Source of the DNA: Cyanidioschyzon merolae
Taxonomy: Eukaryota
Direction: 5' to 3' (one strand)
Assembly: GCA_000091205.1 (NCBI GenBank)
Contig: AP006502.2
Length of the DNA stretch: 64,000 nt
Part shown: piece by piece, positions 1 through 64,000 of the stretch
Layout of the letters: the number at the start of each line of letters is the position of its first letter
Numbering within the stretch: position 1 is the first letter of the stretch
The notes under the pieces: generated by a model
The model's input: only the letters and a program-made list of their open reading frames with translations
Databases searched by the model: none
Told to the model about the DNA's origin: nothing
Program-made: the position numbers and the translations under genes

Positions 1-199
1 AAGTTTCGGGGGGAAAAGTCAAAGTCAGTGTTCTGATTACTGAGGATCGCTTCGGATAGACGTCGTCAGAAAAGCTAAGCTGTACCTTTTGGGTATCTGT
101 AACGTTCTCACCTTCCGAAGTGTCCAGTACGACGTTGCAGTCCTAGACTTGAAAGAAACCGCTTTCGATCTCGGCTTGCTCTGCAACGATCGCCGGCGG

Positions 200-1729
200 A
201 TGATTACCACTCTGTTTTGGGTACCCCGCGGGACAGCAGCAGCTGCTGCTTCTGTGCCTCTGGAGACTGCAAGTGAACCTGACGACGCCGCATCGCACTC
301 GTCTGAGGACTGCTCAGACGGAGAGCGCACCAGCGATGCTGCGGAAGTGGGCCTTGAGCAGGTGCTCACGCTTCCAGACGACTTTTGGGAGACTAGTGAT
401 CCAAACTTGCACAAGCACAAGCTCGACTGGGAGCAACAGGACATTGAAGATGAACGCTTTCAGCAAGAAGACTGGGTTCTGTTTGCGGGGCGTCTCTACG
501 AGGACGACAGTTGCGGCTTTGAGGTATGCGTCGTGGAGCGCCCTGATGTCGAGTGCTGCGCGAAGCCGCTCTCATGGGAGGCGATCGATACCAATATTTA
601 CGTCCATCATGATGGCATTCTCGCAGCACCACCGCTGAGCAGCGCATACACGGACTATGATGGACGTTGCCTTGCGGCAGTTGGCACATTTGCACCCACT
701 GTAGAGCTCTGGGATCTCGTTCAAATGAATGCAGTAGAGCCGTTGATGATTCTGGACACCGTGGCTGCCGCTCAAACGAGCCCCTCTCTTGGACACAATG
801 CCGCAGTAAAGCAGCGAACGCGAAACGCACAGCATCGCTTGACCCGGGATCTCCAACGAAAACGAAAGCGGCCCAGTGGAGATCGTAGCCAAGGCGGCAG
901 CACCGCCGCTTCTGCATCTGGAGTGCTTTGTCTGGGCTTTCATCCCCGAGAGAGATGGATGCTCGCTGCCGGCTCTGCGACTGGTCATATCCATTTCTGG
1001 GACATTCGCGACGGAGCCTGTGTGGTGACGCTCCCCGACCTGCATCGCGACAAGCCACAGGCGCTGGCGTGGCACCCGCTACAGCACAGTCTTCTACTCA
1101 CCGCCGGTTTCGATCGACGAGCTTGTCTGGTGGATTTACGAGCGCATTCACTGCATTCAGCGGCTTCGGGAGAGATCCAGCTGACTCGAGACCCCGAGCA
1201 GGTACTCTGGCGCTCCGAAAACCAATGCCTGCTCAGTGACGAGGGCGGCTCCATTAGCGCCTTCGACATTCGCCGGATCGGGAAGACGGAAACCGCACTG
1301 CTCTGGAGCTTTCAAGCTTGTCGAGATCGGCCAGCATTGATGACACTTGCACCAACGGTTCCGGATATGTTGGTGGTCGGCTCCACGGATGGCCATTTGC
1401 GGGTCTATGATCTCTCGATGCTGGAGCATTGCGGTGGTGTCTCGGCTACAGAGGCCTCCAAGGCACCGCAGTGGACGCCACTCGCTCAGGTGAACGCACA
1501 TGCAGGCGCTCTGTTCGCGGTGGAGTCTTGTCCAGATGAGGTTTTCGGCTTCGGGGTGGCGTGCGGGGGCTCCAAGGGCATCTTGACAGTTGTCGATGTC
1601 GCTGAGAGCGCTCCGCAAGTTCTCCAGCACTTTCGTGGGCGCGCCTCAAGATCCGCTGCTGAAGTAGGTGCTCGTCTAGCTTGCATCGATTCGCTGGAAG
1701 AATCCGGTTCACTTGACGTCGACAAGTGA
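200..1729 (+). CDS. WD40-repeat protein, periodic tryptophan protein 1 (PWP1)-like
   Basis: ORF 89..1729 in track starts with TTG; first ATG at 200 gives MITTLFWVPRG (PWP1-like N-terminus). Motifs AVGTFAPTVELWDL, GHIHFWDIRDG..LAWHP..LLTAGFDRRACLVDLR, HLRVYDL match PWP1 WD repeats. Acidic N-terminal region. Confidence 0.6.
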   Translation: MITTLFWVPRGTAAAAASVPLETASEPDDAASHSSEDCSDGERTSDAAEVGLEQVLTLPDDFWETSDPNLHKHKLDWEQQDIEDERFQQEDWVLFAGRLYEDDSCGFEVCVVERPDVECCAKPLSWEAIDTNIYVHHDGILAAPPLSSAYTDYDGRCLAAVGTFAPTVELWDLVQMNAVEPLMILDTVAAAQTSPSLGHNAAVKQRTRNAQHRLTRDLQRKRKRPSGDRSQGGSTAASASGVLCLGFHPRERWMLAAGSATGHIHFWDIRDGACVVTLPDLHRDKPQALAWHPLQHSLLLTAGFDRRACLVDLRAHSLHSAASGEIQLTRDPEQVLWRSENQCLLSDEGGSISAFDIRRIGKTETALLWSFQACRDRPALMTLAPTVPDMLVVGSTDGHLRVYDLSMLEHCGGVSATEASKAPQWTPLAQVNAHAGALFAVESCPDEVFGFGVACGGSKGILTVVDVAESAPQVLQHFRGRASRSAAEVGARLACIDSLEESGSLDVDK

Positions 1730-2625
1730 CCGAGGGAGGCAGCGCTCAGCGCACAGCAGGTGCGTTTGCATACTGCGATCAGGGCCGCGATGTCTATAAC
1801 TGCACTACTGGCGCTTGCTCCGTTTGCGATCAGTGTATCCGAATCGCACTGGTATACCTGTGTATTGAGAGGCTCGACGGTCATCGTAGCGTATCACGAG
1901 CACATATGCTACTCGTCGAAAGCTGCAAACTCGTGATTTATGCGTCGTGCGCGTGTATCCTTCGCTACTGGCATGAGGCTCGTCTTCAAGCGCTGACGCT
2001 AGGGCTTTTGACGCATTCAGCGTTCTGGAGATACCGCCTGATAGCGTGCGTGCCGCTGGCAACGTAGTCCCTGTTGCCACCCGTAGGCGGTTGGGTTCCT
2101 CGAACTCGCTCAGGCATCCGAGCTGGCGATCATTGTCGATTGTTACCGACGCTACGCATGGGAAAAGCCGACCAAAGGCTGGTGCCAAGAACCAAATCGT
2201 TGCGAACGGGGAGTGCTATTCGCCCAGACAGCATCACAATCGGAAGCACCAGCAACACCGGCACCTGAAGGCATTTCGTGTTCCAGGAAAGCCATCTGGG
2301 TGCGTGTTTGTTCGAGTTCCTGGCCAGCAGCTTTGCTTTATCGGTTTTCCGGGCAGCCGCAAGCCTACCAAAATACGGGTTGAGCTCGCTCTGGGGCGAT
2401 CCGCTACGCTGCAGCCTTGCGAGCTGCAGGAATCCGTTTGAAGACGCAAGCGCTACCAGCCACAGACGGAGGAAGCGGTGTGAAGCGCTGCACGTGCACC
2501 GCTCCTAACGCCCAGGAGCACAAGGCCGTGGAACAAGCCTTCCGTCCTGTCCCTGCAGTACGAGCGAGCGTTCGGCAATACACGTCAACAGAAGGATAAA
2601 TGTTTCAAAACCATGACGAGTAAAT

Positions 2626-3491
2626 CTATATACCCATGCGCTGACGCCTCCCGGAACTTTTTGACCAGCCGCCTGCTATCGGTCTCAGTTTCTCCTTGGA
2701 CACTTCGAGACTTCGAGGCTGTCCGAGAACGTTCACCTGCGTCAGCTCCGCGGGTCTTTTCATGAGCTCGGCACATCGTCTGATATTGATGGCGGCATTA
2801 AGGTCTCGGTTCGAAAAGCCCATGCGCCTATCGCCTCTGCTTGAAGTCACCCAGGCAGGGATTCCCAGAACTCGTGCCCGCCGTTCCATTTGATGCTCTG
2901 TCAGCGCTCCCTGCTTTTCTATCGCCGAAACGCTTCGCTGCCTTTTCTCCATATCGACCTTCTGAAATCTACATCTCAGCTCATCCCTTAATTTCTCTTA
3001 AATGAACGCACTTGTTCTTTAGATACCCAAGTGGGAACCTTCCCTGATCGACACGGATATGCAGAAGAGGGGCGAGGTGTGCCCCGGTGTGTCAACGTTT
3101 GCTGAACGCTTCAGCGATTCGTCCAGAAGAGCGATGATTACGTTTCGCAATAGAAGACACTCCTTCGAAGCGGTTCATCCGTGGACAGTGCGGAGTAATG
3201 GAAAGCAGCTCTATTTCGACCGAATCGGGAAAAGCGAAAACTCAAGCGGAACGGTGAAGTGCCACGTTGGTCAATGGAAGGACGTCTACAGATTTCACGG
3301 GAAAAGTCTTCAATGATTCGATCAAGTGGTTGGTTCTGTTGTATGTGCCTGCTGCATGAGCGGAACTGAGGCCGCCGAATGCATCCACCGCAGCTAGAAC
3401 AGACGATCATGGCCTCGTTCTCTTCGAGTTCGATCCTACATACAACAGGTTCGTTCTCCGCCAATGCCGATATACGCCCCGACCGCTTCAT
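2626..3491 (-). mobile_element. Degenerate TnpB/Fanzor-like (IS605 OrfB family) C-terminal fragment: RuvC-II-like, CxxCG zinc finger, RuvC-III
   Basis: Minus-strand ORF 3138..3491 has VVCRIELEENEAM (RuvC-II-like) and CSSCGGC zinc-finger motif. Adjacent ORF 2626..2952 has RDLNAAINIRRC, the hallmark RuvC-III DRDxNAAxNI motif. The two ORFs are in different frames and so were not read as one CDS. Confidence 0.5.
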
Positions 3492-4333
3492 CCGGAGGAA
3501 CTCTCATCGACTGGAAAAACAAACCGACTGGCCTGTGCTTTATGCCGATAGCGGGTTCCAGGAATTCTGCTGTTGCGATTTCGTTCTAAGTTGGTCGTGC
3601 GTAAACTAGGACTTTTTTGCGACTGTATCCCGATGTTTTCAGGACCACACGAATTAGCTGGTGACAAACAGAGACGCCCTTGGCGGCGACGATCTTCGGT
3701 TTTGCCTTCCGCAAAAGGGGATCAACGGGTTGTTTTTGAAGCATCGACCGCAAGCAGTCTCTGAAAATATCGGTTTCTGGCGCGAAGCGCATCTATTGCT
3801 TTGTTTCAGTGTTCCTCAAACGTCTGCCTACTGCGGTATTTCTGAGCGCAATAAGGGATGCAGTCCTCGTTACACTGTTCAGTAAATATTATATCCTACA
3901 GACAACTCGTCTACAATCCATAAACTATATCGCATCGTGATTTCGATCCTCTGCTATCCATTGCGGCCGGCGGGTGCAACAAAATCGTCATGAAATACTG
4001 CAATGCTGAACGTGTCCGAGTACTGTCCTTATCAAGGCGGAATTGGACGCATCTCAGTCGGCTTTGTCGACGCTTGTTCACACTGATGACGAGCATACCT
4101 TTCGCTGCAGTGACGAGCGAGCGCAGCGCGTGCCCGCGGTGCTTGTCAACTGGGGCTCCGTGGCACGCGCTGACACCGGCATCGCTTTCATTGTCCACAT
4201 GCGACAAATCCTTCATCGCAACGATCTCATCGAGTCAAGGGATCGAATGTCTCCGTTTACCGTAACGCAGAACGTTGTCTCCAGATCCAGTACTGCTTTA
4301 CGGGGGCGTCGAATTCTAAGGCAAGCATCTCCC

Positions 4334-5629
4334 CTAGATGCGCTGCTGGGGTGCTGCGGCATGCTCCTGCAGCATATGCACGTCGAGGCGCTGCTGGACG
4401 GCATCGATAAACTCCTCTGTATTGAGGTAGTTTTCCCGTTTGCTGCCCTGTTCCGTCCCGTACACTGCAATCGAGAGGTCCTTTGTCATCTTACCATCCA
4501 GGATTGTCTCGATACAGGACCGCTCCAACGCCTCAGCGAAATGTGCAACATCCGGGGTTCCGTCGAGTGTCGCCCGATGGGCCAGGCCTCGTGCCCATGC
4601 CACAATACTAGCAACGGAATTGGTACTCGTTTCCTTTCCCTGCTGATGGAGTCGGAAATGTCGCGTCACTGTGCCGTGAGCCGCCTCCGCCAACAGCGTC
4701 TTGCCGTCCGGCGTAAGCAGGACGCTGCTCATGAGTCCCAACGAACCGTAGCCCTGTGCTATAATGTCAGACTGCACATCTCCATCATAATTCTTGCAAG
4801 CCCATAAAAACCCACCCGATGACTTTAACGCTTGAGCAACCATATCGTCAATGAGGCGGTGCTCATACCAGAGCGCGGCCCGAGTGAAGCGTTCCCGATA
4901 ATCCCTTTCGTACAGTTCCTGGAAAATGTCCCGCCAACGTCCATCGTACACTTTGAGAATCGTATTTTTCGTGCTCAAGTACATTGGCAGCTTCCTCCTT
5001 AACGCAAACTCGAAGCAAGAGCGGGCGAAGTTTCGAATGCTTTCGTCTGTATTGAACATGCCGAGAGCGACGCCGCCGCCGTCGGTGCTCGACGCGAACT
5101 GGTGCACCTGGCGACGCTCGAGCTCCATGCCTTGGGCATCCAAAACTCGCAGCTCAACGCGACATGCTGGCGGCACCCGCAAGTCCTGTGCTTTGTACTG
5201 GTCTCCGAAGCCGTGGCGAGCGATGACGATCGGTTGCTTCCAGCCTGGCACAAGGCGCGGAATATTCTCAACCAGGATCGGTTCGCGAAACACAGTACCG
5301 TTTAAGACGTTCCGCAAGGTACCGTTCGGCGACGGGTACATGCGCTTGAGATGAAACTCCTCGACACGTGCCTCGTCTGGTGTTATGGTAGCAGCCTTAA
5401 CCGCTGCGTGATGCTGTTGTACCGCTCGTGCTGCTTCCAGGGTAACGCCGTCGTCCGTAGCGTCTCGAACGGGTAAACCCAGGTCGAAATAAACGATGTC
5501 CAGATTGAGGTACGGAAGAATGAGTTTGTTCTTGATCAGGTGCCAGATGACACGCGCTTGTTCGTCTCCATCAAGCTCGACTATCGGATTTCGCACTCTG
5601 ATTTTGGAAAAAGCAGGTACGTTCGACAT
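4334..5629 (-). CDS. IDH: NADP-dependent isocitrate dehydrogenase (eukaryotic IDH1/IDH2 type)
   Basis: Near-complete colinearity with eukaryotic NADP-IDH: [87 protein letters not shown] at 5629 ([10 protein letters not shown]). Upstream part of the track ORF (to 6088) looks non-coding. Confidence 0.9.
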
Positions 5630-6993
5630 GTTTGCACAAAGGCTTCGTCCTGTTGTTCGCCTCAAAAACTTGGGAAAGCAGTGACCCCGTCTTCGATTAC
5701 AACAACAATTTCCCAAGGACCGGCACGGTGCAAAACCTGTTCGTTTCCACGAGCCCCCGTGGCTAAGAAAAGCACTCGAAAGCGCGCAGCAAGCCTTCCT
5801 GAGCACAAGCATCGATGATGGACGAGTGAGTCTGGCGGGTTCGAGAGATCGCTGCCGCGCCGGCTTGTGTTCGCTGGAGATCAAGCGCGCAGCAGGCTGC
5901 TGCTTATGGGGTGGTGGTATGGTTGAAACGGGGTTTCGGATAAGTGTGGCAGTGATGATGATGATGATGGTGATGGTATACCAGCTTTCATTGGACACTT
6001 GGCCAAAGCACCGGACTATGATGCAGCGACGGGATTCGCATGTATTTCGTAGCGTGCACTCAAGTGGAGAAATTTTGTTTTGTTGCACTGGATCGGAGAA
6101 GGGGTTTCAACGGCCTTGGTGATCTGATGAACCGATACGAGTCGGATCTCGGCTTGCGAACCTATCGGTGGATAGGCAGCTCACTGCACCGTGCTGCAGC
6201 ATACGAAAGGAGCGTGCTAGAGCGTCCAAAATCGGATGACGCTGAACCCATGTCAGACTGGAATAGAGCGGGTCGACACGAGCGACCTGGGCGTACACCA
6301 TAGATACTTGATTTCATTCGATTCTCATCAACACCAGCTTTTGCGAACCTTTTTCGTGCGACTGCTTCCTTTTTCTTTTTCATGTGGATTGCTCCAACTA
6401 CGCAGGTACTTTTCGTATCGAACGCTTGCTTGTCAGCATACGCAGCTTCGCGATGCAAGGACAAGTCCCGACTTGGCCGCTTCAGGCTCTAATTGACGTC
6501 CTCGAAGCAAAGACGGTCGTTGCGATCGATGTTTCGCTTGACAATTGCATTTTTATTTGTGTACAACCTGGGTGCAAGCTTCACAGCAGCGACACTTGGC
6601 AGTGCGCAGGCATTCTATACGTATATCGAGGCTTCTCACGCGCCGATGGCTGCCTCTTGGCACGGGCAGGCGTGCTTCATTGCTCGGAACATGACCTGGA
6701 CAGGTACAGAGGGCTCTTCTCAATGCCTTTTCACGTTTCCGTGGCTGGCCCTGAAACCCACAATCACCGGCGTGCTCTGGGCGATGCTCGCTGCGAGCAC
6801 GTCGCTCCATTCCATAAAGGATACATGGAACGCTAGCTTGTCCATGATGGAACATTTCATGGAAAGACAATACTGGTTCGCAAATGAGTTGAGAAACTTT
6901 GATCCGTCTACGTCCCTTCGTGCAAAACGGTGGACTACGCCCCACTGGAAGCGATCGCTGTAATCACTCTAGTCCCAGTGCATGAAGCTTGTA

Positions 6994-7053
6994 GTCTTTC
7001 GAGTCGGTGATATTCCACGCACCTGGGTCTGGAATATCACCGACTCGAAAGAC
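6994..7053. repeat. Perfect inverted repeat (24-bp stem, 12-nt loop) hairpin
   Basis: gtctttcgagtcggtgatattcca / cgcacctgggtc / tggaatatcaccgactcgaaagac. The arms are exact reverse complements. Located in the IDH / RabGGT-beta divergent intergenic region. Confidence 0.85.
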
Positions 7054-7504
7054 GATAGTGCTGCGGGATCGATGACCGAAAACCCAGCCGCCCAAATGTG
7101 CAAACCTGGTCGATTATTCGAACATGAACCTCACTCTTCCACTGCGACTTGAAAGCTGCATACGTCCCAGGTCACCGGACGAGTGCAGAGGTCGCATACT
7201 GTCGTACCAGAGACGCAAACTCGACAAGCCCAGGCGCCCTGCACATGCACTGTGGAACGCAACATCGCCAGAGCTCCAAACGTCAAACTTTAGCCATTTG
7301 CGTTCCTTTTACTGCTCAAGTTCGACACCACGGGGAACTCGTCGCCTAATCGGCACTCTGTTAGCGTTCGTCTATTGCACGTGAACTTGCCCTAGCGCAA
7401 TAAACGGTCCCCGAGTGCGACCTTCGAAGCTCGGCTTGTGGGCAATGCGCTTGCTTGCTCCGATTGCACTGGAGTAGAGGCGGTACAACAGCTTCGTCGT
7501 GCCC

Positions 7505-8602
7505 ATGACATCACCAGCGCTGCCGCTGCAGCTCCCGCGCTCCGAGCACATCGCTTTTTTGGGCCAGTACGTAAACCGGGACGTCAGGGCTTTGCCATCT
7601 ACCTTTGAGCTTTGGGTCACGGAGCATAAGAAACTCTCTGCCGCCTACTGGACGGTCGTTGCACTAGCGCTGCTGGACGCCCTGGATCTGGTGCCACGCG
7701 AGCGTTTGCGAGACTGGGTGCTGGAGTGTCGAGACCCGTGTGGCGGGTTTGGCGGCGACGTTGGACAGGACCCGCATCTGCTCTATACGTTATCAGCGGT
7801 CCAGATCCTTTTCTTACTGGGAGAAGAGGCGCGCCTGGACCGGTCATCCATCATAGCATATGTGGCAAGCCTTCAGCAACCTGACGGATCTTTCGCAGGC
7901 GATACCTGGGGCGAGATCGACACCCGCTTCTGCTTCTGTGCGGCGCTTACGCTCGCCATACTTGGTGTTCCATTGCAACAACGCGAGCATTCTCGGAATT
8001 CTCCAGAAAAGACGAACGAAATCGAACGTCCCATTCGCACCGATGCCCTAGTAGACTACATCATGCGATGCGAAAACGATGACGGAGGCTTTGGTGTTAT
8101 CCCCGGCGCAGAATCCCATGCTGGTCAGGTTTTCTGCTGTGTCGGCACGCTGGCGTTGTGTGGAGCTCTCTATCGGCTTCGAGACGGCGGCAATAGGCTG
8201 GCTCGTTGGCTCGCGTATCGCCAACTTCGAAACGGAGGTTTCAATGGTCGTCCCGATAAGTTACCGGACGTTTGCTACAGCTGGTGGGTACTGGCCTCGC
8301 TTAAAATCATCGCAAAGGACCATTGGATCTCTGCTGACGCTCTTGAGCGTTTCATCTTCTCCTGTCATGCGCAGAGAGAGAGTCAGAACACATACGCTGG
8401 CGGCATTGCAGACCGACCAGGTGACGAGCCGGATGTCTTCCATACCTTTTTTGGCCTGGCTGGTCTGTCGCTGCTCGAGAGGCAGCAGCTGATCGCCATT
8501 GATCCTGTCTACGCTCTTCCGTGTGCGCTTGTGAAACGCATTCATGCCGCCAACCCCAAAGCGGAACTCGTGGACACAACCGAAGGGGTGTCACAAGTTT
8601 GA
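7505..8602 (+). CDS. RABGGTB: Rab geranylgeranyltransferase (GGTase-II) beta subunit
   Basis: Prenyltransferase alpha-alpha toroid repeats colinear with RABGGTB/Bet2: GGFGG..HDPHLLYTLSAVQIL, DGSFAGDTWGEIDTRFCFCA, DGGFGVIPGAESHAGQVFCC, NGRPDKLPDVCYSWWVLASLKII, DRPGDEPDVFHTFFGLAGLSLL. Track ORF starts at GTG 7499; first ATG is 7505. Confidence 0.85.
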   Translation: MTSPALPLQLPRSEHIAFLGQYVNRDVRALPSTFELWVTEHKKLSAAYWTVVALALLDALDLVPRERLRDWVLECRDPCGGFGGDVGQDPHLLYTLSAVQILFLLGEEARLDRSSIIAYVASLQQPDGSFAGDTWGEIDTRFCFCAALTLAILGVPLQQREHSRNSPEKTNEIERPIRTDALVDYIMRCENDDGGFGVIPGAESHAGQVFCCVGTLALCGALYRLRDGGNRLARWLAYRQLRNGGFNGRPDKLPDVCYSWWVLASLKIIAKDHWISADALERFIFSCHAQRESQNTYAGGIADRPGDEPDVFHTFFGLAGLSLLERQQLIAIDPVYALPCALVKRIHAANPKAELVDTTEGVSQV

Positions 8603-9567
8603 ATGCGATATCCATTTACGGATGAGAGACGTATCCTTCGCAGTTCCGATACACAATGCGCAAATCCTGGTGTGTGCTGGTGCTCGTGACACAGTGACCG
8701 GGAAAACAAGGACGCTTTTTTCACCAATTGGACAAGATTTTGCGGTGCGCCGTTAACTAACAACGTGCTTGTTGCATGTATGCACGGCTCGAGTTTCAGA
8801 AGCAACGGGATCACGTCTCTTTTCCTGCTAGCGCTCCCTGTCGTTGACTGTGCTCATCTTCTACGACAGCGCACAAGCGTTGCAGCGCTCAAAAAATTCA
8901 TGGAAATACGCACGCGCAAACCAGAGCAATGCGCCCCCATCCTTTCTGTGGATATTAATGTATCTATTTTCACGTGCTCATCGAAGTCGTAACGTGTAGG
9001 AATTCGCCGATCCGACCAATAAATCAAATGCGCTTGCTGGTTGCTACCCCAGAGCGAGTCCCTGCCAGCGCAGCGCAGACACGCTTCATTACCGTTCGGT
9101 TCCGCGTTCGCGTACACCATGACATGGGCCATCATTCTGGTACGAGAGCGCGCAGCATCCACGAGGCCTGCCCCAGCCTCCCGGTCACTGGCACCGTGAT
9201 TCAATCCCGCTAAGCCAGTCGCTTACGGATTCGCATACCAGCCTTGGGGCGGAGACGGTGCTCGAATGAGGAGAGCGACCTGCAACGCGCCCAGCGAGCG
9301 CACTACAGGCAAGCTCTTCGCACCCATACGTTGCCGCGTTCGCACGAGTGTGCCTCGGTGATCCGTACAAGGCAACAAAAGGCAGATGCGCTGGTGCGTC
9401 CTGATCATGGACCCGGGCTCGTGATCGCATTAGCAGCGCTCGCTCGATAGCGTCGATGCAACGCTCCTCAATACACTGATCGGCATCAAGCAGGCGGGGA
9501 TCGCCCATTCGGTGCATCGATCCTACACCAGGAAGAAAATAGCGACAATGCGGGTGCGCTACTCGCC

Positions 9568-10524
9568 TCAGTCTGTCAGTGAGCGCAGTCCTCGGGTTTC
9601 CTGGATGAAATCGGCGATAGCCTGATAGTAACGCTCACCACCTCGATACCAAGTGTCATTATGTGTTCCATCAGGAATGTATACCATTCGAGCAAGCATG
9701 CAGGAACCCGCTCGAGCAGCGTTGTACAGAGCATCCATATGCGATGGAGGTACGAGTTCATCTTGCCGACCGCTGATAAACAGAATCGGAGACCGGATCT
9801 TGCCGACCAGGGCCAGGGAATTCCACGGGTTACGATTCAGTCGCTTGAGCCAGCGCAGGCCTCGTGGAAAAACCACGTCAATCATGTCGCCGATACAAGT
9901 AAATGTATTCTCCACGATGACGCCGCGGAGTTTGGAACCGTACTTGCGACCGAGCCAGAGCGCTACGGCACCGCCAATCGAACGCCCGAATACATAGAGG
10001 AGGTCGCTTTCGATCAGACGGGCTGACGGTACCCGACCTGCCGCTGTGGATGTTCCGCTATCATCCGCTGCGGCATGTTTTCCGGCGTTCAAACAGAACT
10101 CCATCGCTGCTGAAGCGTCGAGCTTGAAACCCTGCTCCGATGGCGTGCCAGACGACTCTCCATAGCCGCGATAGCTGACCATCAGAACATTGCACTGACA
10201 TGTTGCGATTAGGTTGCGCACGTCTTGCAGGCGGTGTGACAGGTTGCCTGCGTTGCCGTGGAAGTAGATGATCGTAACCCGCGGCCTTTGACCTGTTTCA
10301 CTTCGTACTGGAAACACAAGCCACGCATGAATTCGTGTACCGTCGACAGCTCGCAGCGCAACGTCCTCATACGCGAGACCCTCGAACTGGTCAGGGTACG
10401 CATCGTAGTGTCGTGAAGGTATCTGCGGCAGATAGAGAAGCTTCTCCTGCTTGAGGTACAGCGCGCCGCCCAGAAGCCCAACAGCACCGAGCGCTACACC
10501 TAGTATGGGCACGATCGCTGCCAT
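9568..10524 (-). CDS. Alpha/beta-hydrolase, BEM46/ABHD13 family, with N-terminal membrane anchor
   Basis: IIYFHGNAGNLSHRL, MVSYRGYGESSG, nucleophile elbow GRSIGGAVAL, VENTFTCIGDMIDV, ILFISGRQDELVPPSHMDALY, PDGTHNDTW. Order and spacing as in ABHD13/Bem46. N-terminal hydrophobic segment AIVPILGVALGAVGLLGGALYL. ATG at 10524 (track start is GTG 10539). Confidence 0.75.
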   Translation of the reverse strand: MAAIVPILGVALGAVGLLGGALYLKQEKLLYLPQIPSRHYDAYPDQFEGLAYEDVALRAVDGTRIHAWLVFPVRSETGQRPRVTIIYFHGNAGNLSHRLQDVRNLIATCQCNVLMVSYRGYGESSGTPSEQGFKLDASAAMEFCLNAGKHAAADDSGTSTAAGRVPSARLIESDLLYVFGRSIGGAVALWLGRKYGSKLRGVIVENTFTCIGDMIDVVFPRGLRWLKRLNRNPWNSLALVGKIRSPILFISGRQDELVPPSHMDALYNAARAGSCMLARMVYIPDGTHNDTWYRGGERYYQAIADFIQETRGLRSLTD

Positions 10525-12515
10525 TGCTCGCGAAGACACCGCACTGGTACCGCGTTATGCGTCCCCAAACGTTACAGGTCGAGAGCGTACGCCCGCACCT
10601 GAGAGCGCAGCCATTGGCTGCTCGTGAGAAGCCACCACGCATCGCGCTGGGCAGATCCAGTGCGGTGCCTCTTCTGGAGGTGTTGCTTCCCAGAAGCACG
10701 TTTTTGCCGTTATCGCGAAGTTAATGACGACAATGAATCAGTCTCGCGACTATGCGCGATACCGCAAGGCATTTGGAAATGGATAGCGCTTGCTTTCGGG
10801 AAACTGAGGGGGTTTTATCGCTGGTTGTCACCGGGTAGCGCACCGGAGTTGTCGTAGTGCGTATAACGTGGTGTGCAGGTGCCGGCTGCAGGTACGTGTC
10901 AAGAAGGAGCGCTGCAGCTGCTCCCTGCAAACTGCCTACTTTCGCCTGATGGTAGCGATTGAACGGTCATTTCCAGATTTTCACACCAAGTCTATCTTGC
11001 ATCGGAAGCACGTAGGACAAGCACGTTTCGTATGCGCGTTGGAAACGTTCCGCACAATGCAACGCCGTGTCGAAGGTTGGGGCGTGCCGTCGGTTGCAGC
11101 GCGACTCTTGGAGGATCAAGTTACGTACCTGTTGGGGTAACGACTTCTGCTGTTGCGAGCATTTTCTCAACGTTTGCGTATCAAAGTGGCCTTGTGGAAG
11201 GAAGCATCGAGATCTAAAAGTTTGCGAATGCCTCCCGCTCGCAAGCACCCGGTGAACCTGCGCTGCATTGAGATGGTGCGTGCTCGTTCATGACGCGGTT
11301 GCTCCTGTTGACATGCACCCGGCAAAGCGTTTTCTTCTAAAATCCTTGCATATCCGTACTTCATCGAGAGACTCGTGTTTCCATCCATTTTAGGTCGTTC
11401 GTCTGCTGTGGAGCAGTTGGGATCCAATACCAGTGAAACCAGCACATTTTCAAGCATCTCTGGGCAAGATGCTGTCATCTCGGAGACCAAGCGCTTATGC
11501 ACTCGAGCACGGACTCGTTTCCAAGCAGTTGGGACGCACAGCTGACGAAGGATACAGCGGGTCTCTGAAGTCATCGAAAGATCCAGGATTCCGTTCCTTG
11601 GAACCATAGGCGATCGTCGCATGAGCTGGGACGCAGCTCGAAACGTGGCTGTCGCTGCCAATGCCAGCTGTTGGACGCTTTCATGACGTGTGTACACAGC
11701 GACCGCAGTCCAGCTACGACCAGGCGAATGATGTACTAGTGTCTCTGGCGGTCTATGGAGTATCCATGAGGAAGACCGGGTTGCGCGCTGCCTACCTTTG
11801 CATGCTTTTGAACGCGTACACCGCAAGTTCAAGCCATCGACGCTGCACGATGAGAGGCATCCAGAGGCAAACTTGCGGTGCTGAACGGGCGAAGCCGGCA
11901 CACGTCCGCGTGTCTGAGCGTAGGCACCGAGCGGCACGGCAGACGCTCAGGGCAGCTTCAACACCCGTGCTGTGTCTGCGTTTTCTAGCTCCTATTTCCG
12001 ACAGGAAAACGCCACCGAGCATGCTGGATCCTTGACGCGATCCCGGTGACCACTAGAGTCCCGTCTCTTGTCACTGGCTGCAGCTACGCATCTTCAGGAG
12101 TCAACACCAAAGCATGGATCGCGCTTCAGGCGCAAACATTGCGGAATCCAGTGCGCTACGAACAACCGCAGTGCTTTCTGTGCAGAAACCCCAGCGGGTT
12201 GTACGCCACGCGATCGCTACGTACCTCAACGCCGATTACGCAGGTACCAGCAACAATGCCCATGATTTGATTCATCACGCATCCATAGTCAATGCACTGC
12301 CGCACTAGATGTGTTCTGAGTGCGTCTATGCACTCGTGCAGACGTCCAGCTGGATGCCCCATCGTGCATAGGCAAGTCTCCGGCGACACGTCGCTGCGGT
12401 CGGCGCTCGTCGACGGCCCTGCAGCGCACATCCAGCACCCACGATCCCGGCCTGGTACTGGTATCTGCAACGTCGTTGCGCTCAGCAGTTGGACTCTGTT
12501 TCTAGCAACTCGACA

Positions 12516-13727
12516 ATGGTGACTCCGGGTTTCATCAGTAGTACAGTCGGTGCACGCGGTATGTCGTCGCGTTCCTGCAAAGCACTGGCGCTGAGCAGGA
12601 TTCCTGTACTAGTTACCTGGCGGCGGACTCGGCTGAACGCTGCGAAGCACCGCGGTGGCTTGCGCCTCTCCCAAAAAGCCGACGACCAGGCTTCACCTTC
12701 GGAATCAAAGCAAAAGTCTGAACAGAGCGGTGCGTTAGATGGGAAACAGCAGACAACGGGTGTGAACGACTCGGAGCAGTCGCTTCGGCAACTGCTTGGG
12801 ATGCGAGGCGCCAGCAAAGAAACGAACAAGTGGCGAATTCGCCTGCAGCTTATGAAGCCTATCACCTGGATTCCACTAGTCTGGGGAGTTGGCTGCGGTG
12901 CAGCTGCCTCCGGGCAATACCAATGGAACGATCCACAGGACATTGCAAAGCTATTGCTCTGCATGATCCTGTCGGGTCCGGTGTTGGCTGGCTTCACCCA
13001 GACGCTCAACGACTGGTTCGATCGCGAGATCGACGCTGTGAACGAGCCCTATCGGCCGATACCATCCGGAGCTATTTCCGAAGGTGAAGTCGTTGCGCAA
13101 ATATGGGCGCTTCTCTTCGCCGGACTCGGCTTGGCATACGGTCTCGACCTGTGGCAGGGGCACCAGTTTCCCCGGGTGCTTGCTGTAGCGTTGTTTGGAA
13201 CCTTCCTTGCATACATCTACTCAGCGCCGCCTCTGAAGCTGAAAAAGAACGGATGGCTAGGGAATTATGCACTCGGAGCATCGTATATTTCACTGCCGTG
13301 GTGGGCGGGCCAGTCGCTCTTCAGCGACAACCCGTTAGACTGGAAAATCATCGCACTAACGCTTCTCTATTCTTTTGCTGGGCTTGGCATAGCGGTTATT
13401 AATGATTTTAAATCCATCGAGGGTGACAGAAGACTGGGGCTAGCCAGCTTGCCCGTGATGTACGGTGTGGACACAGCCAAGTGGTTGAGTGTAGGCCTCA
13501 TCGATATTTTCCAGGCGCTGGTAGCGGCCTACTTGGCGCTTGTTGGCGAGACGGGGTATGCACTAGCGCTCGTTGCGATGATTCTGCCGCAAGTGTACCT
13601 GCAGTGGAAAATATTTTTACCGGACCCGATGCAGAACGACGTCAAGTACCAGGGTGCTGCCCAGCCGTTTCTAGTTTTTGGGATTTTGATCACCGCGCTG
13701 GCGATTGGTCATCATGGACAATTGTAG
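12516..13727 (+). CDS. chlG: Chlorophyll synthase (ChlG, UbiA prenyltransferase family) with N-terminal plastid-transit-like extension
   Basis: Diagnostic ChlG motif TQTLNDWFDREIDAVNEPYRPIPSGAIS, multiple TM helices, second Asp-rich region INDFKSIEGDRRLGLASLPV. N-terminal ~120 aa Ser/Arg-rich without a signal peptide. ATG at 12516 (track start TTG 12489). Confidence 0.85.
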   Translation: MVTPGFISSTVGARGMSSRSCKALALSRIPVLVTWRRTRLNAAKHRGGLRLSQKADDQASPSESKQKSEQSGALDGKQQTTGVNDSEQSLRQLLGMRGASKETNKWRIRLQLMKPITWIPLVWGVGCGAAASGQYQWNDPQDIAKLLLCMILSGPVLAGFTQTLNDWFDREIDAVNEPYRPIPSGAISEGEVVAQIWALLFAGLGLAYGLDLWQGHQFPRVLAVALFGTFLAYIYSAPPLKLKKNGWLGNYALGASYISLPWWAGQSLFSDNPLDWKIIALTLLYSFAGLGIAVINDFKSIEGDRRLGLASLPVMYGVDTAKWLSVGLIDIFQALVAAYLALVGETGYALALVAMILPQVYLQWKIFLPDPMQNDVKYQGAAQPFLVFGILITALAIGHHGQL

Positions 13728-14399
13728 AGTCGCTGGACGCAGCCCTGTGGAGACGGTCACACATGCGAGCACCGATAGCTGGCTGAGCGCTTCAGGAATA
13801 AGGAAATGTCCTGACGCTTCTCAACTGGATGCTGGTGGATAATGTTGTCGTGCTCACTGAGCTGCATCGCGTGCTCGAACGAAACACACGGGTTGCAATG
13901 CGCAGACGAACCGAAAGTTCTCGGCTATAGAATGCGTAATGAAGCGCGCTGCGGCAGGCACTTTGTTTCTCGGTGCAGTGAACACGGGTGAACCAGCTGT
14001 GAATCAACGGCCGTGTCCACGACAACACTCGTTGCACATTTGCTGCTCGCAACAAGCGCGAGCAGCTCGAATTGCGCATCAGCATGCCACTGCATCTTGA
14101 ACGATTACCGGAACTGAGGCCGTGGTACATTGCCGTGCTGCATTGTTCTGGCCCAAAACGTACCCGTGCAGGGGTGAACCTCACAGACAGCCTGTTGGAA
14201 CGCGCTGTGGACACGGAGATCTCGATGCTCGATGCTGCTTGCGGTACAAGGAATTGTACCCAAATGCTCTTTCCCCTCAGTTGGTCTCATCGAATAGACC
14301 GATAACGGTCTCTACGCAGAGAAATGCATCATCCTTGGAGCGGTATGGCCTGCTGCATTGCCGAGTAGGCGATTTCGAGCGAGCGAGGCCATCGCGACC

Positions 14400-14745
14400 C
14401 TGCTGGCAGTGCACACGAAAAGCGCTCACTTTCACCAACAGACAGGTAGGTAGCTTGAAAGGCAAGGAGGTCGCACTGCAGCAACCATTCCCCCTGATTG
14501 CCTGATTGATATCGCTTTGCGAGCCGGCAGCGCTCACTTTCACCAACAGACAGGTAGGTAGCTTGAAAGGCAAGGAGGTCGCACTGCAGCAACCATGCCC
14601 CCTGATTGCCTGATTGATATCGCCTTGCGAGCCGGCAGCGCTCACTTTCACCAACAGACAGGTAGGTAGCTTGAAAGGCAAGGAGGTCGCGCTGCAGCAA
14701 CCATGCCCCCTGATTGCCTGAACGATATCGCCTCGTTAACCCGCT
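14400..14745. repeat. Minisatellite, 108-bp unit x ~3
   Basis: Unit agcgctcactttcaccaacagacaggtaggtagcttgaaaggcaaggaggtcgc... recurs at 14421, 14529 and 14637 with a few substitutions. Intergenic between ChlG and BRE1. Confidence 0.85.
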
Positions 14746-15300
14746 AGCCTGCCCGATAGAAACTGCACCTGCACAGTCACGCACGGTGCACCTCTCATGC
14801 CGTTCAGGCCGGCAGCGCTGACAAACACCACGCGCTCATCCGTAGATTTCTCCGGAAACCTTGCCCCGATATCCCTCGCAATAGTAGCGCCCGCGGTATG
14901 AACAAAAACCTCGTTCTCCGCGGTGACGACTCCAAGACGCCTTGCATCATCACCGCTACACTGGACGATGCGCGCTCCCATGCCGAAGCCACACCCAAGC
15001 TCGCTCGCTGGCCTCAAACAGCACCAACACCGCTACCAACACCACATTATGTCTCCAACTGCAAGTGCAGCAATGCAGCAGTAGCCCAGCTATATGGATG
15101 CATCCCAGGCGCCTAGACCGGCGATCCGCTACGCAACACGCTGCCTGGGCCTGTGTAGACGCTGCGGCGCTGGCGCTTCGCGAAACCAGACATACCCGCG
15201 CATACCGCTTCACACCGAAAACTTTTTGGTGCTTTTTGTTTTCGTATTGTTTCGTTGCTTGGAACGGTCCACGTACCTGCCGCACGAACTCAGCTCATTC

Positions 15301-16389
15301 ATGGCCAAGCGGCCGCGTCCAAGTGCCTCACAAGAGGATCTCCAAGAAAGGGATGAAGCGATTGACGGGAAATTGTTGCGCTATCAAATAGCACAGCTTG
15401 GTGCTTCCTTGCAAGCTCGACAGGAGGAGCTGCAGAGGCTGCAGAGCCGGGTGGAAACCCTAGAGCGGGAACTGGCAGAGCATGATGTTGCGCAAAAGCC
15501 CGAGCTTCGGCCCGAATGGGAGCCTCTTGTCCAGGCTGCAGTGGCTGCGAGGAAGGTAGAGCGTCTCGAGCAGGACCTCGAGGACGCCCGCCAACAGCTC
15601 ACGCAACAGCGGCGTCTTCTCGTTCGTTTAGAGTGCGGAGTCTCTGTTACCGGTACCAGCACTGCGACTGATCAAGCACCTGTTCCCAAGCCAGACTCGT
15701 CACCTGCTTCGGAGCAGTCGTCAGCGCCGGAACGCAACGATACGCTAGCGGGCACTGCGGCCGCAGAGGCGCCATCGTCGACCTCCGCTGGGCCTCAGCA
15801 AGTCGACACAAAGCAGGTATCCGTCCTACAGTCCCAGGTAAATGAACTGGAAACAAGGATTAGTCTTTTGGCAGAGGAACTCGCACAGGAGCGTGAACTC
15901 GCTCGAGCCGTTCGCGAACAACTCGAGAGCAGCGCGCGGGAGAAAGCGGAACTAGCGAGTGCACTCCAGGTCGCCCAGGAGCAGGCACAGAACCCAGAGC
16001 CAGAGGTTATTCGGGCGTCGGCCACCTACAAGAGCATGGAGGCCCATTTACTGATTCTTCTGCGGGCTGAACAGAAATGGAGTCAGGATCGGGAAGCGCT
16101 TGTCCGCGAACGCGATGAGCTCTTGATTCGCGCTAACCAGGAACAAACAGTCGAGAAGCGAGAGCTCCTTAGCGAGATCGAGAAGCTCAAAGCAAAAATA
16201 AATGAGAAGAACACGGAAACGGAATGGCTGAAGGAGAATGTAGCCAAACTACAGATGATGTACGAGGAGAAGAAAAAAGTCGCTGTTGATCCCGTGGTTC
16301 TAGACGAGACCAGCAGAGCTGTACGCCAACTGCAGGAACGGAACGCGGATCTCAGCACGAAATTACAGAGCATACGGACAGCCGAAGCG
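15301..16389 (+). CDS. BRE1: BRE1-like E3 ubiquitin ligase, exon 1 (coiled-coil region)
   Basis: Long heptad coiled-coil ORF. It ends exactly at a GTAAGT donor (16390) after a complete codon. The probable start is MAKRPRPS at 15301, in frame inside track ORF 15094..16410. Confidence 0.7.
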
Positions 16390-16773
16390 GTAAGTTTATA
16401 CAGTTACTGACGTAGCGGAAAGCGCCTCGCGTTGCTTCTCCTGGATGCACGGGCGCTTTCATAGAGCTCGACTCCATTCAGTCAGTCAGTCAGTCAGTCA
16501 GTCTGACTGACTGTCTGTCTGTCAGTTTGTGTGCATGTGTTTGTATGCACATGACCAGCACCCATCGTTGACGTTCTTTGGCGAACACTGGCGTCATCTG
16601 GTGATATGCGAAGCCACAAGGCGACGCAAGCGATACGAGCGCCCGTACCGCCGTCGACGCCATGCAGCGGGTGCCGGTGACCACACGGGTATAGCGTTGC
16701 CGGCTGACTCGGGCCCAAGACTACCACACGCTTATCGAACCGAACAGAGCACTAACCGATTCTCATCAACCAG
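16390..16773 (+). other. Spliceosomal intron (384 nt) of BRE1-like gene
   Basis: 5' GTAAGT at 16390. ACTAAC branch-like hexamer at 16751-16756, ~17 nt upstream of the CAG acceptor (16771-16773). Exon 2 continues in frame (DVQSASEDASEYLAEIE...). A (CAGT)n/(CTGT)n microsatellite lies inside. Confidence 0.7.
16479..16550. repeat. Compound microsatellite (CAGT)n-(CTGT)n-(TG)n inside the BRE1 intron
   Basis: tcagtcagtcagtcagtcagtcagtctgactgactgtctgtctgtcagtttgtgtgcatgtgtttgtatg. Confidence 0.9.
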
Positions 16774-17580
16774 GATGTACAGAGCGCTTCTGAAGACGCA
16801 TCGGAGTATTTGGCAGAGATCGAGACCTTGTCGTCCAGCTTGACCAAGGCGGAGGCCTCCATCGCACAACTCACGGAACGCCTTATCGAGAAAGAAGCAA
16901 CCCTAGGCAAAGTGCTCGCGGAAAGGCTCAAATACATTCAGCAGCAACTGACGTTAAAGGAGCAGCTGAAAGTGGAAGCGAATCGCGCCGAGAAAGAACA
17001 CGAGCTCTCGCAACAAATCAGCCATGCATTGACTGCAGCACGGAATCAGGTGTCCGAGCTGCAGAGCCAGTTGGAGAAAATGAGTAGCGAAATGCGTATT
17101 GTTCGCAAGCAAGCCGACATCGCCCGCCTCGGCGCCGAAAAGAGCGCGGCGGAAGCGTATACCCAGCGGCAGTTTGCCGAGTCCGCCCAATCGCAGGTAA
17201 GACGCCTCAGTGGAGAACTGGCTCAGCTTCGTGGTCAGATCGAACAGCAAACAGAGGCGCTGCGTGCTGCAGACGAAGCGAAAACGCGTAGCGAACGACG
17301 CGTGTCGCGGCTGGAGCACGAGCTCGAACTATTACGCAAGCGCAACGCTGCAACGAGCGCTAGCGATGTCGACTGGCAACACGAAATGATCGAAGATATG
17401 CGACGCAAGCTCTACTGCACCGTCTGCAAAGCTCAGGAGAAACAGGTTACACTGCTTCGCTGTTTTCACATGTTCTGTCGGGATTGCATTCAAACGAATA
17501 TCGCGAATCGAAATCGCAAATGCCCGTTATGTGGCGAAAAATTCGGCACCGACGATGTGAAACCGATCTTTTTCGTCTGA
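16774..17580 (+). CDS. BRE1: BRE1-like E3 ubiquitin ligase, exon 2 (coiled coil plus C-terminal C3HC4 RING)
   Basis: C-terminus KLYCTVCKAQEKQVTLLRCFHMFCRDCIQTNIANRNRKCPLCGEKFGTDDVKPIFFV aligns with the yeast/human Bre1/RNF20 RING tail. The preceding coiled coil matches Bre1 architecture. Confidence 0.8.
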   Translation, partial: DVQSASEDASEYLAEIETLSSSLTKAEASIAQLTERLIEKEATLGKVLAERLKYIQQQLTLKEQLKVEANRAEKEHELSQQISHALTAARNQVSELQSQLEKMSSEMRIVRKQADIARLGAEKSAAEAYTQRQFAESAQSQVRRLSGELAQLRGQIEQQTEALRAADEAKTRSERRVSRLEHELELLRKRNAATSASDVDWQHEMIEDMRRKLYCTVCKAQEKQVTLLRCFHMFCRDCIQTNIANRNRKCPLCGEKFGTDDVKPIFFV

Positions 17581-18115
17581 GCGACTCGCGAATGCCAGGA
17601 GTACGGTTTGCTCCACGTAATGAGCGTCCACGCTTGCGAGCATGAATGTATGGATGTGTGTGCGGGCGTTCATATGCACGTGGCTTTTAACGAGATCATG
17701 TAGGTACGAGCGAGGATGTGTGGATTTGGCACAAGTCTCGCCAGGGCGCCTGGTACACCAGCACCACCAGCATCACATGAGCGATTGACGCCTGCAGCTG
17801 CCTCCTCTGCGCTGACCCTTAAACGATTCAAACGATTATCAAAGGGCGTACCTGCAGCGCATTCGAATGATTTCCAAGGGCAAACACCCGACGCGTCTGC
17901 TACGTGTTTTGGACACGAGCTCGCCTTTGCTCCTGGTCACCATTCATCGGATGCGAGATTTGCCAGATACTGCCGATGCAGCAGTCCTCCAGGTAGATGC
18001 GTTAAAGACGCGGTACCATGCAGCCTCCGAGGCAGCGGCGACGACGTGGTATTCGGGCGCTCGTCCAACAACTGTTGGGATTCAGCTGCGTTGGGCTACT
18101 CGGGCAAGGGCGCAC

Positions 18116-19603
18116 TCACCCGCGCTCAGCTTCCGACTGACGCTGCTCCTGTTGTTGTTGTTGTTGTTGTTGCTGCTGCTGCGACCTCGATAGCGGATGC
18201 ATCACAAAGTCCAGCGTCCGTCGCGTCACTGGCGCTGAGGGCGATGCATCCGCAATGCCTGGTGCGCTGCTGCCCAGCGCCCCGGGTTGGGTTTCAGGCT
18301 CCGTCTCAACGCCTGACTCGAAGAAACTCCCCGGTTGTATCTGACCAATGTCAGCGAGTGCGTCGCGGGCCTGCACCAACAGCGTCTCTGCTTCCTGTTG
18401 CTTCCGTCCGTGTCCGCGGCGGAAGAGGATATACACCCGCACACGCAAGCCGCGCATGAGGAACTCGCGAGCGCGGCGCATTTTCAGCGCAAAGTCGTGA
18501 CTCTGTGTCACTGGCGAGAGACGAATCTCCTTGGTGACTTGTTGGCGTGTTTTCCGTGCTGCTTTCACCATATTCCGCTTGGCTTTGGCGGATCTCGTCG
18601 ATAGTACGTCACGTGCGGACGTAACGAGTCGACAGACCGGCAAAGGGCGTGCTTTGGGCGCCACTTCGACCAGATCGAGTCCACGGCTCGATGCCTTCTG
18701 CAGCGCATCTGCCACAGAGAAGGTGCCCAGTGCCTCACCGTTGGTATCCACAAGCAGACACTGCATCGTAGAGGGAATTTCATCGTTCACACGAAGACGT
18801 GCTTTCTCTACCATGCGGGGCTTGACCTGCGATGCAGCCGCAACTACAAAGCTTCTCCGGGCCGTCGATGCAACCTCCACTGCAACTAGGCTTGCGCAGC
18901 TCGCCTTGCTGTACTTTGCTGCAGTCGCTGTTACACCGTACAATGCCGACTGCACATGTCCAAGCACCCGGGTGTAACCAGTGTCTGCAGCAGCTCCCGG
19001 CAGTCGACGGCTTTGTGTGCTAGTCCGGGACAGCGTCTCGTGCGAGAAGCGCATGCCAAACGCATCCCTACGAGGCATGTATCCGTGGTTGTCGTTCCAG
19101 CGGGTTACGGAGCGTCGTATCCAGCATGACAGGCGATGCAGTACACGAGCGGATTCTGGCATGAGAAGAGGGTCAAGGCGACAGCGCTGTTCTGGCGCTG
19201 ACGTCTGCACACCCCGACTCGCGGTCTGTTCACGACGACGACGACGACTACTGTGAGGAGCAGGAGGAGAAGAAAAAGAAGTGATGCGCCTCATATGCAA
19301 GACGCTGCTCGCGGTGGACGCTTTGCACGCTGGTACAGCGTGTGCTCTACTGTACGCCGTTGCTGTCGCCACCCGAGTCGACGTCTCCGCTACGGGACCG
19401 AACGCCCGAATGAAGCCCAGATGCTGACAAAAGCGGTCCCAGCGGCACCGCTTTCGCCAAGACTCATACGTGAGAAGCGGTGTGCGCACCAGCGTCGCGG
19501 TACTCGCAGGGCAGCCTTCCTGGGCGAGGCCGTGTTGCGCGTGTGCCGACGCCAAGCCACGAAGCCAAACAGAACACCAGTCCCCGCTGTGTCTGGTGCG
19601 CAT
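18116..19603 (-). CDS. infC: Organellar translation initiation factor IF-3 (infC-like) with long N-terminal extension and C-terminal poly-Q
   Basis: C-terminal half matches the IF3 N- and C-domains: INDEIPSTMQCLLVDTNGEALGTFSVADALQKASSRGLDLVEVAPKARPLPVCRLV, VKEIRLSPVTQSHDFALKMRRAREFLMRGLRVRVYILFRRGHG. The N-terminal boundary is uncertain: first ATG is 19603, track start is GTG 19789. Poly-Q tail is encoded by (GTT/GCT)n at 18150-18183. Confidence 0.6.
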   Translation of the reverse strand: MRTRHSGDWCSVWLRGLASAHAQHGLAQEGCPASTATLVRTPLLTYESWRKRCRWDRFCQHLGFIRAFGPVAETSTRVATATAYSRAHAVPACKASTASSVLHMRRITSFSSPPAPHSSRRRRREQTASRGVQTSAPEQRCRLDPLLMPESARVLHRLSCWIRRSVTRWNDNHGYMPRRDAFGMRFSHETLSRTSTQSRRLPGAAADTGYTRVLGHVQSALYGVTATAAKYSKASCASLVAVEVASTARRSFVVAAASQVKPRMVEKARLRVNDEIPSTMQCLLVDTNGEALGTFSVADALQKASSRGLDLVEVAPKARPLPVCRLVTSARDVLSTRSAKAKRNMVKAARKTRQQVTKEIRLSPVTQSHDFALKMRRAREFLMRGLRVRVYILFRRGHGRKQQEAETLLVQARDALADIGQIQPGSFFESGVETEPETQPGALGSSAPGIADASPSAPVTRRTLDFVMHPLSRSQQQQQQQQQQQEQRQSEAERG

Positions 19604-20044
19604 GAAACTCTCCTCGAGTCTTGAGTCCGGTACTCGTAGGTCACCCGTCGAAAGCAGCGCCGACCCACACAACAGCCAGCACCGGTGATGCGCACCCGTT
19701 GCCTGCCAGTCCCGCGTGAACGCAGTCGTACACCAGTGCTGCTCCGCTGACAAGCGCACACGCTCTGTAAACCTCGGGGCTTCCTCCACTGCACCTCGTG
19801 TAGCTCCTGGAGACGACGTTCGTGTTTCGTGCCAGCCAGCGAGCGCTGGCCTGCGACCAAGAAACGTCCAAGAAGCTCACCGTTCGCAGCAGCAGCAGCA
19901 TCGCACGAGGAGGATGCGCAAGTCTCGTTTGGCGACCGCGACTGGTACGCCCTTTGTCTCTGCAACTGCCTGTCGCTGTCGTGCGTTGCCTGCAAGCGCT
20001 TTCGGAAACGCATCGAGTGGACAAGTCTGAGGTGTGGTGGCGGT

Positions 20045-21559
20045 ATGGTCATCGTTCAGATAAAATGGAATAAACAGGTCTTCCCTACAGAGGTGTCTGA
20101 GGACGAGACGGCGCGTTCACTCATGGAGCGTTTACAGAAACTCACCGGGGTACCGTCCGAGCGCCTGACGCTGCTGGGCCTCAAGCGCGGGGCAGTGCGT
20201 GTCCACACTGCCGGTACGCTTGCTGCACTCGGCCTTCAGGACGGGTGTACGGTGATGCTGCTTGGAACGCCTGTGTCAGCGGGTGCGGCTGCTGTCAGCC
20301 AAGCGGTAGCGAATAGCCCGCTGTCGCCCGAGAAGGCTGGTGCTGGGGTCACAGGGACAACTGCCTCGGGTGCGTCTGCAACTCCCCCGCTGAAGCATGT
20401 GCGGCGGGGGCTTGCGAACCTCGGCAATAGCTGCTACGCGAACGCTACGATTCAGTGTTTATTGCAGGTGCCTGAGCTGCGCGACTACCTCAGATCTCGC
20501 GTTCAGAGCAGCGCTTCGTTGGCACCAGCGGTGACGACTGCTGACGCGGAGCACCGAGTTGTCATGGCGCTTGCAGCACTTGCAGAGACGCTTTCATCAC
20601 CGAACGCAGTCCAAGGCTCGTCTGATAATCCCGAGCGCTTCTATCCACAGGTGGTCATGGCTGCTCTGCGGAGCGCGTATCCCCAGTTCGCACAACGTGA
20701 CAATCACGGTATGTATATGCAGCAGGATGCGGAGGAGTGTCTTTCACAGATTCTCGGCGCTCTGGCGCGCATGGAGCCACCTACAACCGGAACAAATTGG
20801 GTAGATGCCACTTTCGGAACGCTGATTGCCTCAACCGACCGCTGTGACGAACCGAATGAAGTATCCACGGCGTGCACGCCCGTTGTCAGTCACGAGTGTT
20901 TACGACTGCTGCCGTGTCATATCAGCAAGCAGGTGAATCATCTGTCGGAGGGCATCCGCGAAGGCCTCGAAGGCTCCATCGAGCGATACGTGGACTCGCT
21001 GGGTCGAACCCTGAACTGGAAGCGGGAATCCCGAATCGAGCGGTTACCACCGTACCTCATTGTGCATTTCGTGCGTTTCTTCTGGAAACCGGTTGAGAAA
21101 GTGAAAGCCAAGGTTTTGCGCAAAGTCGTGTTTCCGCTGATACTCGATACGTTGCCATTCTGTACGGACAGCTTGCAGGATGCCCTCCGAGCAGCTCGAA
21201 CGCCAACCGCCACGACAGAAGCAGACGCGGAGGGTGCCCTTCAAGACGCTCAGGTCGGTGGTAGCAGCAGCAGCAGCAGTAGCAGCAGTGGAAAACCCGA
21301 CACACCGTCCGGACTGTATGAATTGTTTGCTGTGCTCACGCATCAAGGACGAACTGCGGACTCGGGCCATTACGTCGCATGGGTACGTGATCCCGAGCAA
21401 CCCCTGGATCGCAGTGTTTGGCTCAAGTACGACGATGATCGTGTTGAGACTGTTACCGAGGACCAGATTCTTCGACTCTGTGGAGGCGGCGACTGGCACA
21501 TGGCCTACATATGTTTTTATCGAATGAGGCCTGGACCAGGCACCAATGAAAAACGCTAG
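20045..21559 (+). CDS. USP14: Ubiquitin carboxyl-terminal hydrolase with N-terminal ubiquitin-like domain (USP14/Ubp6-like proteasomal DUB)
   Basis: N-terminal UBL (MVIVQIKWNKQVFPTEVSEDETARSLMERLQKLTGVP...GLKRG). Cys box GLANLGNSCYANATIQCLLQVPELRDYL. His box YELFAVLTHQGRTADSGHYVAWVR...WLKYDDDRV. Poly-Ser insert. Length ~504 aa as in USP14. ATG at 20045. Confidence 0.85.
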   Translation: MVIVQIKWNKQVFPTEVSEDETARSLMERLQKLTGVPSERLTLLGLKRGAVRVHTAGTLAALGLQDGCTVMLLGTPVSAGAAAVSQAVANSPLSPEKAGAGVTGTTASGASATPPLKHVRRGLANLGNSCYANATIQCLLQVPELRDYLRSRVQSSASLAPAVTTADAEHRVVMALAALAETLSSPNAVQGSSDNPERFYPQVVMAALRSAYPQFAQRDNHGMYMQQDAEECLSQILGALARMEPPTTGTNWVDATFGTLIASTDRCDEPNEVSTACTPVVSHECLRLLPCHISKQVNHLSEGIREGLEGSIERYVDSLGRTLNWKRESRIERLPPYLIVHFVRFFWKPVEKVKAKVLRKVVFPLILDTLPFCTDSLQDALRAARTPTATTEADAEGALQDAQVGGSSSSSSSSSGKPDTPSGLYELFAVLTHQGRTADSGHYVAWVRDPEQPLDRSVWLKYDDDRVETVTEDQILRLCGGGDWHMAYICFYRMRPGPGTNEKR

Positions 21560-23490
21560 CATTTGTTTCAGCTAAATGAGCTTGATGGCGAAAGCAGCGC
21601 GGAAACGTGCACGTCAGTTGTGACTGCTTCTGAATCAAGCACCGATGAACGAGGATCAGTGTGTTCGCTCCCCGAAAGCCTCATATCAGCAACACGAGCA
21701 GATCACTGGACCCCTGTGAACGCTCTATGGACAGACGCGCGTCCAAGCGCCATTTCCTGAACACCAGGCCACAGCTTCCAAGACCGTGAACATCTCACAA
21801 TGCGTTCACGAGGTGGTTACGAGCGCCTTCGCGAAATGCAACCTGCAGCATCCGCAGGTGAACGAGAAGCTTTTCATAACAATGGCTAGCGTTCAGCACG
21901 ACGCTCATCGCTGCGTATGAATCAGCGGATAGATTTCTTCATGGTGTATCGTCGTTGTCCGCGGACTGATGGATGTGCATTCTCGATCGAGGCGGGAACA
22001 CGAGCGTCATCCGCGAGTCCAATGAAGCGCTGAACCGGGACTAGGTCGTCATGATCGCATCCCAGTCGCGCGGATGTGCTGCGGTAACACCGCGAACGAA
22101 GGCAATGAAAAGCACACATAGGACGACGCGCTCATTTCGGTGCTTTCCTTTCACGGACTGCATATCTATGCGCACCAAGGCGCCAATGAAGCACGGTGTA
22201 TGCCGGGCAAGCACGTCTCAAGGGCGTCGACATCTAAGGCACGCGGTTGGGCGGCGTAGCGCAGGTCACGGTGAACGCTCTGGGAGCGCTCTGAAAACAT
22301 CTGGGTGCGTTTCGCAGGATGACGAGCACCTAGGAGCCTCGAAAGTACCGCCGCTCCTTGCATCGCTATGTCCACGACATTGTCTTACGGGGCGACGTTC
22401 GCAAAGGCGCCACATCGAGCGAGTCTCTCTGCAGAAGCGAGCAGTTTCGCAGCAAGCGTGGCGGTATATACCACCACCGCTCGCACCTATGGCGCTACTG
22501 GTTCAACATCAGTGACATGGACAGTGTTTTCCGCATCCCAGAGCGTCCGATTCGATGCACCCAAGCGCAGTTAATGAATGGGAAAAAGGAAACGGGGCGA
22601 GGCGGAAGCATTCGAGAACCCGTTCTCGTGTGTTGCCGTGGACATTGTCGCCTTTATAACGATGCATCGGAAGGACACAGTTAACAGGATGTCTTCTTAT
22701 CCACAAAAATAACGTTCAAAACTTTGCCCATGAACATGATGCATACGCACAGCACCGGTTTCTGGTGCTCGTTGCGCTGGTGCTCGCCTCCGCGCAACAG
22801 CAGGTGTTTCCGTGCAGGCCAGTGCCACTTGTGCCGCCAGTTTCCGTTTCCGCACAGAGCACGCATCGCATAGTGCTTGCTCTCTGAACACAATCAAATC
22901 CAATAGTGTCCACAGCCGTGAAGATCACAAACTTGTAGCGTGTACTCTGTTACGGACGCGTGCTCCAGTGCGCACCACATGCTCGGGCGCGCTAGATCAG
23001 TAAAACGAGTACCCAATGACTATGATGAAGGCGCTATCCAGCCACAGACTCTAATATCTTTTCACTGCCCTTCGAAGAGATTTCGACGTGATGGAAAGGG
23101 TCAAGCTGTTGCGGCACTGCACAACCAGATACGTCAGTGTCTCGACTGCGACACCACGTGCTACCAGTAACGCGGGCAAAGCTGGTCTACCACAAACCAA
23201 CCAGTGCCTGAAAGTATCACATCATTTTTACAACGAGCTGCAGCAGCGGTGATACCGAAACGTCCAGAACAAACACCACTGAATACGTTCACGGCCAAAG
23301 GTTCCGTGTGAACGACTACGCTCGCAGTGTGGCACTTCTGGCGAGAACGCTACGCACATGACGTTGAGCAAAGCCTGAGCTTGAGGCGGCAACCTCGACA
23401 CCGGCTTTGACGCGTTGACTTGCAAGTCTCTACCTGGTCGCGCTACAGGCGGTGCCTCGAGTGGCCTCAAACACGAAGAAGCTGCCTAGG

Positions 23491-25092
23491 ATGAGTAGAA
23501 AGCAAAGCTTGCGCCTTGGAAGCCTATGTTTCACATCAGTGCCGTCCGACCTGGGCTGTGTGAGGCGACACCTCCAGTGTGCCCAGCGGTCATGGTCACA
23601 ACCCGCTACGCAGCACAAGGCCAGATTTTGCACCCTGTTGCGAAGTTCCGCAGTCGATCGCCGAGTTCAACGAAAGCAAGACTGCTCTGTTCTCGGAGAG
23701 CCAAGCGGTAACGCTTGCAGCAACTCCACGCCCAGCGCTGCGAGCGCTCACCTAGCGCGACTGCTGGTGCACTTCAGTAAGAGAACGGGAGCCAGTATGC
23801 TCGGTATCCTCGGGGCGTTGCTCTTCTCTACAACCGCGACGCTAGAGAGCGATACGCGGGTCCAGCTGCCTCCCAGTCATCAGCTCATGATAGCGGGTCC
23901 AGTTCAGGCACTCACGGATGAGCAGTTTATCGTGGCGGAGGCGTGGCACCTCGTTGATCGCAAGTTCGTCGACCACGCACAAATTCAAAACGACTGGAAC
24001 AAACTGCGGTTAAAATACCTGCGTCGATCGTACCGCAGTATGGACGATGCACACCAAGCGATCCGCGACATGCTTCGAACGCTTGGTGATCCCTATACGC
24101 GCTTCCTCAGCCCAGCAGAGTACAATAGCTTACTTGCCGCAGCGCGTGGCGAGTTGGTCGGCATTGGTATTGAGCTCGCACCTCCACGTATCGACAACAG
24201 TGAGGATAAGCAGCATGCTACCGGCACATCGAAGGAGGCCGCACCACCCGGACGCGTCTCGGTGGCAGCGGTGCTCGATGCCTCGCCTGCTGCCCTGGCA
24301 GGCATCCGACCCGATGATGAGATTTTGCTGGTCGACGGAGAGGAGACAGGCGGTCTCTCACCTGATGAAGTCGCAGCGCGGATTCGGGGTGAAGCCGACT
24401 CTTTCGTGCGCTTGCGGATACACCGCAGAGGCGAGCGCGAGCCGCGCGATCTCGTTATCAAGCGCACACCGCTCCGGCTGGATGCGTTGTTGGCACGCGG
24501 CCCTGATCCAGAAGGTGTCGCTTACATCAGGATTCGCCAGTTCAACGAGAATACGGCTGAGGAGCTACGAGCTGCGGTCGAGAGAATGGCAGCGAACCGG
24601 AGTGCACCGCTGCAGCTCGTGGTCGATCTGCGCAGCAACCCCGGAGGCTACTTTCCTGATGGTGTCGATGCGGCGCGACTTTTCCTACCAAAAGATCGAA
24701 CAGTAGTCTACACCGTTGACGCCAAGGATCGCGTGAAGGAGCTTCGTGCTCAAGAGGACGGACCACTGCTCCGAATGGTACAATCACCGGTTTGGGTACT
24801 GATCGACCGCGGCACTGCGAGCGCGAGCGAGATATTCGCCGTCGCATTACATGACAATGGTGAGGCGAAACTCATCGGTTCGTGCAGCTTTGGAAAAGGT
24901 GTCATTCAGACTGTTCAAGGGCTTCGTGATGGAAGCGCCGTCGCGATCACAACTGCCCGATACGAGACACCGAAGCATGAGAACATCAACAAAAGAGGAG
25001 TGTGTCCGGATATTGTGGCGACTTGCAAGGCACCGCCTCTCAACTCCGAGACAGCAAGTATACGCGACGCGCTTGCCTGCCTTCCGCGTTAA
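23491..25092 (+). CDS. ctpA: C-terminal processing peptidase (S41A family, CtpA-like), predicted plastid/thylakoid-lumen targeted
   Basis: PDZ region GELVGIGIELAP..GRVSVAAVLDASPAALAGIRPDDEILLVDGEE. S41 catalytic region LVVDLRSNPGGYF, LIDRGTASASEIFAVALHDNGEAKLIGSCSFGKGVIQTVQGLRDGSAVAITTARYETP. N-terminal transit-like region then a hydrophobic stretch MLGILGALLFSTTA. Start is uncertain: first ATG is 23491, track start is GTG 23452. Confidence 0.8.
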   Translation: MSRKQSLRLGSLCFTSVPSDLGCVRRHLQCAQRSWSQPATQHKARFCTLLRSSAVDRRVQRKQDCSVLGEPSGNACSNSTPSAASAHLARLLVHFSKRTGASMLGILGALLFSTTATLESDTRVQLPPSHQLMIAGPVQALTDEQFIVAEAWHLVDRKFVDHAQIQNDWNKLRLKYLRRSYRSMDDAHQAIRDMLRTLGDPYTRFLSPAEYNSLLAAARGELVGIGIELAPPRIDNSEDKQHATGTSKEAAPPGRVSVAAVLDASPAALAGIRPDDEILLVDGEETGGLSPDEVAARIRGEADSFVRLRIHRRGEREPRDLVIKRTPLRLDALLARGPDPEGVAYIRIRQFNENTAEELRAAVERMAANRSAPLQLVVDLRSNPGGYFPDGVDAARLFLPKDRTVVYTVDAKDRVKELRAQEDGPLLRMVQSPVWVLIDRGTASASEIFAVALHDNGEAKLIGSCSFGKGVIQTVQGLRDGSAVAITTARYETPKHENINKRGVCPDIVATCKAPPLNSETASIRDALACLPR

Positions 25093-25120
25093 GCGCATAT
25101 AGGGTAGACTAGGAAGGGGA

Positions 25121-25154
25121 GGAGGAGGAGGAGGAGGAGGAGGCGGCGGCGGCA
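25121..25154. repeat. (GGA)n/(GGC)n trinucleotide microsatellite
   Basis: aggaaggggaggaggaggaggaggaggaggaggcggcggcggc. Lies in the convergent intergenic region between CtpA and the S9 peptidase. Confidence 0.9.
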
Positions 25155-25514
25155 GAAACATCTGTATCCCAGTCCCTGCGATCCGTGGTGGGTGCGCGTA
25201 TTCCAGTGCCTGACGAGGCACCACCTGGAGACGCTCGAGCCGTACCACACGTAGCAATGGTTTCGGGCGAGGCCCTGCCCAGGATCTCCCACGATCAAGC
25301 ATTCTCTACCGCGATGAGCATCTTCGAGGGGCATAAACCTGGCACAAAAAGGTTCTTTGGCCACAAAATGTGCCAGTTTCAGCGGCGAGTTGCTCAGGTG
25401 CGCTCCAAAGCTCCAATGCAGGAATCCGGGTGCTCGTCTGCGTCTCGAAGAAATGACGTTCAGAATCGATGCTGGATACTGCTCACTCTACTGCAATCGG
25501 ATTTCAGCGCGGCG

Positions 25515-28508
25515 CTAGGCAGGCCGCGAAGCAGACCCCCTGACATGATCATCAGCATCATCAGCATTGCTCGCGGGGAGGAATTTCAACAGCCACGCGA
25601 GGCACTGGATCCAAGCGTCATCGAAACTGGGCGAATCCTCAATCGCATGATTGCTGCGTGGATAGAAGAGTACCCGGAGCGCTTCAGCCTGGGTACGAAT
25701 CGCACGTGCCCATTGAAAACCCTGCGAACACGGGACGCGTTGGTCTTGTCCACCGATCTGCAACAGGGTCGCTGCTCGAACTCGATCCGCATGCGATATG
25801 GGTGAACACAAACGCATACGTTCCAGCTCGGCGAGTTGCGGCACTCGATGAATGTTGCCTGGCGTACTCGACGCAGATGCATCTCCAATGCCGTCGTTGC
25901 TGTCGGACGTCGAGCGCTCGACGCCTCTTTCGAGCCCTATCTCGATGCCGCATTCGTGATAGCACCAGTCTGCAATATCCGTCTGCGACACCATTGTGGC
26001 AATATCGACGACAGGATTACGCAGGACAACCGCACGCACGACTGAAGGGCGCACGGCGCTGAGGTGCGCCCCCAGGAAACCCCCATGACTCCCGCCGACA
26101 ACACCGACGCGCCTGCGATCAATAGCGCTCCACTGGGGGTACCAGCGTCCCGAACTTGTGCCGCTGCCGTCGTTTTCGTTGTCAGAGCGACCCCCGTCGC
26201 CTAGTGGCTGGTGCTCGCCTCGGAACCAGCGCCAAAAATCAGCGTTCTCCAGTGCGCATTCCATGGACAATACACATTCTTGAACGTCTTGCTCGCCAAT
26301 CTTACCGAGCAGGGAGCGAAGTCGAGCCTCGCCCTGTCCCAGTGAACCGCGGTAGTTCGGCAGCAACAGCACGCAACCCAGTCGAGCGAGTACCGCCACA
26401 CCCGGATTCCACACGTTTGCCAGGTAGCACGCGTGCGGGCCACCGTGCAGCACCAGTACCAGCGGTACACGGCCGTGCGCATCAAGCAGCGCGCCCCGGT
26501 TCGGTGCCACCACGATCGCCTCGAATCGATCCGGGGGATTCGTCGACACAGACGAGAGCCAGCCGCCCGCTGACAGCGCCAACGACGCGATACCAATGCG
26601 GTAGGCCTGGTTTGCAGCCCCGTAACCCAGCGTGACGGTGCCGAGACTTGCTTCGGTGTTGCACCATTGCATCCGGTGACACTGGTCGCTGGGTGCAAAG
26701 CACCACTCGCTCACGCACTGAACCGTGCGAGTAGTCCCCGAGTCCGCAGCATCCTCCTTGATCAGCCGGGCGGCGAGCTCAATCGTCGGCGCCGTCAACA
26801 ACGTCATGCTGGTACCGACCACGATGTCCAGAGCCAGACGCTGCGGATGTGGCTGCGGCTGCGCTTCCCCATCCGTAGGAGGCTCCGGTAGCCAGCTGCG
26901 CTTCACTGCCAGCACCTGATCCATGCGCTGGTAGCACGCGTGCTCAGACTCACCGATGAACGCGAGCGCTCCAGTGCGGCGATCGAGCAGGACAGGTCGC
27001 GCTCGGCTGCCGACGACTGCGTTCAACACAATCCATTCGGAGCCAAAGCATCCGTCTGCGCCCTCAAGCAGCACCCGAGCTGGATTTAACGGATAAAACC
27101 CGCCGGGCCATTCGCCAAAACGAGGCCACGTTTCCCCGTTCGGAGCCAGAAAGCGACGACATGGACCAAGGCGAAGCGTGCGTTTCGGTTCATCGATGAG
27201 CAGCAGCGGCGCCTCTATGATCCAGTGCGCAGTGCAATGCGGTGCATCGCAGGGTGCCTCCGCCCACACCAGCAGCGCATCGCTGTGCAATCGTGGACAC
27301 GTTCGACTGTAGTACCAGGGCGCGTCTGCATCGGCACCAATGACCACCTGTACATGAGCGACGAGCGCAGATCCGTCTGCATCAGATTCACTTTCCTCGA
27401 TTGGACGACGTTCCAGCAGAGCAACAACGATCACGCTCGGACGATTGGTACAGTACACGTGTCCGCGCGGCACATCCGTGCGCCGTTGCCGCGCGATCCA
27501 GACGAGCACATCGCCGCGGCACTGCGGATCCGCGGCATCGGCATCGGCGATCGCGGGCGCAGCCCCGGTGATCCGCAGCGCACGCACGCGCCATGTCGCC
27601 GGTTGATCGGCAGCTGCGTGCAGCAGCGCTTCGAGCGTGTACAGGCGCGGGGCGCGCTTGCCGACAAACTGCTCTCCGTAGTCGTCGATATGTCGGAACG
27701 CCGAATAGCTGGGCCACGGCGTGTTCTGCTCTGGGCTGGTTTTTGTTGTCAGGGAATTAATGTGTGGTTGATCTGAGAGCGCTGGGTTCGGATGCGTTGG
27801 TTGCAATTGCTCCGCCACGTAGAAGAAGGCCATTTGTGTTGCGCTGTATGCACAGCCTCCGAATAGCGCATCGCTGTAGACGTCGCCATGAACCCTGTCG
27901 GTCGGGATGCAGCGTACCAGGTGTGGTGCGCTCGGGTTTCCGTTCGCGAGCTGCTGGCGCTGCCAAACTTCTATACGTGCTGCATGCGGCGAGGATTTTG
28001 ATGTGTTGGCGGACGTGTCCTTATCCTTGTCGCGAAAAAAGAGCAGTCGGTACGCCACCTCATCTGAGTCAAATTTGAGTACGTGTTGCGTCTCCTGCGC
28101 GGCAGCCGCTGGTGGCGTTATTCGCTCGATCTGGAGGAGAGGCATAGCGGCGTTTCGTTTCGAGCCGCTGACGGGTATGGAAGGTGGCTGGTTTGCCCTG
28201 ATCAGGAACTGTTCCCAGTGCGTGTATCGGTACTGGTGTCCGATGCGCGGCTCTCTTTGCTGCCGTTCTATTTCAACTGTGACCAGCAGACACGGCGTCT
28301 GTGGGCTCTTTGGAGGCGCTTGAAGCGCTGCATCGCGGGGCTGGCTAGCCGTATCCGCTGTCTCCAACGAGGGTGGCGGTGCGCGCGTCCAGAACCAGGA
28401 CGTCGACAGCGCTGCCGACACTGGCGTCGAAGTTTCTCGAGTAAAGTTCTCGAAAATCTTCGCAGCGAGTTCCTCTTCTTCCAGAGTGTTAGGGTCCTCG
28501 CCAGCCAT
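25515..28508 (-). CDS. Acylamino-acid-releasing enzyme-like serine peptidase (S9C, APEH-like) with N-terminal extension
   Basis: C-terminal catalytic domain colinear with APEH: LHGGPHACYLANVW..LLLPNYRGSLGQG, nucleophile GVVGGSHGGFLGAHL, VLRNPVVDIATMVSQTDIADWCYHECG, LLQIGGQDQRVPCSQGFQWARAIRTQAEALRVLFYPRSNHAIE. ~1000 aa versus ~730 for APEH. First ATG is 28508 (track start TTG 28673). Confidence 0.8.
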   Translation of the reverse strand: MAGEDPNTLEEEELAAKIFENFTRETSTPVSAALSTSWFWTRAPPPSLETADTASQPRDAALQAPPKSPQTPCLLVTVEIERQQREPRIGHQYRYTHWEQFLIRANQPPSIPVSGSKRNAAMPLLQIERITPPAAAAQETQHVLKFDSDEVAYRLLFFRDKDKDTSANTSKSSPHAARIEVWQRQQLANGNPSAPHLVRCIPTDRVHGDVYSDALFGGCAYSATQMAFFYVAEQLQPTHPNPALSDQPHINSLTTKTSPEQNTPWPSYSAFRHIDDYGEQFVGKRAPRLYTLEALLHAAADQPATWRVRALRITGAAPAIADADAADPQCRGDVLVWIARQRRTDVPRGHVYCTNRPSVIVVALLERRPIEESESDADGSALVAHVQVVIGADADAPWYYSRTCPRLHSDALLVWAEAPCDAPHCTAHWIIEAPLLLIDEPKRTLRLGPCRRFLAPNGETWPRFGEWPGGFYPLNPARVLLEGADGCFGSEWIVLNAVVGSRARPVLLDRRTGALAFIGESEHACYQRMDQVLAVKRSWLPEPPTDGEAQPQPHPQRLALDIVVGTSMTLLTAPTIELAARLIKEDAADSGTTRTVQCVSEWCFAPSDQCHRMQWCNTEASLGTVTLGYGAANQAYRIGIASLALSAGGWLSSVSTNPPDRFEAIVVAPNRGALLDAHGRVPLVLVLHGGPHACYLANVWNPGVAVLARLGCVLLLPNYRGSLGQGEARLRSLLGKIGEQDVQECVLSMECALENADFWRWFRGEHQPLGDGGRSDNENDGSGTSSGRWYPQWSAIDRRRVGVVGGSHGGFLGAHLSAVRPSVVRAVVLRNPVVDIATMVSQTDIADWCYHECGIEIGLERGVERSTSDSNDGIGDASASSTPGNIHRVPQLAELERMRLCSPISHADRVRAATLLQIGGQDQRVPCSQGFQWARAIRTQAEALRVLFYPRSNHAIEDSPSFDDAWIQCLAWLLKFLPASNADDADDHVRGSASRPA

Positions 28509-28882
28509 TTTCGCTGCAGACAGCGGAATCCAGTTGCACAGGTCGCTCACGAGCAGAGGGACCCTGTTCGTGAGGAATGGCGCGCCCAAGTGCCGGCGCC
28601 CGAGCAGACGCTGACGAGGCGGTGATCCCAGCGGCTTTGCCAGCTGGCACCAGCAACAAGAAACGCCTTTCAAAAGAAAAACGTTGTCGTCGGTGGTGTA
28701 CAGTAGTGGCGACCAGCGCCCTAGACAAGAAGTCTCTAACTAACGTGCAGACGCCTCCCTCTCTTTTTGGACCGGCCACCTACTGCTACTTCCAATTTTT
28801 TCTCATATGATTCAACCTTAAGAGGTTGGCCCACAAAATTCTCTATTGTCACCTCCGGAGGTCTCTGATCCATCACCGCGCA

Positions 28883-30823
28883 TCACCTAATGTTGATTGC
28901 GGCGTTAAAATCTCGGTTTCGAAACTCCATCCGTTTCTTTCCATTGATTGTACTTACTAATGCAAGCAGTCCTCGAAATTTTGCTCTCCTTTCCATTCGC
29001 TCTTCTGTCAGCGGTCCGTACTTTGCTCTGTTCTCAGGGCTCCTCTGGCACTTTTCCATCTCCACTCTCTGAAGTGTACACCCCAGCTCATGGTAGGTAT
29101 ACAACGTTCGAAACTCATCTACAGGTATCGTAGCGAAACGCCGTGCACACTCCTTGTACGCTCTCGTCGTTGGAGCTGGCGTGGTCGCTTTCTTGGGCGC
29201 CTAGCGCCCTGCTCCGTATGCCACTACGAGCCTCTGACTTTCATTCTACTCGAGGGCGCTCAACTGGCTGAAAAAGATCGCGAATGCATGCTGCTTCCCA
29301 CAGTATAGATGCATTCGCAGAGGAGCCCACCGGGACTTTGTATACTCTTTCCGCAGCGCCTCCCAATATGCAACACGAACTTTCATGAATTTCCGAAAAG
29401 CTTCAAATTCCGCTCCTCGGCTAGTCACCTCGCTCAAAAATTCCAGGTGCTCTTTCAATCCTGCATTCCACGTCTCAATTTTCTTCCTTGCGTTTATCAT
29501 ACCGGATTCTCGATAGTATCTCGCTCTCGAGAATCTCAACAGACGCATGTCCTTCTGACGTAAGTTGCCGTCGTTACCATCTTCCCCACGCTTCGGTGCT
29601 GTGATGGTGATGATATTTGTGTGGCCGGGGTCCGCGCCAACGATAAAATCGTTCTCATGCACTTTCTGCATCGCAGGATTCGCCTCCTTCTCATCTTCAT
29701 GCTTCGTCACGGCCGCAGCCGAAGGCGGAACTGGACGATCTGCCTGCAACCGCCGATAGTGAACACACTTGGATACTTCATTAGTTTCGATCACCCCCAG
29801 TAAATACCTTTTGTTTGCTGATTTTGAGACGTTTGAAATCGAAGATATTCCCCCAGTACGTCTCCCGGTTTTCGCCGGAGAATTCCCCCCTGCTAACACT
29901 GAACTCGGGACTGATCTCCTTCATGATGCCAGGAAGGACGCCGGAGTCGATAGTCACGAAATGTGACTTGATATTGCACAACGAAACCACGTTGAAGCGC
30001 TTCCCCATTAGGACAGCCTTCCGTCTCTCCCACTCTTCATTTGTCTCTTCACTCAACTTCATTTCCGCCTTGCGTTCGAGCTCTCGGTCCAGAAACACGA
30101 AATAGCGCAGGACGAGGCAATAGTATCTTTCCTTCTCTTTTTTCAACGCTAATATCTTGTCTGTTGGATTTGCCAGCCCCAGTACGGCACGGTGCTCTCG
30201 TATAACCGCACGGATTAGAGAAGCTTCATTCGTGCTCCTGCGTGATGTCTTCTCTCCGACGAATTCGATCTGATCTTCATGCTTGCGATCGTTCGTGATG
30301 CCATTGATAATCGCCCATTTTCCATTGCGAGAGATGCTCGGGTAGAGCGCAAACACGGCGCGTATCATGAAACGTTCGAGGTTTACGATCAGATGGTTCT
30401 TAGGGTTCGCGGGGTACTTTTTTTACACCGTATTCGTAAATGCGCCAGTCACTCCTGTATCGAGCACAGCTGAAGGGTATTCAACCTAACTTTCGTGGAG
30501 GCGTGCACGAGGTCATTCCTCCTTGACGTTTCCCCTGTGTCAAACATCAGGTGACGAATAGAGGTCCTGGTGAAAAATTCTTCCCGATCTTCGACTCTTT
30601 TGAGGTCTGTTACGTCTTCGTACAGCTCTTTCTCCAAATGCATCAGTCCTGAGGAAGCGTTACAGACGCTGCTGGAGTACGTCTCGATACGGTTTCTGAT
30701 GGCCTCTTGCAACTTTAGCTCGTACGCCTCTTTGGTATGCTGAGAATGTCTCCTGGGCTTATGCTTCACGCTCTCCCCAGTGGCAGGTGCTTTAGAAAGA
30801 TCTGGGCAGCAACACGTCCGCAA
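28883..30823 (-). mobile_element. Decayed TnpB/Fanzor-like (OMEGA-family RuvC nuclease) element on minus strand, broken into 4 frames, AT-richer than flanks
   Basis: Minus-strand ORF fragments 30449..30823, 29781..30368, 29246..29899, 28883..29104 are colinear but frameshifted. The third carries a RuvC-I-like IVGADPGHTNIITIT. The last ends in EFRNRDFNAAINIR (RuvC-III DRDxNAAxNI hallmark). GC is visibly lower (~45%) than neighbouring genes. Confidence 0.55.
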
Positions 30824-31840
30824 CGCAATTCATTCTGCGACTAGGGGCAGTTAACCCGCGTCCGGGCGTCGCTCTAGTCGCAGTGGACTTCTATAACAAC
30901 GCTTCGCGTTGTTGTGGGCAGTAATTCTATCAGCACAATTTGCTAGTTCCTGGAATGATTATGCGCCCGACCCCTTCTCAGATGAAGCATTCCTCGTTCC
31001 GACGCCCTCATTGACACAGTAAAAGCCGTTCTGTCTCCGTGATGCATCTGCACCAGCGGTATAACTGCTACTGCGGGTGCAGCCAGGCAAGCACTCGGCA
31101 CACGAGAGAATACACGAAACAACCAGTACATCCGAAAGAAAGCATAACTAATGGAACCTGGAGGTACGTTGCAGCATGACGGATGATTTTTCCATTCCGA
31201 ATGCCCATCCATGCCGCAATCCGGCATCCACGGTCGATGGAAACGTTCTGTCATCGGAAAACAAAACTCAGCTACAGCGTGTCGGGTACCGGGCATCCCC
31301 GTACGGCCAGCAGCGGGGCTTCCGACGCTGCAGGGGGCGCGATCGTCGTCGCGTTCCCGCGAATCCCCGATGAAAGGCGCGAGGCCACCTCAGCCGCCAA
31401 TTGACATCCAGCGGATGATGCGCGACGGCGGCACTAGGGGATCGTTTCTTGAACATTTTCAAGCCACTGGGCGCCAGCGACGGGAACGCTAGGCGAAGCA
31501 CTCGTAGGCGCTTGTTGAATCGGTGCGTCTTGGGTGAACGGCGCATACTTGCAGGTAATCGGACTGCACAGAGAGCGCAAGACGCTTGGACTCGAGCAGC
31601 AGCATCGAGGCACGTTTCTCCAGCTGTGTCGAAGAACGGGGTTCGACGGGGCGTTTGAGGCTCACTGCTGCACGCCCACTATTTTATTTGATTGCGCTGT
31701 TTCCATAAAAGTTGCTTTTGGCACAGCGTTGGGTGTCGGCGAGCACCAGAAGAGGGCTTTCGTCGAGATAGAAGCGGGGCTATTAGCGAGCTCGTGAAGT
31801 TTGCGCGTTCAGTTCGCGACGCGGGCGACGTTGCCTCGCC

Positions 31841-33403
31841 ATGGTGTCCAACCTTCTACCTGTGCCTGCTCCGAGCCAGGCACACGCACCATCGATGCAT
31901 CTTACTTTAATGGAGCGGTTCTGGCGCGTTTGCTTTCTCGTTCGATGTTTCTTCAACAGCGTAAGAGAGCGAGGATTATACACCACATCGCGGGTACGGC
32001 TGTCGCTCTGGTTGAACACGGAAAGCAAGCGTAAGCGTTTCGCCAGAGGTCTGGGTCTCTTCTGCGCTATCTTTGCGATTATTCTGACTTTGACCTCCCT
32101 CCGGATCGACGAGGATCTCCGCCGCTACCAGACCAGCGCGCACATGGACTATCATTACAGGGCACGCATTGCTCGCTTGAACAAGGCACTCGTGCGGCGA
32201 TGGTGGATTCGTGCGGGCAACGCTTCCTACGAACGCACCCGAAAAAACGTACCACCTCTTGCCAACAGTCTGGACCTCCAAGTGAATGGTAACATCATGC
32301 GAGATGTTGACGATCCTTTTGTATATTGCTCCAAAGCGCCGCTCTACCTGGACATTGCAGAGGCGACCCGGAGAGCGGTCGTTGCTGCAGCATACCCTGC
32401 ACCCGCAATCTCAATCATCTTCGTTACAAAACGCCCAGGAGGCTATGATATGTTGTTGAACTCACTTGCGCAGCAGAGTCGCAAGAGCCCTCTAGACTAT
32501 GAGCTCATTTGTGTTGACGAGTTGGCACCGTTCCGCGCGGAGCTGGTGCGCGCACAAGCCCGCGAGCTGGGTATCAATCTTGTCGCAATCGTTCCAAGCA
32601 AGCCACGTCAGACACGTTACCACTCGCTACCGTTCGGCATCTACAATGCACTGAATACCGGTTTCCTCCTGAGTCGTGGTCGAATTATCACGGTTCTCAT
32701 GGACAATGGATGGCTCCCTGCAAACTACATAGAGCGCACGCTCGAATTTTATGCCAACCCTGCACACGCTCGCTCATTCCTCGCTTACCCTGAGTGGTTT
32801 TTCACAACGGAAAAACCGGATCAGCAGCGTCTCCATAATCCGCTCACAGCGCATCTGTTTCCGGACCCATGGATCGCACCGCCTGTGGAATACACCAAAG
32901 GCGGACGGATGCACGGTAATTCCTCCATCCGGAACGTGAACCCCGGCTACATGCGGCCCGAAGAGCTAGTCCAGGCGTGGCGACGCGGAGATCCAGCTGG
33001 ATTCGTTCAACAAGATCCGAAAAATGGATTCTGGGAAATGAGTTTCTGCACCTGTCCATGGAGCGCCATTGAAGAACTCAATGGCCTGGAGGAGTTTCTT
33101 GACATTGGCGACGACTGTCACGAAAGCAACCTGCGCTTCCGGGCTCATCGTCTGGGTTACGATCTGTGGATCGATGGAAACACCATTATTCAGAACGTTT
33201 GGCACAAATTCTACGAGGACTCTAAGACTTGGAACCGCTACGCGTCGGATACCAATATTCCTCGATTCTTTACTGAGGAAATGTCCGCAATCAAGGCCGG
33301 CAAACGCCCAGTTGTGAGCCAGGACGCCCAAGTCGACTGGAAAGTATGGCGCAGCTTGGATTGTCCCATTCAGGTTGCTCGACCGGGTGCTATTTTCTGG
33401 TGA
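31841..33403 (+). CDS. Hypothetical type II membrane protein, possible nucleotide-sugar glycosyltransferase
   Basis: 520-aa uninterrupted ORF with ATG, far longer than chance. Single N-terminal hydrophobic anchor (LGLFCAIFAIILTLTSL) followed by a large lumenal domain (ISIIFVTKRPGGYDML...ELICVDE...). I recognise no confident family. Confidence 0.4.
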   Translation: MVSNLLPVPAPSQAHAPSMHLTLMERFWRVCFLVRCFFNSVRERGLYTTSRVRLSLWLNTESKRKRFARGLGLFCAIFAIILTLTSLRIDEDLRRYQTSAHMDYHYRARIARLNKALVRRWWIRAGNASYERTRKNVPPLANSLDLQVNGNIMRDVDDPFVYCSKAPLYLDIAEATRRAVVAAAYPAPAISIIFVTKRPGGYDMLLNSLAQQSRKSPLDYELICVDELAPFRAELVRAQARELGINLVAIVPSKPRQTRYHSLPFGIYNALNTGFLLSRGRIITVLMDNGWLPANYIERTLEFYANPAHARSFLAYPEWFFTTEKPDQQRLHNPLTAHLFPDPWIAPPVEYTKGGRMHGNSSIRNVNPGYMRPEELVQAWRRGDPAGFVQQDPKNGFWEMSFCTCPWSAIEELNGLEEFLDIGDDCHESNLRFRAHRLGYDLWIDGNTIIQNVWHKFYEDSKTWNRYASDTNIPRFFTEEMSAIKAGKRPVVSQDAQVDWKVWRSLDCPIQVARPGAIFW

Positions 33404-34850
33404 GTTCTGCTCATGGTAGCGAACGTGTGAGCGTCGCGCAAACGTAAAAGGCGCCATGTACCCGAGTCCTGGCGCGGCACCGGCTTGCGTTGCCCATAGC
33501 CGAAGTGTACCCCAAACATGCCAGTTTTGGATCCAATTCGAAGATTGAACTGCTTGCTCTGTTCCCGACTTGAGATTTTTCTCAGATCTGTTTAAGATAT
33601 TGAAAGGCATGCAAAGCACAGCATTAATGGCGTGTGGCGCCGTACGTAGTATTCGGTTTCTCGGACGTTTTTTTCAGGATGGCTGCTTCGCAGCTTCACT
33701 GCTGGAATTCGTTACGTCAACGCAATCAAGATGATCCACGATGCGCTCGAACAGTGATTCGTAGAACAACCAAAAATATTCTCCAGTTCACAGGTACAAG
33801 CTTCCACTCTATTCCGTGTTGGCGCGGGACATGCTCAAATCACGAATCCATCGTCTTTTCGATCTTGCTGTTTCTAGGCAACTCGCAGACGCAGCGATCT
33901 GCGTCACCGGACTGACCAGGGGAAGTTTTCGACGTCGTCCCTGGACGGCTTCTCCAGACGCTCACGCCAAAACGTTCAATGAAATTGTCGCGTGAAATAT
34001 TCGATTCTGTTGGAAAGACATATCCCCTTGTCTTTGAGGTTACTTACGAATCGGCATTGCACAACAACATGGTACCTCATAGAGGGATATTCCCTCACAT
34101 GTCTCTTTCTCTTGCGTTTGCACGAAAAAGGGTCCTGGACTCGGACTTTATTCAACACAGGGATGGCTTCAGCCAGCGTATACGTTGCCGTTTTGCACGA
34201 AAGGGGCCCAGACAGATCAAAATTCATCGAGTTAATCTGATCCCTGGATGTTCCTCTAGGCATTTGTTTCACCATGGAAAGACGTCGCGTTCCACATATC
34301 CCCCACGGGAATCGAAGAACATACGTCTGTGCATGCCATGCGCAGAGTACTCGCCGGCGAGATCGCCCATAAGGAGCCCATGATCATGGAGTACGGCACT
34401 TGGCGCGGAAACTTAGGAGGATACCGTGCGACGCCTTCGAAGCACATCTGGGGCATGTATCGAGCGATAAGGCAAGCGTTCGCACGCCACGGAGTCGCGC
34501 GCGTAGGAGGAAGCGGGATTCACAGATGTTAGCACCTGATTAGAGCGACGACTCTTCGATACGAGTGGCGCACCGAGGCTGCATACAAAGAAGATGAAAA
34601 TGGCAAGCGAAGCGCAGGTCGCAACTTCCGCCTGTCCATGATCTACATTCAAAACGTCCGGTAGCAGCGAAATCTAGACCTTAACCCTGCCATTAACATT
34701 CTTGCACTGCTGACGATGGAGCTGGAGGGAAAGCAGAGACCAGCGCATGTGAAGCCGGTGATAAAAGAGAAGAAATAGAAGCAGCCGGAGACAAGGCCCG
34801 CAAACGCTGCTGTTGATGCTAATGGCAAAGGCCCGGACTTTAAACTGAAT

Positions 34851-35032
34851 GCCCTAGTTATCCACGTAAACCGTTGCATTTTACCCTGACTGAGGATAAA
34901 CATGCTATGGACGCCCTACTTAGCCACGTAAACCGTTGCACTTTACCCTGACTCAGTATATACATGCTATGGACGCCCTACTTAGTCACGTAAACCGTTG
35001 CATTTCACCCTGACTGAGTATAAACATGTTAT
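34851..35032. repeat. Minisatellite, 62-bp unit x 3
   Basis: Unit gccctacttagccacgtaaaccgttgcactttaccctgactcagtatatacatgctatggac starts at 34851, 34913 and 34975 with a few substitutions. Convergent intergenic region before COX10. Confidence 0.85.
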
Positions 35033-35587
35033 GAAAGCAGACGATGAGAAGCCGTGATGATGCCTGTCTACCTGACGATTCTCTCGCCTGATGAATCGGG
35101 CCCATGGCGAGACGCAGCGGACTGGATGCATCTGCGCTGTCCATATCAAAGGCAGTAGACTCCTGATCAGCGACGGTACCTAGAGGTACTGGGCAAGCCT
35201 CGGCGGGGACGCAACTTTTCGCGTGATACCCGCTGGCAGTTCGGCGCCATCAGGTTCCAGCGGGCGGCGCTTCGACGCTGCAGGAAGCATCGAATCCATC
35301 ATGGGCACCAGGAAATAACAGAAAACAGCACCAGAATAGAACGAAATGCGATACGGAACGACAGCGCACGAACCGGGAGAGTCACTGTATGCTTTGGCGG
35401 TACGAGTCTTCGTGGGGCTCCTTGCGAAAAGCACGCATTTACCAAGTTCAAGATATAGCGAGCTCCCGCGGTGCAACTGCGACTATACACTGTGCTGGTT
35501 GCCCACGATACGGTACAGCGGCGTATTTCTAGCCGGTGCATAACGCAAATCACGCTCTTCGGCGACAACCGTGAAACCCCGTCGCGC

Positions 35588-37222
35588 CTAAAAGCGCGGC
35601 GGCGGTAGATAGGGAAGCGGGGCAATGTATGCATCTGGAAACGCGCAATCTATGCCACTCATTACGGCTGATGCATCCTTGCGTAACCGTCGAGCAGACG
35701 CACTGCTTTTCTCGTTGCTAAACGTCAGCGAATCCGTGGAGTCTTTGTTCGGCGTTCGGCACGAGCTCAAATCCGCCTCCGGAAACGTCAAGTGAGCGGG
35801 AGCTGGGGCCCCCCAGTGCCCTGCTTCATACCGTAACTCGAGGGTAGACGGCTTCCCATCTCTAGTGCGGGTCAATAACGTCAAGGCAAGCGCCAATGGA
35901 AGATAAAGAATCGTCTGGCGAAAGAGCCTCCGCGCTACGGCGATGTCTAGCGGGCGTCGAACGAGTTGCCCGGCGTGAAGCGTCAACCAGAGCGCTAGTA
36001 ACGTATGACCGAACCCAAAGCCATCGGCGCAAAGGTGCTCGCGAACAAACCAGACCCCAGTTGGTATCAGCGCTGCCGAAGATACCCACGCCAACCGAGC
36101 GTTCCACACTGGACTCGTCAACGCTAGCATGCGGTAGCCAGCAGACATGTAGTCCGCTCGACAGAGCACTGCGAGGGCATGGAAATGGGGAATTTGCCAG
36201 AAAAACAAGAGGGCTGCTAGCGGGAATCCACCCCGGAGGCTCTCAGCGTCCTTGCCGCAAACGCCAGGAACTGCAGTCCCTGTGTCCGAGGATGCCGCAG
36301 CCCAGCCCATCAGCGGCGGGATTGCCCCAACCAGTGCACCGATCCAGGTGTTGAGTGGAGTCAGCACTTTCAGCGGTGTATAGACCGACACGTAGAGCAG
36401 GGTATTGCCCAGGCCGAGTAGGGCAGTCTGTGGATTCGTTCCCCAGTACAAGGACATGACGCCAGTCATGCCGCATATGCACGCGAAAGCGAGGGCATGG
36501 CCAACGCTCAGTCGACCTGCTGGCAGTGGACGAAAACGAGTGCGCTTCATGCGCGAGTCCAAACGTGCCTCCATGATCTGGTTCATCGTATTCGCTGCGG
36601 CAGCACAGAGAAAAGTCCCAACACTGAGCCACCCGAACCGACGCACTCGCTCCCAAGCGTCTCGCAACCCGACCTGCCGCAGTGTGTCCTGGTCAAGAGC
36701 TCGAGGCGCTGTCTCGTCCACAAGCCCCGGTGAAACGCCGGCAACACGGGCATCCACGGGGTATAGCAGGTACCCCGCTTGTGCGGACAAAACAACCATA
36801 CCGGTTAATCTGTACTTGGATAGACGCAGATAGTCGCGGAAAAAGGAGCCTGCACGCGTCGTGAGCACCTCCGACAGTGTCGATTCGGTAGCAGCCTCTG
36901 AACTTGTAGGCAGTCTTTCCGAAACGCCGGCGGCGCAGCCCAGTTCGGTACTGAGGTGAGCAGCGCGCGTACCGACCGCTGTTGCGGTGCTCCGACCCAA
37001 AAGCGGCGCCCGAGCGCTCGCGCCAACAGCTGCGCTCAGCGGCACAAGTCGTGACACAGCTTTCAAAGACGTCAGCTCCCGAACACTTTGCCACAGAGGC
37101 GCTGTGGGTGGAACGACCCCAGGGCAGTCAACACCGGCCCAGGCCCTGTTCGCGAGAGCGCGCCCTGGGTAACAGCGAACCGAGTGCCGCTTTAGTAGAG
37201 GCAGCGTCCTCCCCAGTGACAT
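35588..37222 (-). CDS. COX10: Protoheme IX farnesyltransferase (heme O synthase, COX10; UbiA family), mitochondrial presequence
   Basis: NTMNQIMEARLDSRMKRTRFRPLPAGRLS (COX10 Asp-rich motif), YTPLK, FFWQIPHFHALA (COX10 signature), multiple TM helices. N-terminal Arg/Ser-rich presequence from ATG 37222 (track start TTG 37252). ~100-aa C-terminal tail beyond the family core. Confidence 0.85.
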   Translation of the reverse strand: MSLGRTLPLLKRHSVRCYPGRALANRAWAGVDCPGVVPPTAPLWQSVRELTSLKAVSRLVPLSAAVGASARAPLLGRSTATAVGTRAAHLSTELGCAAGVSERLPTSSEAATESTLSEVLTTRAGSFFRDYLRLSKYRLTGMVVLSAQAGYLLYPVDARVAGVSPGLVDETAPRALDQDTLRQVGLRDAWERVRRFGWLSVGTFLCAAAANTMNQIMEARLDSRMKRTRFRPLPAGRLSVGHALAFACICGMTGVMSLYWGTNPQTALLGLGNTLLYVSVYTPLKVLTPLNTWIGALVGAIPPLMGWAAASSDTGTAVPGVCGKDAESLRGGFPLAALLFFWQIPHFHALAVLCRADYMSAGYRMLALTSPVWNARLAWVSSAALIPTGVWFVREHLCADGFGFGHTLLALWLTLHAGQLVRRPLDIAVARRLFRQTILYLPLALALTLLTRTRDGKPSTLELRYEAGHWGAPAPAHLTFPEADLSSCRTPNKDSTDSLTFSNEKSSASARRLRKDASAVMSGIDCAFPDAYIAPLPYLPPPRF

Positions 37223-37926
37223 GATTCTACCGGAGAAACTGCAGCCGCTCAAATGATGCGGCGACGACGTGCAGCGGCAACCTCGCCGGACGAGGCCTAC
37301 AGAATGTCTAGAGGCGTTGGGTGTTATGCTTCAGTAGTGTGAGAGCGGCGACGCTGATGGTGCTCGCGGTGCGCAGTTTCGACAGGGATACGGATGAGAC
37401 AATTATGTATATTATTGCAAAGCACGTTCGGCAGCCGCCTCAACGTCGGATTTCGATCTGGATGCCTCAGGCTATTCGGGTGTGCCGACACCAGCACGCA
37501 CTTCACTAGCGTCTGTTGTGCACAAAAGCTGAATGATGCAGCTCGTCCTCGGCTAAGCGTGCACCTTGATGCTATCTGCACGATCATGGTTCGTACCGGG
37601 TTTGCGCATGCGCAGCACGATGCTTCTCTGCCTCCATCATGCGTTTGCATTGATGTATGTGACTGGGGTGCCAGCTAGATTCCGCTGCACGTTGCGAGCG
37701 TGCATTGATCATTCGCTCTCGAATGGGCGCTTTCCTTCAGGTTTCTTGCAAGTTTGAGGAGCTACCGGATCCAAGATGGATGTTTTTGGCCAAATGGTGT
37801 CATACGAGTGCACAGGAAAATAGAGATTATGAGGAATGAACATGCCGCTCTCGACTCTGGACGCATGAATGGTGCTGCGGTCACAGCGGTGACTCGACCA
37901 AATGGTGCTATGCATCTTTTTTTCAG

Positions 37927-38132
37927 ATCATACGCAATACGTCCCTTGCTCTATCATTCTAAACGATTTGTCGATTACACAGCGTATCCCGTTTCCTATT
38001 TGCCAGATCATACGCAATACGTCCCTTGCTCTATCATTCTGAACGTTTTGTCGATTACACAGCGTATCCCGTATCCCATTTGCCGAATCATACGCAATAC
38101 GTCCCTTGCCCTATCATTCTAAACGACTTGTC
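37927..38132. repeat. Minisatellite, 80-bp unit x ~2.6
   Basis: Unit atcatacgcaatacgtcccttgctctatcattctaaacgatttgtcgattacacagcgtatcccgtttcctatttgccag starts at 37927, 38007 and 38087. Divergent intergenic region downstream of COX10 start. Confidence 0.85.
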
Positions 38133-38416
38133 TACGAGACATCGCCCAGTTCATCGATGAACAGCAGCGGTCAGCCAAAGGCGCGTGCGTTACGCGACGG
38201 GTGGCGCGAAAGCGCGGGAGCCTGAGCGCTTACCGCCTCTGGGCGCAACGCGCGGCTTGCGCTTCTGGGCTAGCTTGAGCCTGTACGACACGAACGTTCA
38301 GAGCGGGACACACTTGGCAACTATTTCGCTTTTCTGGACTGCTTTATTTATCATCTAGGAGTGAAACTGGAGTCGGTTTTTGCATAGAAAACGGGCACTG
38401 CGGATATTCGCAGTTC

Positions 38417-40261
38417 ATGAAAGTCAGCGGGCGACAAGCGGAGTCCTCTTGGTCGCCGCTGACGCCCAGCGCAAAAGTTGTCCAGCGAACCGAAGGCACT
38501 CTGCTAGACCTGACCGAATGGCCTACGTCGCTAGATCCAGAGTCATGGACTGTTGACCACGCCACCTACGCGTGTCTATGGAATGACGAGCAGCCGCTTT
38601 CTTCGCTTTGGAGCAACGAGGAGCTCGACAGTCAGCAGGTCGAGCTGCCTCTCAGCACCGAACGGAATATTCTTACACTGAACTCTCCTGGTCAGCCCTG
38701 CAACCCAAGTGGCAATGATCTACTCACCGCACAGCTACCTATGAAGGAAGTGAAAGAAGCACGTGCGAGCGTTTTGGACGATATGGCTGCGAGCCGTGCG
38801 CTCCCGGAGGGCTCTAATCTGCTCACGCTGGCGCAGCGTACTGTTCATACGGCTGGTGGCGGCACTATCAGCGTTCGCTTTAGAGACGATAGAGCCCTGA
38901 ACGCCGATACCAGTCTCGCTCAAAGCGTTTGTGAAGAGGCGGCATTCACTGAAGCTCGCGGCTTTCTCGGGGCGAGCACCGTTTGCTGCCACACTGGCGG
39001 CCATGTTGCGGCACAAGTGCTTTGTCGTGATGGCAACATGAAGTCTTGCGATACGGGTCCCAAGAATCAGGTTTACATGAAAGCGGCGGATTCTGACGAC
39101 TTCATCGGGGCCTCGGGTTTCGCGCCAGACGCCTCAGCGCCTGGCAAAGAGATCACCTCACCCTTGCCGTGGACGGCGGATCACCGGCAAGTTCCAGCAT
39201 GGCCGCGGCACGCTAGGCGAATACGTGCCCCCTTGAACCTGGAGAATACCCTGAGGTCCACGAATATGGCGCTGGGACCAGAACAGCATATCGATGACAA
39301 AGGTTTACCAGGATCCGGGGACACATCTCCGCGGAAACCGAGCACCGCTCCCGAAGATTTCGAGGATTTCGGATCAACAGCTGTTGGCATGGACCGAATC
39401 GAGCGTGATTCGGCGCTATCCGGAGAAGCGTCAGCGATTCTGGACTCGCAATCGGCACTTCATTGTGCAGAGTGGCTTCATGAATGGAATGAGAGCGCGG
39501 ATCCGTGGCGCACGTCACTGGCTTCATCGGGTCTCGCCAGCACCCCTAATCTGCATAGCTCTTCCCGAGGAAATTTGATCGATCCAGAAACAACGGCGAC
39601 ATCGGCGTCAAATCTGCCTGCATACAACATATGTGGTGGCTTGCTCCTGGGAACGCTGCAAACGACCGTCATCGCCATCGACTGCTCCCAGACGGCGCAC
39701 GGGGATGCACCGACTGCAACCCGCTGGCAAACCTCGCGTGAAGCTGAGACTGGAGAGGCGCGGCACCAAGGCATGAGCCTCCAACGATGCCAGATCGGAG
39801 ACGTTCTCAAGCAAAAGCGATCTCGCGAACGAGATCATCTAGAGGACTCGATGGATCAGGTTCCCGCTGATGCTCACTTCAACGCAATGCTTCACATGTC
39901 GAAGAGCCTGGTTCAAGGAGACGACGACGATGACGTTCCGCAACAGACGTCCGTGACGTATGCAACCCCTGCACGGAAGCGACAGCGCCGCTGTGACGAT
40001 CCGCCCGGGCATCGGCATTCGTTGCATGCGGGGTTACCACCCTTGCAAAGCACGGCGCATCCACTGGCTACCGGCAACAATGCCGCGGACTTGGATAGCA
40101 GGCGCTCACTGCGGGACTTTGTGGTCAACAGAATCGGAGCGTTTCGGCGCATGGTACCTCGCCTGCGCGAAGCCGGTCCGTACTGGCAACTCGAAAACGG
40201 CACGACTTGGCGCGCGCCGGTGGTACTTGCGGATCCAACGCCGGCGCTTCATCTTCTCTAA
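38417..40261 (+). CDS. Hypothetical protein (Ser/Ala/Asp-rich, no recognised domain)
   Basis: 614-aa ORF with ATG start, far longer than expected by chance even at this GC. Low-complexity acidic stretches; I recognise no family. Confidence 0.35.
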   Translation: MKVSGRQAESSWSPLTPSAKVVQRTEGTLLDLTEWPTSLDPESWTVDHATYACLWNDEQPLSSLWSNEELDSQQVELPLSTERNILTLNSPGQPCNPSGNDLLTAQLPMKEVKEARASVLDDMAASRALPEGSNLLTLAQRTVHTAGGGTISVRFRDDRALNADTSLAQSVCEEAAFTEARGFLGASTVCCHTGGHVAAQVLCRDGNMKSCDTGPKNQVYMKAADSDDFIGASGFAPDASAPGKEITSPLPWTADHRQVPAWPRHARRIRAPLNLENTLRSTNMALGPEQHIDDKGLPGSGDTSPRKPSTAPEDFEDFGSTAVGMDRIERDSALSGEASAILDSQSALHCAEWLHEWNESADPWRTSLASSGLASTPNLHSSSRGNLIDPETTATSASNLPAYNICGGLLLGTLQTTVIAIDCSQTAHGDAPTATRWQTSREAETGEARHQGMSLQRCQIGDVLKQKRSRERDHLEDSMDQVPADAHFNAMLHMSKSLVQGDDDDDVPQQTSVTYATPARKRQRRCDDPPGHRHSLHAGLPPLQSTAHPLATGNNAADLDSRRSLRDFVVNRIGAFRRMVPRLREAGPYWQLENGTTWRAPVVLADPTPALHLL

Positions 40262-40594
40262 ATGGATTGATGCTGATGCACCGCTGACCTGAAGGAGCAT
40301 GCTGGACCTGGGCGTCCATATGACACCCCTGAAAACTGATACACCGCGCCGTACTGCTTGAAGCGGCATCGAATCAGCTTGAAGTGTTAGAGCGGTGGTC
40401 TTTCGCACGCAAACCTCAACGTTTCTATGCTGATTTCAGACCAGAGTGGATCAGGCCCACGTGGCTAACTCGAGCGTATACGCTAAAGTTGAGGTCTCGT
40501 TCCGCTTTCATCTACAGTGATCCTCACAGGCTCGTTCTGAGATTGCTTGGTTCCCTCGATACATCTCTCTCTCTCTCTGTCGGATATCCGGATA

Positions 40595-41095
40595 TCAACA
40601 CGCCGGTCTCGTATATCGTTCCAGCTTCGCTATCAGCAGCAGGATCAGGTTGATGGCAGCGTTAGGGTCGCGATTTCGCCGCTTCTGGCTGTTGTCAATG
40701 TATTTCATGCCCAGGCAAAAGCTAAGATTCACGCATCGCTTGACTTTTTCATCTTTCCCCGAGTCTAGCATCGGTGCGTGCCACGCATTGGGGACTCTTG
40801 CCCGTTGTAAAGTGTTCCCGTATGGCAAAGATCCGTCAGTCTTCGAGAAGCGGCCCCGTGGCACGCGAACGCTTGCTTCATCTCTCGGTGTACGCCCTTG
40901 ACGGAGTACAGAAGGCTCGCCCCAAAGTACTCCTCTGTTTCCGCTTCTGAACGATCCCTTACGGCAAATGCGCTGTCGGCTGCATGCGGAAGCGCACGTT
41001 GTCTCGTTTGATAGGGAAGTTATGGAATGTGATGTTCTCCATGATGGAACAAGTACCGAAAAGAATACGCAGGGTGGAGAACGCGTCGAGCGCAT
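40595..41095 (-). mobile_element. TnpB/Fanzor-like C-terminal remnant
   Basis: ORF tail ...KRRNRDPNAAINLILLLIAKLERYTRPAC carries the same RDxNAAIN motif as the relics at 2626-2952 and 28883-29104. Confidence 0.4.
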
Positions 41096-42140
41096 TCCAA
41101 ATATCTACGCCCCGCATCGTGCAAAGCGATGGCAGACTCCCCAATAGAAGCGATCACTGCGATGACGCAAATCCGAATGCAAGACCCATTTCCATGCAAA
41201 TAGGAGAGACACGGGAGCCCCCGGGAGCGTATCCCCTGAGAAGTAGCACTGCTGCTGCTGCTGCTGCTGAATGCCAAATCATCGCTTGAAGGCCCGCATT
41301 TTAGGTTCAGTTGTTGTTTTTTGCGAGCATTCGATTATTTGAATCGACAATTTCCGTTATCTTTCTGCATGCGAATCTCAACCATTCGTCAAGGGAACAA
41401 GTCGAGTACGTTTTACTCGTCGATGCAACAACGCGAACCGTTACGCCCATGGGATGTTTTGAAATAGAAAGATCGAAAACTTGAAGCGTGCGCGATTGGA
41501 GCATCCTGCACGTACGGAAAGTACAAACGCAGCGGCTCGTACGTACGCGTCGTCGGTTAACGATATCGGGTCTTTTGTACACCCTTGTTCGAGAGTATCA
41601 CCAATCATCTTGATTCCCTTGACCTAACGAGTTCCAGCGGGAACGCGTGGAATGAGCCACTCCAGAGCGAGACAGAGGCACCCCAGCATCCTGCGGTTAC
41701 ATGTAGATCCGTATACCCCTATTGCGGCACATCTAAAAAGTTCGAAAAATAATTTCGTGGAATGAACAGAGCAAGTGGTTCAGTGCTCCGCATGAATCTT
41801 ATACGGCTCTAGTGACTCCTTGGTACGACGAAAGGTTCACAGAGTACGGACTAATGAGCAGCGTTGCGCAATGCACGTCGTGGGACTTGCAACAACTGGG
41901 GTCCGGTCTGTCTGGGTAGGGTGCTGCACCTTGGGCTTGAACACGAACTGGGCGCGCTACTGGATGCGCCCCAGCAGCGATCACTGCTGATCTCACTCCG
42001 CTCGCAGGCAGTTACGATACACAGGGCGCATGTTCGCGAGCAACCCATCCGAAAATCCCTCCGACAGTACGTTTAGGTGCGAGTAAGCTCTTTTCGAGCA
42101 ACGCGTTAGCCAATCGCTCTCAATCCACCAAGTGCCTCCA

Positions 42141-43502
42141 CTAGCTCTGCGTCCACTGAATGGATTTCAGGTCTATGCCTTCCTGTACCATCTCCCACAG
42201 GGGCGACATTTCACGTAGCCTCTGCACATGCCGCTCGGCCATATCGACGGCATAGTCAATCTCTGATGCAGTCGTAAAGCGACCAATGCCAAAACGAATA
42301 CTCGTATGTGCGAGATCCTCGTCGACACCGAGCGCGCGAAGCACATAACTCGGCTCCAGGGATGCCGAAGTGCAGGCGCTGCCACTGCTTACCGCGATGG
42401 TTTTCAACGCCATTAGGAGGGATTCCCCTTCCACGTACGCAAAGCTAAAGTTCAGGCATCCGGGGTAACGGAATTCACGCGAACCGTTGAGTTGGACATG
42501 AGGGATTCGTTGCACGATACCATTGTAAAGCCGCTCGGACAGTTCGACAACATGGGCATAGTCCCGCTCCAGTTCCTGTTCAGCCACGTCACAGGCTGCT
42601 CCGAGACCAACCACGAGCGGCGTCGGCAGCGTTCCCGAGCGAAGGCCACGCTCCTGACCGCCGCCGTTGATAATAGGGTCGAGGCGAACGCGCGGACGTC
42701 GGCGCACAAAGAGGGCCCCAACGCCCTTGGGGCCGTATATCTTGTGGCCACTTATGGAGAGCAGGTCGATGTTCATGGCCTCGACGTCGATAGGAATTTT
42801 TCCCACTGCCTGTGCAGCGTCGCAATGGAAGAAGACGCCGCGCTCACGACACAGCTGTCCGATTGCAGCGATGGGTTGCAAGGTCCCAATCTCGTTGTTC
42901 ACAGCCATGACTGAAACGATCGCGGTATCGCTCCGGATGGCAGCTGAGAGCGTCTCGAGGCTAACACGTCCGTCCGGTTGCACTGGAACGTACGTCACCT
43001 GGAAGCCTTCGCGTTCCAGATGCCGGCACGAGTCCAGGACGCACTTGTGCTCGGTGGTGGTCGTCACGATGTGGCGCTTCGATTGGCGGTAGAACTGTGC
43101 TACGCCTTTGATGGCGAGGTTATTGGACTCGGTCGCGCCGCTCGTGAAAATGATCTCCTTTGGACTCGAGGCATTAATGAGTTTCGCGACTTGCTCACGA
43201 GCGCGCTCTGTGGCTTTTTCCGCGCTCCAACCGTAGCTGTGGGTACGGGAATGTGCATTCCCGTATTCGTGTAGAAAATAGGGCAGCATGGCGTCGAGAA
43301 CGCGAGGATCCACGGGAGTCGTCGCCTGAAAGTCCATGTAGATCGGCCGCCTCTGTACAAGTCCTTCTTCTGTCAACTTGGATGCTGCAGCACCTTCAGT
43401 TGCTGCAACTCCTGCCTCGTGGTGTAGGGCGCGAGTCTGTTGCGCTCCAGGGCGCCAACAGGGGCGCAGCACGTTACGCAGCAACAACAGCTGGGAACGC
43501 AT
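42141..43502 (-). CDS. NFS1: Cysteine desulfurase NFS1/IscS (PLP-dependent), mitochondrial presequence
   Basis: Colinear with IscS/NFS1 over the full length: [39 protein letters not shown]-Lys [21 protein letters not shown], catalytic loop [22 protein letters not shown]-terminal presequence from ATG 43502 (track start TTG 43604). Confidence 0.95.
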
Positions 43503-43959
43503 GGCGCCTTCGAGTCCTTTGACCGTCCTGCTTGCTGCGTTCCGGCTAAACGACTTGCTCTGCGTGATAAACCTTCCGTTTCCAGAAAGATGCACTCGGC
43601 ACAATGTCGGCTTCGTGACCAGCAGAAGCTAGAGCCGCTTTCCACTGCCCCGCAAAGTGCACCTGTTGCTCGGTACGGTCGCTATTACCTGTTTTCACGC
43701 CTGCTCCAGCACACACTCCCAACTAGCTACGTCCAGGTTCAATCTATGTTCACTATTCTCCACAAGAAACAGTGAAGCAGAAAGGTACAATCGTATACCT
43801 GTTCTGCGTACGAAACTTGAAGAACACTTCGACAGGTGTGAATGTCTTCGCAGTGCGTTGCGTTCCCAGCGAGACTTGTGCGTCGCCTGCATTCTGCCGA
43901 GCTCCGCACTTTTGCCGTCGTTCACCTGAATTATGTTCCGCGCTGAAATACTTGTCACG

Positions 43960-44400
43960 AAATCCTTTTTCGGAGTTTATAGCAAACGCGTTTAAAGTGC
44001 GTTCATTTGAAGGAATAAAAATCCAGGAAAAGGTATGGATGTGCAGGTCGGGGATCTTCGCGGTCTGTCAATACCAGTTGCCCGAAGAAGATCGAAAAAT
44101 CCACTTCTCGCCGACTATCGGGCGAGGAAGCGCAAGTGAATATGAAGATGGACACGGCAGATAGACGAGGAAAGATGTTTGGCCGACGGGAGGATCACAA
44201 GCCTGCAGCGGTACGAGTGGCTCGAGTTCGGGCAATCCTTGCATTGGTTCGTTCAGTTCGAGGCAACGAACGCGCGGAGTTCCTGAAGCGAGACATCAAC
44301 GCCGTCATTCAACATCAGACTATGTGTGGTGTTGAAGTCGAGACCCGGGGAGCTTTCGATATCTAACCTAGTGGGGGTGCCTCTCAGACTCGAAATGGTA
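43960..44400 (+). repeat. Dispersed repeat copy (family T): TnpB/Fanzor 3'-end-derived remnant
   Basis: ~70% nucleotide identity to 47290-47770. Translations are also homologous (FSEFIANAFKVRSFEGIKIQEK.. vs CSQFIADAFEKLSFGEIEIRGK..). Tail ERAEFLKRDINAVI resembles the RDFNAAINI RuvC-III motif. Confidence 0.45.
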
Positions 44401-45501
44401 TCCGGATAAGAGCTGAAACGGATAGCAGTCGGTCGGCCAAAAATGGCTGGGAAGCGTCTGCGCGTGAGTCTTCATGTACCTTCCATGATCTTGGGTGGTT
44501 TTGTTTCACTCACGATTTGGGCGAATACACGACTGAATCGCCGCAAGGGCTGATGTTTTCGGAACGCTCGCTGCGCTCTTCTTTACGACCAGCAGTATAT
44601 GGGCGCTCTTCGCGCGCCTATACACAAGCCTATCATTTTCCCCGAATGACGTCTCATCGCATGAGACGCATACACTTTCATCCTGTCATACGCTTTCGCG
44701 TTTCATTACAAACTCGACGGCGCTTGTTGCTGAAAGCGTGACGGTCTACCATAGAGGCATGCTTTTTTCTTTGTCCATCCGTGTCTCCTCATTACGATGC
44801 GTTCCAGCGGTTCAGATGCCTCACATCCTACGTCTTCTAAGGGAGCAATTTCTCGACAGCGTACGTATTGGATCGCATGCACAAGGCTACAGTCGTGCAG
44901 GCACAGTTTGTTAGATTCTGTTTTGGACGTGCGACTTTCAGGATAAGAACGACGACGACGACGACGAGAAAGGTTGCTCAACCAGCTGCTGACCAAAAAG
45001 TAACCGACATGGACACGAAAGGTTGTTTTTTTTCGCAACCTCTCCCCGATCTACAAAATGCATTCCTTTTGTTGAATACATGGGAGAAAAACAAAAACAA
45101 ACAACAAAAAAGGCGAGCTGGAGCACATGCTCCAGAATGCACTGCTCCAGCTTGAGCGATCGCTTGCATGGAGCAAGCTTGTCAAGTTCGTTGATGGATC
45201 TTACTTCACCTAGTCTGAAGCGTTTTCGGGGCGAGAATCCTTTGTTAGTCTAAGGGAACAGGTATACCTCTCGGGACGATGCTCGCTTAAGGCGAAGATC
45301 TCTATCACAATGGCAAATATATCCTAGTATCTATTCTTTTGCTGAGCGGCTCTTTACCGCGTTATTACTCAAGCGGGCCGCGTTTGATCACGATTTCACC
45401 GGGAAATCGCGCTCCTCTGCAAGTCCATAACTTGCGCTCCTGTTTGTATAGAAACATCAGCTTTGCGATTGCCTGATATTCTAACCTGAGCCCCATGGCT
45501 T

Positions 45502-47013
45502 CTACAATGTTTCCGAGAGCAGGCCCCCACTACTAAATGCCAGCGTTCGTGAATCCCGCAACGGTGCCTCTTGGGACTCTTGTTTGTGTTCGCTGTTGCT
45601 GGGACAGGTGTGGAAGTACGACTGGCCTGGGCCCAAGCTGATATACTTCGGATGGCGGCTGCGCCCCCAGTGTCGTAGCAGACAAGGTGCGTAATCGAGC
45701 TTGATTTGTACAGTCTCGTGTCGGTAATTACGATACATGGTCCCGTACGGAGGCCAGAATTCACGCGAGACCCCTTGTCGCCGCATCTGGAGATACTCGG
45801 ATACGGTGAGATAGATGCGGCCCGCGTTATGCTCCAGATGCGAGGCGATCTGCTCCAGCAGATACTCTTCTAAGAAAGCAGGGTCTAAGTTCTCATCCAA
45901 ATCTGGGACGTCGATACGGTTGCTCTCATAAAGATCAAAGTATCCCCAGCAACGCGATCTGCTATGCTTTCCATTAGCATGCGGCTGCAGCGGCATTCTC
46001 CCTTGGCATAACGCATGCAGTTTGCTCGCCTGCCCGAGCGCCACGTTGAATCCAGGTACCTGCGTGGACGCCAGAGTTCGTCGTTGTGCGCAGACGCCGT
46101 TGATATATCCCAAAGTCCATTCATCATATGGTGATCCGAACACCGAAGGCTCATAGCCCCAGATTTCTCGAAAAGCAGTCAATGCTTCTTTCAAGCGTTG
46201 GTGAAGACGACGAGCTGCGAGCCTGTGATCTGCACTCCACCAGGTGAACTCGCTATGCAGAGCATGTGAGTCTCGCCCACAGAGCCGATTCTCCACGAGG
46301 CACGCTCGGGCTGCATTCCTGCTCCAGGTTCCATTGTATGACAACGGGGCATGATCGGCGAGACTCTTCAGGAACTGAAAGGTGTACGTTGGCGGGTTGT
46401 GTGTGCTGATTCGCGGCACCACGAAACCATCTATGATTTCTACATCAAGGACTTCTGGTTGCCTGCGAATTTCCTCCAGCCAACGACGTGGATGAAGCAC
46501 ACTTCGGCCTCCAAACTCGGGTCTAAGGTTTCGCTGGTAAAACCAGTTGCGGAGCGCCTCCAACGCCTGCGCGTCGCCAATACTTTGTTCCATATATGTC
46601 GCGCGCCCTCTGGGGCCAGACCGCTCGACACCAGGTCTCCAGACCGGAAAAAAGACAGTGATTACCGGAGGCTCGCGCCCTTCGGAACGCGAACTCGTTT
46701 GCAGCTCCGTAAACGTGCGTGCGAGCGCCCTGTCGATAGTCCTCAGAACAGAGGTTCCGTAAAGTGTTGGGCCCGTCAGCGCCAAAGTCGTAAAGTTCTC
46801 AGGTTGGAGAACATAGTTAAAAGAAGCGTGCCTCGGATGTAAAATAAAACGATCTTGGAGCGCGGCTGCATGCCTTTTCGTCTGGTGCCGATTGAACAAC
46901 GCTAGCACCAAGCACAAAAGAAACACGAAAAAACCGAAGAGTGCGCACACCAAAAACCTGTCACTAGTGAAAGACTTGCTCTGTCGTCTAACATAGGGTC
47001 GAAACTTATGCAT
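45502..47013 (-). CDS. Hypothetical type II membrane protein
   Basis: 503-aa ORF with ATG. N-terminal anchor FLVCALFGFFVFLLCLVLALF then a large presumably lumenal domain. No confident family. Confidence 0.4.
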   Translation of the reverse strand: MHKFRPYVRRQSKSFTSDRFLVCALFGFFVFLLCLVLALFNRHQTKRHAAALQDRFILHPRHASFNYVLQPENFTTLALTGPTLYGTSVLRTIDRALARTFTELQTSSRSEGREPPVITVFFPVWRPGVERSGPRGRATYMEQSIGDAQALEALRNWFYQRNLRPEFGGRSVLHPRRWLEEIRRQPEVLDVEIIDGFVVPRISTHNPPTYTFQFLKSLADHAPLSYNGTWSRNAARACLVENRLCGRDSHALHSEFTWWSADHRLAARRLHQRLKEALTAFREIWGYEPSVFGSPYDEWTLGYINGVCAQRRTLASTQVPGFNVALGQASKLHALCQGRMPLQPHANGKHSRSRCWGYFDLYESNRIDVPDLDENLDPAFLEEYLLEQIASHLEHNAGRIYLTVSEYLQMRRQGVSREFWPPYGTMYRNYRHETVQIKLDYAPCLLRHWGRSRHPKYISLGPGQSYFHTCPSNSEHKQESQEAPLRDSRTLAFSSGGLLSETL

Positions 47014-47289
47014 ATGCCTCGCAAATATTTCAACAAAAAAGAATACCCTCGCCGCGAAGTCCAGCGTCGGTTGCAGGCAACGTCACCAGTGCTTCGCTGG
47101 TATCGAAGCGTTACTTTGAACGACCCACCGATGCCGGCGGCCGCGTGTCGCTGCTGGCCGTCATCGGCGGTGACGTGGCTTCTTCTGCAGCCACAATTGC
47201 CTCGATCATCTCTGGACGCAGTGCTGTGGAGCGATGACACGAGCCGGGGGCGATCGTACGAACGATACAGGTGTTTAAAATCAAACGTG

Positions 47290-47770
47290 TTCCAGGATCA
47301 GGTGCGTGTTCTCACATCCTTGTTCGCAGTTCATAGCAGATGCGTTCGAAAAGCTTTCATTTGGAGAAATAGAAATCCGAGGGAAAGGTAGCGCATGGAC
47401 GTTGGGGATCTTGGAGGGCTGTCAGTGCCAGATGTCCGGGAAAAAACCGAAAAATCCTATTTTCGCTAAGTATCGAGCGAAGAGTAGCAACTGAATATGA
47501 AGATGAGGAGGCGAGGTGGGCGAGAAAAGGTGTTTGCACGACGGGATGATGACGAAACTGTAGTGATGCAGAGAGCTCGAGTTCGAGGAAGCCTTGCACG
47601 TATGAGTTCAACCAGAGGCAATAAATGCAAGGAGTTCATTAACCGAGGCTTCAGCGCCATCAGCAATATCAGACGAGGTGCGGTGCTAAAGACGAGACCC
47701 AAGGAGCTTACGCGATTCAACGTTGTCGGGCAGCATCTGATGCTCGAAATGATGCCCGGATAAAAACTGA
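47290..47770 (+). repeat. Dispersed repeat copy (family T), second copy
   Basis: Homologous to 43960-44400. Tail NRGFSAISNIRRGAVLKTRPKELTRFNVVGQ resembles the tail of relic 2626-2952 (NIRRCAELMKRPAELTQVNVLGQ). Confidence 0.45.
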
Positions 47771-47939
47771 ACCGGAGAGCAAGCTGTCTGTCAAAAATTG
47801 ATGGGAGGCGTGTGTGCTTGGGTAACAAGTTACCCTCTACGGCCGTAGAACATTTCTCGTGTTCCCGATTATAGATACATAACATACTCATGGTCGCTGA
47901 AGTTCGGTTTCTCATTCTATGTCGTCATCATCAGTCTTT

Positions 47940-48300
47940 GAGGACCTTTTACGCGACTGCCTCCTTTTCCTACCTCTGATATCCGGCTTTGAAGACGGCG
48001 ATCGTTGCGCTCACTGCTGCTCTTTTTTCAGCAGTCTGAGGATGCTCATGGATGCGTCCAAGTAAGGAGTTAGCCGCTCCTAGCTTTCTTATAACGCATT
48101 TCAGGCGCAGACCGCAGCTGGGATATTTGCTTCGCATGCTATTTTCACCTTCATCGTAGACAATTTCGGTTCGCCTTTCGCACCGGTGACACTTGGCTGT
48201 GGTCGGGTCTTCTCGTGCGTCCGCTAAACCGCATTCATGCGCTGCTCTGCGGCTTACGAATGCTTGCTTCATCGCTCGTTATATGCCTGTAACAGGTGGA
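47940..48300. repeat. Dispersed repeat family Z, copy 1 (~360 bp)
   Basis: Nucleotide similarity to 50300-50660 (e.g. cctttcgcaccggtgacacttggctgtggtcgggtc vs cccttcgcagcggtgacacttgaatgtggtcaggtg). Minus-strand translations share KCHRCE.RT...C (zinc-ribbon-like). Confidence 0.5.
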
Positions 48301-49482
48301 GAAGCGCAAATCCGTGCGGTCTCCAGCCCGACATGAGATTTCAGTGTGGCGTGTGCTCCAAGCGCTGCAGTTCGCGGGGCTGACGTGTGCCTTTCCGATT
48401 CGACCCTGCTTAGATCAGGCCAAAGCCTCGTTGCGATGAATTCAGTATGAGGCACAGCCTACGGAGCGTTGAATGGGATGTACCGGACAAGCTGTTCGCG
48501 CGTTCGGCGCGACTAGAGGCTCCGGTGCATGGGTTCTTCTCCGAACGAGGAAAATTTCCTGTCCAGTGTCGATACCATGGGTCCAGGATGAAATCCGTTT
48601 TGAGCGAATCCCCTGGAAATAAAGCGCTGCCTGCGGCTGTGATTGTCTCATTCTGAAAGATCGTGGAGGCTCCCCAAGAACGCTTCACAATCGCGTTCAA
48701 TCTTTTGCGTGCATCGTTCCGTACGACAGTGCCGCTCGTGTCTATGCGGCACGGCTCCTTGTGCGCAGGCGTCCATTTTATTGAACTGCGACAAGCATGT
48801 ATGGAAACTCTGTTTCAGAGCTTCCCCAGAAGCCCAAGTTCAAACCTTTCTGTAGTCTCGAGTAGCCGTTGAGTCGAGTGCGGACCCAGTATCGTTCTCA
48901 AACATGATAAAATCGTACGGCAAGGTAACCACCGCGAGTGTGATGAAGGGATCGATGCGCTGCTGTGCCTGCAGAATTGAGCAGAACCGACGAAGCGATC
49001 GCAAGACAAACGTGGGGATGTCAGACCTCTTCCTTACCAAATCTTTGCGAGCTCGCGGCACGTGACGGCACCGTCGGCTTATACCCTGTGTATATGAAGA
49101 CCAAGGCAACGTTGCAAGTCGATCGTATTCAGAGCATGCTGTAGCCGCCTCACATCTATTCGGATGTGCGCACTGCGCAGACAATGCTAAATTTTTAGAG
49201 AACAATCCATGACACAATCAGTTCGCGAGTAACCGTCTCTCAAACCCTGTTACGCAAAAGTCCCTCATCTATCAAGAGTCATCGCTTACTGCATGGAGAC
49301 GTTCCCTGCTGGGGGCTGCACACTGATCGGGCGACCGGTGCACCGCGGCACAGCTCGCCATCCGTCGTCGGCGTCCGTTCTGGCTGCAGTCCACGAATAT
49401 CCCGTAACTAAGGAACAGGGTGTTGAACTCATCTGCGTCCAGAAAGGCATTCAAAAGTTCCTGCGGTGCAAGCAGAATCGTC

Positions 49483-50016
49483 CTACACGCGTCGCTGTTT
49501 CCACACTGCGCGCTTATTCTGGGGATGTCTTTTCGAAATGGGTTTCAAGGTTACCACATGTTTCTTCTTTCCAGGGGGCCGGTAGATGTCTCTGCGTTGC
49601 GAGTTTGTCCCTGTTCGACGCACAGCTAGTTGCGCCACAGCACGATCATTTAGGATGGTTTCCCGCTCGTCCCCCGGGTTTAACTCCTGGGGCGTGACGA
49701 CTACCATAGATTCCAAGTCACCTTTCGCTTCGGCCCGCTCAGCTAGCGGCCCGTGCACACAATTTAAACGTGGAGGCTCTGGCGTAGGCACAAAATTAGT
49801 TGCTATCTCAGCGCCACGGTGTCGAGCTTGCTGAACGTTAGAAGTGTCCGCGGAAGCCTGCTGCTGCTGTTGCTGCTGCCGTCGCCGCACAAAGCCGATT
49901 CGGTCATAGAGTTTGCCCGTGATCTGTTCAAGTCTCTCCTGATTCTTGACCGCCAGACGCTCCCGCGCAGCTTTCCGGTATGCTCGCTTTACTTTTGACC
50001 GAATCGACTTGGCCAT
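49483..50016 (-). CDS. Small basic protein with N-terminal MAKSIRSKVKRAYRK motif and poly-Q tract (possible conserved small nucleolar-type protein)
   Basis: In-frame ATG at 50016 inside track ORF 49483..50298. Lys/Arg-rich N- and C-termini; (CAG)n-encoded Q7. Family assignment is from memory of a conserved small eukaryotic protein beginning MAKSLRSKWKRK, not verified. Confidence 0.3.
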   Translation of the reverse strand: MAKSIRSKVKRAYRKAARERLAVKNQERLEQITGKLYDRIGFVRRRQQQQQQQASADTSNVQQARHRGAEIATNFVPTPEPPRLNCVHGPLAERAEAKGDLESMVVVTPQELNPGDERETILNDRAVAQLAVRRTGTNSQRRDIYRPPGKKKHVVTLKPISKRHPQNKRAVWKQRRV

Positions 50017-50299
50017 CCTGAGCGAACAAGCCGTTCCCGCAAACGCACTTTGCAACGATGACGGTGTGGCGCGGCGGGCGCGCCTCCGTAGGGACGGAGG
50101 CCTCGCGTCAAGCGCCGACAACAGCCACCGTTGTATATTGCTTTCCTTCGGCATTGTATCGATACTTCTAACCTGAGAATCGCTGTATGCACAATGGTTA
50201 TAGCAGGCATGTCGGAATGAAATAGAATGGGTCCACTTATTGTTCTCAGGCGTGTACGTGGCAGTTTGCAACCCTGCCACGGTTACCATTGTCATCAAT

Positions 50300-50660
50300 C
50301 CTAGCTTTTGTAGAATGTTTCATGGACTGCTTCCACTTCCTTTCTCTTATATCTGGCTTTGAAAATGATTGCTTCTCCTTTCCATCCAGCCCTGTTGTCA
50401 GCAGTCGAAATCTATTGATGTCGGTGTTCAAGTCCCGACTACGCGGCTTTCAGCTGTCGTTCGCACATTTCATGTACAGACGGTTGTTGCGCTCGACGTT
50501 TCGTTCGCCATGTTTACCTTCTTTGGTCGCAGACATGGTGCGCCCTTCGCAGCGGTGACACTTGAATGTGGTCAGGTGTGTTCCCTTATGCCAACCAAAC
50601 CGCCCAGCACCGGAGGCTGCACAGTGGCGCGTGCACGCTTGGCTCACCGTTCAGTAAACG
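50300..50660. repeat. Dispersed repeat family Z, copy 2
   Basis: See copy 1. Lies immediately adjacent to the 5' end of track ORF 49483..50298. Confidence 0.5.
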
Positions 50661-52150
50661 CTCTTGACGTGTACAAAAGAATAAGTTCGAAAGCTCCCTC
50701 CAATTCTAGGTCCGGTTCCGTAGCTTGAGATCACATGCTTCATCTGAGCGATGTCCTCGGCAACTGTTTCGTCCTCTTCACGCGAGAACGTATGCTGTTC
50801 CATTCGATAAAGGATTAGGGGAATAAGATGTTGTTCATGATGAACCGAGCCCCGGACGGCAAATTCGAGCTGGAGAACAAGTCAAGCAATGTCGAGCCTG
50901 CTACGCTCCTTCACTTCAAGGCGATGACGCATGCTCGACCGGATGCGATCGCCTCCATGACTCAATCCGAGTCCAAGAACGTTTTTGCTACGCAGCCATA
51001 CGAGACGGGAGCTCCTCGGTGCATCTCCCGAGAGCGGGGTTTCGTGCAGATCTCGAACGCTGTTATGTCGAGGACTCTACCAACAGCACGCTTTGTCTTC
51101 CGAACGGAGTGAATCGGTTATTGGGCATGACATATTCAGTGAACTCACAGCAGCAACACGTGAACATGTCGGCAGGAGACAACCGTAGGGCCCTAGCCGC
51201 ATCAATCAAGCGGTCCGAATGGCTGCGCCTTCGAGTTGCCGTGAAAAGTAAATGTCGAATGCCAGACCAACGATGATTGAGGCATGCTATGCATAAGAAA
51301 GAAAGAAGCGTAGATCCTTGTAAGCATCAACTGAATAATAATATCGATTATTTTACGAACTCTTGTTCAAGTGCATTGCGAATCAAGTATACTCCGGTGT
51401 CGTAACGAACATCAGCAGCTCAGAGTCGAAAGAGCCACTCCGCAAAAACGACCGAGGGCTCTAGGACCGCATATGAATCCGTAAGCCCTTATGACAACAT
51501 TTCGAATGTCGAGGCTGTATATCGAGAAAAGCTCAGGGACAAACTGGAAAGCAGGAGCATCGCGAGTCGTGCAATGCTCGATTTATAATTGACATGGGTG
51601 CAACATCTGAGGAAGCAACTAATGCTGCTTTTGAAACGCTCAGCGTCTCACACGCTTCACAAGAAACTTCCTCGGAAATCATGATCATTTCGCACGCTCC
51701 ACGGCCTGACTATCCATGCTGCAACGTCGAACGCAGGGCGGCGGGTATCCCGCGGACCCATTGCGCTGACAATACGAAGACCCGCGAACTGCGTCGCAAT
51801 GTCCATTTCGTCGCTTCGGTCCTTAGCAAGTGCTCGAGCACGCAGACAAGCAGTCGCCCGCTCGTTTCCTCTGCACTTGGTTACGGTGGGAGCGATTTAT
51901 TGCGTACAAAAAATTCAGCTTCATTTCTTCGCTGAACGAGGCAGAGAACGTTTGGAAGCACTGAAACGGCTGGAGGAGTGCACATCGCCGTGCTTTTCGC
52001 GGAGTTAGACCACTCGCACGTTGCACGCAATTCGAACTGAAGAAACTCCATGCGCTGCTAACAAGTCTTGCACGCGTCTGATAAATCAGCTAGTCCACCC
52101 TATCTTGCCTAGGTATAGGGATACCGCTCGCATTTCTGGTACATTCGATC

Positions 52151-53749
52151 ATGCTTCTGGCGGAAAGCCTCGGCGGCGTCGCTTTTGTCACCGTTCACAC
52201 GGTGCTGTGCGTCGCTGTACTGTACTTACCGTGGAACCGCGGCGACCGAGAAAGCTTCCGTGTCACTTGTCTAGGGGCTTTGAGCACTTGCGCTGTTATC
52301 GCTCTGAGCCTGGTGAATCTTCAGTTGTTCTTCACTGGCTTGACCTGGCGGGAGCTGTCGCGGACGTATCACTGGCTGAGGCCGTGGCACAGCTGGCAAG
52401 TCTATCTACTGGACTCTGGCGGTTTTTTGGTGCTCCTTTTTCTGCACGAGTACAGAAAAAGACAGCAGACTCCAGTTAAGAGTTCGTCATCGAGCACGTG
52501 TGCATCGACGTCGCAGTCCGCTTGCCCGAATGCGGAGAACGGCATCTATCGAAACGAGAGGCGAAATACCTGGTGCATGTTCCGAAGCCTGCTGATCGCA
52601 CCGATAACAGAGGAGCTCCTCTTCCGTTGTGTATTCGATGCAGCAATGAGATCAGCTCAAGTCCCTGAACTTGCCAGCATGATTTTCAACGGAGTCATGT
52701 TTGCCGTAGCGCACGCGCATCACTATTTCCGGCACCAGAGCAGGTCACTTCTCGGAAAGCAGCTTCTTGTAACGTTTTGCTTTGGTTGCGTCCAAGTCGT
52801 TTGCCTGAGACGGACGGATTACTCCCTGTGGGCCTGCATCGCAACGCACGCTTTGGCGAACGCGCTCGATCTGCAGAAAGTTTTCAGTGATAGGGGAGCG
52901 TCACATTTTCTCTACGGCGACGTAGGCCATCAGTTAGGAGCCCTGCTGCAAGCTGCAGCACCGCTCGTATTCATCTTGCGCTATGCGCTTGACATGGCCA
53001 TGCAAGCGAGTCCGTTCCGGTCCTCGATCCTCCAGGTGCATGCGGACCCGGGGCTGCTCGAGGAACGGCGTGAAATCATGCGTCCAACGACGCCGTTTTC
53101 GCTCTTCTTGATAGAATATCATCAGCGTGATCCGATCTTCGGGCGCTTCATGGCTCTCTGCTCCATGCTGCCTCAACTTTTATTCGCCGCAGAGGTCACA
53201 GCTGTCTACTGTTGGCGAAGTCCGCGCGCATTGCTCCTAGCTGTTGGCCAGATTGTGAACGAGACGCTGAGCTACGCACTCAAGCGATCGTGTCGGATAC
53301 CTCGCCCGCCAATCGCTCGACTGGAAGCAGATGCGTTCGGTTGGCCCTCTTCACACGCTCAGTTCATGTCCTACTTGTACGTTTTCTACGTACTCTATGT
53401 GTCTAGGCCACAGCGCAAGGCATCATCGAGCCACAACGGTGAAATGATGCACCAGACGCTTCCGAAGCGGAGGAAGACGACCGATTCAATTTCGGAAACC
53501 GTGGCAGTGATGTTTTTGCTAGGTCTGTCATCCGTTCTGGTGGCTGCCTCAAGAGTATACCTGGCATATCATTATCCCAGTCAGGTTTGGTATGGAATCA
53601 TCATGGGCACTATTTTCGCGATAACCTGGTTCCTTGCGAGTGAAAACGTTTTCTTATCCTACGTTCGATCATTGCGGATTCTCGTATGGCTCGGGTTCGG
53701 CGAAGATGACTCTGACCTGTTTCGCAGTATACTCAGAGATGTGCATTAG
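52151..53749 (+). CDS. Single ORF encoding an RCE1-type CAAX prenyl protease domain fused to a DOLPP1-like (PAP2) dolichyl-diphosphate phosphatase domain
   Basis: N-terminal half: RCE1 motifs APITEELLFRCV (EExxxR), FAVAHAHHYF (FxxxH), ATHALANALD (HxxxN/D). C-terminal half: PAP2/DOLPP1 motifs KRSCRIPRPP (KxxxxxxRP), GWPSSHAQFMSY (PSGH), SRVYLAYHYPSQVWYG (SRxxxxxHxxxD), plus DOLPP1-like N-region FLIEYHQRDPIFG. No stop codon between the two halves; ATG at 52151. Confidence 0.75.
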   Translation: MLLAESLGGVAFVTVHTVLCVAVLYLPWNRGDRESFRVTCLGALSTCAVIALSLVNLQLFFTGLTWRELSRTYHWLRPWHSWQVYLLDSGGFLVLLFLHEYRKRQQTPVKSSSSSTCASTSQSACPNAENGIYRNERRNTWCMFRSLLIAPITEELLFRCVFDAAMRSAQVPELASMIFNGVMFAVAHAHHYFRHQSRSLLGKQLLVTFCFGCVQVVCLRRTDYSLWACIATHALANALDLQKVFSDRGASHFLYGDVGHQLGALLQAAAPLVFILRYALDMAMQASPFRSSILQVHADPGLLEERREIMRPTTPFSLFLIEYHQRDPIFGRFMALCSMLPQLLFAAEVTAVYCWRSPRALLLAVGQIVNETLSYALKRSCRIPRPPIARLEADAFGWPSSHAQFMSYLYVFYVLYVSRPQRKASSSHNGEMMHQTLPKRRKTTDSISETVAVMFLLGLSSVLVAASRVYLAYHYPSQVWYGIIMGTIFAITWFLASENVFLSYVRSLRILVWLGFGEDDSDLFRSILRDVH

Positions 53750-54479
53750 AACGGCCCCCGGAACTTTCACGGAGCTTGGATTACACGGCAGCGTCGCAGT
53801 ATACCCGTCATTCGACTTTGTATGCACCTCGCTAAAGCTCTAGTGGATACACTTTTAGCCGAGCAGCAACTACCATAAACTCGGAGACTAGTGCTCGTTC
53901 AACGGCGCGATGGGCGCAACACGTGGCAGTTTTCAAGGATATCCGGGCACGCGACTGACTCACCGGCTATGGAAGAATAAAGCTCATCGACAGTGGTTCT
54001 TATGGAATGTGTACGACGTCTCAACGCTGCGAGCTTGCAATGGATCTCGATATCGGCTCGCTCAAAGTTCCTATGGTATGCGCACGGCGCTGCAGCGGAG
54101 CGTGGCTGCGTTGATCCCCTGATGCAGTCTTTCGCCTATCGCTTCGTTGATCTCCAAGGCATGCAACTCAAAAGCGCGCTGCATCTACATGCATGTTTCA
54201 TGCAAGTCTGACGAGGCGCACGCGGGTCCCACGAATGGGAGGATGAGAGTCGAGCACACGGACGCCACAGCAGATCGTGCATTTGCACCGATTGTCTGCT
54301 GTTTGGCTCGAGACTTGCACGGGTGCTCACAGCGAAGTCTCTGTCACGCTGATAACATATGCTGAATTGTCGCAAGCCGGGAATCATCATGAATGGATTC
54401 GCTTGGATCAGAGCTTTGTGGGCAATTTTCCGCAAATCGAGAGCAGAGTTTCACAGGCAGCCTTCGCAGTCGAATACAT

Positions 54480-55442
54480 TTACAGGGCTCTGTCATCTCG
54501 CATGGTGCTTGCTAGGACAGCGTCCGCACCTCGTTCACGCAGACCTCTCAGCAATGAGGCATTGGGGGCGTGCTCACGTGGCAGCTCCACGATGACTCGA
54601 AGCCCTAGTCTCCTAGCTTCCGGTGCGAACCGCTCGAGCAACGCCTCTGAGTCGCTAAGCATAGGCACAAGACTGTCGAGGTCTCTCTTCGCGAGAAGCA
54701 GAATGCTAATGCGGCCGTCATCGCTGTGCTGCCTCTTTGCTGTCAAAAGCGCATCCAACTCGGCGGCATCGTGCACTTCGATGATGGGCGCCATCCCCAG
54801 CGCAACGCTTGCCTTGGCAAAATACAGCGTATCCTTCAACCCAAGCACCTTCATGATAAGCACACAAGCATCAGCTTGATAAAAGCGCGCGTCGTACAGT
54901 TGCCATGGATACACGAAAATGTCCTTGCAGATAACCGGACACCTGACGACCTCATGAACCCTCCGAATATCCTCGTAGCTGCCGTAGAAGCGGCGCGACT
55001 CGGCATTCACCACGACTGCTCTGGCATCGTTCTTCTCTTCAGCCACATTTGCCAGAATAGGTGCAGACTCTGTGTCTTCCGGTGAGCAGCGCTGGTACTG
55101 GAAAAAGAGCACGCTCTCCGGCCCTGCGGAGTCCCAGAAAACCGAGTTGAGGTCGCGCACCGGAGCGACATCACTTTTCTCTAAGCGGCTTTTCATAAGG
55201 AACAGAGGCATGCGCTGCCGACGCACTTCAATTTCACGCTCTTTGGCCCAAACGAGCTCCTCGAGCAGGTTCCTCGGTTTATCCTCGGGGTTCTCAACGC
55301 CCCAGACGACGTTCTCTGCGAACACCTGACGGCCATTCCGGATGGAGCGTCGCCGAATCTGGTCAACTGCCTCGTTTGACCCTTCGCTACGCTCGCTGTG
55401 GTTGCATCTTAGGCTTACGATCCAACTCAGTCTCAAAGGCAT
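54480..55442 (-). CDS. trpC: Indole-3-glycerol-phosphate synthase (TrpC), with N-terminal targeting-like extension
   Basis: VICKDIFVYPWQLYDARFYQADACVLIMKVLG and LGMAPIIEVHDAAELDALL align with IGPS (ILCKDFIIDPYQIY.AR..GADAVLLI; LGME.LVEVHDEEE). N-region LLEELVWAKEREIEV matches the IGPS N-helix. ATG at 55442. Confidence 0.8.
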   Translation of the reverse strand: MPLRLSWIVSLRCNHSERSEGSNEAVDQIRRRSIRNGRQVFAENVVWGVENPEDKPRNLLEELVWAKEREIEVRRQRMPLFLMKSRLEKSDVAPVRDLNSVFWDSAGPESVLFFQYQRCSPEDTESAPILANVAEEKNDARAVVVNAESRRFYGSYEDIRRVHEVVRCPVICKDIFVYPWQLYDARFYQADACVLIMKVLGLKDTLYFAKASVALGMAPIIEVHDAAELDALLTAKRQHSDDGRISILLLAKRDLDSLVPMLSDSEALLERFAPEARRLGLRVIVELPREHAPNASLLRGLRERGADAVLASTMRDDRAL

Positions 55443-56248
55443 GTTCTCGATTATAGCTTATCGAGGAAGAGACGGAAGCAAGAAGGCACGCCTGTCACGT
55501 TGTGCCGCTGTGGGTGCCTCGCAAAGCACCATTTATTCCTGGACATATTAGGCCAAGACAGTCCGATGCTGTCACCTGGCAAGTGTGCGTTTGGCTTCGC
55601 AGCGCCGGAGGCTCGGCACTGCAATGCAGTGCTTGCCACGGGCACGACAATCCAGAAAATCGTCTGATTCCGGAGCGCATGTGGGTGCATGAAGGAGCAT
55701 AGTTGATGCCCCGGAGGAAGGATGAGGCGTGCCTAGGTAACCGGTTGAATACCTTTCGCATAGGATACGGTGTTGCTGCAGAGTTCGCTCGATCATGTCT
55801 TTAGAACACACTCTAGAGCCCTGATGATGCATGCGGGTTGTATCGCTTTTTTCGTCGGATCCTATCCCGGATGCAGCCTGATGGTACACACGTGACGGGC
55901 TTCGAGCCGCGAGGGTGCATACCTGATGCATCAAGTGTGGGAATTCGCGGCATGAACAAGCATATCCGAAGCTGTTCATCATGCATGTCGCGTCAGCTGG
56001 GAACACGGTATAGATGCCTGCACGAGAAGCGGGCGCGTTTTCGGGCAATATTCGAACGTGTTCTCGGGGCGGAGCCTGCACTTCCATGAGGAATGCTGTG
56101 GCAGCCACGCAGTGAATGATTCACGAAACGATTCGCCGTCATATGCCTAGTCCCCAGCGGGTATACTGCGTTTAATTAACGTGGGGCGCTTGTCGCTTTC
56201 TGTGTCCTAAAAGCACAAAAAGCCTTGCTGATCAGGGTTATACTCGGT

Positions 56249-57864
56249 GCAGAGAATTCTGGAGTGCCTGTATCAGCACGCTGTTTTCGATTTATTTCGG
56301 GTTTCTCGCATACAGTCAACAAAGGAATGCATCCTGTACATTACAGAGAAGACACGGAAAGACTGGTGCTGTCAATGCTAGGATGCGTTCCATGGCCCTA
56401 CGACTACAAGTTCGCCGTTCTGCGCTCAGCGCGTGCATGAACCACACTCGTCGTTGCCCCTGAGCTGAACGTCCTGCACCCAAACCAGATCCCAGAGAAC
56501 GCCCACTAAACGACCGTCTCTCTGTCGATTCACGCCACGACATGCAGTCTCGAACAGGCCGCTATCACAGATGCCAAAGAATGCGACGTTTCCGTTCCGC
56601 AGATGCGAACGGCCACGAACACACGCAGACGGACAACCGAAAACGGCATGCTTATGAGCGGAACTGTCGCACGTCCAGCTGCACACACTTGATTCCGCAC
56701 GGAGACGCGTGTGAGCGCTTCCCATGGGCGACAAGCGCTCATCATCTCGGTCGCAGAGACCTCATTCCCGAGAATACCTGCATCACAATATGGGTACGCC
56801 AAGCAGGGCGTACCGCTGTTCGTAACGAAGGGACGCACGGGAAGACCGGCAGCACCAGCCCGAGTGGCAGTGCGGCCGTGTGGAGGCCTGCACTCGCGAA
56901 ACGCACAGCATCGTGCACTACGTCATCCCGTGTCTGAGCTGTCTCGTCGCGCGTTCATCTCCATACACTGGGTTGTCCTGATCGCGGACGACGCTGCTTT
57001 CCATCACTCAAACCCGGTCAAGGAGCGCGCACCTGAGGCAGGCGTTGAGCGGCTCCCTCCACTGGCTCGTGCTTCTGGGTTCATTCAAGTCGAGGCGTCT
57101 GCGCTGTTGTCAAGTGCCGTTTTCGCAGGCACGCGTCCGTGCACGAGCCGCTCGCAACCGTGAAACGCGTCTTGCACAATTCGTCTCTTGGTCTGTGTCA
57201 GCGATGAACTGGAGTGTTGCCCCTGTGCTCGTGGGCATGCGGCAGCGCGCCGGCGTGCTTCGGTCCTTGAGCGTGCCCGCGACGAACAGGATGACGAAAA
57301 GGTAACTAGATATACATATGTACGTGGGGCAGGGGATGTTTAGTGGCACTGTTTGCACACCGCACCGAGTCCAGGAGAGAAACCGGATGGAAAGCATCGG
57401 AAACACTGTTTGGCACACAGCGACGTGAGGGAGATTCAGAAGGATACCACCAGGCAAAGAAGAGGGAGATTCTCCGGGAAAGAGCGCAACAATGGGCATG
57501 AATGAAAAGCTGTCGGGGCGGAAAGATCAAACGTACGCCGTCCTTGAGGCGTCTCCGCCGAAACACATCAATGGGGAGAATGCTCCAGGACGTGAAATGC
57601 AGGATGCTATTAGGGATCGCACAGCGTCTTACTCGACACGTCGTGTCCAGCACCTCGCGCCTCGGTGCATACCGCCGAAGCATTGTTTTACGAGTTCTGG
57701 AAGAAGGTCTGGCAGCTGTCCACATTCCTCTGGATTATTTCGATCCAACTATCGTGCAGCAAGAGAACGGATGCTCGCGACAGACGATTCTCGATGGCCC
57801 AGTCATATGGTTCGAGATTCGCACAAACGCCTCGAATCGTACCTCGACATGCGCCAGCACAACG
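56249..57864. repeat. Direct repeat copy 1 (at least 1616 bp, identical to 62385-64000; copy 2 truncated by window end)
   Basis: Identical six-frame ORF sets offset by exactly 6136 bp (e.g. 56316..56543 = 62452..62679; 57306..57725 = 63442..63861). Sequence is identical after two mismatches at the left edge. Confidence 0.9.
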
Positions 57865-59280
57865 TCTTCGCTCGAAAAATGTTCTGCAGTGCATGTGCCA
57901 AATGGTATCAAATGCCTAACTGCAGACCGAAAAGCCTATGTTGGTGAACCTCGAGAGCTTCATGGAGCGCACCGTGTGGGCGTTGTATCCTCATCTTCGT
58001 GGGCCCGCAAAGAAGAGCTGATGGAGGGGATTCTCTGCTCCAGCTTGTACATGAGTGCCACTAGGTGTCACGGGGGCGATCCCTGGCATGGGCACGTGGT
58101 GTCGCGCTGGGGCCGCCACCCGTATCGCAGTGCGGAGGCAAGAGGCGTGTATTCGGGCACACGTTCAATGCGTCAGAAGAAGGAGATGATTGAGAGGTCG
58201 CGTCGCTTGCCCGTAGCCTATGGCGCTGCTCGTTCCGGGCAGCGTAAAACCTGCACTCGTACAGCCTTCGCGCCGAATGTGCAACGACTGCAGGAATCGA
58301 TGCTGCACAACTCCCATAGATGCATCCCCGACGACATACGCGCCTCACGAGCACGAGTGCACCCTGCAACAGGCCCAGAAGCAGTATGTGGAATGGAGTC
58401 GCATGCACGAGATGGCCTACGACCAGCTCAGCAAACATCAGATGCCGAGGCAATCGCCAGTGAGACGCTCGGTATGGTAGGATTCCACAGGCCGCAGTAC
58501 GCCCGAGCGAACAGTATCTGCGCGGAGACTTCAGCCCATCGATGACCTGCAGGTACCGTCTTGCACTTGCAGAGCGTCCGGCTTCCTTGCGTCGAGCGAG
58601 TTCTCGATGTCTACGCTCAGCACGCATCAGTCTGGGCGCTTCGCGAAAACGCTGCAGACCTGCGACGGAAGATAGAAACCCCATTGCCCAGGAGAGCGGG
58701 CATTGGATTCAAGCTTGAAGCGAGCCACAGGTATGGTATGGTACCGCGATCCAGCAAGATTACAGCGCTCAATATCTGCACCGAAAAACCTTTCCCAGGG
58801 CACCTGCTAGACGATATTTGGGTTTTGTTCCACGATATCACCCATCCTGGTCAAGTACCGCTCCAACTGAACATAAACGGTACCTGATTCCACGCTTACG
58901 AACTTTGCACACACATCCCGTGAATTCTGGTTGAACGCAAGCGTCCAGCACGATGCCATACCACAAAACACAGAGCCGTGGAAGCCGATGCACCAGAGGT
59001 CGCCTCGTCACGCTCGACGAGCGCCTCTGTTGGCGCTACGCCAGCGTTCCCAGTCGGCAGTCTAAAATCGACGCTGGCGACGTGCAGGCGGGCGAGTGTA
59101 CCCAGGAGCGGCGTGTGTCCAGCACCGGCGCCTGCGCGTTGCCAGCGTCGATTTTAGACTGCCGCCCCGGTCAACGAAGCGCTTGTCGTGGCCCGCGACG
59201 CATACCGAATCCAGGCGGTGCTCGGTAGCTTGTCGAGACGTTCAGCAACGTCTCTCTGGACCAAAAGTCGTGTGTGTTCC

Positions 59281-62200
59281 ATGGAAGACGCGTTCTGCAG
59301 GACTGCTGAAGAGGTTCTCGAAGCATTTCAAGTACGCAAGGACTATGGCCTCACTGAGGAACAGGTGGCGCTGTACGCCCAGCGGTACGGTAGGAACGTA
59401 ACAGCTCGTGAGGAGAGCGCACCGCTGTGGCAGCTTGTCGTGAAACAGTTTCAGGATCAGTTAGTTTTAATACTTTTGGGTGCTGCTGGAATTTCTTTTA
59501 TTCTAGCTTTATTTGAGGACGATGAGGATCGGGTAACAGCGTTTTTTGAGCCTCTGGTTATCGTCTTGATTCTCGCTGCGAACGCTACTGTCGGTGTGAT
59601 TCAGGAGACCAACGCAGAGAAGGCGATAGAAGCCTTACGGGAGTATGAACCGGACGACGCTACCGTCTTGCGCTGCGGAGAACTTCGGCGGGTGCGGTCA
59701 GAAGAGCTTGTTCCCGGTGATATTATCGAGGTTTCTGTGGGTATGCGCGTTCCAGCGGACTGTCGCATCATCGAACTTGCCTCCACGGTACTCTACGCGG
59801 ACCAATCCGTCCTCACCGGGGAGAGCATCAGCGTGAGCAAGTCTCCAGAGGCTATAACGGACACGCAGTGCATGATTCAGGACAAGACCTGCCTGCTATT
59901 CGCAGGTTGTACGATTGTGCGCGGCAAGGCCCGGTGCGTTGTTACTCAAGTCGGTGAACGAACGGAAATCGGGAAAGTGCGCCGCAATATCGCAGAAACA
60001 AAAGCGGTGATGACGCCTCTCAAGCGCCGCTTGGATGAGTTCGGCTCACTCCTCAGCAAAATCATTCTGTTGATCTGCGTTCTGGTGTGGCTGATCAATA
60101 TTCGAAACTTTTGGAACCCCGAGCACGGGGGGTTCCTTCGAGGTGCAGTCTATTATTTCAAGATAGCTGTTGCTTTGGCTGTAGCAGCGATACCAGAAGG
60201 TCTGCCTGCTGTTGTAACGACATGCTTGGCACTCGGTACAAAACGAATGGCCCGCAAGAATGCGATCGTGCGCTCGCTGCCGAGCGTGGAAACGCTGGGA
60301 TGCACCAGTGTTATCTGCTCGGACAAGACAGGAACCATCACGACGAATCGCATGTGTGTGACGCGTGTCTTGCTGGTGAGCGATGTGCTCCCCGCCGGCG
60401 ATGGAAAGCTTCTGGACCTCGAAGTGACGGGCCACGGAGACTTCTCACCGTTTGGAAATGTTGTCTACAACGGTTCAGTCTTGGAGAGTCCCCTGAAGAG
60501 CCTGCCCCCGTTGGCGGAGCTGAGCATCGCGGCAACCTTCTGTAACGATGCTTCAATCACCTTCAACATGAAAGGAAGACAGTACGACAAAATCGGGGAA
60601 GGGACTGAGGCAGCCCTGATCACGCTGGTGGAGAAGCTTCGCACGCCCGATGAACACTACAATGCGGAAATATCTCACATGCCTCTCGTGCAACGTGCAA
60701 CGGCAACCAGAGCCTACTGGAACCGGCTCTTCGAGCGCGTTGCAACACTAGAATTCACCCGCGATCGCAAATCAATGAGTGTCTTTTGTCGTCGTTTATC
60801 TGACGAGTCGCTCCATATGTTCGTGAAGGGCGCTCCCGAACGCATTCTGGAGAACAGCGATTATGTATGCATTGGCAACGGTATGCGTATTCCGATCACG
60901 CCGGTGCTTCGTCGTCAGCTTCTGGATGCGGTCGCGAGTCTCAGCAGCGGTGTCCATGCGCTGCGAACGCTCGCGATTGCAACTAGAGATCATCCACCAG
61001 CATTGGAAACCGTAGATATGCGCGACACCCAAAGCTTTGCGCGATACGAATCCAACCTGACGTTCATTGGGCTGGTCGGGATGATTGACCCACCGCGGGA
61101 GGAGGTGCGTGCTGCCATCGAGACCTGTGCGCTTGCCGGAATCCGCGTGATTGTTATCACCGGAGACAACAAAGCAACCGCTGAGGCTATCTGTCGACAG
61201 GTGGGTATATTTGATGACTACGAAGATCTCTCAGGGAAAAGTTACACTGGTCGAGAGTTTGAATTGCTTCCCGAGGATGCACGTCGCCAGGTCGTCCGAA
61301 GAGCGCGTCTTTTTGCGCGCGTCGAGCCGCTCTGCAAACAACGCATCGTGACGCTTCTGCAAGAGCGAGGTGAAGTAGTCGCCGTCACCGGCGACGGTGT
61401 GAACGACGCTCCGGCCCTGAAAGCTGCAGATATCGGCATCTCCATGGGTACCGGGACTGCCGTTGCAAAGGGTGCCGCGGACATGGTACTCGGCGATGAT
61501 AACTTCGCCACGATCGTTGCTGCGGTAGAAGAGGGTCGCGCGATCTACGAAAACATGCGACAGTTCATTCGATATCTCATCTCGTCGAACATCGGGGAGG
61601 TTTGGTGCGTTTTCCTTACCGCTGTGCTGCATACACCCGAAGCGCTGGCACCGGTGCAGTTACTCTGGGTCAATCTGGTGACTGACGGTTTACCAGCTAC
61701 CGCGCTTTCCTTTAATCGACCGGCCAAGAACATCATGCAGCAACCACCGCGACCCAGCAATGAGCACATCGTGAATGGGTGGCTTCTCTTCCGCTATCTC
61801 GTCATCGGTACTTACGTAGGTGTTGCGACAATCGCTGGGCTCATCTGGTGGTACATGTTCTATGCAGGCGGACCTCAACTCTCCTGGTCTGAACTGCGCC
61901 TGCATCGACAGTGCCAGTCTGGAAACGACTTGGGTACAGGTCTCGCTATCAGCTGCGACATTTTCCGAAGCAGGCACCCGAGCACTGTCTCCTTATCCAT
62001 ACTCGTGACCATCGAGATGCTGAATGCACTGAATTCTCTCGCTGAAAACGAGAGTATTACCATCGTCGGACCATGGACGAACCCGTTCCTCGTACTCGCG
62101 ATATGCCTGAGTTTGGCGCTTCACGCGATCATTCTTTATGTGCCGTTCTTCAATCGTGTATTTGCAACAGCCCCGCTCGATTTTCAAGAATGGGTAGCAG

Positions 62201-62298
62201 TCCTATGGCTCAGTCTGCCGGTGGTATGGCTCGATGAAGGGCTCAAATATTTCAGTCGACTGCAGAAACGTCGTCAAACAATCAAGAAGATGCGGTAA
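59281..62298 (+). CDS. SERCA: Sarco/endoplasmic-reticulum-type Ca2+-transporting P-type ATPase (P2A)
   Basis: MEDAF..AEEVLEAFQV..GLTEEQ N-terminus as in SERCA. TGES. Phosphorylation site ICSDKTGTITTNRM. KGAPE. TGDNKATAEAICRQVGI. VTGDGVNDAPALKAADIGISMG. 10 TM segments. ATG at 59281 (track ORF begins 59188). Confidence 0.95.
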   Translation: MEDAFCRTAEEVLEAFQVRKDYGLTEEQVALYAQRYGRNVTAREESAPLWQLVVKQFQDQLVLILLGAAGISFILALFEDDEDRVTAFFEPLVIVLILAANATVGVIQETNAEKAIEALREYEPDDATVLRCGELRRVRSEELVPGDIIEVSVGMRVPADCRIIELASTVLYADQSVLTGESISVSKSPEAITDTQCMIQDKTCLLFAGCTIVRGKARCVVTQVGERTEIGKVRRNIAETKAVMTPLKRRLDEFGSLLSKIILLICVLVWLINIRNFWNPEHGGFLRGAVYYFKIAVALAVAAIPEGLPAVVTTCLALGTKRMARKNAIVRSLPSVETLGCTSVICSDKTGTITTNRMCVTRVLLVSDVLPAGDGKLLDLEVTGHGDFSPFGNVVYNGSVLESPLKSLPPLAELSIAATFCNDASITFNMKGRQYDKIGEGTEAALITLVEKLRTPDEHYNAEISHMPLVQRATATRAYWNRLFERVATLEFTRDRKSMSVFCRRLSDESLHMFVKGAPERILENSDYVCIGNGMRIPITPVLRRQLLDAVASLSSGVHALRTLAIATRDHPPALETVDMRDTQSFARYESNLTFIGLVGMIDPPREEVRAAIETCALAGIRVIVITGDNKATAEAICRQVGIFDDYEDLSGKSYTGREFELLPEDARRQVVRRARLFARVEPLCKQRIVTLLQERGEVVAVTGDGVNDAPALKAADIGISMGTGTAVAKGAADMVLGDDNFATIVAAVEEGRAIYENMRQFIRYLISSNIGEVWCVFLTAVLHTPEALAPVQLLWVNLVTDGLPATALSFNRPAKNIMQQPPRPSNEHIVNGWLLFRYLVIGTYVGVATIAGLIWWYMFYAGGPQLSWSELRLHRQCQSGNDLGTGLAISCDIFRSRHPSTVSLSILVTIEMLNALNSLAENESITIVGPWTNPFLVLAICLSLALHAIILYVPFFNRVFATAPLDFQEWVAVLWLSLPVVWLDEGLKYFSRLQKRRQTIKKMR

Positions 62299-62384
62299 AA
62301 GGCTCTGGAAGAGAATGCAATCCGGGAACACCAGCCGCTACAGCAGCGACAACACTCTGCCTCGGAACCTAGACAAGCCCTGGA

Positions 62385-64000
62385 GCAGAGAATTCTTGAG
62401 TACCTGTATCAGCACGCTGTTTTCGATTTATTTCGGGTTTCTCGCATACAGTCAACAAAGGAATGCATCCTGTACATTACAGAGAAGACACGGAAAGACT
62501 GGTGCTGTCAATGCTAGGATGCGTTCCATGGCCCTACGACTACAAGTTCGCCGTTCTGCGCTCAGCGCGTGCATGAACCACACTCGTCGTTGCCCCTGAG
62601 CTGAACGTCCTGCACCCAAACCAGATCCCAGAGAACGCCCACTAAACGACCGTCTCTCTGTCGATTCACGCCACGACATGCAGTCTCGAACAGGCCGCTA
62701 TCACAGATGCCAAAGAATGCGACGTTTCCGTTCCGCAGATGCGAACGGCCACGAACACACGCAGACGGACAACCGAAAACGGCATGCTTATGAGCGGAAC
62801 TGTCGCACGTCCAGCTGCACACACTTGATTCCGCACGGAGACGCGTGTGAGCGCTTCCCATGGGCGACAAGCGCTCATCATCTCGGTCGCAGAGACCTCA
62901 TTCCCGAGAATACCTGCATCACAATATGGGTACGCCAAGCAGGGCGTACCGCTGTTCGTAACGAAGGGACGCACGGGAAGACCGGCAGCACCAGCCCGAG
63001 TGGCAGTGCGGCCGTGTGGAGGCCTGCACTCGCGAAACGCACAGCATCGTGCACTACGTCATCCCGTGTCTGAGCTGTCTCGTCGCGCGTTCATCTCCAT
63101 ACACTGGGTTGTCCTGATCGCGGACGACGCTGCTTTCCATCACTCAAACCCGGTCAAGGAGCGCGCACCTGAGGCAGGCGTTGAGCGGCTCCCTCCACTG
63201 GCTCGTGCTTCTGGGTTCATTCAAGTCGAGGCGTCTGCGCTGTTGTCAAGTGCCGTTTTCGCAGGCACGCGTCCGTGCACGAGCCGCTCGCAACCGTGAA
63301 ACGCGTCTTGCACAATTCGTCTCTTGGTCTGTGTCAGCGATGAACTGGAGTGTTGCCCCTGTGCTCGTGGGCATGCGGCAGCGCGCCGGCGTGCTTCGGT
63401 CCTTGAGCGTGCCCGCGACGAACAGGATGACGAAAAGGTAACTAGATATACATATGTACGTGGGGCAGGGGATGTTTAGTGGCACTGTTTGCACACCGCA
63501 CCGAGTCCAGGAGAGAAACCGGATGGAAAGCATCGGAAACACTGTTTGGCACACAGCGACGTGAGGGAGATTCAGAAGGATACCACCAGGCAAAGAAGAG
63601 GGAGATTCTCCGGGAAAGAGCGCAACAATGGGCATGAATGAAAAGCTGTCGGGGCGGAAAGATCAAACGTACGCCGTCCTTGAGGCGTCTCCGCCGAAAC
63701 ACATCAATGGGGAGAATGCTCCAGGACGTGAAATGCAGGATGCTATTAGGGATCGCACAGCGTCTTACTCGACACGTCGTGTCCAGCACCTCGCGCCTCG
63801 GTGCATACCGCCGAAGCATTGTTTTACGAGTTCTGGAAGAAGGTCTGGCAGCTGTCCACATTCCTCTGGATTATTTCGATCCAACTATCGTGCAGCAAGA
63901 GAACGGATGCTCGCGACAGACGATTCTCGATGGCCCAGTCATATGGTTCGAGATTCGCACAAACGCCTCGAATCGTACCTCGACATGCGCCAGCACAACG
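62385..64000. repeat. Direct repeat copy 2, beginning 87 bp after the SERCA stop codon
   Basis: See copy 1; the window ends inside the repeat. Confidence 0.9.

Follow-up and report, generated by a model that had tools for sequence, protein, structure and literature searches.

The presence of two minus-strand open reading frames (ORFs) in the nuclear DNA of the red alga Cyanidioschyzon merolae raises the question of whether they are the broken halves of a single nuclease gene. Both ORFs (2626..2952, 108 aa; 3138..3491, 117 aa) occur in a 64,000-nucleotide stretch of DNA, here called the window, and both lie in the 2.6 kb that separate a pair of convergent host genes, one for a WD40 protein that ends at 1729 and one for isocitrate dehydrogenase that ends at 4334. 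The window has ~55% G+C and long intron-free ORFs on both strands; one of its ORFs, at 45502-47013, is CYME_CMT236C of C. merolae 10D (100% identity over 503 residues). ORF 2626..2952 contains RDLNAAINIRRC, and ORF 3138..3491 contains VVCRIELEENEAM, followed by CSSCGGC. In the original prediction, the pair was taken for a TnpB-like relic in which RuvC-II, a CxxCG zinc finger and RuvC-III follow one another in a gene split by a frameshift. We found that this is half right. The downstream ORF belongs to a Fanzor1 gene (E 2e-38), and the upstream ORF, as judged by profile and homolog searches, is unrelated to it. The features of the locus, which we term copy A, are listed below (all on the minus strand; B, D and E are other copies in the window, and L numbers denote related loci).

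~4005 to ~2583, minus strand: copy A, the whole element, comprising a transposase relic, a Fanzor leader, a deletion, a Fanzor end and a tail.
3015..4005, minus strand: region X, a decayed IS630/Tc1-mariner-like DDE_3 transposase gene that forms the 5' part of a CMe-1 subfamily (homology to metagenome loci; Pfam hit of the consensus).
3095..3721, minus strand: frame of the transposase catalytic core, with three in-frame stops (three-frame translation against the X consensus).
3138..3491, minus strand: spurious ORF in a frame other than that of the transposase relic (frames, profile, homolog search, related copies).
2986..3013, minus strand: Fanzor leader, corresponding to consensus ~869-895, with the ATG at 906 (alignment with L017b, D, E and the consensus; blast in L081, L073 and L017).
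2985/2984, minus strand: deletion junction, where the leader is fused directly to consensus position 2737 (alignment and blast coordinates).
2984..2636, minus strand: Fanzor1 remnant of CMe-1 type, the last ~116 codons (blastn, nhmmer, BLASTP, family profile).
2773..2808, minus strand: RuvC-III motif RDLNAAINIRRC, with the counterpart of D672 of the consensus protein (sequence).
2583..2635, minus strand: eroded 3' non-coding tail of approximate end, which aligns with L081, L017b, L055, D and E as far as '...TTGAC' and then diverges.

The motif RDLNAAINIRRC is a genuine remnant of RuvC-III, because the sequence that holds it, 2984..2636 on the minus strand, matches the consensus of the transposable element CMe-1A as both DNA and protein. 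At the DNA level, it is 69.8% identical to consensus positions 2737-3084 over 348 bp (blastn, E 2e-38), and it matches a CMe-1 DNA profile, made from the consensus together with 19 full-length copies, at E 3.6e-48 (nhmmer). At the protein level, it is 61% identical to consensus residues 612-725 over 114 aa (BLASTP, E 5e-40), and positions 543-621 of a Fanzor1 family profile match 2982..2695 at E 1.1e-16. RDLNAAINIRRC falls on CMe-1 NRDFNAAINIRRC and, in the profile alignment, on the RuvC-III region of the Fanzor1 from Parasitella parasitica; the longer stretch NRDLNAAINIRRC, at 2811..2773, aligns with the consensus NRDFNAAINIRRC, so that the aspartate of RDxNAAxNI, D672 in the consensus protein, is retained. 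The original reading of this motif as RuvC-III was thus correct. Pfam and NCBIfam scans of single ORFs returned sub-threshold noise only; the Pfam model Cas12f1-like_TNB touches the RuvC-III motif of copy A at E 0.23, below threshold. The reading frame across the remnant is open from 2997 to 2629 (123 codons), and it is 51% identical over 113 aa to 29089..28751 in copy B (E 2.5e-30); DNA similarity of 66-70% ties the remnant to three other sites in the window. The fragments that had been grouped by their motif can be aligned to one another far outside it. A frame of 123 codons that is still open is somewhat unexpected in an old neutral relic, and part of the divergence of copy A probably stems from functional ancestors.

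CMe-1A is a known inhabitant of this genome. It has been described in C. merolae as ~150 copies with ~80% identity each to a consensus of 3169 bp, in which a single exon encodes a Fanzor1 of 734 aa; terminal inverted repeats were not found, its transposon class was left unknown, and a separate repeat, TE-N2_CMe, corresponds to its first 635 bp (Bao & Jurka 2013, PMC3627910). The consensus that we used was taken from the supplementary file of that report. Conceptual translation of copy B, the most complete copy in the window, matches 108 protein clusters, most of them 580-750 aa in length and 60-75% identical, which carry the precomputed Pfam label PF26935/DUF8286; a literature search found no mention of DUF8286. 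A family profile built from nine homologs of copy B contains the catalytic motifs GADPG (RuvC-I), VDEFRTS (RuvC-II) and NRDFNAAINIRRC (RuvC-III). This profile matches the Fanzor1 structures from P. parasitica (9cf0, E 1.1e-14) and Guillardia theta (9cer, E 6e-4), with the GxDPG, DEFRTS and NRDxAA motifs aligned, and it has 4905 relatives at E <= 0.001 in a 50%-identity library of 1.84 billion representatives. By similarity to characterised Fanzor1 proteins, the parent family of the remnant is therefore assigned to Fanzor1, the eukaryotic homolog of TnpB that acts in characterised relatives as an omega-RNA-guided DNA endonuclease (Saito et al. 2023, PMC10432273). A CCCC zinc finger is shared by TnpB and by SpuFz1 of Spizellomyces punctatus (PMC10432273), but CxxC/C4 fingers are absent across the CMe-1 clade, which has TSYTHHELGC...C instead; the sequence that follows VDEFRTS in the family is YTHHELGCTLQRVEMEKC. 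The family had been called once active and now degraded. This is only partly so: copies that still encode an intact Fanzor1 have been reported in the C. merolae genome (Bao & Jurka 2013, PMC3627910), and many intact Fanzor1 ORFs are found in related hot-spring metagenome contigs.

Upstream of the remnant, the locus has a different origin. Four metagenome loci, which are among those retrieved for their Fanzor genes, contain stretches of 860-970 bp that are 70-71% identical to the sequence at 2988-3999. In two of the related loci, L081 and L073, ~45 nt separate the end of X from CMe-1A consensus position 869, beyond which lies a full Fanzor1 ORF. From the 5' boundary that they share and on through the Fanzor gene, these two loci are 73% identical to one another; outside the element they have nothing in common, and they are therefore independent copies of one ~3.2-kb element. 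A majority consensus of X from only five copies, the window copy among them, has ~200 codons readable in one frame, and its translation matches Pfam DDE_3 (PF13358) at E 7.9e-19 and 68.4 bits, against a cut-off of 28.6 bits. The window copy by itself falls below significance in Pfam; its assignment to a transposase hence rests on DNA homology to the copies whose consensus passes. Segments of the transposase frame can be read in copy A as FVFPVDESS ... LPLTNVALHRS ... PHCPRMNRFEG, and the gene is decayed in all X-type copies seen. Inverted matches between the ends of the X-type element are at noise level, and neither terminal inverted repeats nor TA duplications were recognised. The view that transposase and Fanzor form one mobile unit thus rests on the 5' boundary and the junction that independent loci have in common.

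What separates region X from the remnant in copy A is a large deletion. The Fanzor leader stops ~10 nt short of the position of the start codon, and ~1.84 kb, consensus ~896-2736, is missing, including RuvC-I and RuvC-II; also missing are the last ~85 nt of the consensus. What remains is ~30% diverged from the CMe-1A consensus. The RuvC-II glutamate and its [TS][TS] are not retained, since VDEFRTS (E603) lies 9 residues before the first kept residue, 612. For the RuvC-I aspartate (GxDxG, near profile position 371), there is no match on the Fanzor strand upstream of 2984. Across 3000-4334, scored with a database size of one, the family profile has no positive score on the minus (Fanzor) strand; the sole positive score, 1.3 bits, is on the opposite strand. 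As DNA, 2985-4334 scores 33 against the upstream part of copy B, compared with 31.3 +/- 3.2 for shuffles. A degenerate RuvC-II, TASKEC...LLDESLKRS in the frame 3174..3022, was considered and rejected, as neither profile nor DNA supports it and the stretch is part of the transposase relic. With RuvC-I and RuvC-II lost, no nuclease can come from copy A. Copy A is a fossil that cannot encode a nuclease or a transposase and, judging from its sequence, the locus probably does nothing.

We conclude that ~4005..~2583 on the minus strand very probably represents a single copy of a C. merolae composite DNA transposon, now dead and with an internal deletion. Its homologies, architecture, deletion and decay are observed directly in the comparisons above. 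In the full-length form, as represented by related contigs, an IS630/Tc1-mariner-type DDE_3 transposase gene is followed by a CMe-1-type Fanzor1 gene in the same orientation; copy A has its transposase gene decayed, its leader in place, ~1.84 kb lost, and the last ~116 codons, with RuvC-III, kept. Membership of the transposase in its family suggests that the parent element was moved by a DDE transposase, and the matched Fanzor1 structures, together with published work on other Fanzors, suggest that the ancestral Fanzor1 may have been an RNA-guided nuclease.

Copy A is not alone in the window, where the following relics were also found.

28664..31256, minus strand: copy B, a CMe-1A copy with both termini (blastn, nhmmer; family profile positions 45-617 over several frames).
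43918..44468, plus strand: copy D, a CMe-1A derivative shortened by internal deletion (nhmmer model positions 792-1066 and 2923-3166).
47271..47842, plus strand: copy E, with the deletion architecture of copy D (nhmmer model positions 791-1073 and 2915-3187; profile E 3.6e-11).
57480..58465, plus strand: copy F, an older, diverged Fanzor1-like relic with N- and C-terminal pieces only (family profile; weak nhmmer matches).
63616..64000, plus strand: copy G, which repeats the start of copy F and breaks off where the window stops (profile positions 12-130, E 5.9e-6).
40558..41674, minus strand: family Y copy that contains the fragment 40595-41095 (nhmmer).
33658..34787, plus strand: family Y copy of full model length (nhmmer; included in model building).
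50325..51456, minus strand: family Y copy of full model length (nhmmer E 9.1e-194; left out of model building).
6358..6991, minus strand: family Y copy, the 3' 660 model positions (nhmmer E 1.7e-89).
47953..48304, minus strand: family Y copy, the 3' 350 model positions, carrying TTAKCHRCE (nhmmer E 2.1e-49; ORF translation).

In copy B, 31256..30748 corresponds to consensus 1-499 (76.6% identity) and 30739..28664 to consensus 1089-3169 (85.8% over 2084 bp); consensus 500-1088, including the start codon, is deleted, and the frame is shifted in places. In copy D, the 5' leader and the first codons are fused to the last ~250 nt. Copy D is 72% identical to copy E over 511 bp, and copy E is 69.6% identical to copy A over 250 bp. 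Within the resolution of the alignment, the same internal deletion is present in copies D and E and in the metagenomic copy L017b, and copies D and E have no flanking sequence in common; this suggests that the deleted derivative behind all three was itself copied. The short deletion derivatives always retain the last 250-350 nt of the Fanzor gene. Copy F matches the profile at positions 12-148 (E 5.5e-7) and 511-567 (E 4.3e-5). Copies F and G lie in a direct repeat, in which 62382-64000 is 99.8% identical to 56246-57864.

The remaining relics constitute a second family, Y. In the Y consensus, a DDE_3 transposase (E 1.9e-10) is represented by its N-terminal two thirds and is joined to a Fanzor C-terminus that reads VVDIWEHLTTAKCHRCEG ... 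NRDFNAAINI; this C-terminus scores E 5.3e-11 against the CMe-1-type profile and E 1e-6 (29.3 bits, above the cut-off) against Pfam Cas12f1-like_TNB. A search for terminal inverted repeats in family Y found nothing above noise. The sister subfamily, with X and Fanzor1, and family Y both pair a DDE_3 transposase with a Fanzor C-terminus. The motif order that had been expected at 2626-3491 is found in the Y consensus; the order thus does occur in the window, only not at that locus. The fragment 40595-41095 had been counted as a CMe-1 copy, but the CMe-1 profile scores it at 3.2 bits, at the level of the motif only, and we reassign it to family Y. Four of the five copies in that count therefore stand, with wider limits (copy A, 28664-31256, 43918-44468 and 47271-47842), and the fifth belongs to another family, albeit one with a Fanzor-derived consensus. 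The impression of a window rich in such relics is borne out, and six were not in the earlier list (57480-58465, 63616-64000, 6358-6991, 33658-34787, 47953-48304 and 50325-51456). Altogether, four CMe-1-lineage relics, two older ones and five of family Y make eleven, which occupy ~11-12 kb of the 64 kb. From the published figure of ~150 copies, and a C. merolae genome that we take to be ~16.5 Mb, ~0.6 copies of CMe-1A would be expected per 64 kb. Compared with the relics counted, this makes the region look enriched.

These facts bear on other explanations of the locus. It is very improbable that a single TnpB/Fanzor gene, split by a frameshift, has its C-terminal half in ORFs 3138-3491 and 2626-2952. 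IELEENEAM and CSSCGGC resemble a RuvC-II motif and a zinc finger, and they stand upstream of a true RuvC-III on the same strand, but the family profile scores the IELEENEAM stretch at -2.4 bits, and ORF 3138-3491 has no homolog among 5.8 billion proteins. Its frame is interrupted by stops and indels in L017, L081 and L073, and the cysteine pattern is not conserved, with CSDCNGF or CSNCDGL in place of CSSCGGC in related copies. Further, the region is homologous, in another frame, to a DDE_3 transposase gene, and the family has its RuvC-II 9 residues upstream of the remnant, not ~130 codons, and no CxxC finger. ORF 3138-3491 runs in an alternative frame across a decayed DDE_3 transposase gene and is not part of a Fanzor or TnpB; the order of RuvC-II, CxxCG and RuvC-III proposed for a frameshifted gene falls with it, E603 itself having been deleted. 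The opposite extreme, that RDxNAAxNI arose here by chance with no homology at all, has nothing in its favor beyond the shortness of the motif, and the matches to the published consensus (E 2e-38 as DNA, E 5e-40 as protein) leave it a vanishingly small probability.

A third explanation grants the homology but not the inertness of the locus: as in “ghost”-type loci, the retained 3' end of the Fanzor gene might still yield an omega-RNA, with a new guide taken from flanking DNA, for use in trans by an intact Fanzor1. The omega-RNA scaffold overlaps the end of the ORF in TnpB and some Fanzors (Saito et al. 2023, PMC10432273), and the short copies A, D and E all keep the last 250-350 nt. The deletion junction common to D, E and a metagenomic copy indicates that such derivatives were seemingly copied, and a terminal hairpin is conserved, with compensatory variants, in younger copies. 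This hairpin was examined copy by copy, since RNAalifold, applied to 39 copies over their last 270 nt, yielded little conserved structure, with only 9 weak pairs. Copy A, however, is ~30% diverged, and the small hairpin present in the tails of L081 and L017b is degenerate in its own. Folding of 2984..2583 is no better than that of shuffles (z -0.06), as against z -1.80 for the equivalent region of the younger copy B, and no omega-RNA has been defined for the CMe-1 family. Conserved ends with an omega-RNA scaffold are thus not what copy A displays, as its tail is eroded and a structural signal is absent; we give this explanation only a small chance. A separate matter, which concerns only the origin of the dead composite transposon copy that we favor, is whether the deletion occurred in place after insertion of a full-length X-type element, or whether an already deleted, non-autonomous copy was inserted. 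None of 80 related loci has the junction of copy A (consensus ~895 to 2737), which differs from the junction common to D, E and L017b; both facts speak for deletion in place. But these 80 loci were chosen for a long Fanzor ORF, and short derivatives are therefore under-sampled among them; moreover, deleted derivatives have evidently been copied, as D, E and L017b illustrate and as does TE-N2_CMe (Bao & Jurka 2013, PMC3627910). We put deletion in place at slightly less than an even chance.

How does copy A compare to known systems? It shares its genome with CMe-1A and is colinear with consensus 2737-3084, and copy B follows the consensus end to end at 77-86%; the divergence of the copies, the ~3-kb length and the absence of terminal inverted repeats agree with the published description. 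Unlike CMe-1A, copy A has a DDE_3 relic as its 5' part, with no similarity to consensus 1-868, TE-N2_CMe included. Copy A therefore represents a sister subfamily, one that is not listed by Bao & Jurka (2013, PMC3627910). The family profile matches the REC/RuvC region of the solved Fanzor1 structures from P. parasitica (9cf0) and G. theta (9cer), with the D, E and D motifs aligned, whereas copy A keeps the RuvC-III part only. Mariner-Fanzor1 composites, such as PUl-1 and PUl-2 of Pythium ultimum and others, likewise carry a Tc1/mariner-type transposase gene and a Fanzor1 gene in one element (PMC3627910); the published ones are bounded by terminal inverted repeats of 24-33 bp and by TA duplications, whereas none were found in the X-type. 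More distant is the bacterial TnpB of IS200/IS605 and IS607, which has the same RuvC-III motif, RDxNAAxNI, but differs from this family in that the latter has a eukaryotic host, a Fanzor1-type N-terminal architecture, no zinc finger and another partner transposase. In S. punctatus, many loci keep their ends with no intact Fanzor ORF (PMC10432273). Those ghost loci are well conserved, with 30-nt inverted repeats and functional omega-RNAs, whereas copy A is diverged and has no structural signal. Given the many partial Fanzor genes and ORF-less ghost loci in S. punctatus, remnants like copy A are to be expected.

The 2013 report on C. merolae already covered this family, including how many copies there are, how old they are and that they are Fanzor1, and the biochemistry of Fanzor1 has been known since 2023; the locus thus has little weight as a discovery. 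The analysis does provide exact limits for eleven Fanzor-derived relics in the window, and it offers a lesson: where an ORF happens to be open out of frame across an unrelated transposase relic, a plausible order of RuvC-II, CxxC and RuvC-III can emerge. What is new, and only mildly so, is that the X-type subfamily and family Y both carry a DDE_3 transposase, which points to a partner for a family that earlier work had left without a transposon class. A broader scenario, which we regard as unlikely, is that the Fanzor1 family of C. merolae was originally cargo of IS630/Tc1-mariner-type DDE transposons, from which short derivatives, non-autonomous and possibly guide-RNA-bearing, may have been mobilised. 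Copy A would then be one of these derivatives, and not a randomly decayed gene.

Repeat family Y is a second Fanzor-derived family of C. merolae, and it is absent among the families of Bao and Jurka (2013, PMC3627910). Its copies in the window were located by a family model search:

6358-6991, family Y copy
33658-34787, family Y copy
40558-41674, family Y copy
47953-48304, family Y copy
50325-51456, family Y copy

The family Y consensus joins an N-terminal part from a DDE_3 transposase to a Fanzor C-terminus, the latter retaining TTAKCHRCEG and NRDFNAAINI. The model (1.13 kb) is shorter than the element, both ends of which run past it. Shorter repeats also occur in the window; the tandem arrays have periods of about 108, 62 and 80 bp, respectively, and identities of 90-98%.

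14421-14733, tandem array
34851-35033, tandem array, beginning just beyond a family Y copy, on its 3' side
37916-38132, tandem array
6994-7053, palindromic stretch (60 bp, 87% self-complementarity), adjoining a family Y copy
59055-59164, palindromic stretch (110 bp, 77% self-complementarity)

Copy F (57480-58465) is an older Fanzor1-like relic, in which only N-terminal and C-terminal pieces (positions 12-148 and 511-567 of the Fanzor1 family profile) are recognisable. Related DNA is present in three metagenome loci (L065, L067 and L036), and copy F may stand for a third, older family. The window also contains a direct repeat (56246-57864 and 62382-64000; 99.8% identity) of at least 1619 bp, whose second copy reaches the window end. 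The distance between the copies is 6136 bp, and between them lies a gene:

59188-62298, P-type cation ATPase gene (1036 aa)

The ATPase region may have been duplicated in tandem recently; alternatively, the repeat may be an assembly duplicate.

The 3' end of CMe-1A, the published Fanzor1 element, carries a hairpin of 8-12 bp (window 28664-28700; 3' ends of L003-L082). It has two main versions, with pairing preserved in each:

Version 1, GCCGTTCGA-CTT-TCGAACGGC
Version 2, ACGTTTTTC-TTTT-GAAAGGCGT

The mean folding energy is -10.95 kcal/mol, versus -6.84 in shuffles. Most copies share two extra T residues past the published consensus end, ...GGCG.

Directly upstream of the RuvC-I motif, CMe-1-type Fanzor1 contains a 75-79-nt unit (consensus 2117-2195) coding for some 25 residues of the type ATKHEEKKEA..TQKVQDNDLVV. 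Fanzor1 length is variable because the number of units differs between copies, from one to five.

L071:4507-4808, repeat unit
L017:4496-4574, repeat unit
P0001 and P0012, repeat unit in related proteins

The D, E, D catalytic motifs are retained across the CMe-1/DUF8286 clade (P0001-P0107). The clade lacks the CCCC zinc finger, whereas SpuFz1 and TnpB have this finger in common (Saito et al. 2023, PMC10432273); despite its absence, many ORFs are intact.

In the X-type elements, a CMe-1-type Fanzor1 ORF stands immediately 3' of a decayed DDE_3 transposase gene:

L081:2213-5450, X-type element
L073:2212-5520, X-type element
L017:7242-8700, X-type element

A search of these elements for terminal inverted repeats found none; their 5' boundary is common to independent loci. 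The CMe-1 family was left without a transposon class in its publication (Bao and Jurka 2013, PMC3627910), and the X-type architecture suggests one.

Follow-up and report, generated by a model that had tools for sequence, protein, structure and literature searches.

A 2609-bp segment on chromosome 20 of Cyanidioschyzon merolae is very probably a decayed copy of CMe-1A, a Fanzor1-encoding mobile element of this alga, and one that is fixed and inactive. C. merolae is a genetically tractable alga with a tiny genome. Within the window, by which we mean the whole 64-kb stretch of DNA that was analysed, the copy lies in an intergenic region, with an acylaminoacyl-peptidase-like gene on one side and CMT231C on the other. 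ORFs of the window are identical to CMT231C (BAM83214.1), CMT233C (BAM83216.1) and CMT236C (BAM83218.1) of strain 10D, matched on a contig of 1.62 Mb, so the host is C. merolae 10D and the window belongs to its chromosome 20. A deletion of ~600 bp, at least four frameshifts and four in-frame stops leave the copy with no intact nuclease ORF.

An earlier note on this DNA had proposed a decayed Fanzor/TnpB-like element in an algal nuclear genome, and this proposal is upheld by the alignment to CMe-1A and by a clade profile whose matches in the PDB are exclusively Fanzor1. The finding is already known: because the CMe-1A family was published in 2013 (Bao and Jurka, 2013, Mobile DNA 4:12; PMC3627910), the interpretation adds nothing new. 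We herein describe the boundaries of the copy, its history at the locus, its relationship to characterised Fanzor1 nucleases and its decay, and weigh the other ways in which the segment might be read.

The CMe-1A copy and its boundaries

The CMe-1A consensus (3169 bp) and the CMe-1 protein (734 aa) were taken from the supplements of PMC3627910. The consensus-defined part of the copy, 28664-31256, aligns end to end with CMe-1A at 77-86% identity, and a TG-rich tail of ~16 nt, TTTCTTGTTGCTGGTG, which is also present in other copies, carries it to ~28648 (Table 1). In blastn and nhmmer searches, consensus positions 1-499 matched 31256-30748 at 76.6% identity (nhmmer E 1.9e-84) and positions 1089-3169 matched 30739-28664 at 85.8% identity (nhmmer E 0), while pairwise alignment delimited the two blocks as consensus 1-473 (31256-30773) and 1089-3169 (30739-28664). 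Missing from the copy are ~590-615 bp of the consensus (about 474/499 to 1088), a deletion that takes out the 5′ UTR, the ATG (consensus 906) and the first ~61 codons, including the K/R-rich N-terminus.

The copy thus belongs to the same genome and family as published CMe-1A, spans its consensus from 1 to 3169 with ~86% identity over the coding part, which agrees with the ~80% published for copies of the family, and likewise has no terminal inverted repeats (TIRs) and a 5′ module in common with TE-N2_CMe; it differs in the deletion and in its many frameshifts and stops. According to Bao and Jurka (PMC3627910), the part of CMe-1A corresponding to the 5′ module is 95% identical to TE-N2_CMe, which is a separate element. 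Comparison of many copies suggests that the published consensus itself lacks ~10 nt at its 5′ terminus and 7-16 nt at its 3′ terminus. The extent of ~2 kb given in the earlier note, 28883-30823, does contain the gene pieces, but the element is larger.

The segment had also been described as distinctly AT-richer than its surroundings. Its GC content is the lowest among all 2.6-kb windows, but the difference is modest (0.502 against a window median of 0.551) and has two sources, namely the composition of the family consensus, which at 0.523 is itself under the median, and GC>AT decay. After insertion, the copy would have drifted neutrally with a GC-to-AT bias, which would account for part of its lower GC.

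Table 1. Features of the CMe-1A copy (positions of the window; cons, consensus position).
Feature	Position	Strand	Basis or detail
Whole CMe-1A copy	28648..31256	-	Alignment to the published 3169-bp consensus; tail common to other copies
5′ non-coding module (cons 1-473)	30773..31256	-	76.6% identity to cons 1-499
Internal deletion junction	30740..30772	-	Alignment blocks; same junction in locus L066, at another genomic site
Fanzor1 (CMe-1) pseudogene, ~codons 62-734 of the ancestral ORF	28721..30739	-	tblastn and profile HMM
Cluster of at least 3 frame-changing indels (~30502, ~30476, 30427-30420)	30420..30502	-	Alignment blocks, three-frame translation
Frameshift within the FTG-IETDG motif, +1 nt against cons 2030/2031	29795..29800	-	Alignment blocks, three-frame translation
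RuvC-I motif IVGADPGHTNIITIT (GADPG)	29600..29644	-	Catalytic Asp codon 29632-29630; read from sequence
Nonsense codon 1, GAG>TAG	29246..29248	-	Consensus LSALKEDE, window LSALE*NE
Nonsense codon 2, TGG>TAG	29201..29203	-	In YGAGRW
RuvC-II motif IPVDEFRT	29105..29128	-	Catalytic Glu codon 29116-29114; read from sequence
RuvC-III motif EFRNRDFNAAINIR (NRDFNAAINI)	28886..28927	-	Catalytic Asp codon 28912-28910; read from sequence
Nonsense codon 3, AGA>TGA	28883..28885	-	Directly after NIR
Nonsense codon 4, TGG>TAG	28736..28738	-	Consensus HVSWRRFV
3′-terminal structured region: ORF end, 3′ UTR, terminal hairpin ACGUUUUUC-UUUU-GAAAGGCGU	28648..28793	-	RNA folding

Insertion, fixation and the 3′ end

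The same 2609-bp element occurs, at 98.8-99.3% identity, on six environmental contigs, and the broken insertion is fixed in these six environmental strains. Across the same contigs the flanking CMT231C is 99.8-99.9% identical and hence less diverged than the element; overall, between-strain divergence amounts to 0.7-1.2% for the element versus 0.1-0.8% for the flanking genes. At the syntenic loci of Cyanidiococcus yangmingshanensis and another relative, no CMe-1 similarity was found, and the gene order S41 peptidase, APEH, GT, UbiA is kept. A search for an empty site from which target-site duplications (TSDs) could be read gave none that was usable, the intergenic DNA of the relatives being unalignable and the insertion being present in six of six conspecific contigs. 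The TSDs of CMe-1A were likewise not determined in the original description (Bao and Jurka, 2013; PMC3627910).

The deletion junction of the window copy also occurs in locus L066, a different locus, at 76-81% identity. This shared junction indicates that the window copy was probably defective when it was inserted (“dead on arrival”). Most likely, on the basis of this one other locus, it derives from an already deleted, non-autonomous subfamily that was mobilised in trans.

The 3′ 130 nt fold with a z-score of -2.9 in the window copy and of -2.4 to -5.0 in the consensus and three other copies, and the terminal hairpins are conserved among copies in two sequence types. RNAalifold on the 3′ 290 nt of 42 copies gave -6 kcal/mol and one covarying pair, although with most copies dead such a comparison has little power; in a restricted alifold run and in a closing helix defined by hand, the changes were mostly one-sided, and Rfam at a permissive threshold returned no match within 28000-32000. 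By analogy with other Fanzor1 elements, the 3′-terminal structured region is where a putative ωRNA scaffold would be encoded; its support comes down to the folding z-scores, because the consensus structure is weak and the changes are one-sided.

These observations bear on the idea that the dead gene has been co-opted, with its structured 3′ end serving, for example, as promoter sequence, terminator or insulator, or yielding ωRNA-like transcripts for an intact Fanzor1 to use in trans. Such a role would fit the persistence of the fold, in which the terminal hairpin followed by T-runs is kept, the distance of ~140-150 bp from the element end to the likely ATG (~28511) of the downstream peptidase gene, and the fixation of the insertion in all strains sampled. 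However, no constraint is seen in an element that diverges more than its flanking genes, neither covariation nor an Rfam family speaks for a retained RNA, and in a haploid alga that is largely clonal, any neutral insertion of old age would be expected to be fixed. We consider co-option very unlikely and continue with the reading of a fixed, inactive CMe-1A copy.

Homology to Fanzor1 nucleases

The split RuvC domain is still legible in the copy, with D (RuvC-I), E (RuvC-II) and D (RuvC-III) in the order expected for Fanzor1. The earlier note had recognised RuvC-I and RuvC-III, correctly and in the expected order, and RuvC-II is added here. In an alignment of 88 sequences, the D of RuvC-I occupies an invariant column that aligns to DPGR of PpFz1 and DPNK of SpuFz1, and the E of RuvC-II is also invariant, aligning to DEFRTS of PpFz1 and DEYKTS of SpuFz1. 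In RuvC-III, which aligns to NRDQAAVLN of PpFz1, the R, N and N are invariant and the D nearly so.

The search for relatives yielded 146 homologues by word index and 2731 by HMMER. When the 88-sequence clade profile was searched against 177,635 PDB sequences, only three matches were obtained, all of them Fanzor1: Parasitella Fz1 (PpFz1, 9cf0, E 4e-24), Spizellomyces Fz1 (SpuFz1, 8gkh, E 3.5e-18) and Guillardia Fz1 (GtFz1, 9cer, E 3.4e-12). The TDGV, DPG, DEFRT and NRD.NAA motifs were aligned between the profile and these structures, and no TnpB, Cas12f or Fanzor2 chain reached E 10. This link emerged only with the diverse relatives from the exhaustive HMMER search: in the PDB, neither phmmer with the repaired protein nor hmmsearch with a 12-sequence profile gave anything meaningful, and an AlphaFold2 model of the relative P0109, built on the 12-sequence alignment, had a pLDDT of 47.6 and was unusable for fold comparison. 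Judged by these comparisons, the CMe-1 copy is homologous to Fanzor1. The three characterised nucleases (PMC10432273; PMC11423790) resemble the CMe-1 clade over REC/WED-RuvC-TNB (E 4e-24 to 3e-12), with TDGV, RuvC-I DPG, RuvC-II DE(F/Y)(R/K)TS and RuvC-III NRD in the same order, a gene at the 3′ side of a mobile element and a structured 3′ end at the place expected for an ωRNA; the difference is that their identity to CMe-1 is too low for pairwise detection.

General domain libraries were silent. Pfam-A gave no match at E up to 10 for the four fragments or two repaired translations beyond sub-threshold noise (Phage_H_T_join_3, Umbravirus_LDM), and NCBIfam gave none either. The relatives stayed below threshold against PF07282 (Cas12f1-like TNB; E 0.019-0.23, 12-16 bits versus a 26.3-bit cutoff), and neither the copy nor the relatives reached the gathering threshold of OrfB_IS605 (PF01385) or PF07282. 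This silence arises because the clade is too divergent for those models. The profile-HMM check on a frameshift-corrected translation that the earlier note had suggested therefore yields nothing with Pfam-A and NCBIfam, and taking the absence of a match as a refutation would have misfired; with the clade-specific profile of 88 sequences, from which the CMe-1-family member P0001 was omitted, the repaired translation of the copy scored E 1.4e-113.

The CxxC...CxxC zinc finger that is usual in TnpB and present in SpuFz1 is missing from CMe-1, whose sequence between RuvC-II and RuvC-III reads TSYTHHELGC...RGLLALVST. The clade consensus at this site is degenerate (DEFRTT...RGLLWCxST) compared with CPRC...CTNPNC in SpuFz1. 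The absence is, in this alignment, a trait of the whole clade and not a result of decay in the window copy. With the zinc finger missing or degenerate, the nuclease competence of even intact relatives is not guaranteed.

Could the segment instead have arrived by recent horizontal transfer, as a TnpB of prokaryotic type (IS200/IS605 or IS607) or as a Fanzor2 from a giant virus? Its GC content is under that of the surroundings, and Cyanidiophyceae are known for bacterial gene acquisitions. Bacterial TnpB of IS200/IS605 (OMEGA) follows the logic of the same superfamily, with a split RuvC bearing a D-E-D triad, a nuclease gene next to the right end of the element and a guide RNA that derives from this end (PMC10432273). 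PDB matches are confined to Fanzor1, and no TnpA (Y1 or serine recombinase) ORF was found within or beside the element among the window ORFs and by Pfam, which counts against an IS607-like element as well. CMe-1, at ~734 aa, is roughly twice as long as bacterial TnpB and has the long N-terminal region typical of Fanzor1, where Bao and Jurka (PMC3627910) also placed it, and the OrfB/TNB Pfam models remain sub-threshold. Furthermore, ~80% identity to the consensus indicates a family that is old and not recent, and the low GC comes from the consensus and from GC>AT decay. Recent transfer is thus extremely unlikely, and a resident Fanzor1 element remains the preferred reading.

Decay of the Fanzor1 gene

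The four colinear, frameshifted minus-strand ORF fragments reported earlier are present at 30449-30823, 29781-30368, 29246-29899 and 28883-29104. In tblastn, CMe-1 residues 62-734 were matched in four frame-shifted pieces at 52-82% identity; the translation of the copy aligned with the published CMe-1 protein at 65-82% identity, and the family profile HMM recovered four colinear pieces from the six-frame translation of the window (E 1.7e-13, 3e-32, 1e-48 and 2.6e-26), a match far beyond chance. The copy is a pseudogene of the CMe-1A/Fanzor1 family and not a non-member. The single-nucleotide frameshift splits ORF 29781-30368 from ORF 29246-29899, and the indel cluster sits between ORF 30449-30823 and ORF 29781-30368. 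Decay had been attributed to frameshifts, which are indeed there, but nonsense codons and the deletion share in it. RuvC-III, in turn, had been taken for the end of the protein; it looks terminal because of nonsense codon 3, and past NIR the ancestral frame runs for ~50 more codons to the original stop at 28723-28721.

Relative to the consensus, 357 substitutions were counted in 2559 aligned positions, with GC>AT changes outnumbering AT>GC changes (178 versus 110). RIP-like mutation was considered and rejected, as the ratio of transitions to transversions is 220:137 and the GC>AT excess is moderate, in keeping with ordinary decay.

A live gene, in which the frameshifts were introns or programmed recoding and a Fanzor1 protein was still made, might be imagined from the colinearity of the four pieces, the survival of all three catalytic residues and the introns captured by Fanzor genes of other eukaryotes (PMC10530073). 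We give this reading practically no credence: the deletion has taken the start codon together with the first ~61 codons, the four nonsense codons interrupt conserved, continuously aligned coding sequence (e.g., YGAGR*) and are not placed at intron-like gaps, the frame changes are 1-nt indels with homology unbroken on both sides, the consensus gene is a single exon of 734 aa, and between-strain divergence is above that of flanking genes. The evidence favours a pseudogene within a dead CMe-1A copy.

Family copies and near-intact relatives

CMe-1A is represented by ~150 copies in the C. merolae genome, each ~80% identical to the consensus, some of which still encode an intact protein; the CMe-1 gene has one exon in the supplementary table, and the element has no TIRs (Bao and Jurka, 2013; PMC3627910). 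Its only ORF is the Fanzor1 gene. In hot-spring metagenomes with C. merolae-like contigs, at least 517 related stretches were confirmed, and nearly all of the 80 examined are broken. One of these 80 loci (L020), from a metagenome in which the window locus is present as well, has a near-intact ORF of 722 aa that retains the three catalytic motifs. The earlier expectation of live relatives elsewhere is hence only partly borne out, by this near-intact ORF and by the intact copies reported in PMC3627910. At least five further CMe-1A remnants lie inside the 64-kb window (tblastn/blastn, nhmmer and profile HMM), and a comparison of the short derivatives located at 43.9 kb and at 47.3 kb revealed no direct repeats at the seed used.

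An assignment of the RDxNAAxNI and DPG motifs to some other, host-encoded protein family or to a domesticated single-copy host gene might be argued from the silence of Pfam and NCBIfam on TnpB/OrfB domains and from the lack of an adjoining transposase gene, but can be all but dismissed, as the family is multicopy and mostly decayed, with further remnants in the window, its DNA aligns to a published repeat consensus including the non-coding ends, the clade profile matches only Fanzor1 in the PDB, and relatives lack the element at the syntenic locus.

Outside the CMe-1 family, the closest intact relatives (P0109, 699 aa, 38% identity) are encoded directly downstream of, and in the same orientation as, a DDE_3 (PF13358) transposase gene. 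They recall the Mariner/Tc1-borne Fanzor1 elements, such as PUl-1 of Pythium (Bao and Jurka, 2013) and Fanzor1c (PMC10530073), from which CMe-1A differs in that it has no TIRs and that no DDE transposase occurs near the window copy or the P0001 locus. Other subfamilies have an alternative 5′ module, and we asked whether it begins with sequence copied from the 3′ end of the same element, as terminal direct repeats or self-targeted insertion would produce. This was rejected, because the 3′-end fragment is not part of the shared module and its distance from it is inconsistent. On Fanzor in red algae, literature searches turned up nothing later than Bao and Jurka (2013).

Proposed mechanism and implications

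In an intact family member, CMe-1 would act through its D-E-D active site as a RuvC nuclease of the TnpB type, by analogy with characterised Fanzor1 (PMC10432273; PMC11423790; PMC10530073). The nuclease would bind an ωRNA transcribed from the element's 3′ end, the 3′-flanking part of which would guide cutting of matching DNA beside a short motif, and such cutting may help the element to persist or spread by homology-directed repair. RNA-guided nuclease activity may accordingly be ascribed to live relatives only by analogy. The window copy itself would be incapable of any of this, its promoter-proximal region having gone with the start codon and ~61 codons in the deletion and the rest being broken by frameshifts and stops.

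One further reading, which we regard as possible but unlikely, is that CMe-1 belongs to a large Fanzor1 clade (~2700 representatives) without the TNB zinc finger and has been spreading in C. merolae without a recognisable transposase. As part of that reading, the element may move in a way so far undescribed among Fanzor carriers. Candidates are homing driven by Fanzor and its ωRNA without other factors, or a host or Helitron-like enzyme that acts in trans.

Several features would fit such a mechanism of movement: a T-rich left flank that is semi-conserved, a 3′ hairpin in subterminal position and a TG-rich 3′ tail that varies, together with interchangeable 5′ modules and deletion derivatives that probably still spread.

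For annotation, the value of the finding is that the locus between the peptidase gene and CMT231C on chromosome 20 can be masked as a CMe-1A (Fanzor1) pseudogene, and little beyond that. It also serves as a calibration case, in that a TnpB-type RuvC signature was recognised correctly from sequence alone where Pfam and NCBIfam miss it. The family is mildly interesting as a Fanzor1 without the canonical zinc finger, an interest that attaches to intact copies elsewhere and not to the dead window copy. If the clade without the zinc finger does spread in the manner considered above, the window copy would be one fossil of an undescribed movement process.

Identification of the segment as a CMe-1A copy

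The segment proposed in an earlier note as a decayed Fanzor/TnpB-like element is one of the ~150 copies of CMe-1A, and its reading as a decayed Fanzor-family element in an algal nuclear genome is borne out by end-to-end alignment to CMe-1A and by Fanzor1 profile matches. In C. merolae, CMe-1A comprises ~150 copies, each ~80% identical to a 3169-bp consensus, without TIRs and with undetermined TSDs; a single exon encodes the 734-aa Fanzor1 protein CMe-1, and the 5′ 635 bp are 95% identical to a separate repeat, TE-N2_CMe (Bao and Jurka, 2013; PMC3627910). Window ORFs were identified by exact-sequence look-ups as CYME_CMT231C, CMT233C and CMT236C of strain 10D, so the window belongs to the genome where CMe-1A was first described. 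The consensus DNA and CMe-1 protein were taken from the supplementary files of PMC3627910. The consensus (cons) aligned to the window from first base to last, save ~600 bp absent internally, and tblastn matched CMe-1 residues 62–734 in four frame-shifted pieces (52–82% identity). A large protein collection contained 146 homologues, most being 60–79% identical JGI metagenome fragments, with a few full-length proteins at 37–39% identity. The segment is an ordinary pseudogenised member of a transposable-element family that was published in 2013 from this very genome.

All four minus-strand ORFs reported earlier were recovered at their claimed coordinates. Three-frame translation links them by 1-nt frame changes and reveals in-frame stops within otherwise continuous protein-like sequence, such as VVAYGAGR*APKK. 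Between the RuvC-I and RuvC-III motifs lies a RuvC-II glutamate motif that the earlier note did not list. RuvC-III, described as terminal, looked so because of the AGA>TGA nonsense codon; the ancestral frame runs on to its original stop. The segment, said to be distinctly AT-richer, does have the lowest GC among 2.6-kb stretches of the window (0.502 vs a window median of 0.551), but the contrast is only ~5 points.

Features of the window copy and related remnants
Feature	Position	Strand	Basis
cons 1-473	31256-30773	-	77% identity
cons 1089-3169	30739-28664	-	86% identity
Internal deletion	~600 bp of consensus between cons 473 and 1089	-	alignment to consensus
ORF fragment	30449-30823	-	ORF listing
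ORF fragment	29781-30368	-	ORF listing
ORF fragment	29246-29899	-	ORF listing
ORF fragment	28883-29104	-	ORF listing
RuvC-I, IVGADPGHTNIITIT	29644-29600	-	direct reading
RuvC-II, IPVDEFRT	29128-29105	-	direct reading
RuvC-III, EFRNRDFNAAINIR	28927-28886	-	direct reading
Frame-changing indels	~30502, ~30476, 30427-30420, 29798	-	relative to consensus
GAG>TAG	29248-29246	-	relative to consensus
TGG>TAG	29203-29201	-	relative to consensus
AGA>TGA	28885-28883	-	relative to consensus
TGG>TAG	28738-28736	-	relative to consensus
Original stop	28723-28721	-	relative to consensus
Minisatellite site (one unit in the window copy)	cons 2117-2196; window ~29650-29730	-	copy comparison
T-rich left flank	31257-31270		comparison of ends
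TG-rich tail	28648-28663		comparison of ends
Terminal hairpin, ACGTTTTTC-TTTT-GAAAGGCGT	28664-28690	-	comparison of 3′ ends
3′ fragment, cons 2737-3091	2612-3005	-	remnant
~550-bp internal-deletion derivative, cons 790-1066 joined to 2837-3093	43917-44470	+	remnant
~550-bp internal-deletion derivative, cons 790-1066 joined to 2837-3093	47271-47819	+	remnant
Very old CMe-1 remnant	57412-58404	+	under spurious 347-aa ORF 57502-58545
N-terminal CMe-1 piece, cut by window edge	63565-63999	+	remnant

Assignment to Fanzor1

The Fanzor1 assignment was checked independently of the classification in the 2013 paper. Neither the fragments nor the repaired 504-aa translation matched Pfam-A or NCBIfam, even at E up to 10, and phmmer found nothing among all PDB sequences. 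The earlier note had named the lack of an HMM hit after frameshift correction as grounds for rejection, which is literally what these libraries returned; a clade-specific profile does match, however, and standard-library failure is an unfair test for the CMe-1 clade. Exhaustive HMMER searching with a 12-sequence profile retrieved 2731 relatives, 88 of which, plus the homologous proteins P0001 (a CMe-1-family member), P0106 and P0112, made up the profile used against 177,635 distinct PDB sequences. Exactly three proteins were matched, all Fanzor1, from Parasitella parasitica (9cf0, E 4e-24), Spizellomyces punctatus (8gkh, E 3.5e-18) and Guillardia theta (9cer, E 3.4e-12), in alignments spanning the TDGV motif, RuvC-I DPG, RuvC-II DEFRT and RuvC-III NRD.NAA.NI. 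The 88-sequence alignment of the wider clade (A2) shows no variation at the catalytic D and E and almost none at the RuvC-III D. Run against the window translated in all six frames, the clade profile matched the four pieces in colinear order (E 1.7e-13, 3e-32, 1e-48 and 2.6e-26), and the repaired translation reached E 1.4e-113 with a profile version that omits P0001. The profile matched no TnpB, Cas12f or Fanzor2 chain in the PDB, and no TnpA-like ORF is present; on these sequence comparisons, the CMe-1 family is assigned to Fanzor1 specifically. A shallow-alignment AlphaFold model was poor (pLDDT 47.6).

Decay and history of the insertion

Lost to the internal deletion are the 5′ UTR, the start codon (ATG, cons 906) and the initial ~61 codons, among them those for the K/R-rich N-terminus. 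Relative to the consensus, 357 of the 2559 aligned positions are substituted, with transitions:transversions of 220:137 and GC>AT : AT>GC of 178:110, a pattern of ordinary neutral decay. Its GC>AT excess accounts in part for the low GC of the segment, the consensus itself having a GC of 0.523.

The 2609-bp element occupies the identical position in six environmental contigs (L008–L013), at 98.8–99.3% identity, while the adjoining CMT231C is 99.8–99.9% identical; the insertion is thus fixed, and its rate of evolution is no lower than that of its surroundings. Cyanidiococcus yangmingshanensis (L094) and a second, more remote relative (L095) share the gene order S41 peptidase, acylaminoacyl-peptidase, glycosyltransferase, UbiA, but neither shows any CMe-1 similarity, in DNA or protein, between the peptidase and glycosyltransferase genes, which places the insertion in the Cyanidioschyzon lineage. 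Another genomic site (L066), just 76–81% identical, has the same junction (cons ~499 / ~1079). The simplest reading of these two loci is that several sites received copies of a derivative that already had the deletion and could no longer encode the protein, so that the window copy never encoded a full protein.

Five further CMe-1/CMe-1A remnants lie within the 64 kb, a density well in excess of the genome-wide mean that ~150 copies over 16.5 Mb would give; the two ~550-bp derivatives, of the same structure, flank CMT236C. The acylaminoacyl-peptidase-like gene, as called mechanically (1052-aa ORF, 25515–28673, minus strand), begins at a TTG inside the 3′ end of the CMe-1A copy. Orthologue homology starts from residue ~54–60 (MAGEDPN..., ATG at ~28511), so the ~54 codons before it arise artefactually, from the reading frame staying open across the element tail.

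Element ends and modular structure

When the window copy was compared with the ends of loci L016–L093, a ~10–12 nt T-rich sequence (TGATTTTNTTTC) was found conserved left of cons position 1, and cons 3169 was followed by a TG-rich tail that varies in length (TTTGGTG, TTGTTGGTG, TTTGYTGTTGCTGGTG), after which the flanks diverge. The published consensus seems to fall short of the real element ends, and these sequences would be either element sequence or preferred target. The 5′ non-coding part is modular upstream of cons ~646 (L015–L092): where CMe-1A has the TE-N2_CMe-like module, other subfamilies show at least three different, unrelated ones, and in L083 and L089 the TE-N2-like module adjoins the core in inverted orientation. 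In many copies (L014–L093) the Fanzor gene also contains a coding minisatellite shortly before the RuvC-I motif, made up of 2–6 tandem repeats of a 75–78-bp unit that encodes ~25 aa (AKHEEKKEADPATQEVQENDFVV). Four such units are present in the near-intact L020/P0001 ORF, against one in the published consensus and one in the window copy.

No transposase gene lies near the window copy or at P0001's locus. The closest intact relatives outside the CMe-1 family are of the P0109 type. On metagenome contigs of 4–5 kb (L002–L005), the gene for P0109 itself (intact, 699 aa, 38% identical) follows a DDE_3 (PF13358) transposase gene of Tc1/mariner type in the same orientation at a distance of ~200 bp, which hints at the ancestral carrier. 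The recurrence of this sequence across several samples makes it probable that the P0109 element is an active Fanzor1 element of Tc1/mariner type.

Live relatives and expected mechanism

The suggestion that live family members may exist gains partial support. Some CMe-1A copies are stated to be intact (Bao and Jurka, 2013; PMC3627910), and among 80 related metagenome loci fetched, only L020, from a sample also holding the window's locus, has a near-complete ORF (722 aa from an internal Met, 778 aa stop-to-stop). Its protein, P0001, retains all three catalytic motifs. In characterised Fanzor1 systems, an ωRNA of ~75–150 nt, transcribed from the transposon right end, directs the RuvC nuclease, with its D-E-D active site, to DNA beside a TAM (PMC10432273; PMC11423790), and it has been proposed that empty donor sites are cut so that the element is restored by homology-directed repair (PMC10530073). 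Intact CMe-1A copies would be expected, by analogy, to use the same mechanism.

Features of the 3′ end are consistent with an ωRNA mechanism and fall short of proof. The last 130 nt fold far better than shuffled controls (z −2.4 to −5.0) in all five sequences folded, namely the consensus, the window copy and three further copies. Every copy compared (3′ ends of L014–L093 and the window copy) terminates in one of two hairpins, either a perfect palindrome, CGTTCGA-CTT-TCGAACG, or ACGTTTTTC-TTTT-GAAAGGCGT, which needs G-U pairs and can therefore form only in RNA or on one of the strands. The window copy has the latter. Homology ends just before the hairpin, near cons 3145, in ~11 of 68 distinct copies. 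Rfam gave no match, and covariation was essentially absent from the 3′-end alignments, as expected since most sequences are dead copies.

The zinc finger, CxxC...CxxC between RuvC-II and RuvC-III, is a defining feature of Fanzor1, but is missing in CMe-1 (THHELGC...RGLLALVST). Throughout the clade to which P0001–P0267 belong (~2700 representative proteins; alignment A2), the first CxxC is gone and the second retains no more than one Cys (RGLLWCxST in the clade consensus), and CMe-1 lacks even that. The window copy agrees with the family consensus in this region, so the absence characterises the clade and is not due to decay.

Follow-up and report, generated by a model that had tools for sequence, protein, structure and literature searches.

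An in-frame RCE1–DOLPP1 fusion gene in Cyanidioschyzon merolae and related taxa

RCE1, a protease that trims prenylated proteins, and DOLPP1, a phosphatase that recycles the dolichol sugar carrier, are normally separate membrane enzymes of the endoplasmic reticulum (ER). The closest known systems to the N-terminal half of the protein described here are the eukaryotic RCE1 enzymes (yeast Rce1p and plant FACE2, or CAAX prenyl protease 2) and archaeal MmRce1 (PDB 4CAD); its C-terminal half resembles DOLPP1, Cwh8p and Cax4p. In Schizosaccharomyces pombe Pdf1, palmitoyl-protein thioesterase 1 is said to be joined at the lumenal N-terminus of DOLPP1, and this PPT1–DOLPP1 fusion is reportedly processed into separate enzymes. 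The C. merolae protein parallels this thioesterase–phosphatase fusion (Cho & Hofmann 2004, as cited in PMC7338907), in that DOLPP1 is the C-terminal partner of an enzyme acting on lipid-modified proteins. By contrast, its partner is a polytopic intramembrane protease rather than a soluble lumenal thioesterase, a Palm_thioest domain is absent, and there is no conserved dibasic linker site for cleavage.

The window analyzed here is a 64,000-nucleotide stretch of DNA from C. merolae, a red alga living in hot springs. In it, a complete, intronless gene of 532 codons plus a stop occupies positions 52151..53749 of the plus strand (all features below are on this strand unless noted). The uninterrupted reading frame described in the original prediction is present in the ORF listing as a single ORF with an ATG start and no internal stops. 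Its 532-aa product is identical to C. merolae 10D BAM83219.1 (XP_005539255.1, UniProt M1VCI1), accessions for which a literature search returned no mention. A Pfam scan of this product matched PF02517 (Rce1-like) at aa 140–239 (E 2.2e-15, 57.2 bits, gathering score 22.4) and PF01569 (PAP2) at aa 361–497 (E 4e-14, 52.9 bits, gathering score 27.2), and by these scores both matches lie well above chance level. GenBank names the product of the BAM83219.1 gene ‘similar to palmitoyl-protein thioesterase precursor’. Because the same scan found no Palm_thioest domain and the partner domain is Rce1-like, this name is a misnomer, which the fused gene now corrects and whose likely source is the Pdf1-type architecture. 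The automatic UniProt name for M1VCI1 is ‘intramembrane prenyl-peptidase Rce1’. We consider it very likely that the gene is a genuine ancient fusion, in which one intronless ORF encodes a complete RCE1-type endopeptidase with eight transmembrane (TM) helices, a 25-aa linker and a complete DOLPP1 with five. The product would be a polytopic ER membrane protein of ~59 kDa.

The dolichyldiphosphatase module and the linker

Pfam, homolog matches, alignment and the predicted model together delimit a dolichyldiphosphatase (DOLPP1/CWH8/CAX4) module at aa 312–532 (53084..53746). It consists of an N-terminal β-hairpin motif followed by five TM helices (TMa–TMe; aa 328–355, 358–381, 399–418, 446–470 and 476–507), which are collinear with those of stand-alone enzymes of 220–250 aa. 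Three PAP2 motifs lie within it: C1 (K378-x6-R385-P386; 53282..53308), C2 (P399-S-S-H402; 53345..53356) and C3 (S467-R468-x5-H474-xxx-Q478; 53549..53584). In an alignment of 27 sequences, K378, R385, P386, P399, S400, S401, H402, R468, H474 and Q478 are invariant, and S467 is conserved in at least 90%. A DOLPP1-specific motif, PTTPFSLFLIEYHQRDP (aa 312–328), is aligned with the very start of the stand-alone dolichyldiphosphatases; like the PAP2 motifs, this SFSLTHV-Y--DP-like element is shared with DOLPP1, Cwh8p and Cax4p. The start methionines of the stand-alone enzymes align at aa 306–308 of the fused protein, and the module starts at about aa 306–312. In an exhaustive profile search, the best stand-alone proteins match profile positions 310–505. 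The top matches of the C-terminal half are fungal proteins named Dolichyldiphosphatase, DOLPP1 or ‘related to CAX4’, which are 219–251 aa long and are matched over their full length with E values down to 6e-34. These matches, the motifs and the PF01569 score, together with a membrane PAP2 fold in the predicted model, bear out the assignment of a PAP2/DOLPP1 domain to this half. In contrast to stand-alone DOLPP1 (~235 aa), the module is tethered at its N-terminus to RCE1, and TMc and TMd are connected by a longer, more basic loop on the predicted cytosolic side.

Between the two modules lies a linker of residues 287–311 (53009..53083), defined by a four-taxon alignment and predicted to be lumenal. 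Its sequence is variable (11–21% identity), yet its length is kept at 25 aa with a single one-residue indel, in Cyanidium. Immediately upstream is the eighth RCE1 helix (TM8), within which three of the four taxa share an unchanged segment, FILRYALDxAxxxSPF. The region 52930–53060, which had been singled out for rechecking, comprises TM8 and the first part of the linker; in all four species it can be aligned and the frame stays open. In the second of our predicted models, pLDDT is 81–89 over aa 271–300 and low over aa 301–320, and TM8 may form an interface with the DOLPP1 module.

Such a junction could be where a single chain is cut, in the ER lumen, into separate RCE1 and DOLPP1 enzymes. One database protein, P0053, combines Palm_thioest and DOLPP1 in the manner of Pdf1, which indicates that DOLPP1 accepts N-terminal lumenal partners, and polyprotein processing would be in keeping with the poor conservation of the linker, with its low-confidence segment and with an RR pair at residues 306–307 of the C. 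merolae protein. However, across the four taxa the linker alignment contains no conserved dibasic or other cleavage site. Moreover, the fixed linker length and the strongly conserved, confidently modelled TM8 segment next to it suggest that the joined form is under structural constraint. We consider such processing unlikely and favor a fusion whose halves remain in one polypeptide.

The RCE1-type module

An RCE1-type CAAX prenyl endopeptidase module occupies aa 1–286 (52151..53008) and contains eight long helices, at about aa 2–24, 36–60, 84–106, 140–168, 173–193, 199–221, 226–245 and 256–286, in addition to short peripheral helices. All three predicted catalytic motifs are found and are invariant across the four fused orthologs: EExxxR (E154-E155-L-L-F-R159; 52610..52627), FxxxH (F184-A-V-A-H188; 52700..52714) and HxxxN (H233-A-L-A-N237; 52847..52861). 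Residues E154, E155, F184, H188, H233 and N237 are also kept in all four stand-alone homologs aligned, and R159 is lost in one of them (P0168). The original prediction was thus right to place these motifs in the N-terminal half; it ended the module too early, at about residue 260, because TM8 (aa 256–286; 52916..53008) aligns with the last helix of stand-alone RCE1s, and is also present in the predicted model, so that the module reaches about aa 286. Three features set the fused protein apart from stand-alone RCE1s: its C-terminus runs on, 25 residues later, into a second enzyme, its eighth helix is unusually conserved (FILRYALD..SPF), and its sequence identity to them is only 19–29%.

The identity of this half as RCE1 has to be weighed against membership of another branch of the CPBP family, as a glutamic intramembrane protease with a non-CAAX substrate that is possibly linked to dolichol or glycosylation. 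PF02517 spans the whole CPBP superfamily (the Cyanidium ortholog scores 61.6 bits against it), and the named RCE1 matches are weak, with E values of 1.8e-8 and 1.6e-5 and coverage of 40–48% of the query. Nevertheless, the named matches are exclusively eukaryotic (plant) proteins called ‘CAAX prenyl protease 2’, the alignment with stand-alone homologs is collinear across all eight helices, and an N-terminal motif, RD-P-VI--R, is common to the fused protein and the homologs P0166 and P0168. In an NCBIfam search, prokaryotic CPBP subfamily models appeared below threshold only, with none near the cut-off, and the automatic UniProt name likewise points to RCE1. A non-RCE1 protease is thus quite improbable, and we treat the N-terminal half as a probable RCE1 ortholog.

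Both folds are recovered from the predicted structure, in which the N-terminal half resembles the eight-TM fold of MmRce1. A search of PDB sequences with a profile of the N-terminal half did not find MmRce1, its sole match being a spurious dUTPase (E 0.9). Mean pLDDT is 57.7 and 66.4 in the two AlphaFold2 (AF2) models, a low to moderate confidence, and the RCE1 half, modelled from 7 sequences, is poorly supported. Homologs of RCE1 and of DOLPP1 were aligned and modelled separately; a combined alignment misplaced RCE1 homologs onto the C-terminal half and was discarded.

Distribution and conservation of the fused gene

The fusion is present in three further taxa, in each case as an uninterrupted ORF with both Pfam domains: Cyanidiococcus (KAK4529452.1, 48% identity), an uncultured relative known from metagenomic sequence (P0003, 46%) and Cyanidium caldarium (KAK4534501.1, 30%). 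In neither half do the catalytic residues vary among the four fused orthologs. Downstream and convergent with the fused gene is an indole-3-glycerol-phosphate synthase (IGPS) gene (PF00218; 54480..55442, minus strand), and because the same neighbor is kept in all four taxa, the fused genes are orthologous. We regard IGPS as genomic context and claim no functional link to it. The original prediction had also held that the two enzymes are separate genes in other eukaryotes, and the profile search agrees: among 1.84 billion representative proteins, no RCE1–DOLPP1 fusion was found outside the Cyanidiaceae clade. The Cyanidiaceae fusions all reached 255 bits or more, the top-scoring stand-alone DOLPP1 reached 110 bits, and no other fused protein ranked between them. 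A metagenome scan for distant fused loci, such as those of Galdieria, yielded nothing beyond contigs resembling C. merolae and PAP2 matches that were weak and unrelated. This distribution suggests a single origin of the fusion, in an ancestor shared by Cyanidium, Cyanidiococcus and Cyanidioschyzon.

Within the species, an identical protein is encoded on 15 contigs from JGI, ENA and Logan, with three further contigs in another scan. Same-species contigs have 99.4–99.8% nucleotide identity and show no indel anywhere in the gene, and the suspicion of a read-through created by sequencing error finds no echo in at least 13 independently assembled contigs, which contain neither stops nor frameshifts. 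Environmental variants carry five synonymous SNPs and one non-synonymous SNP in the ORF (3.8 per kb), compared with 14 over 957 nt of the adjoining non-coding sequence (14.6 per kb); one variant, P0005, is present on 45 contigs. Four short JGI contigs end alike, at about 51815–51822 and 55449–55506, and may be transcript-derived; a literature search with the JGI sample numbers returned no match.

Two single contigs depart from this pattern in the stretch 52845..52912, where L016 lacks 67 nt and L015 lacks 35 nt. The deletions break the frame and give rise to ‘split’ database calls; they are nested but share neither end, have no GT/AG boundaries and were each seen once. They also fall inside predicted stems. 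A hairpin explanation has no statistical support (z −1.2).

If these deletions were real, the halves might be separated at the RNA level, either by regulated removal of the junction segment or, independently of it, by an internal promoter or start codon serving DOLPP1. The recurrence of frame-breaking deletions within one 68-nt stretch in two independent samples, the transcript-derived look of contigs and the presence of Met282, Met284 and Met310 in C. merolae would all be compatible with such a mechanism. Against it stand the mismatched ends of the two deletions, their lack of GT/AG borders and their single occurrence; their position inside predicted stems is what template switching would give, even if the predicted folding does not reach significance; and either deletion would destroy TM8 of RCE1. 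No methionine is conserved across the four taxa in the linker or, more widely, between TM8 and the first DOLPP1 helix, an interval in which Cyanidiococcus and Cyanidium have none at all. We consider RNA-level separation highly improbable and the L015 and L016 deletions probable artefacts.

That the fusion is itself an artefact, produced from two adjacent genes by faulty sequencing or assembly or by a gene model drawn too long, has next to nothing in its favor: three split calls in the 90% cluster (P0008/P0009, P0010/P0006 and P0013) and a truncated, frameshifted older Cyanidiococcus model (P0004) are outweighed by intact genes on at least 13 contigs and by the 45 that carry P0005, by an ORF open in four taxa at 30–48% identity with a junction that aligns but for the one-residue indel, and by the flaws of the split calls, since P0013 terminates in what we take to be Illumina adapter sequence (adapter read-through), L015 and L016 are single 3.6-kb contigs, the second with a chimeric start, and even P0004 reads through the junction uninterrupted.

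Predicted topology and possible roles of the fusion

For a genuine fusion, the orientation of the two modules follows from helix counting, on which our topology rests; Kyte–Doolittle hydropathy alone does not resolve the polar catalytic helices. Helix counts, PAP2 motif positions and K/R bias fit a protein of 13 TM helices whose N-terminus and inter-module junction would be lumenal and whose C-terminus would be cytosolic. First, alignment and model helices place the PAP2 motifs where TMb ends, where TMc starts and in the turn between TMd and TMe, so that TMa begins on the same side of the membrane as the active site. Second, in all four species predicted cytosolic loops contain 19–22 lysines and arginines, compared with 9–13 in lumenal loops. 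In this layout, the RCE1 cavity would open to the cytosol, the location of prenylated CAAX proteins, and the DOLPP1 active site would face the lumen, the side on which N-glycan transfer sets Dol-PP free.

Published topologies agree in part. MmRce1 has eight TM helices, two lumenal termini and a cytosol-facing cavity (PMC5874806), as in our predicted layout. By contrast, the disputed yeast Rce1p model, derived from cysteine accessibility, places the C-terminus in the cytosol (PMC5874806) and, if valid here, would invert the DOLPP1 half. Passages of PMC4281381 and PMC12505894 that cite Fernandez 2001 and Rush 2002 put the CWH8/DOLPP1 active site in the lumen, and it is from this literature on Cwh8p, helix parity and K/R bias that we infer a lumenal orientation here; an older four-TM prediction for mouse DOLPP1 had a cytosolic N-terminus (PMC4281381).

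Both halves of the fused protein are probably active. The fusion would be tolerated because the C-terminus of an eight-TM RCE1 and the N-terminus of DOLPP1 are both naturally lumenal. As the two reactions would occur on opposite faces of the membrane and involve unrelated substrates, the likeliest benefit is not substrate channelling; most likely it is a fixed 1:1 co-expression and co-localization in a very compact genome.

Roles beyond co-expression are conceivable, although we think it rather doubtful that any of the following applies. First, TM8 and the linker, with the conserved and confidently modelled FILRYALD..SPF segment and fixed 25-aa spacing, may dock on the DOLPP1 bundle to form one structural unit; if so, that unit would couple two farnesyl-PP branches, namely prenylation with CAAX processing, and dolichol recycling. 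Second, farnesyl-PP may be a further substrate of the DOLPP1 half, by analogy with Candida Cwh8, which has been reported to do so (PMC12505894); this activity would tie control of the prenyl-donor pool to the maturation of prenylated proteins. Finally, the fusion may serve as a natural topology reporter, indicating that the C-terminus of eukaryotic RCE1 is lumenal and favoring the eight-TM MmRce1 model over the yeast Rce1p topology.

More broadly, natural fusions hint at cooperating proteins, and here the partners are two ER enzymes from two branches that consume farnesyl diphosphate; RCE1 and DOLPP1 may be functionally coupled. The fused protein is a ready-made bifunctional construct for asking whether the two enzymes affect each other, and it places a topological constraint on the disputed C-terminus of eukaryotic RCE1 in C. 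merolae, a genetically tractable organism. Even if the link is neutral, the fusion would still unite Cyanidium, Cyanidiococcus and Cyanidioschyzon as a clean synapomorphy.

One reading frame for two enzymes in the Cyanidiaceae

The original prediction placed a CAAX prenyl protease (RCE1) and a dolichyl-diphosphate phosphatase (DOLPP1) in a single reading frame, and exactly one such ORF is present at 52151..53749 (+), with an ATG start, 532 codons and no internal stop. Pfam assigns an Rce1-like domain (PF02517) to residues 140-239, at 57.2 bits versus a curated threshold of 22.4, and a PAP2 domain (PF01569) to residues 361-497, at 52.9 bits versus a curated threshold of 27.2. Because the ORF is confirmed and both domains lie well past their thresholds, the fusion pattern is real rather than a chance effect. 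The protein sequence is that of C. merolae strain 10D BAM83219.1 (XP_005539255.1; UniProt M1VCI1), recorded on a 1.62-Mb chromosome and placed in the same 90%-identity cluster. It has been public for years, and automated pipelines had already tagged each half. GenBank calls the product ‘similar to palmitoyl-protein thioesterase precursor’, UniRef ‘intramembrane prenyl-peptidase Rce1’ and JGI ‘dolichyldiphosphatase’; each name fits at most half of the fused protein. As a Pfam search finds no Palm_thioest domain in it, the GenBank name is a misnomer, probably derived, through the DOLPP1 half, from a best match to a PPT1-DOLPP1 fusion of the type of S. pombe Pdf1. What is new is the combination of two well-known enzymes; our literature search found no paper on these accessions or on an RCE1-DOLPP1 fusion.

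Looking for the same fusion in related species, as the original prediction had suggested, revealed it in three other taxa: Cyanidiococcus yangmingshanensis (KAK4529452.1) and an uncultured relative (P0003), whose proteins are both 518 aa long and show 48% and 46% identity, respectively, and Cyanidium caldarium (KAK4534501.1; 572 aa, 30% identity). Each ORF is uninterrupted and encodes both Pfam domains, and these three genes are intronless, since in each the amino-acid codons and a stop codon account for the full length of the gene. An indole-3-glycerol-phosphate synthase gene is convergent with the fused gene in all four taxa, and the loci are therefore orthologous.

A profile built from three fused proteins gave 1691 matches among 1.84 billion representative proteins, only 3 of them with E < 1e-30 and all from Cyanidiaceae: P0003, the Cyanidium protein P0014 and a truncated Cyanidiococcus model, P0004. 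The next-best match (110 bits) covers the DOLPP1 part only, as do the rest of the best 150 of the 1691. A fusion elsewhere would gain RCE1 score and therefore outrank DOLPP1-only matches; none from outside the Cyanidiaceae does so in this set. Across these representative proteins, the combination thus far appears limited to one small algal family, and the claim that the two are separate genes in other eukaryotes is supported. Longer DOLPP1-containing matches carry Palm_thioest, Arv1, AID/APOBEC-like deaminase or Exo_endo_phos partners, not RCE1. These predicted fusions with a DOLPP1-type PAP2 domain are P0024 (Arv1), P0053 (palmitoyl-protein thioesterase), P0078, P0087 and P0105 (an invertebrate AID/APOBEC-like deaminase; three proteins of 685-1117 aa) and P0140 (Exo_endo_phos/PGAP2IP-like domain).

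Module boundaries and the identity of each half

In alignments, stand-alone RCE1 homologs are collinear with the fused proteins across the entire N-terminal half. The EExxxR, FxxxH and HxxxN motifs align, an N-terminal RD-P-VI--R motif is common to the fused proteins and two stand-alone homologs (P0166 and P0168), and the last hydrophobic helix of the homologs aligns with fused residues 256-286. Because of this last alignment, the segment FILRYALDxAxxxSPF, invariant in three taxa, is rejected as a conserved ‘linker’ and assigned to the eighth RCE1 helix (TM8). The first residues of stand-alone dolichyldiphosphatases align with fused residues 306-308, and their N-terminal motif, PL-SFSLTHV-Y---DP, corresponds to residues 312-328. 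The true linker, residues 287-311, shows 11-21% identity between taxa and a constant 25-residue length apart from one indel in Cyanidium. Conservation peaks in the two catalytic cores and the DOLPP1 N-terminal motif; the linker and two cytosolic loops are the least conserved parts. The predicted catalytic motifs of both enzymes are present, and all their catalytic residues are invariant across orthologs.

Pdf1 is processed by cleavage after translation, and the algal protein might likewise be cut into separate enzymes; this is improbable, and the linker holds no conserved dibasic site in the alignment of taxa. An internal start that yields separate products is improbable, as across taxa no Met is kept between TM8 and DOLPP1.

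Assignment of the N-terminal half to RCE1 agrees with its profile, for which plant ‘CAAX prenyl protease 2’ proteins are the sole named matches. That this half is instead a CPBP protease other than RCE1 is possible, if quite improbable; no prokaryotic CPBP subfamily model comes near its cut-off for it. The C-terminal profile matches fungal Dolichyldiphosphatase/DOLPP1/CAX4 proteins, with E down to 6e-34. Of two AF2 models, model 1, from an alignment with RCE1 homologs, has a mean pLDDT of 57.7 (70-80 in the catalytic helices), and model 2, from an alignment with DOLPP1 homologs, a mean of 66.4 (84-95 in the DOLPP1 half; 81-89 for residues 271-300). Foldseek matched model 2 to PAP2 membrane phosphatases at probability 1.00.

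Continuity of the gene and its surroundings

JGI, ENA and Logan assemblies contribute 15 contigs with the same 532-aa ORF, and JGI a further 3; these contigs share 99.4-99.8% identity with the window and have zero indels across the gene. A close variant (P0005; L2R, G42R) has 45 contigs on record. Across eight environmental contigs, the ORF has 6 changes, 5 of them synonymous and 1 non-synonymous (G42R), and 957 nt of flanking non-coding DNA have 14; the numbers, though small, are consistent with purifying selection acting on the ORF as a whole.

Three ‘split’ cluster members are explained without a real gene split. Where its 1.3-kb contig ends, P0013 runs into AGATCGGAAGAGCGTCGTGTAGG, an Illumina adapter sequence. 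Contigs L015 and L016 lack 35 nt (52869-52903) and 67 nt (about 52845-52912), respectively; the shorter deletion is nested in the longer and has neither end in common with it. Both break the frame and lack GT/AG boundaries, and each is found in one 3.6-kb contig, that of L016 with a chimeric start. Both fall within predicted stems, whose fold stability is not significant (z -1.2), and template switching there is a plausible cause. The two are JGI contigs with neighboring sample numbers, their deletions lying at L015 1048-1054 and L016 1025. The older-assembly model P0004 (C. yangmingshanensis F1559_005161, 315 aa) starts inside RCE1 helix 7, reads across the junction into DOLPP1 and loses the frame about 150 residues later; a frameshift in that assembly is the apparent cause, and the model exemplifies a fusion concealed by annotation. 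With the same ORF in independent assemblies and uninterrupted orthologs in three further taxa, the artefact allowed for by the original prediction is essentially excluded.

Four short JGI contigs all run from about 51815-51822 to about 55449-55506, nearly identical ends that would fit assembly from a pair of convergent transcripts; if their common left end is the transcription start, the 5' leader would be about 330 nt. Both strands of the interval 51815-52150 carry ORFs, 67-152 codons long, and two of these ORFs extend into the fused gene. A direct repeat (56246-57864 and 62382-64000; 6136-nt spacing) was detected by repeat search as 300 nt at 99% identity, and environmental contig L001, at its positions 8246-9864, aligns with each copy along 1619 nt at about 99%. 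The second copy continues past the window end, and the repeat may have arisen by segmental or tandem duplication, with the start of a 347-aa ORF at 57502-58545 included. Several genomic contigs end in or beside it: L005 and L007 at 56283, and those from which L003 and L004 derive at 56375 and 56361.

Probable membrane orientation and its likely consequences

Work cited in two papers places the Cwh8p/DOLPP1 active site on the lumenal side of the ER (PMC4281381, PMC12505894). In our models of the five DOLPP1 helices (TMa-TMe), the PAP2 motifs lie where TMb ends, where TMc begins and in the turn between TMd and TMe, so the start of TMa and the DOLPP1 N-terminus would lie on the active-site, lumenal side. 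An old four-TM prediction for mouse DOLPP1 conflicts with this placement, whereas thioesterase-DOLPP1 fusions such as Pdf1, in which a lumenal thioesterase sits at the DOLPP1 N-terminus, agree with it.

Archaeal MmRce1 has eight TM helices, both termini lumenal/external and a cytosol-facing cavity; contrary to this structure, experiments place the C-terminus of yeast Rce1p in the cytosol, and a review considers the contradiction unresolved (PMC5874806). In the simplest consistent arrangement, eight RCE1 helices and the 25-residue linker would precede DOLPP1 in a 13-TM protein, with its N-terminus and junction lumenal, its C-terminus cytosolic, the RCE1 cavity opening to the cytosol and the DOLPP1 active site to the lumen. 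Counts of K+R (19-22 in predicted cytosolic loops versus 9-13 in lumenal loops) support this orientation in all four taxa. A lumenal junction, as we infer, thus favors an MmRce1-type topology for eukaryotic RCE1.

Substrate channeling between the two enzymes is unlikely, because their reactions occur on opposite membrane faces and their substrates are unrelated. The main consequence is most likely obligatory co-expression and co-localization in a very compact genome. The conservation and modeled confidence of TM8, together with the constant linker length, hint that there may be a physical RCE1-DOLPP1 interface, now under selection. The chief use of the fusion is that it naturally constrains RCE1 topology and provides a lead with which cross-talk between protein prenylation and dolichol recycling can be tested, a lead that gains interest because Candida Cwh8 was recently reported to dephosphorylate farnesyl-PP too (PMC12505894).
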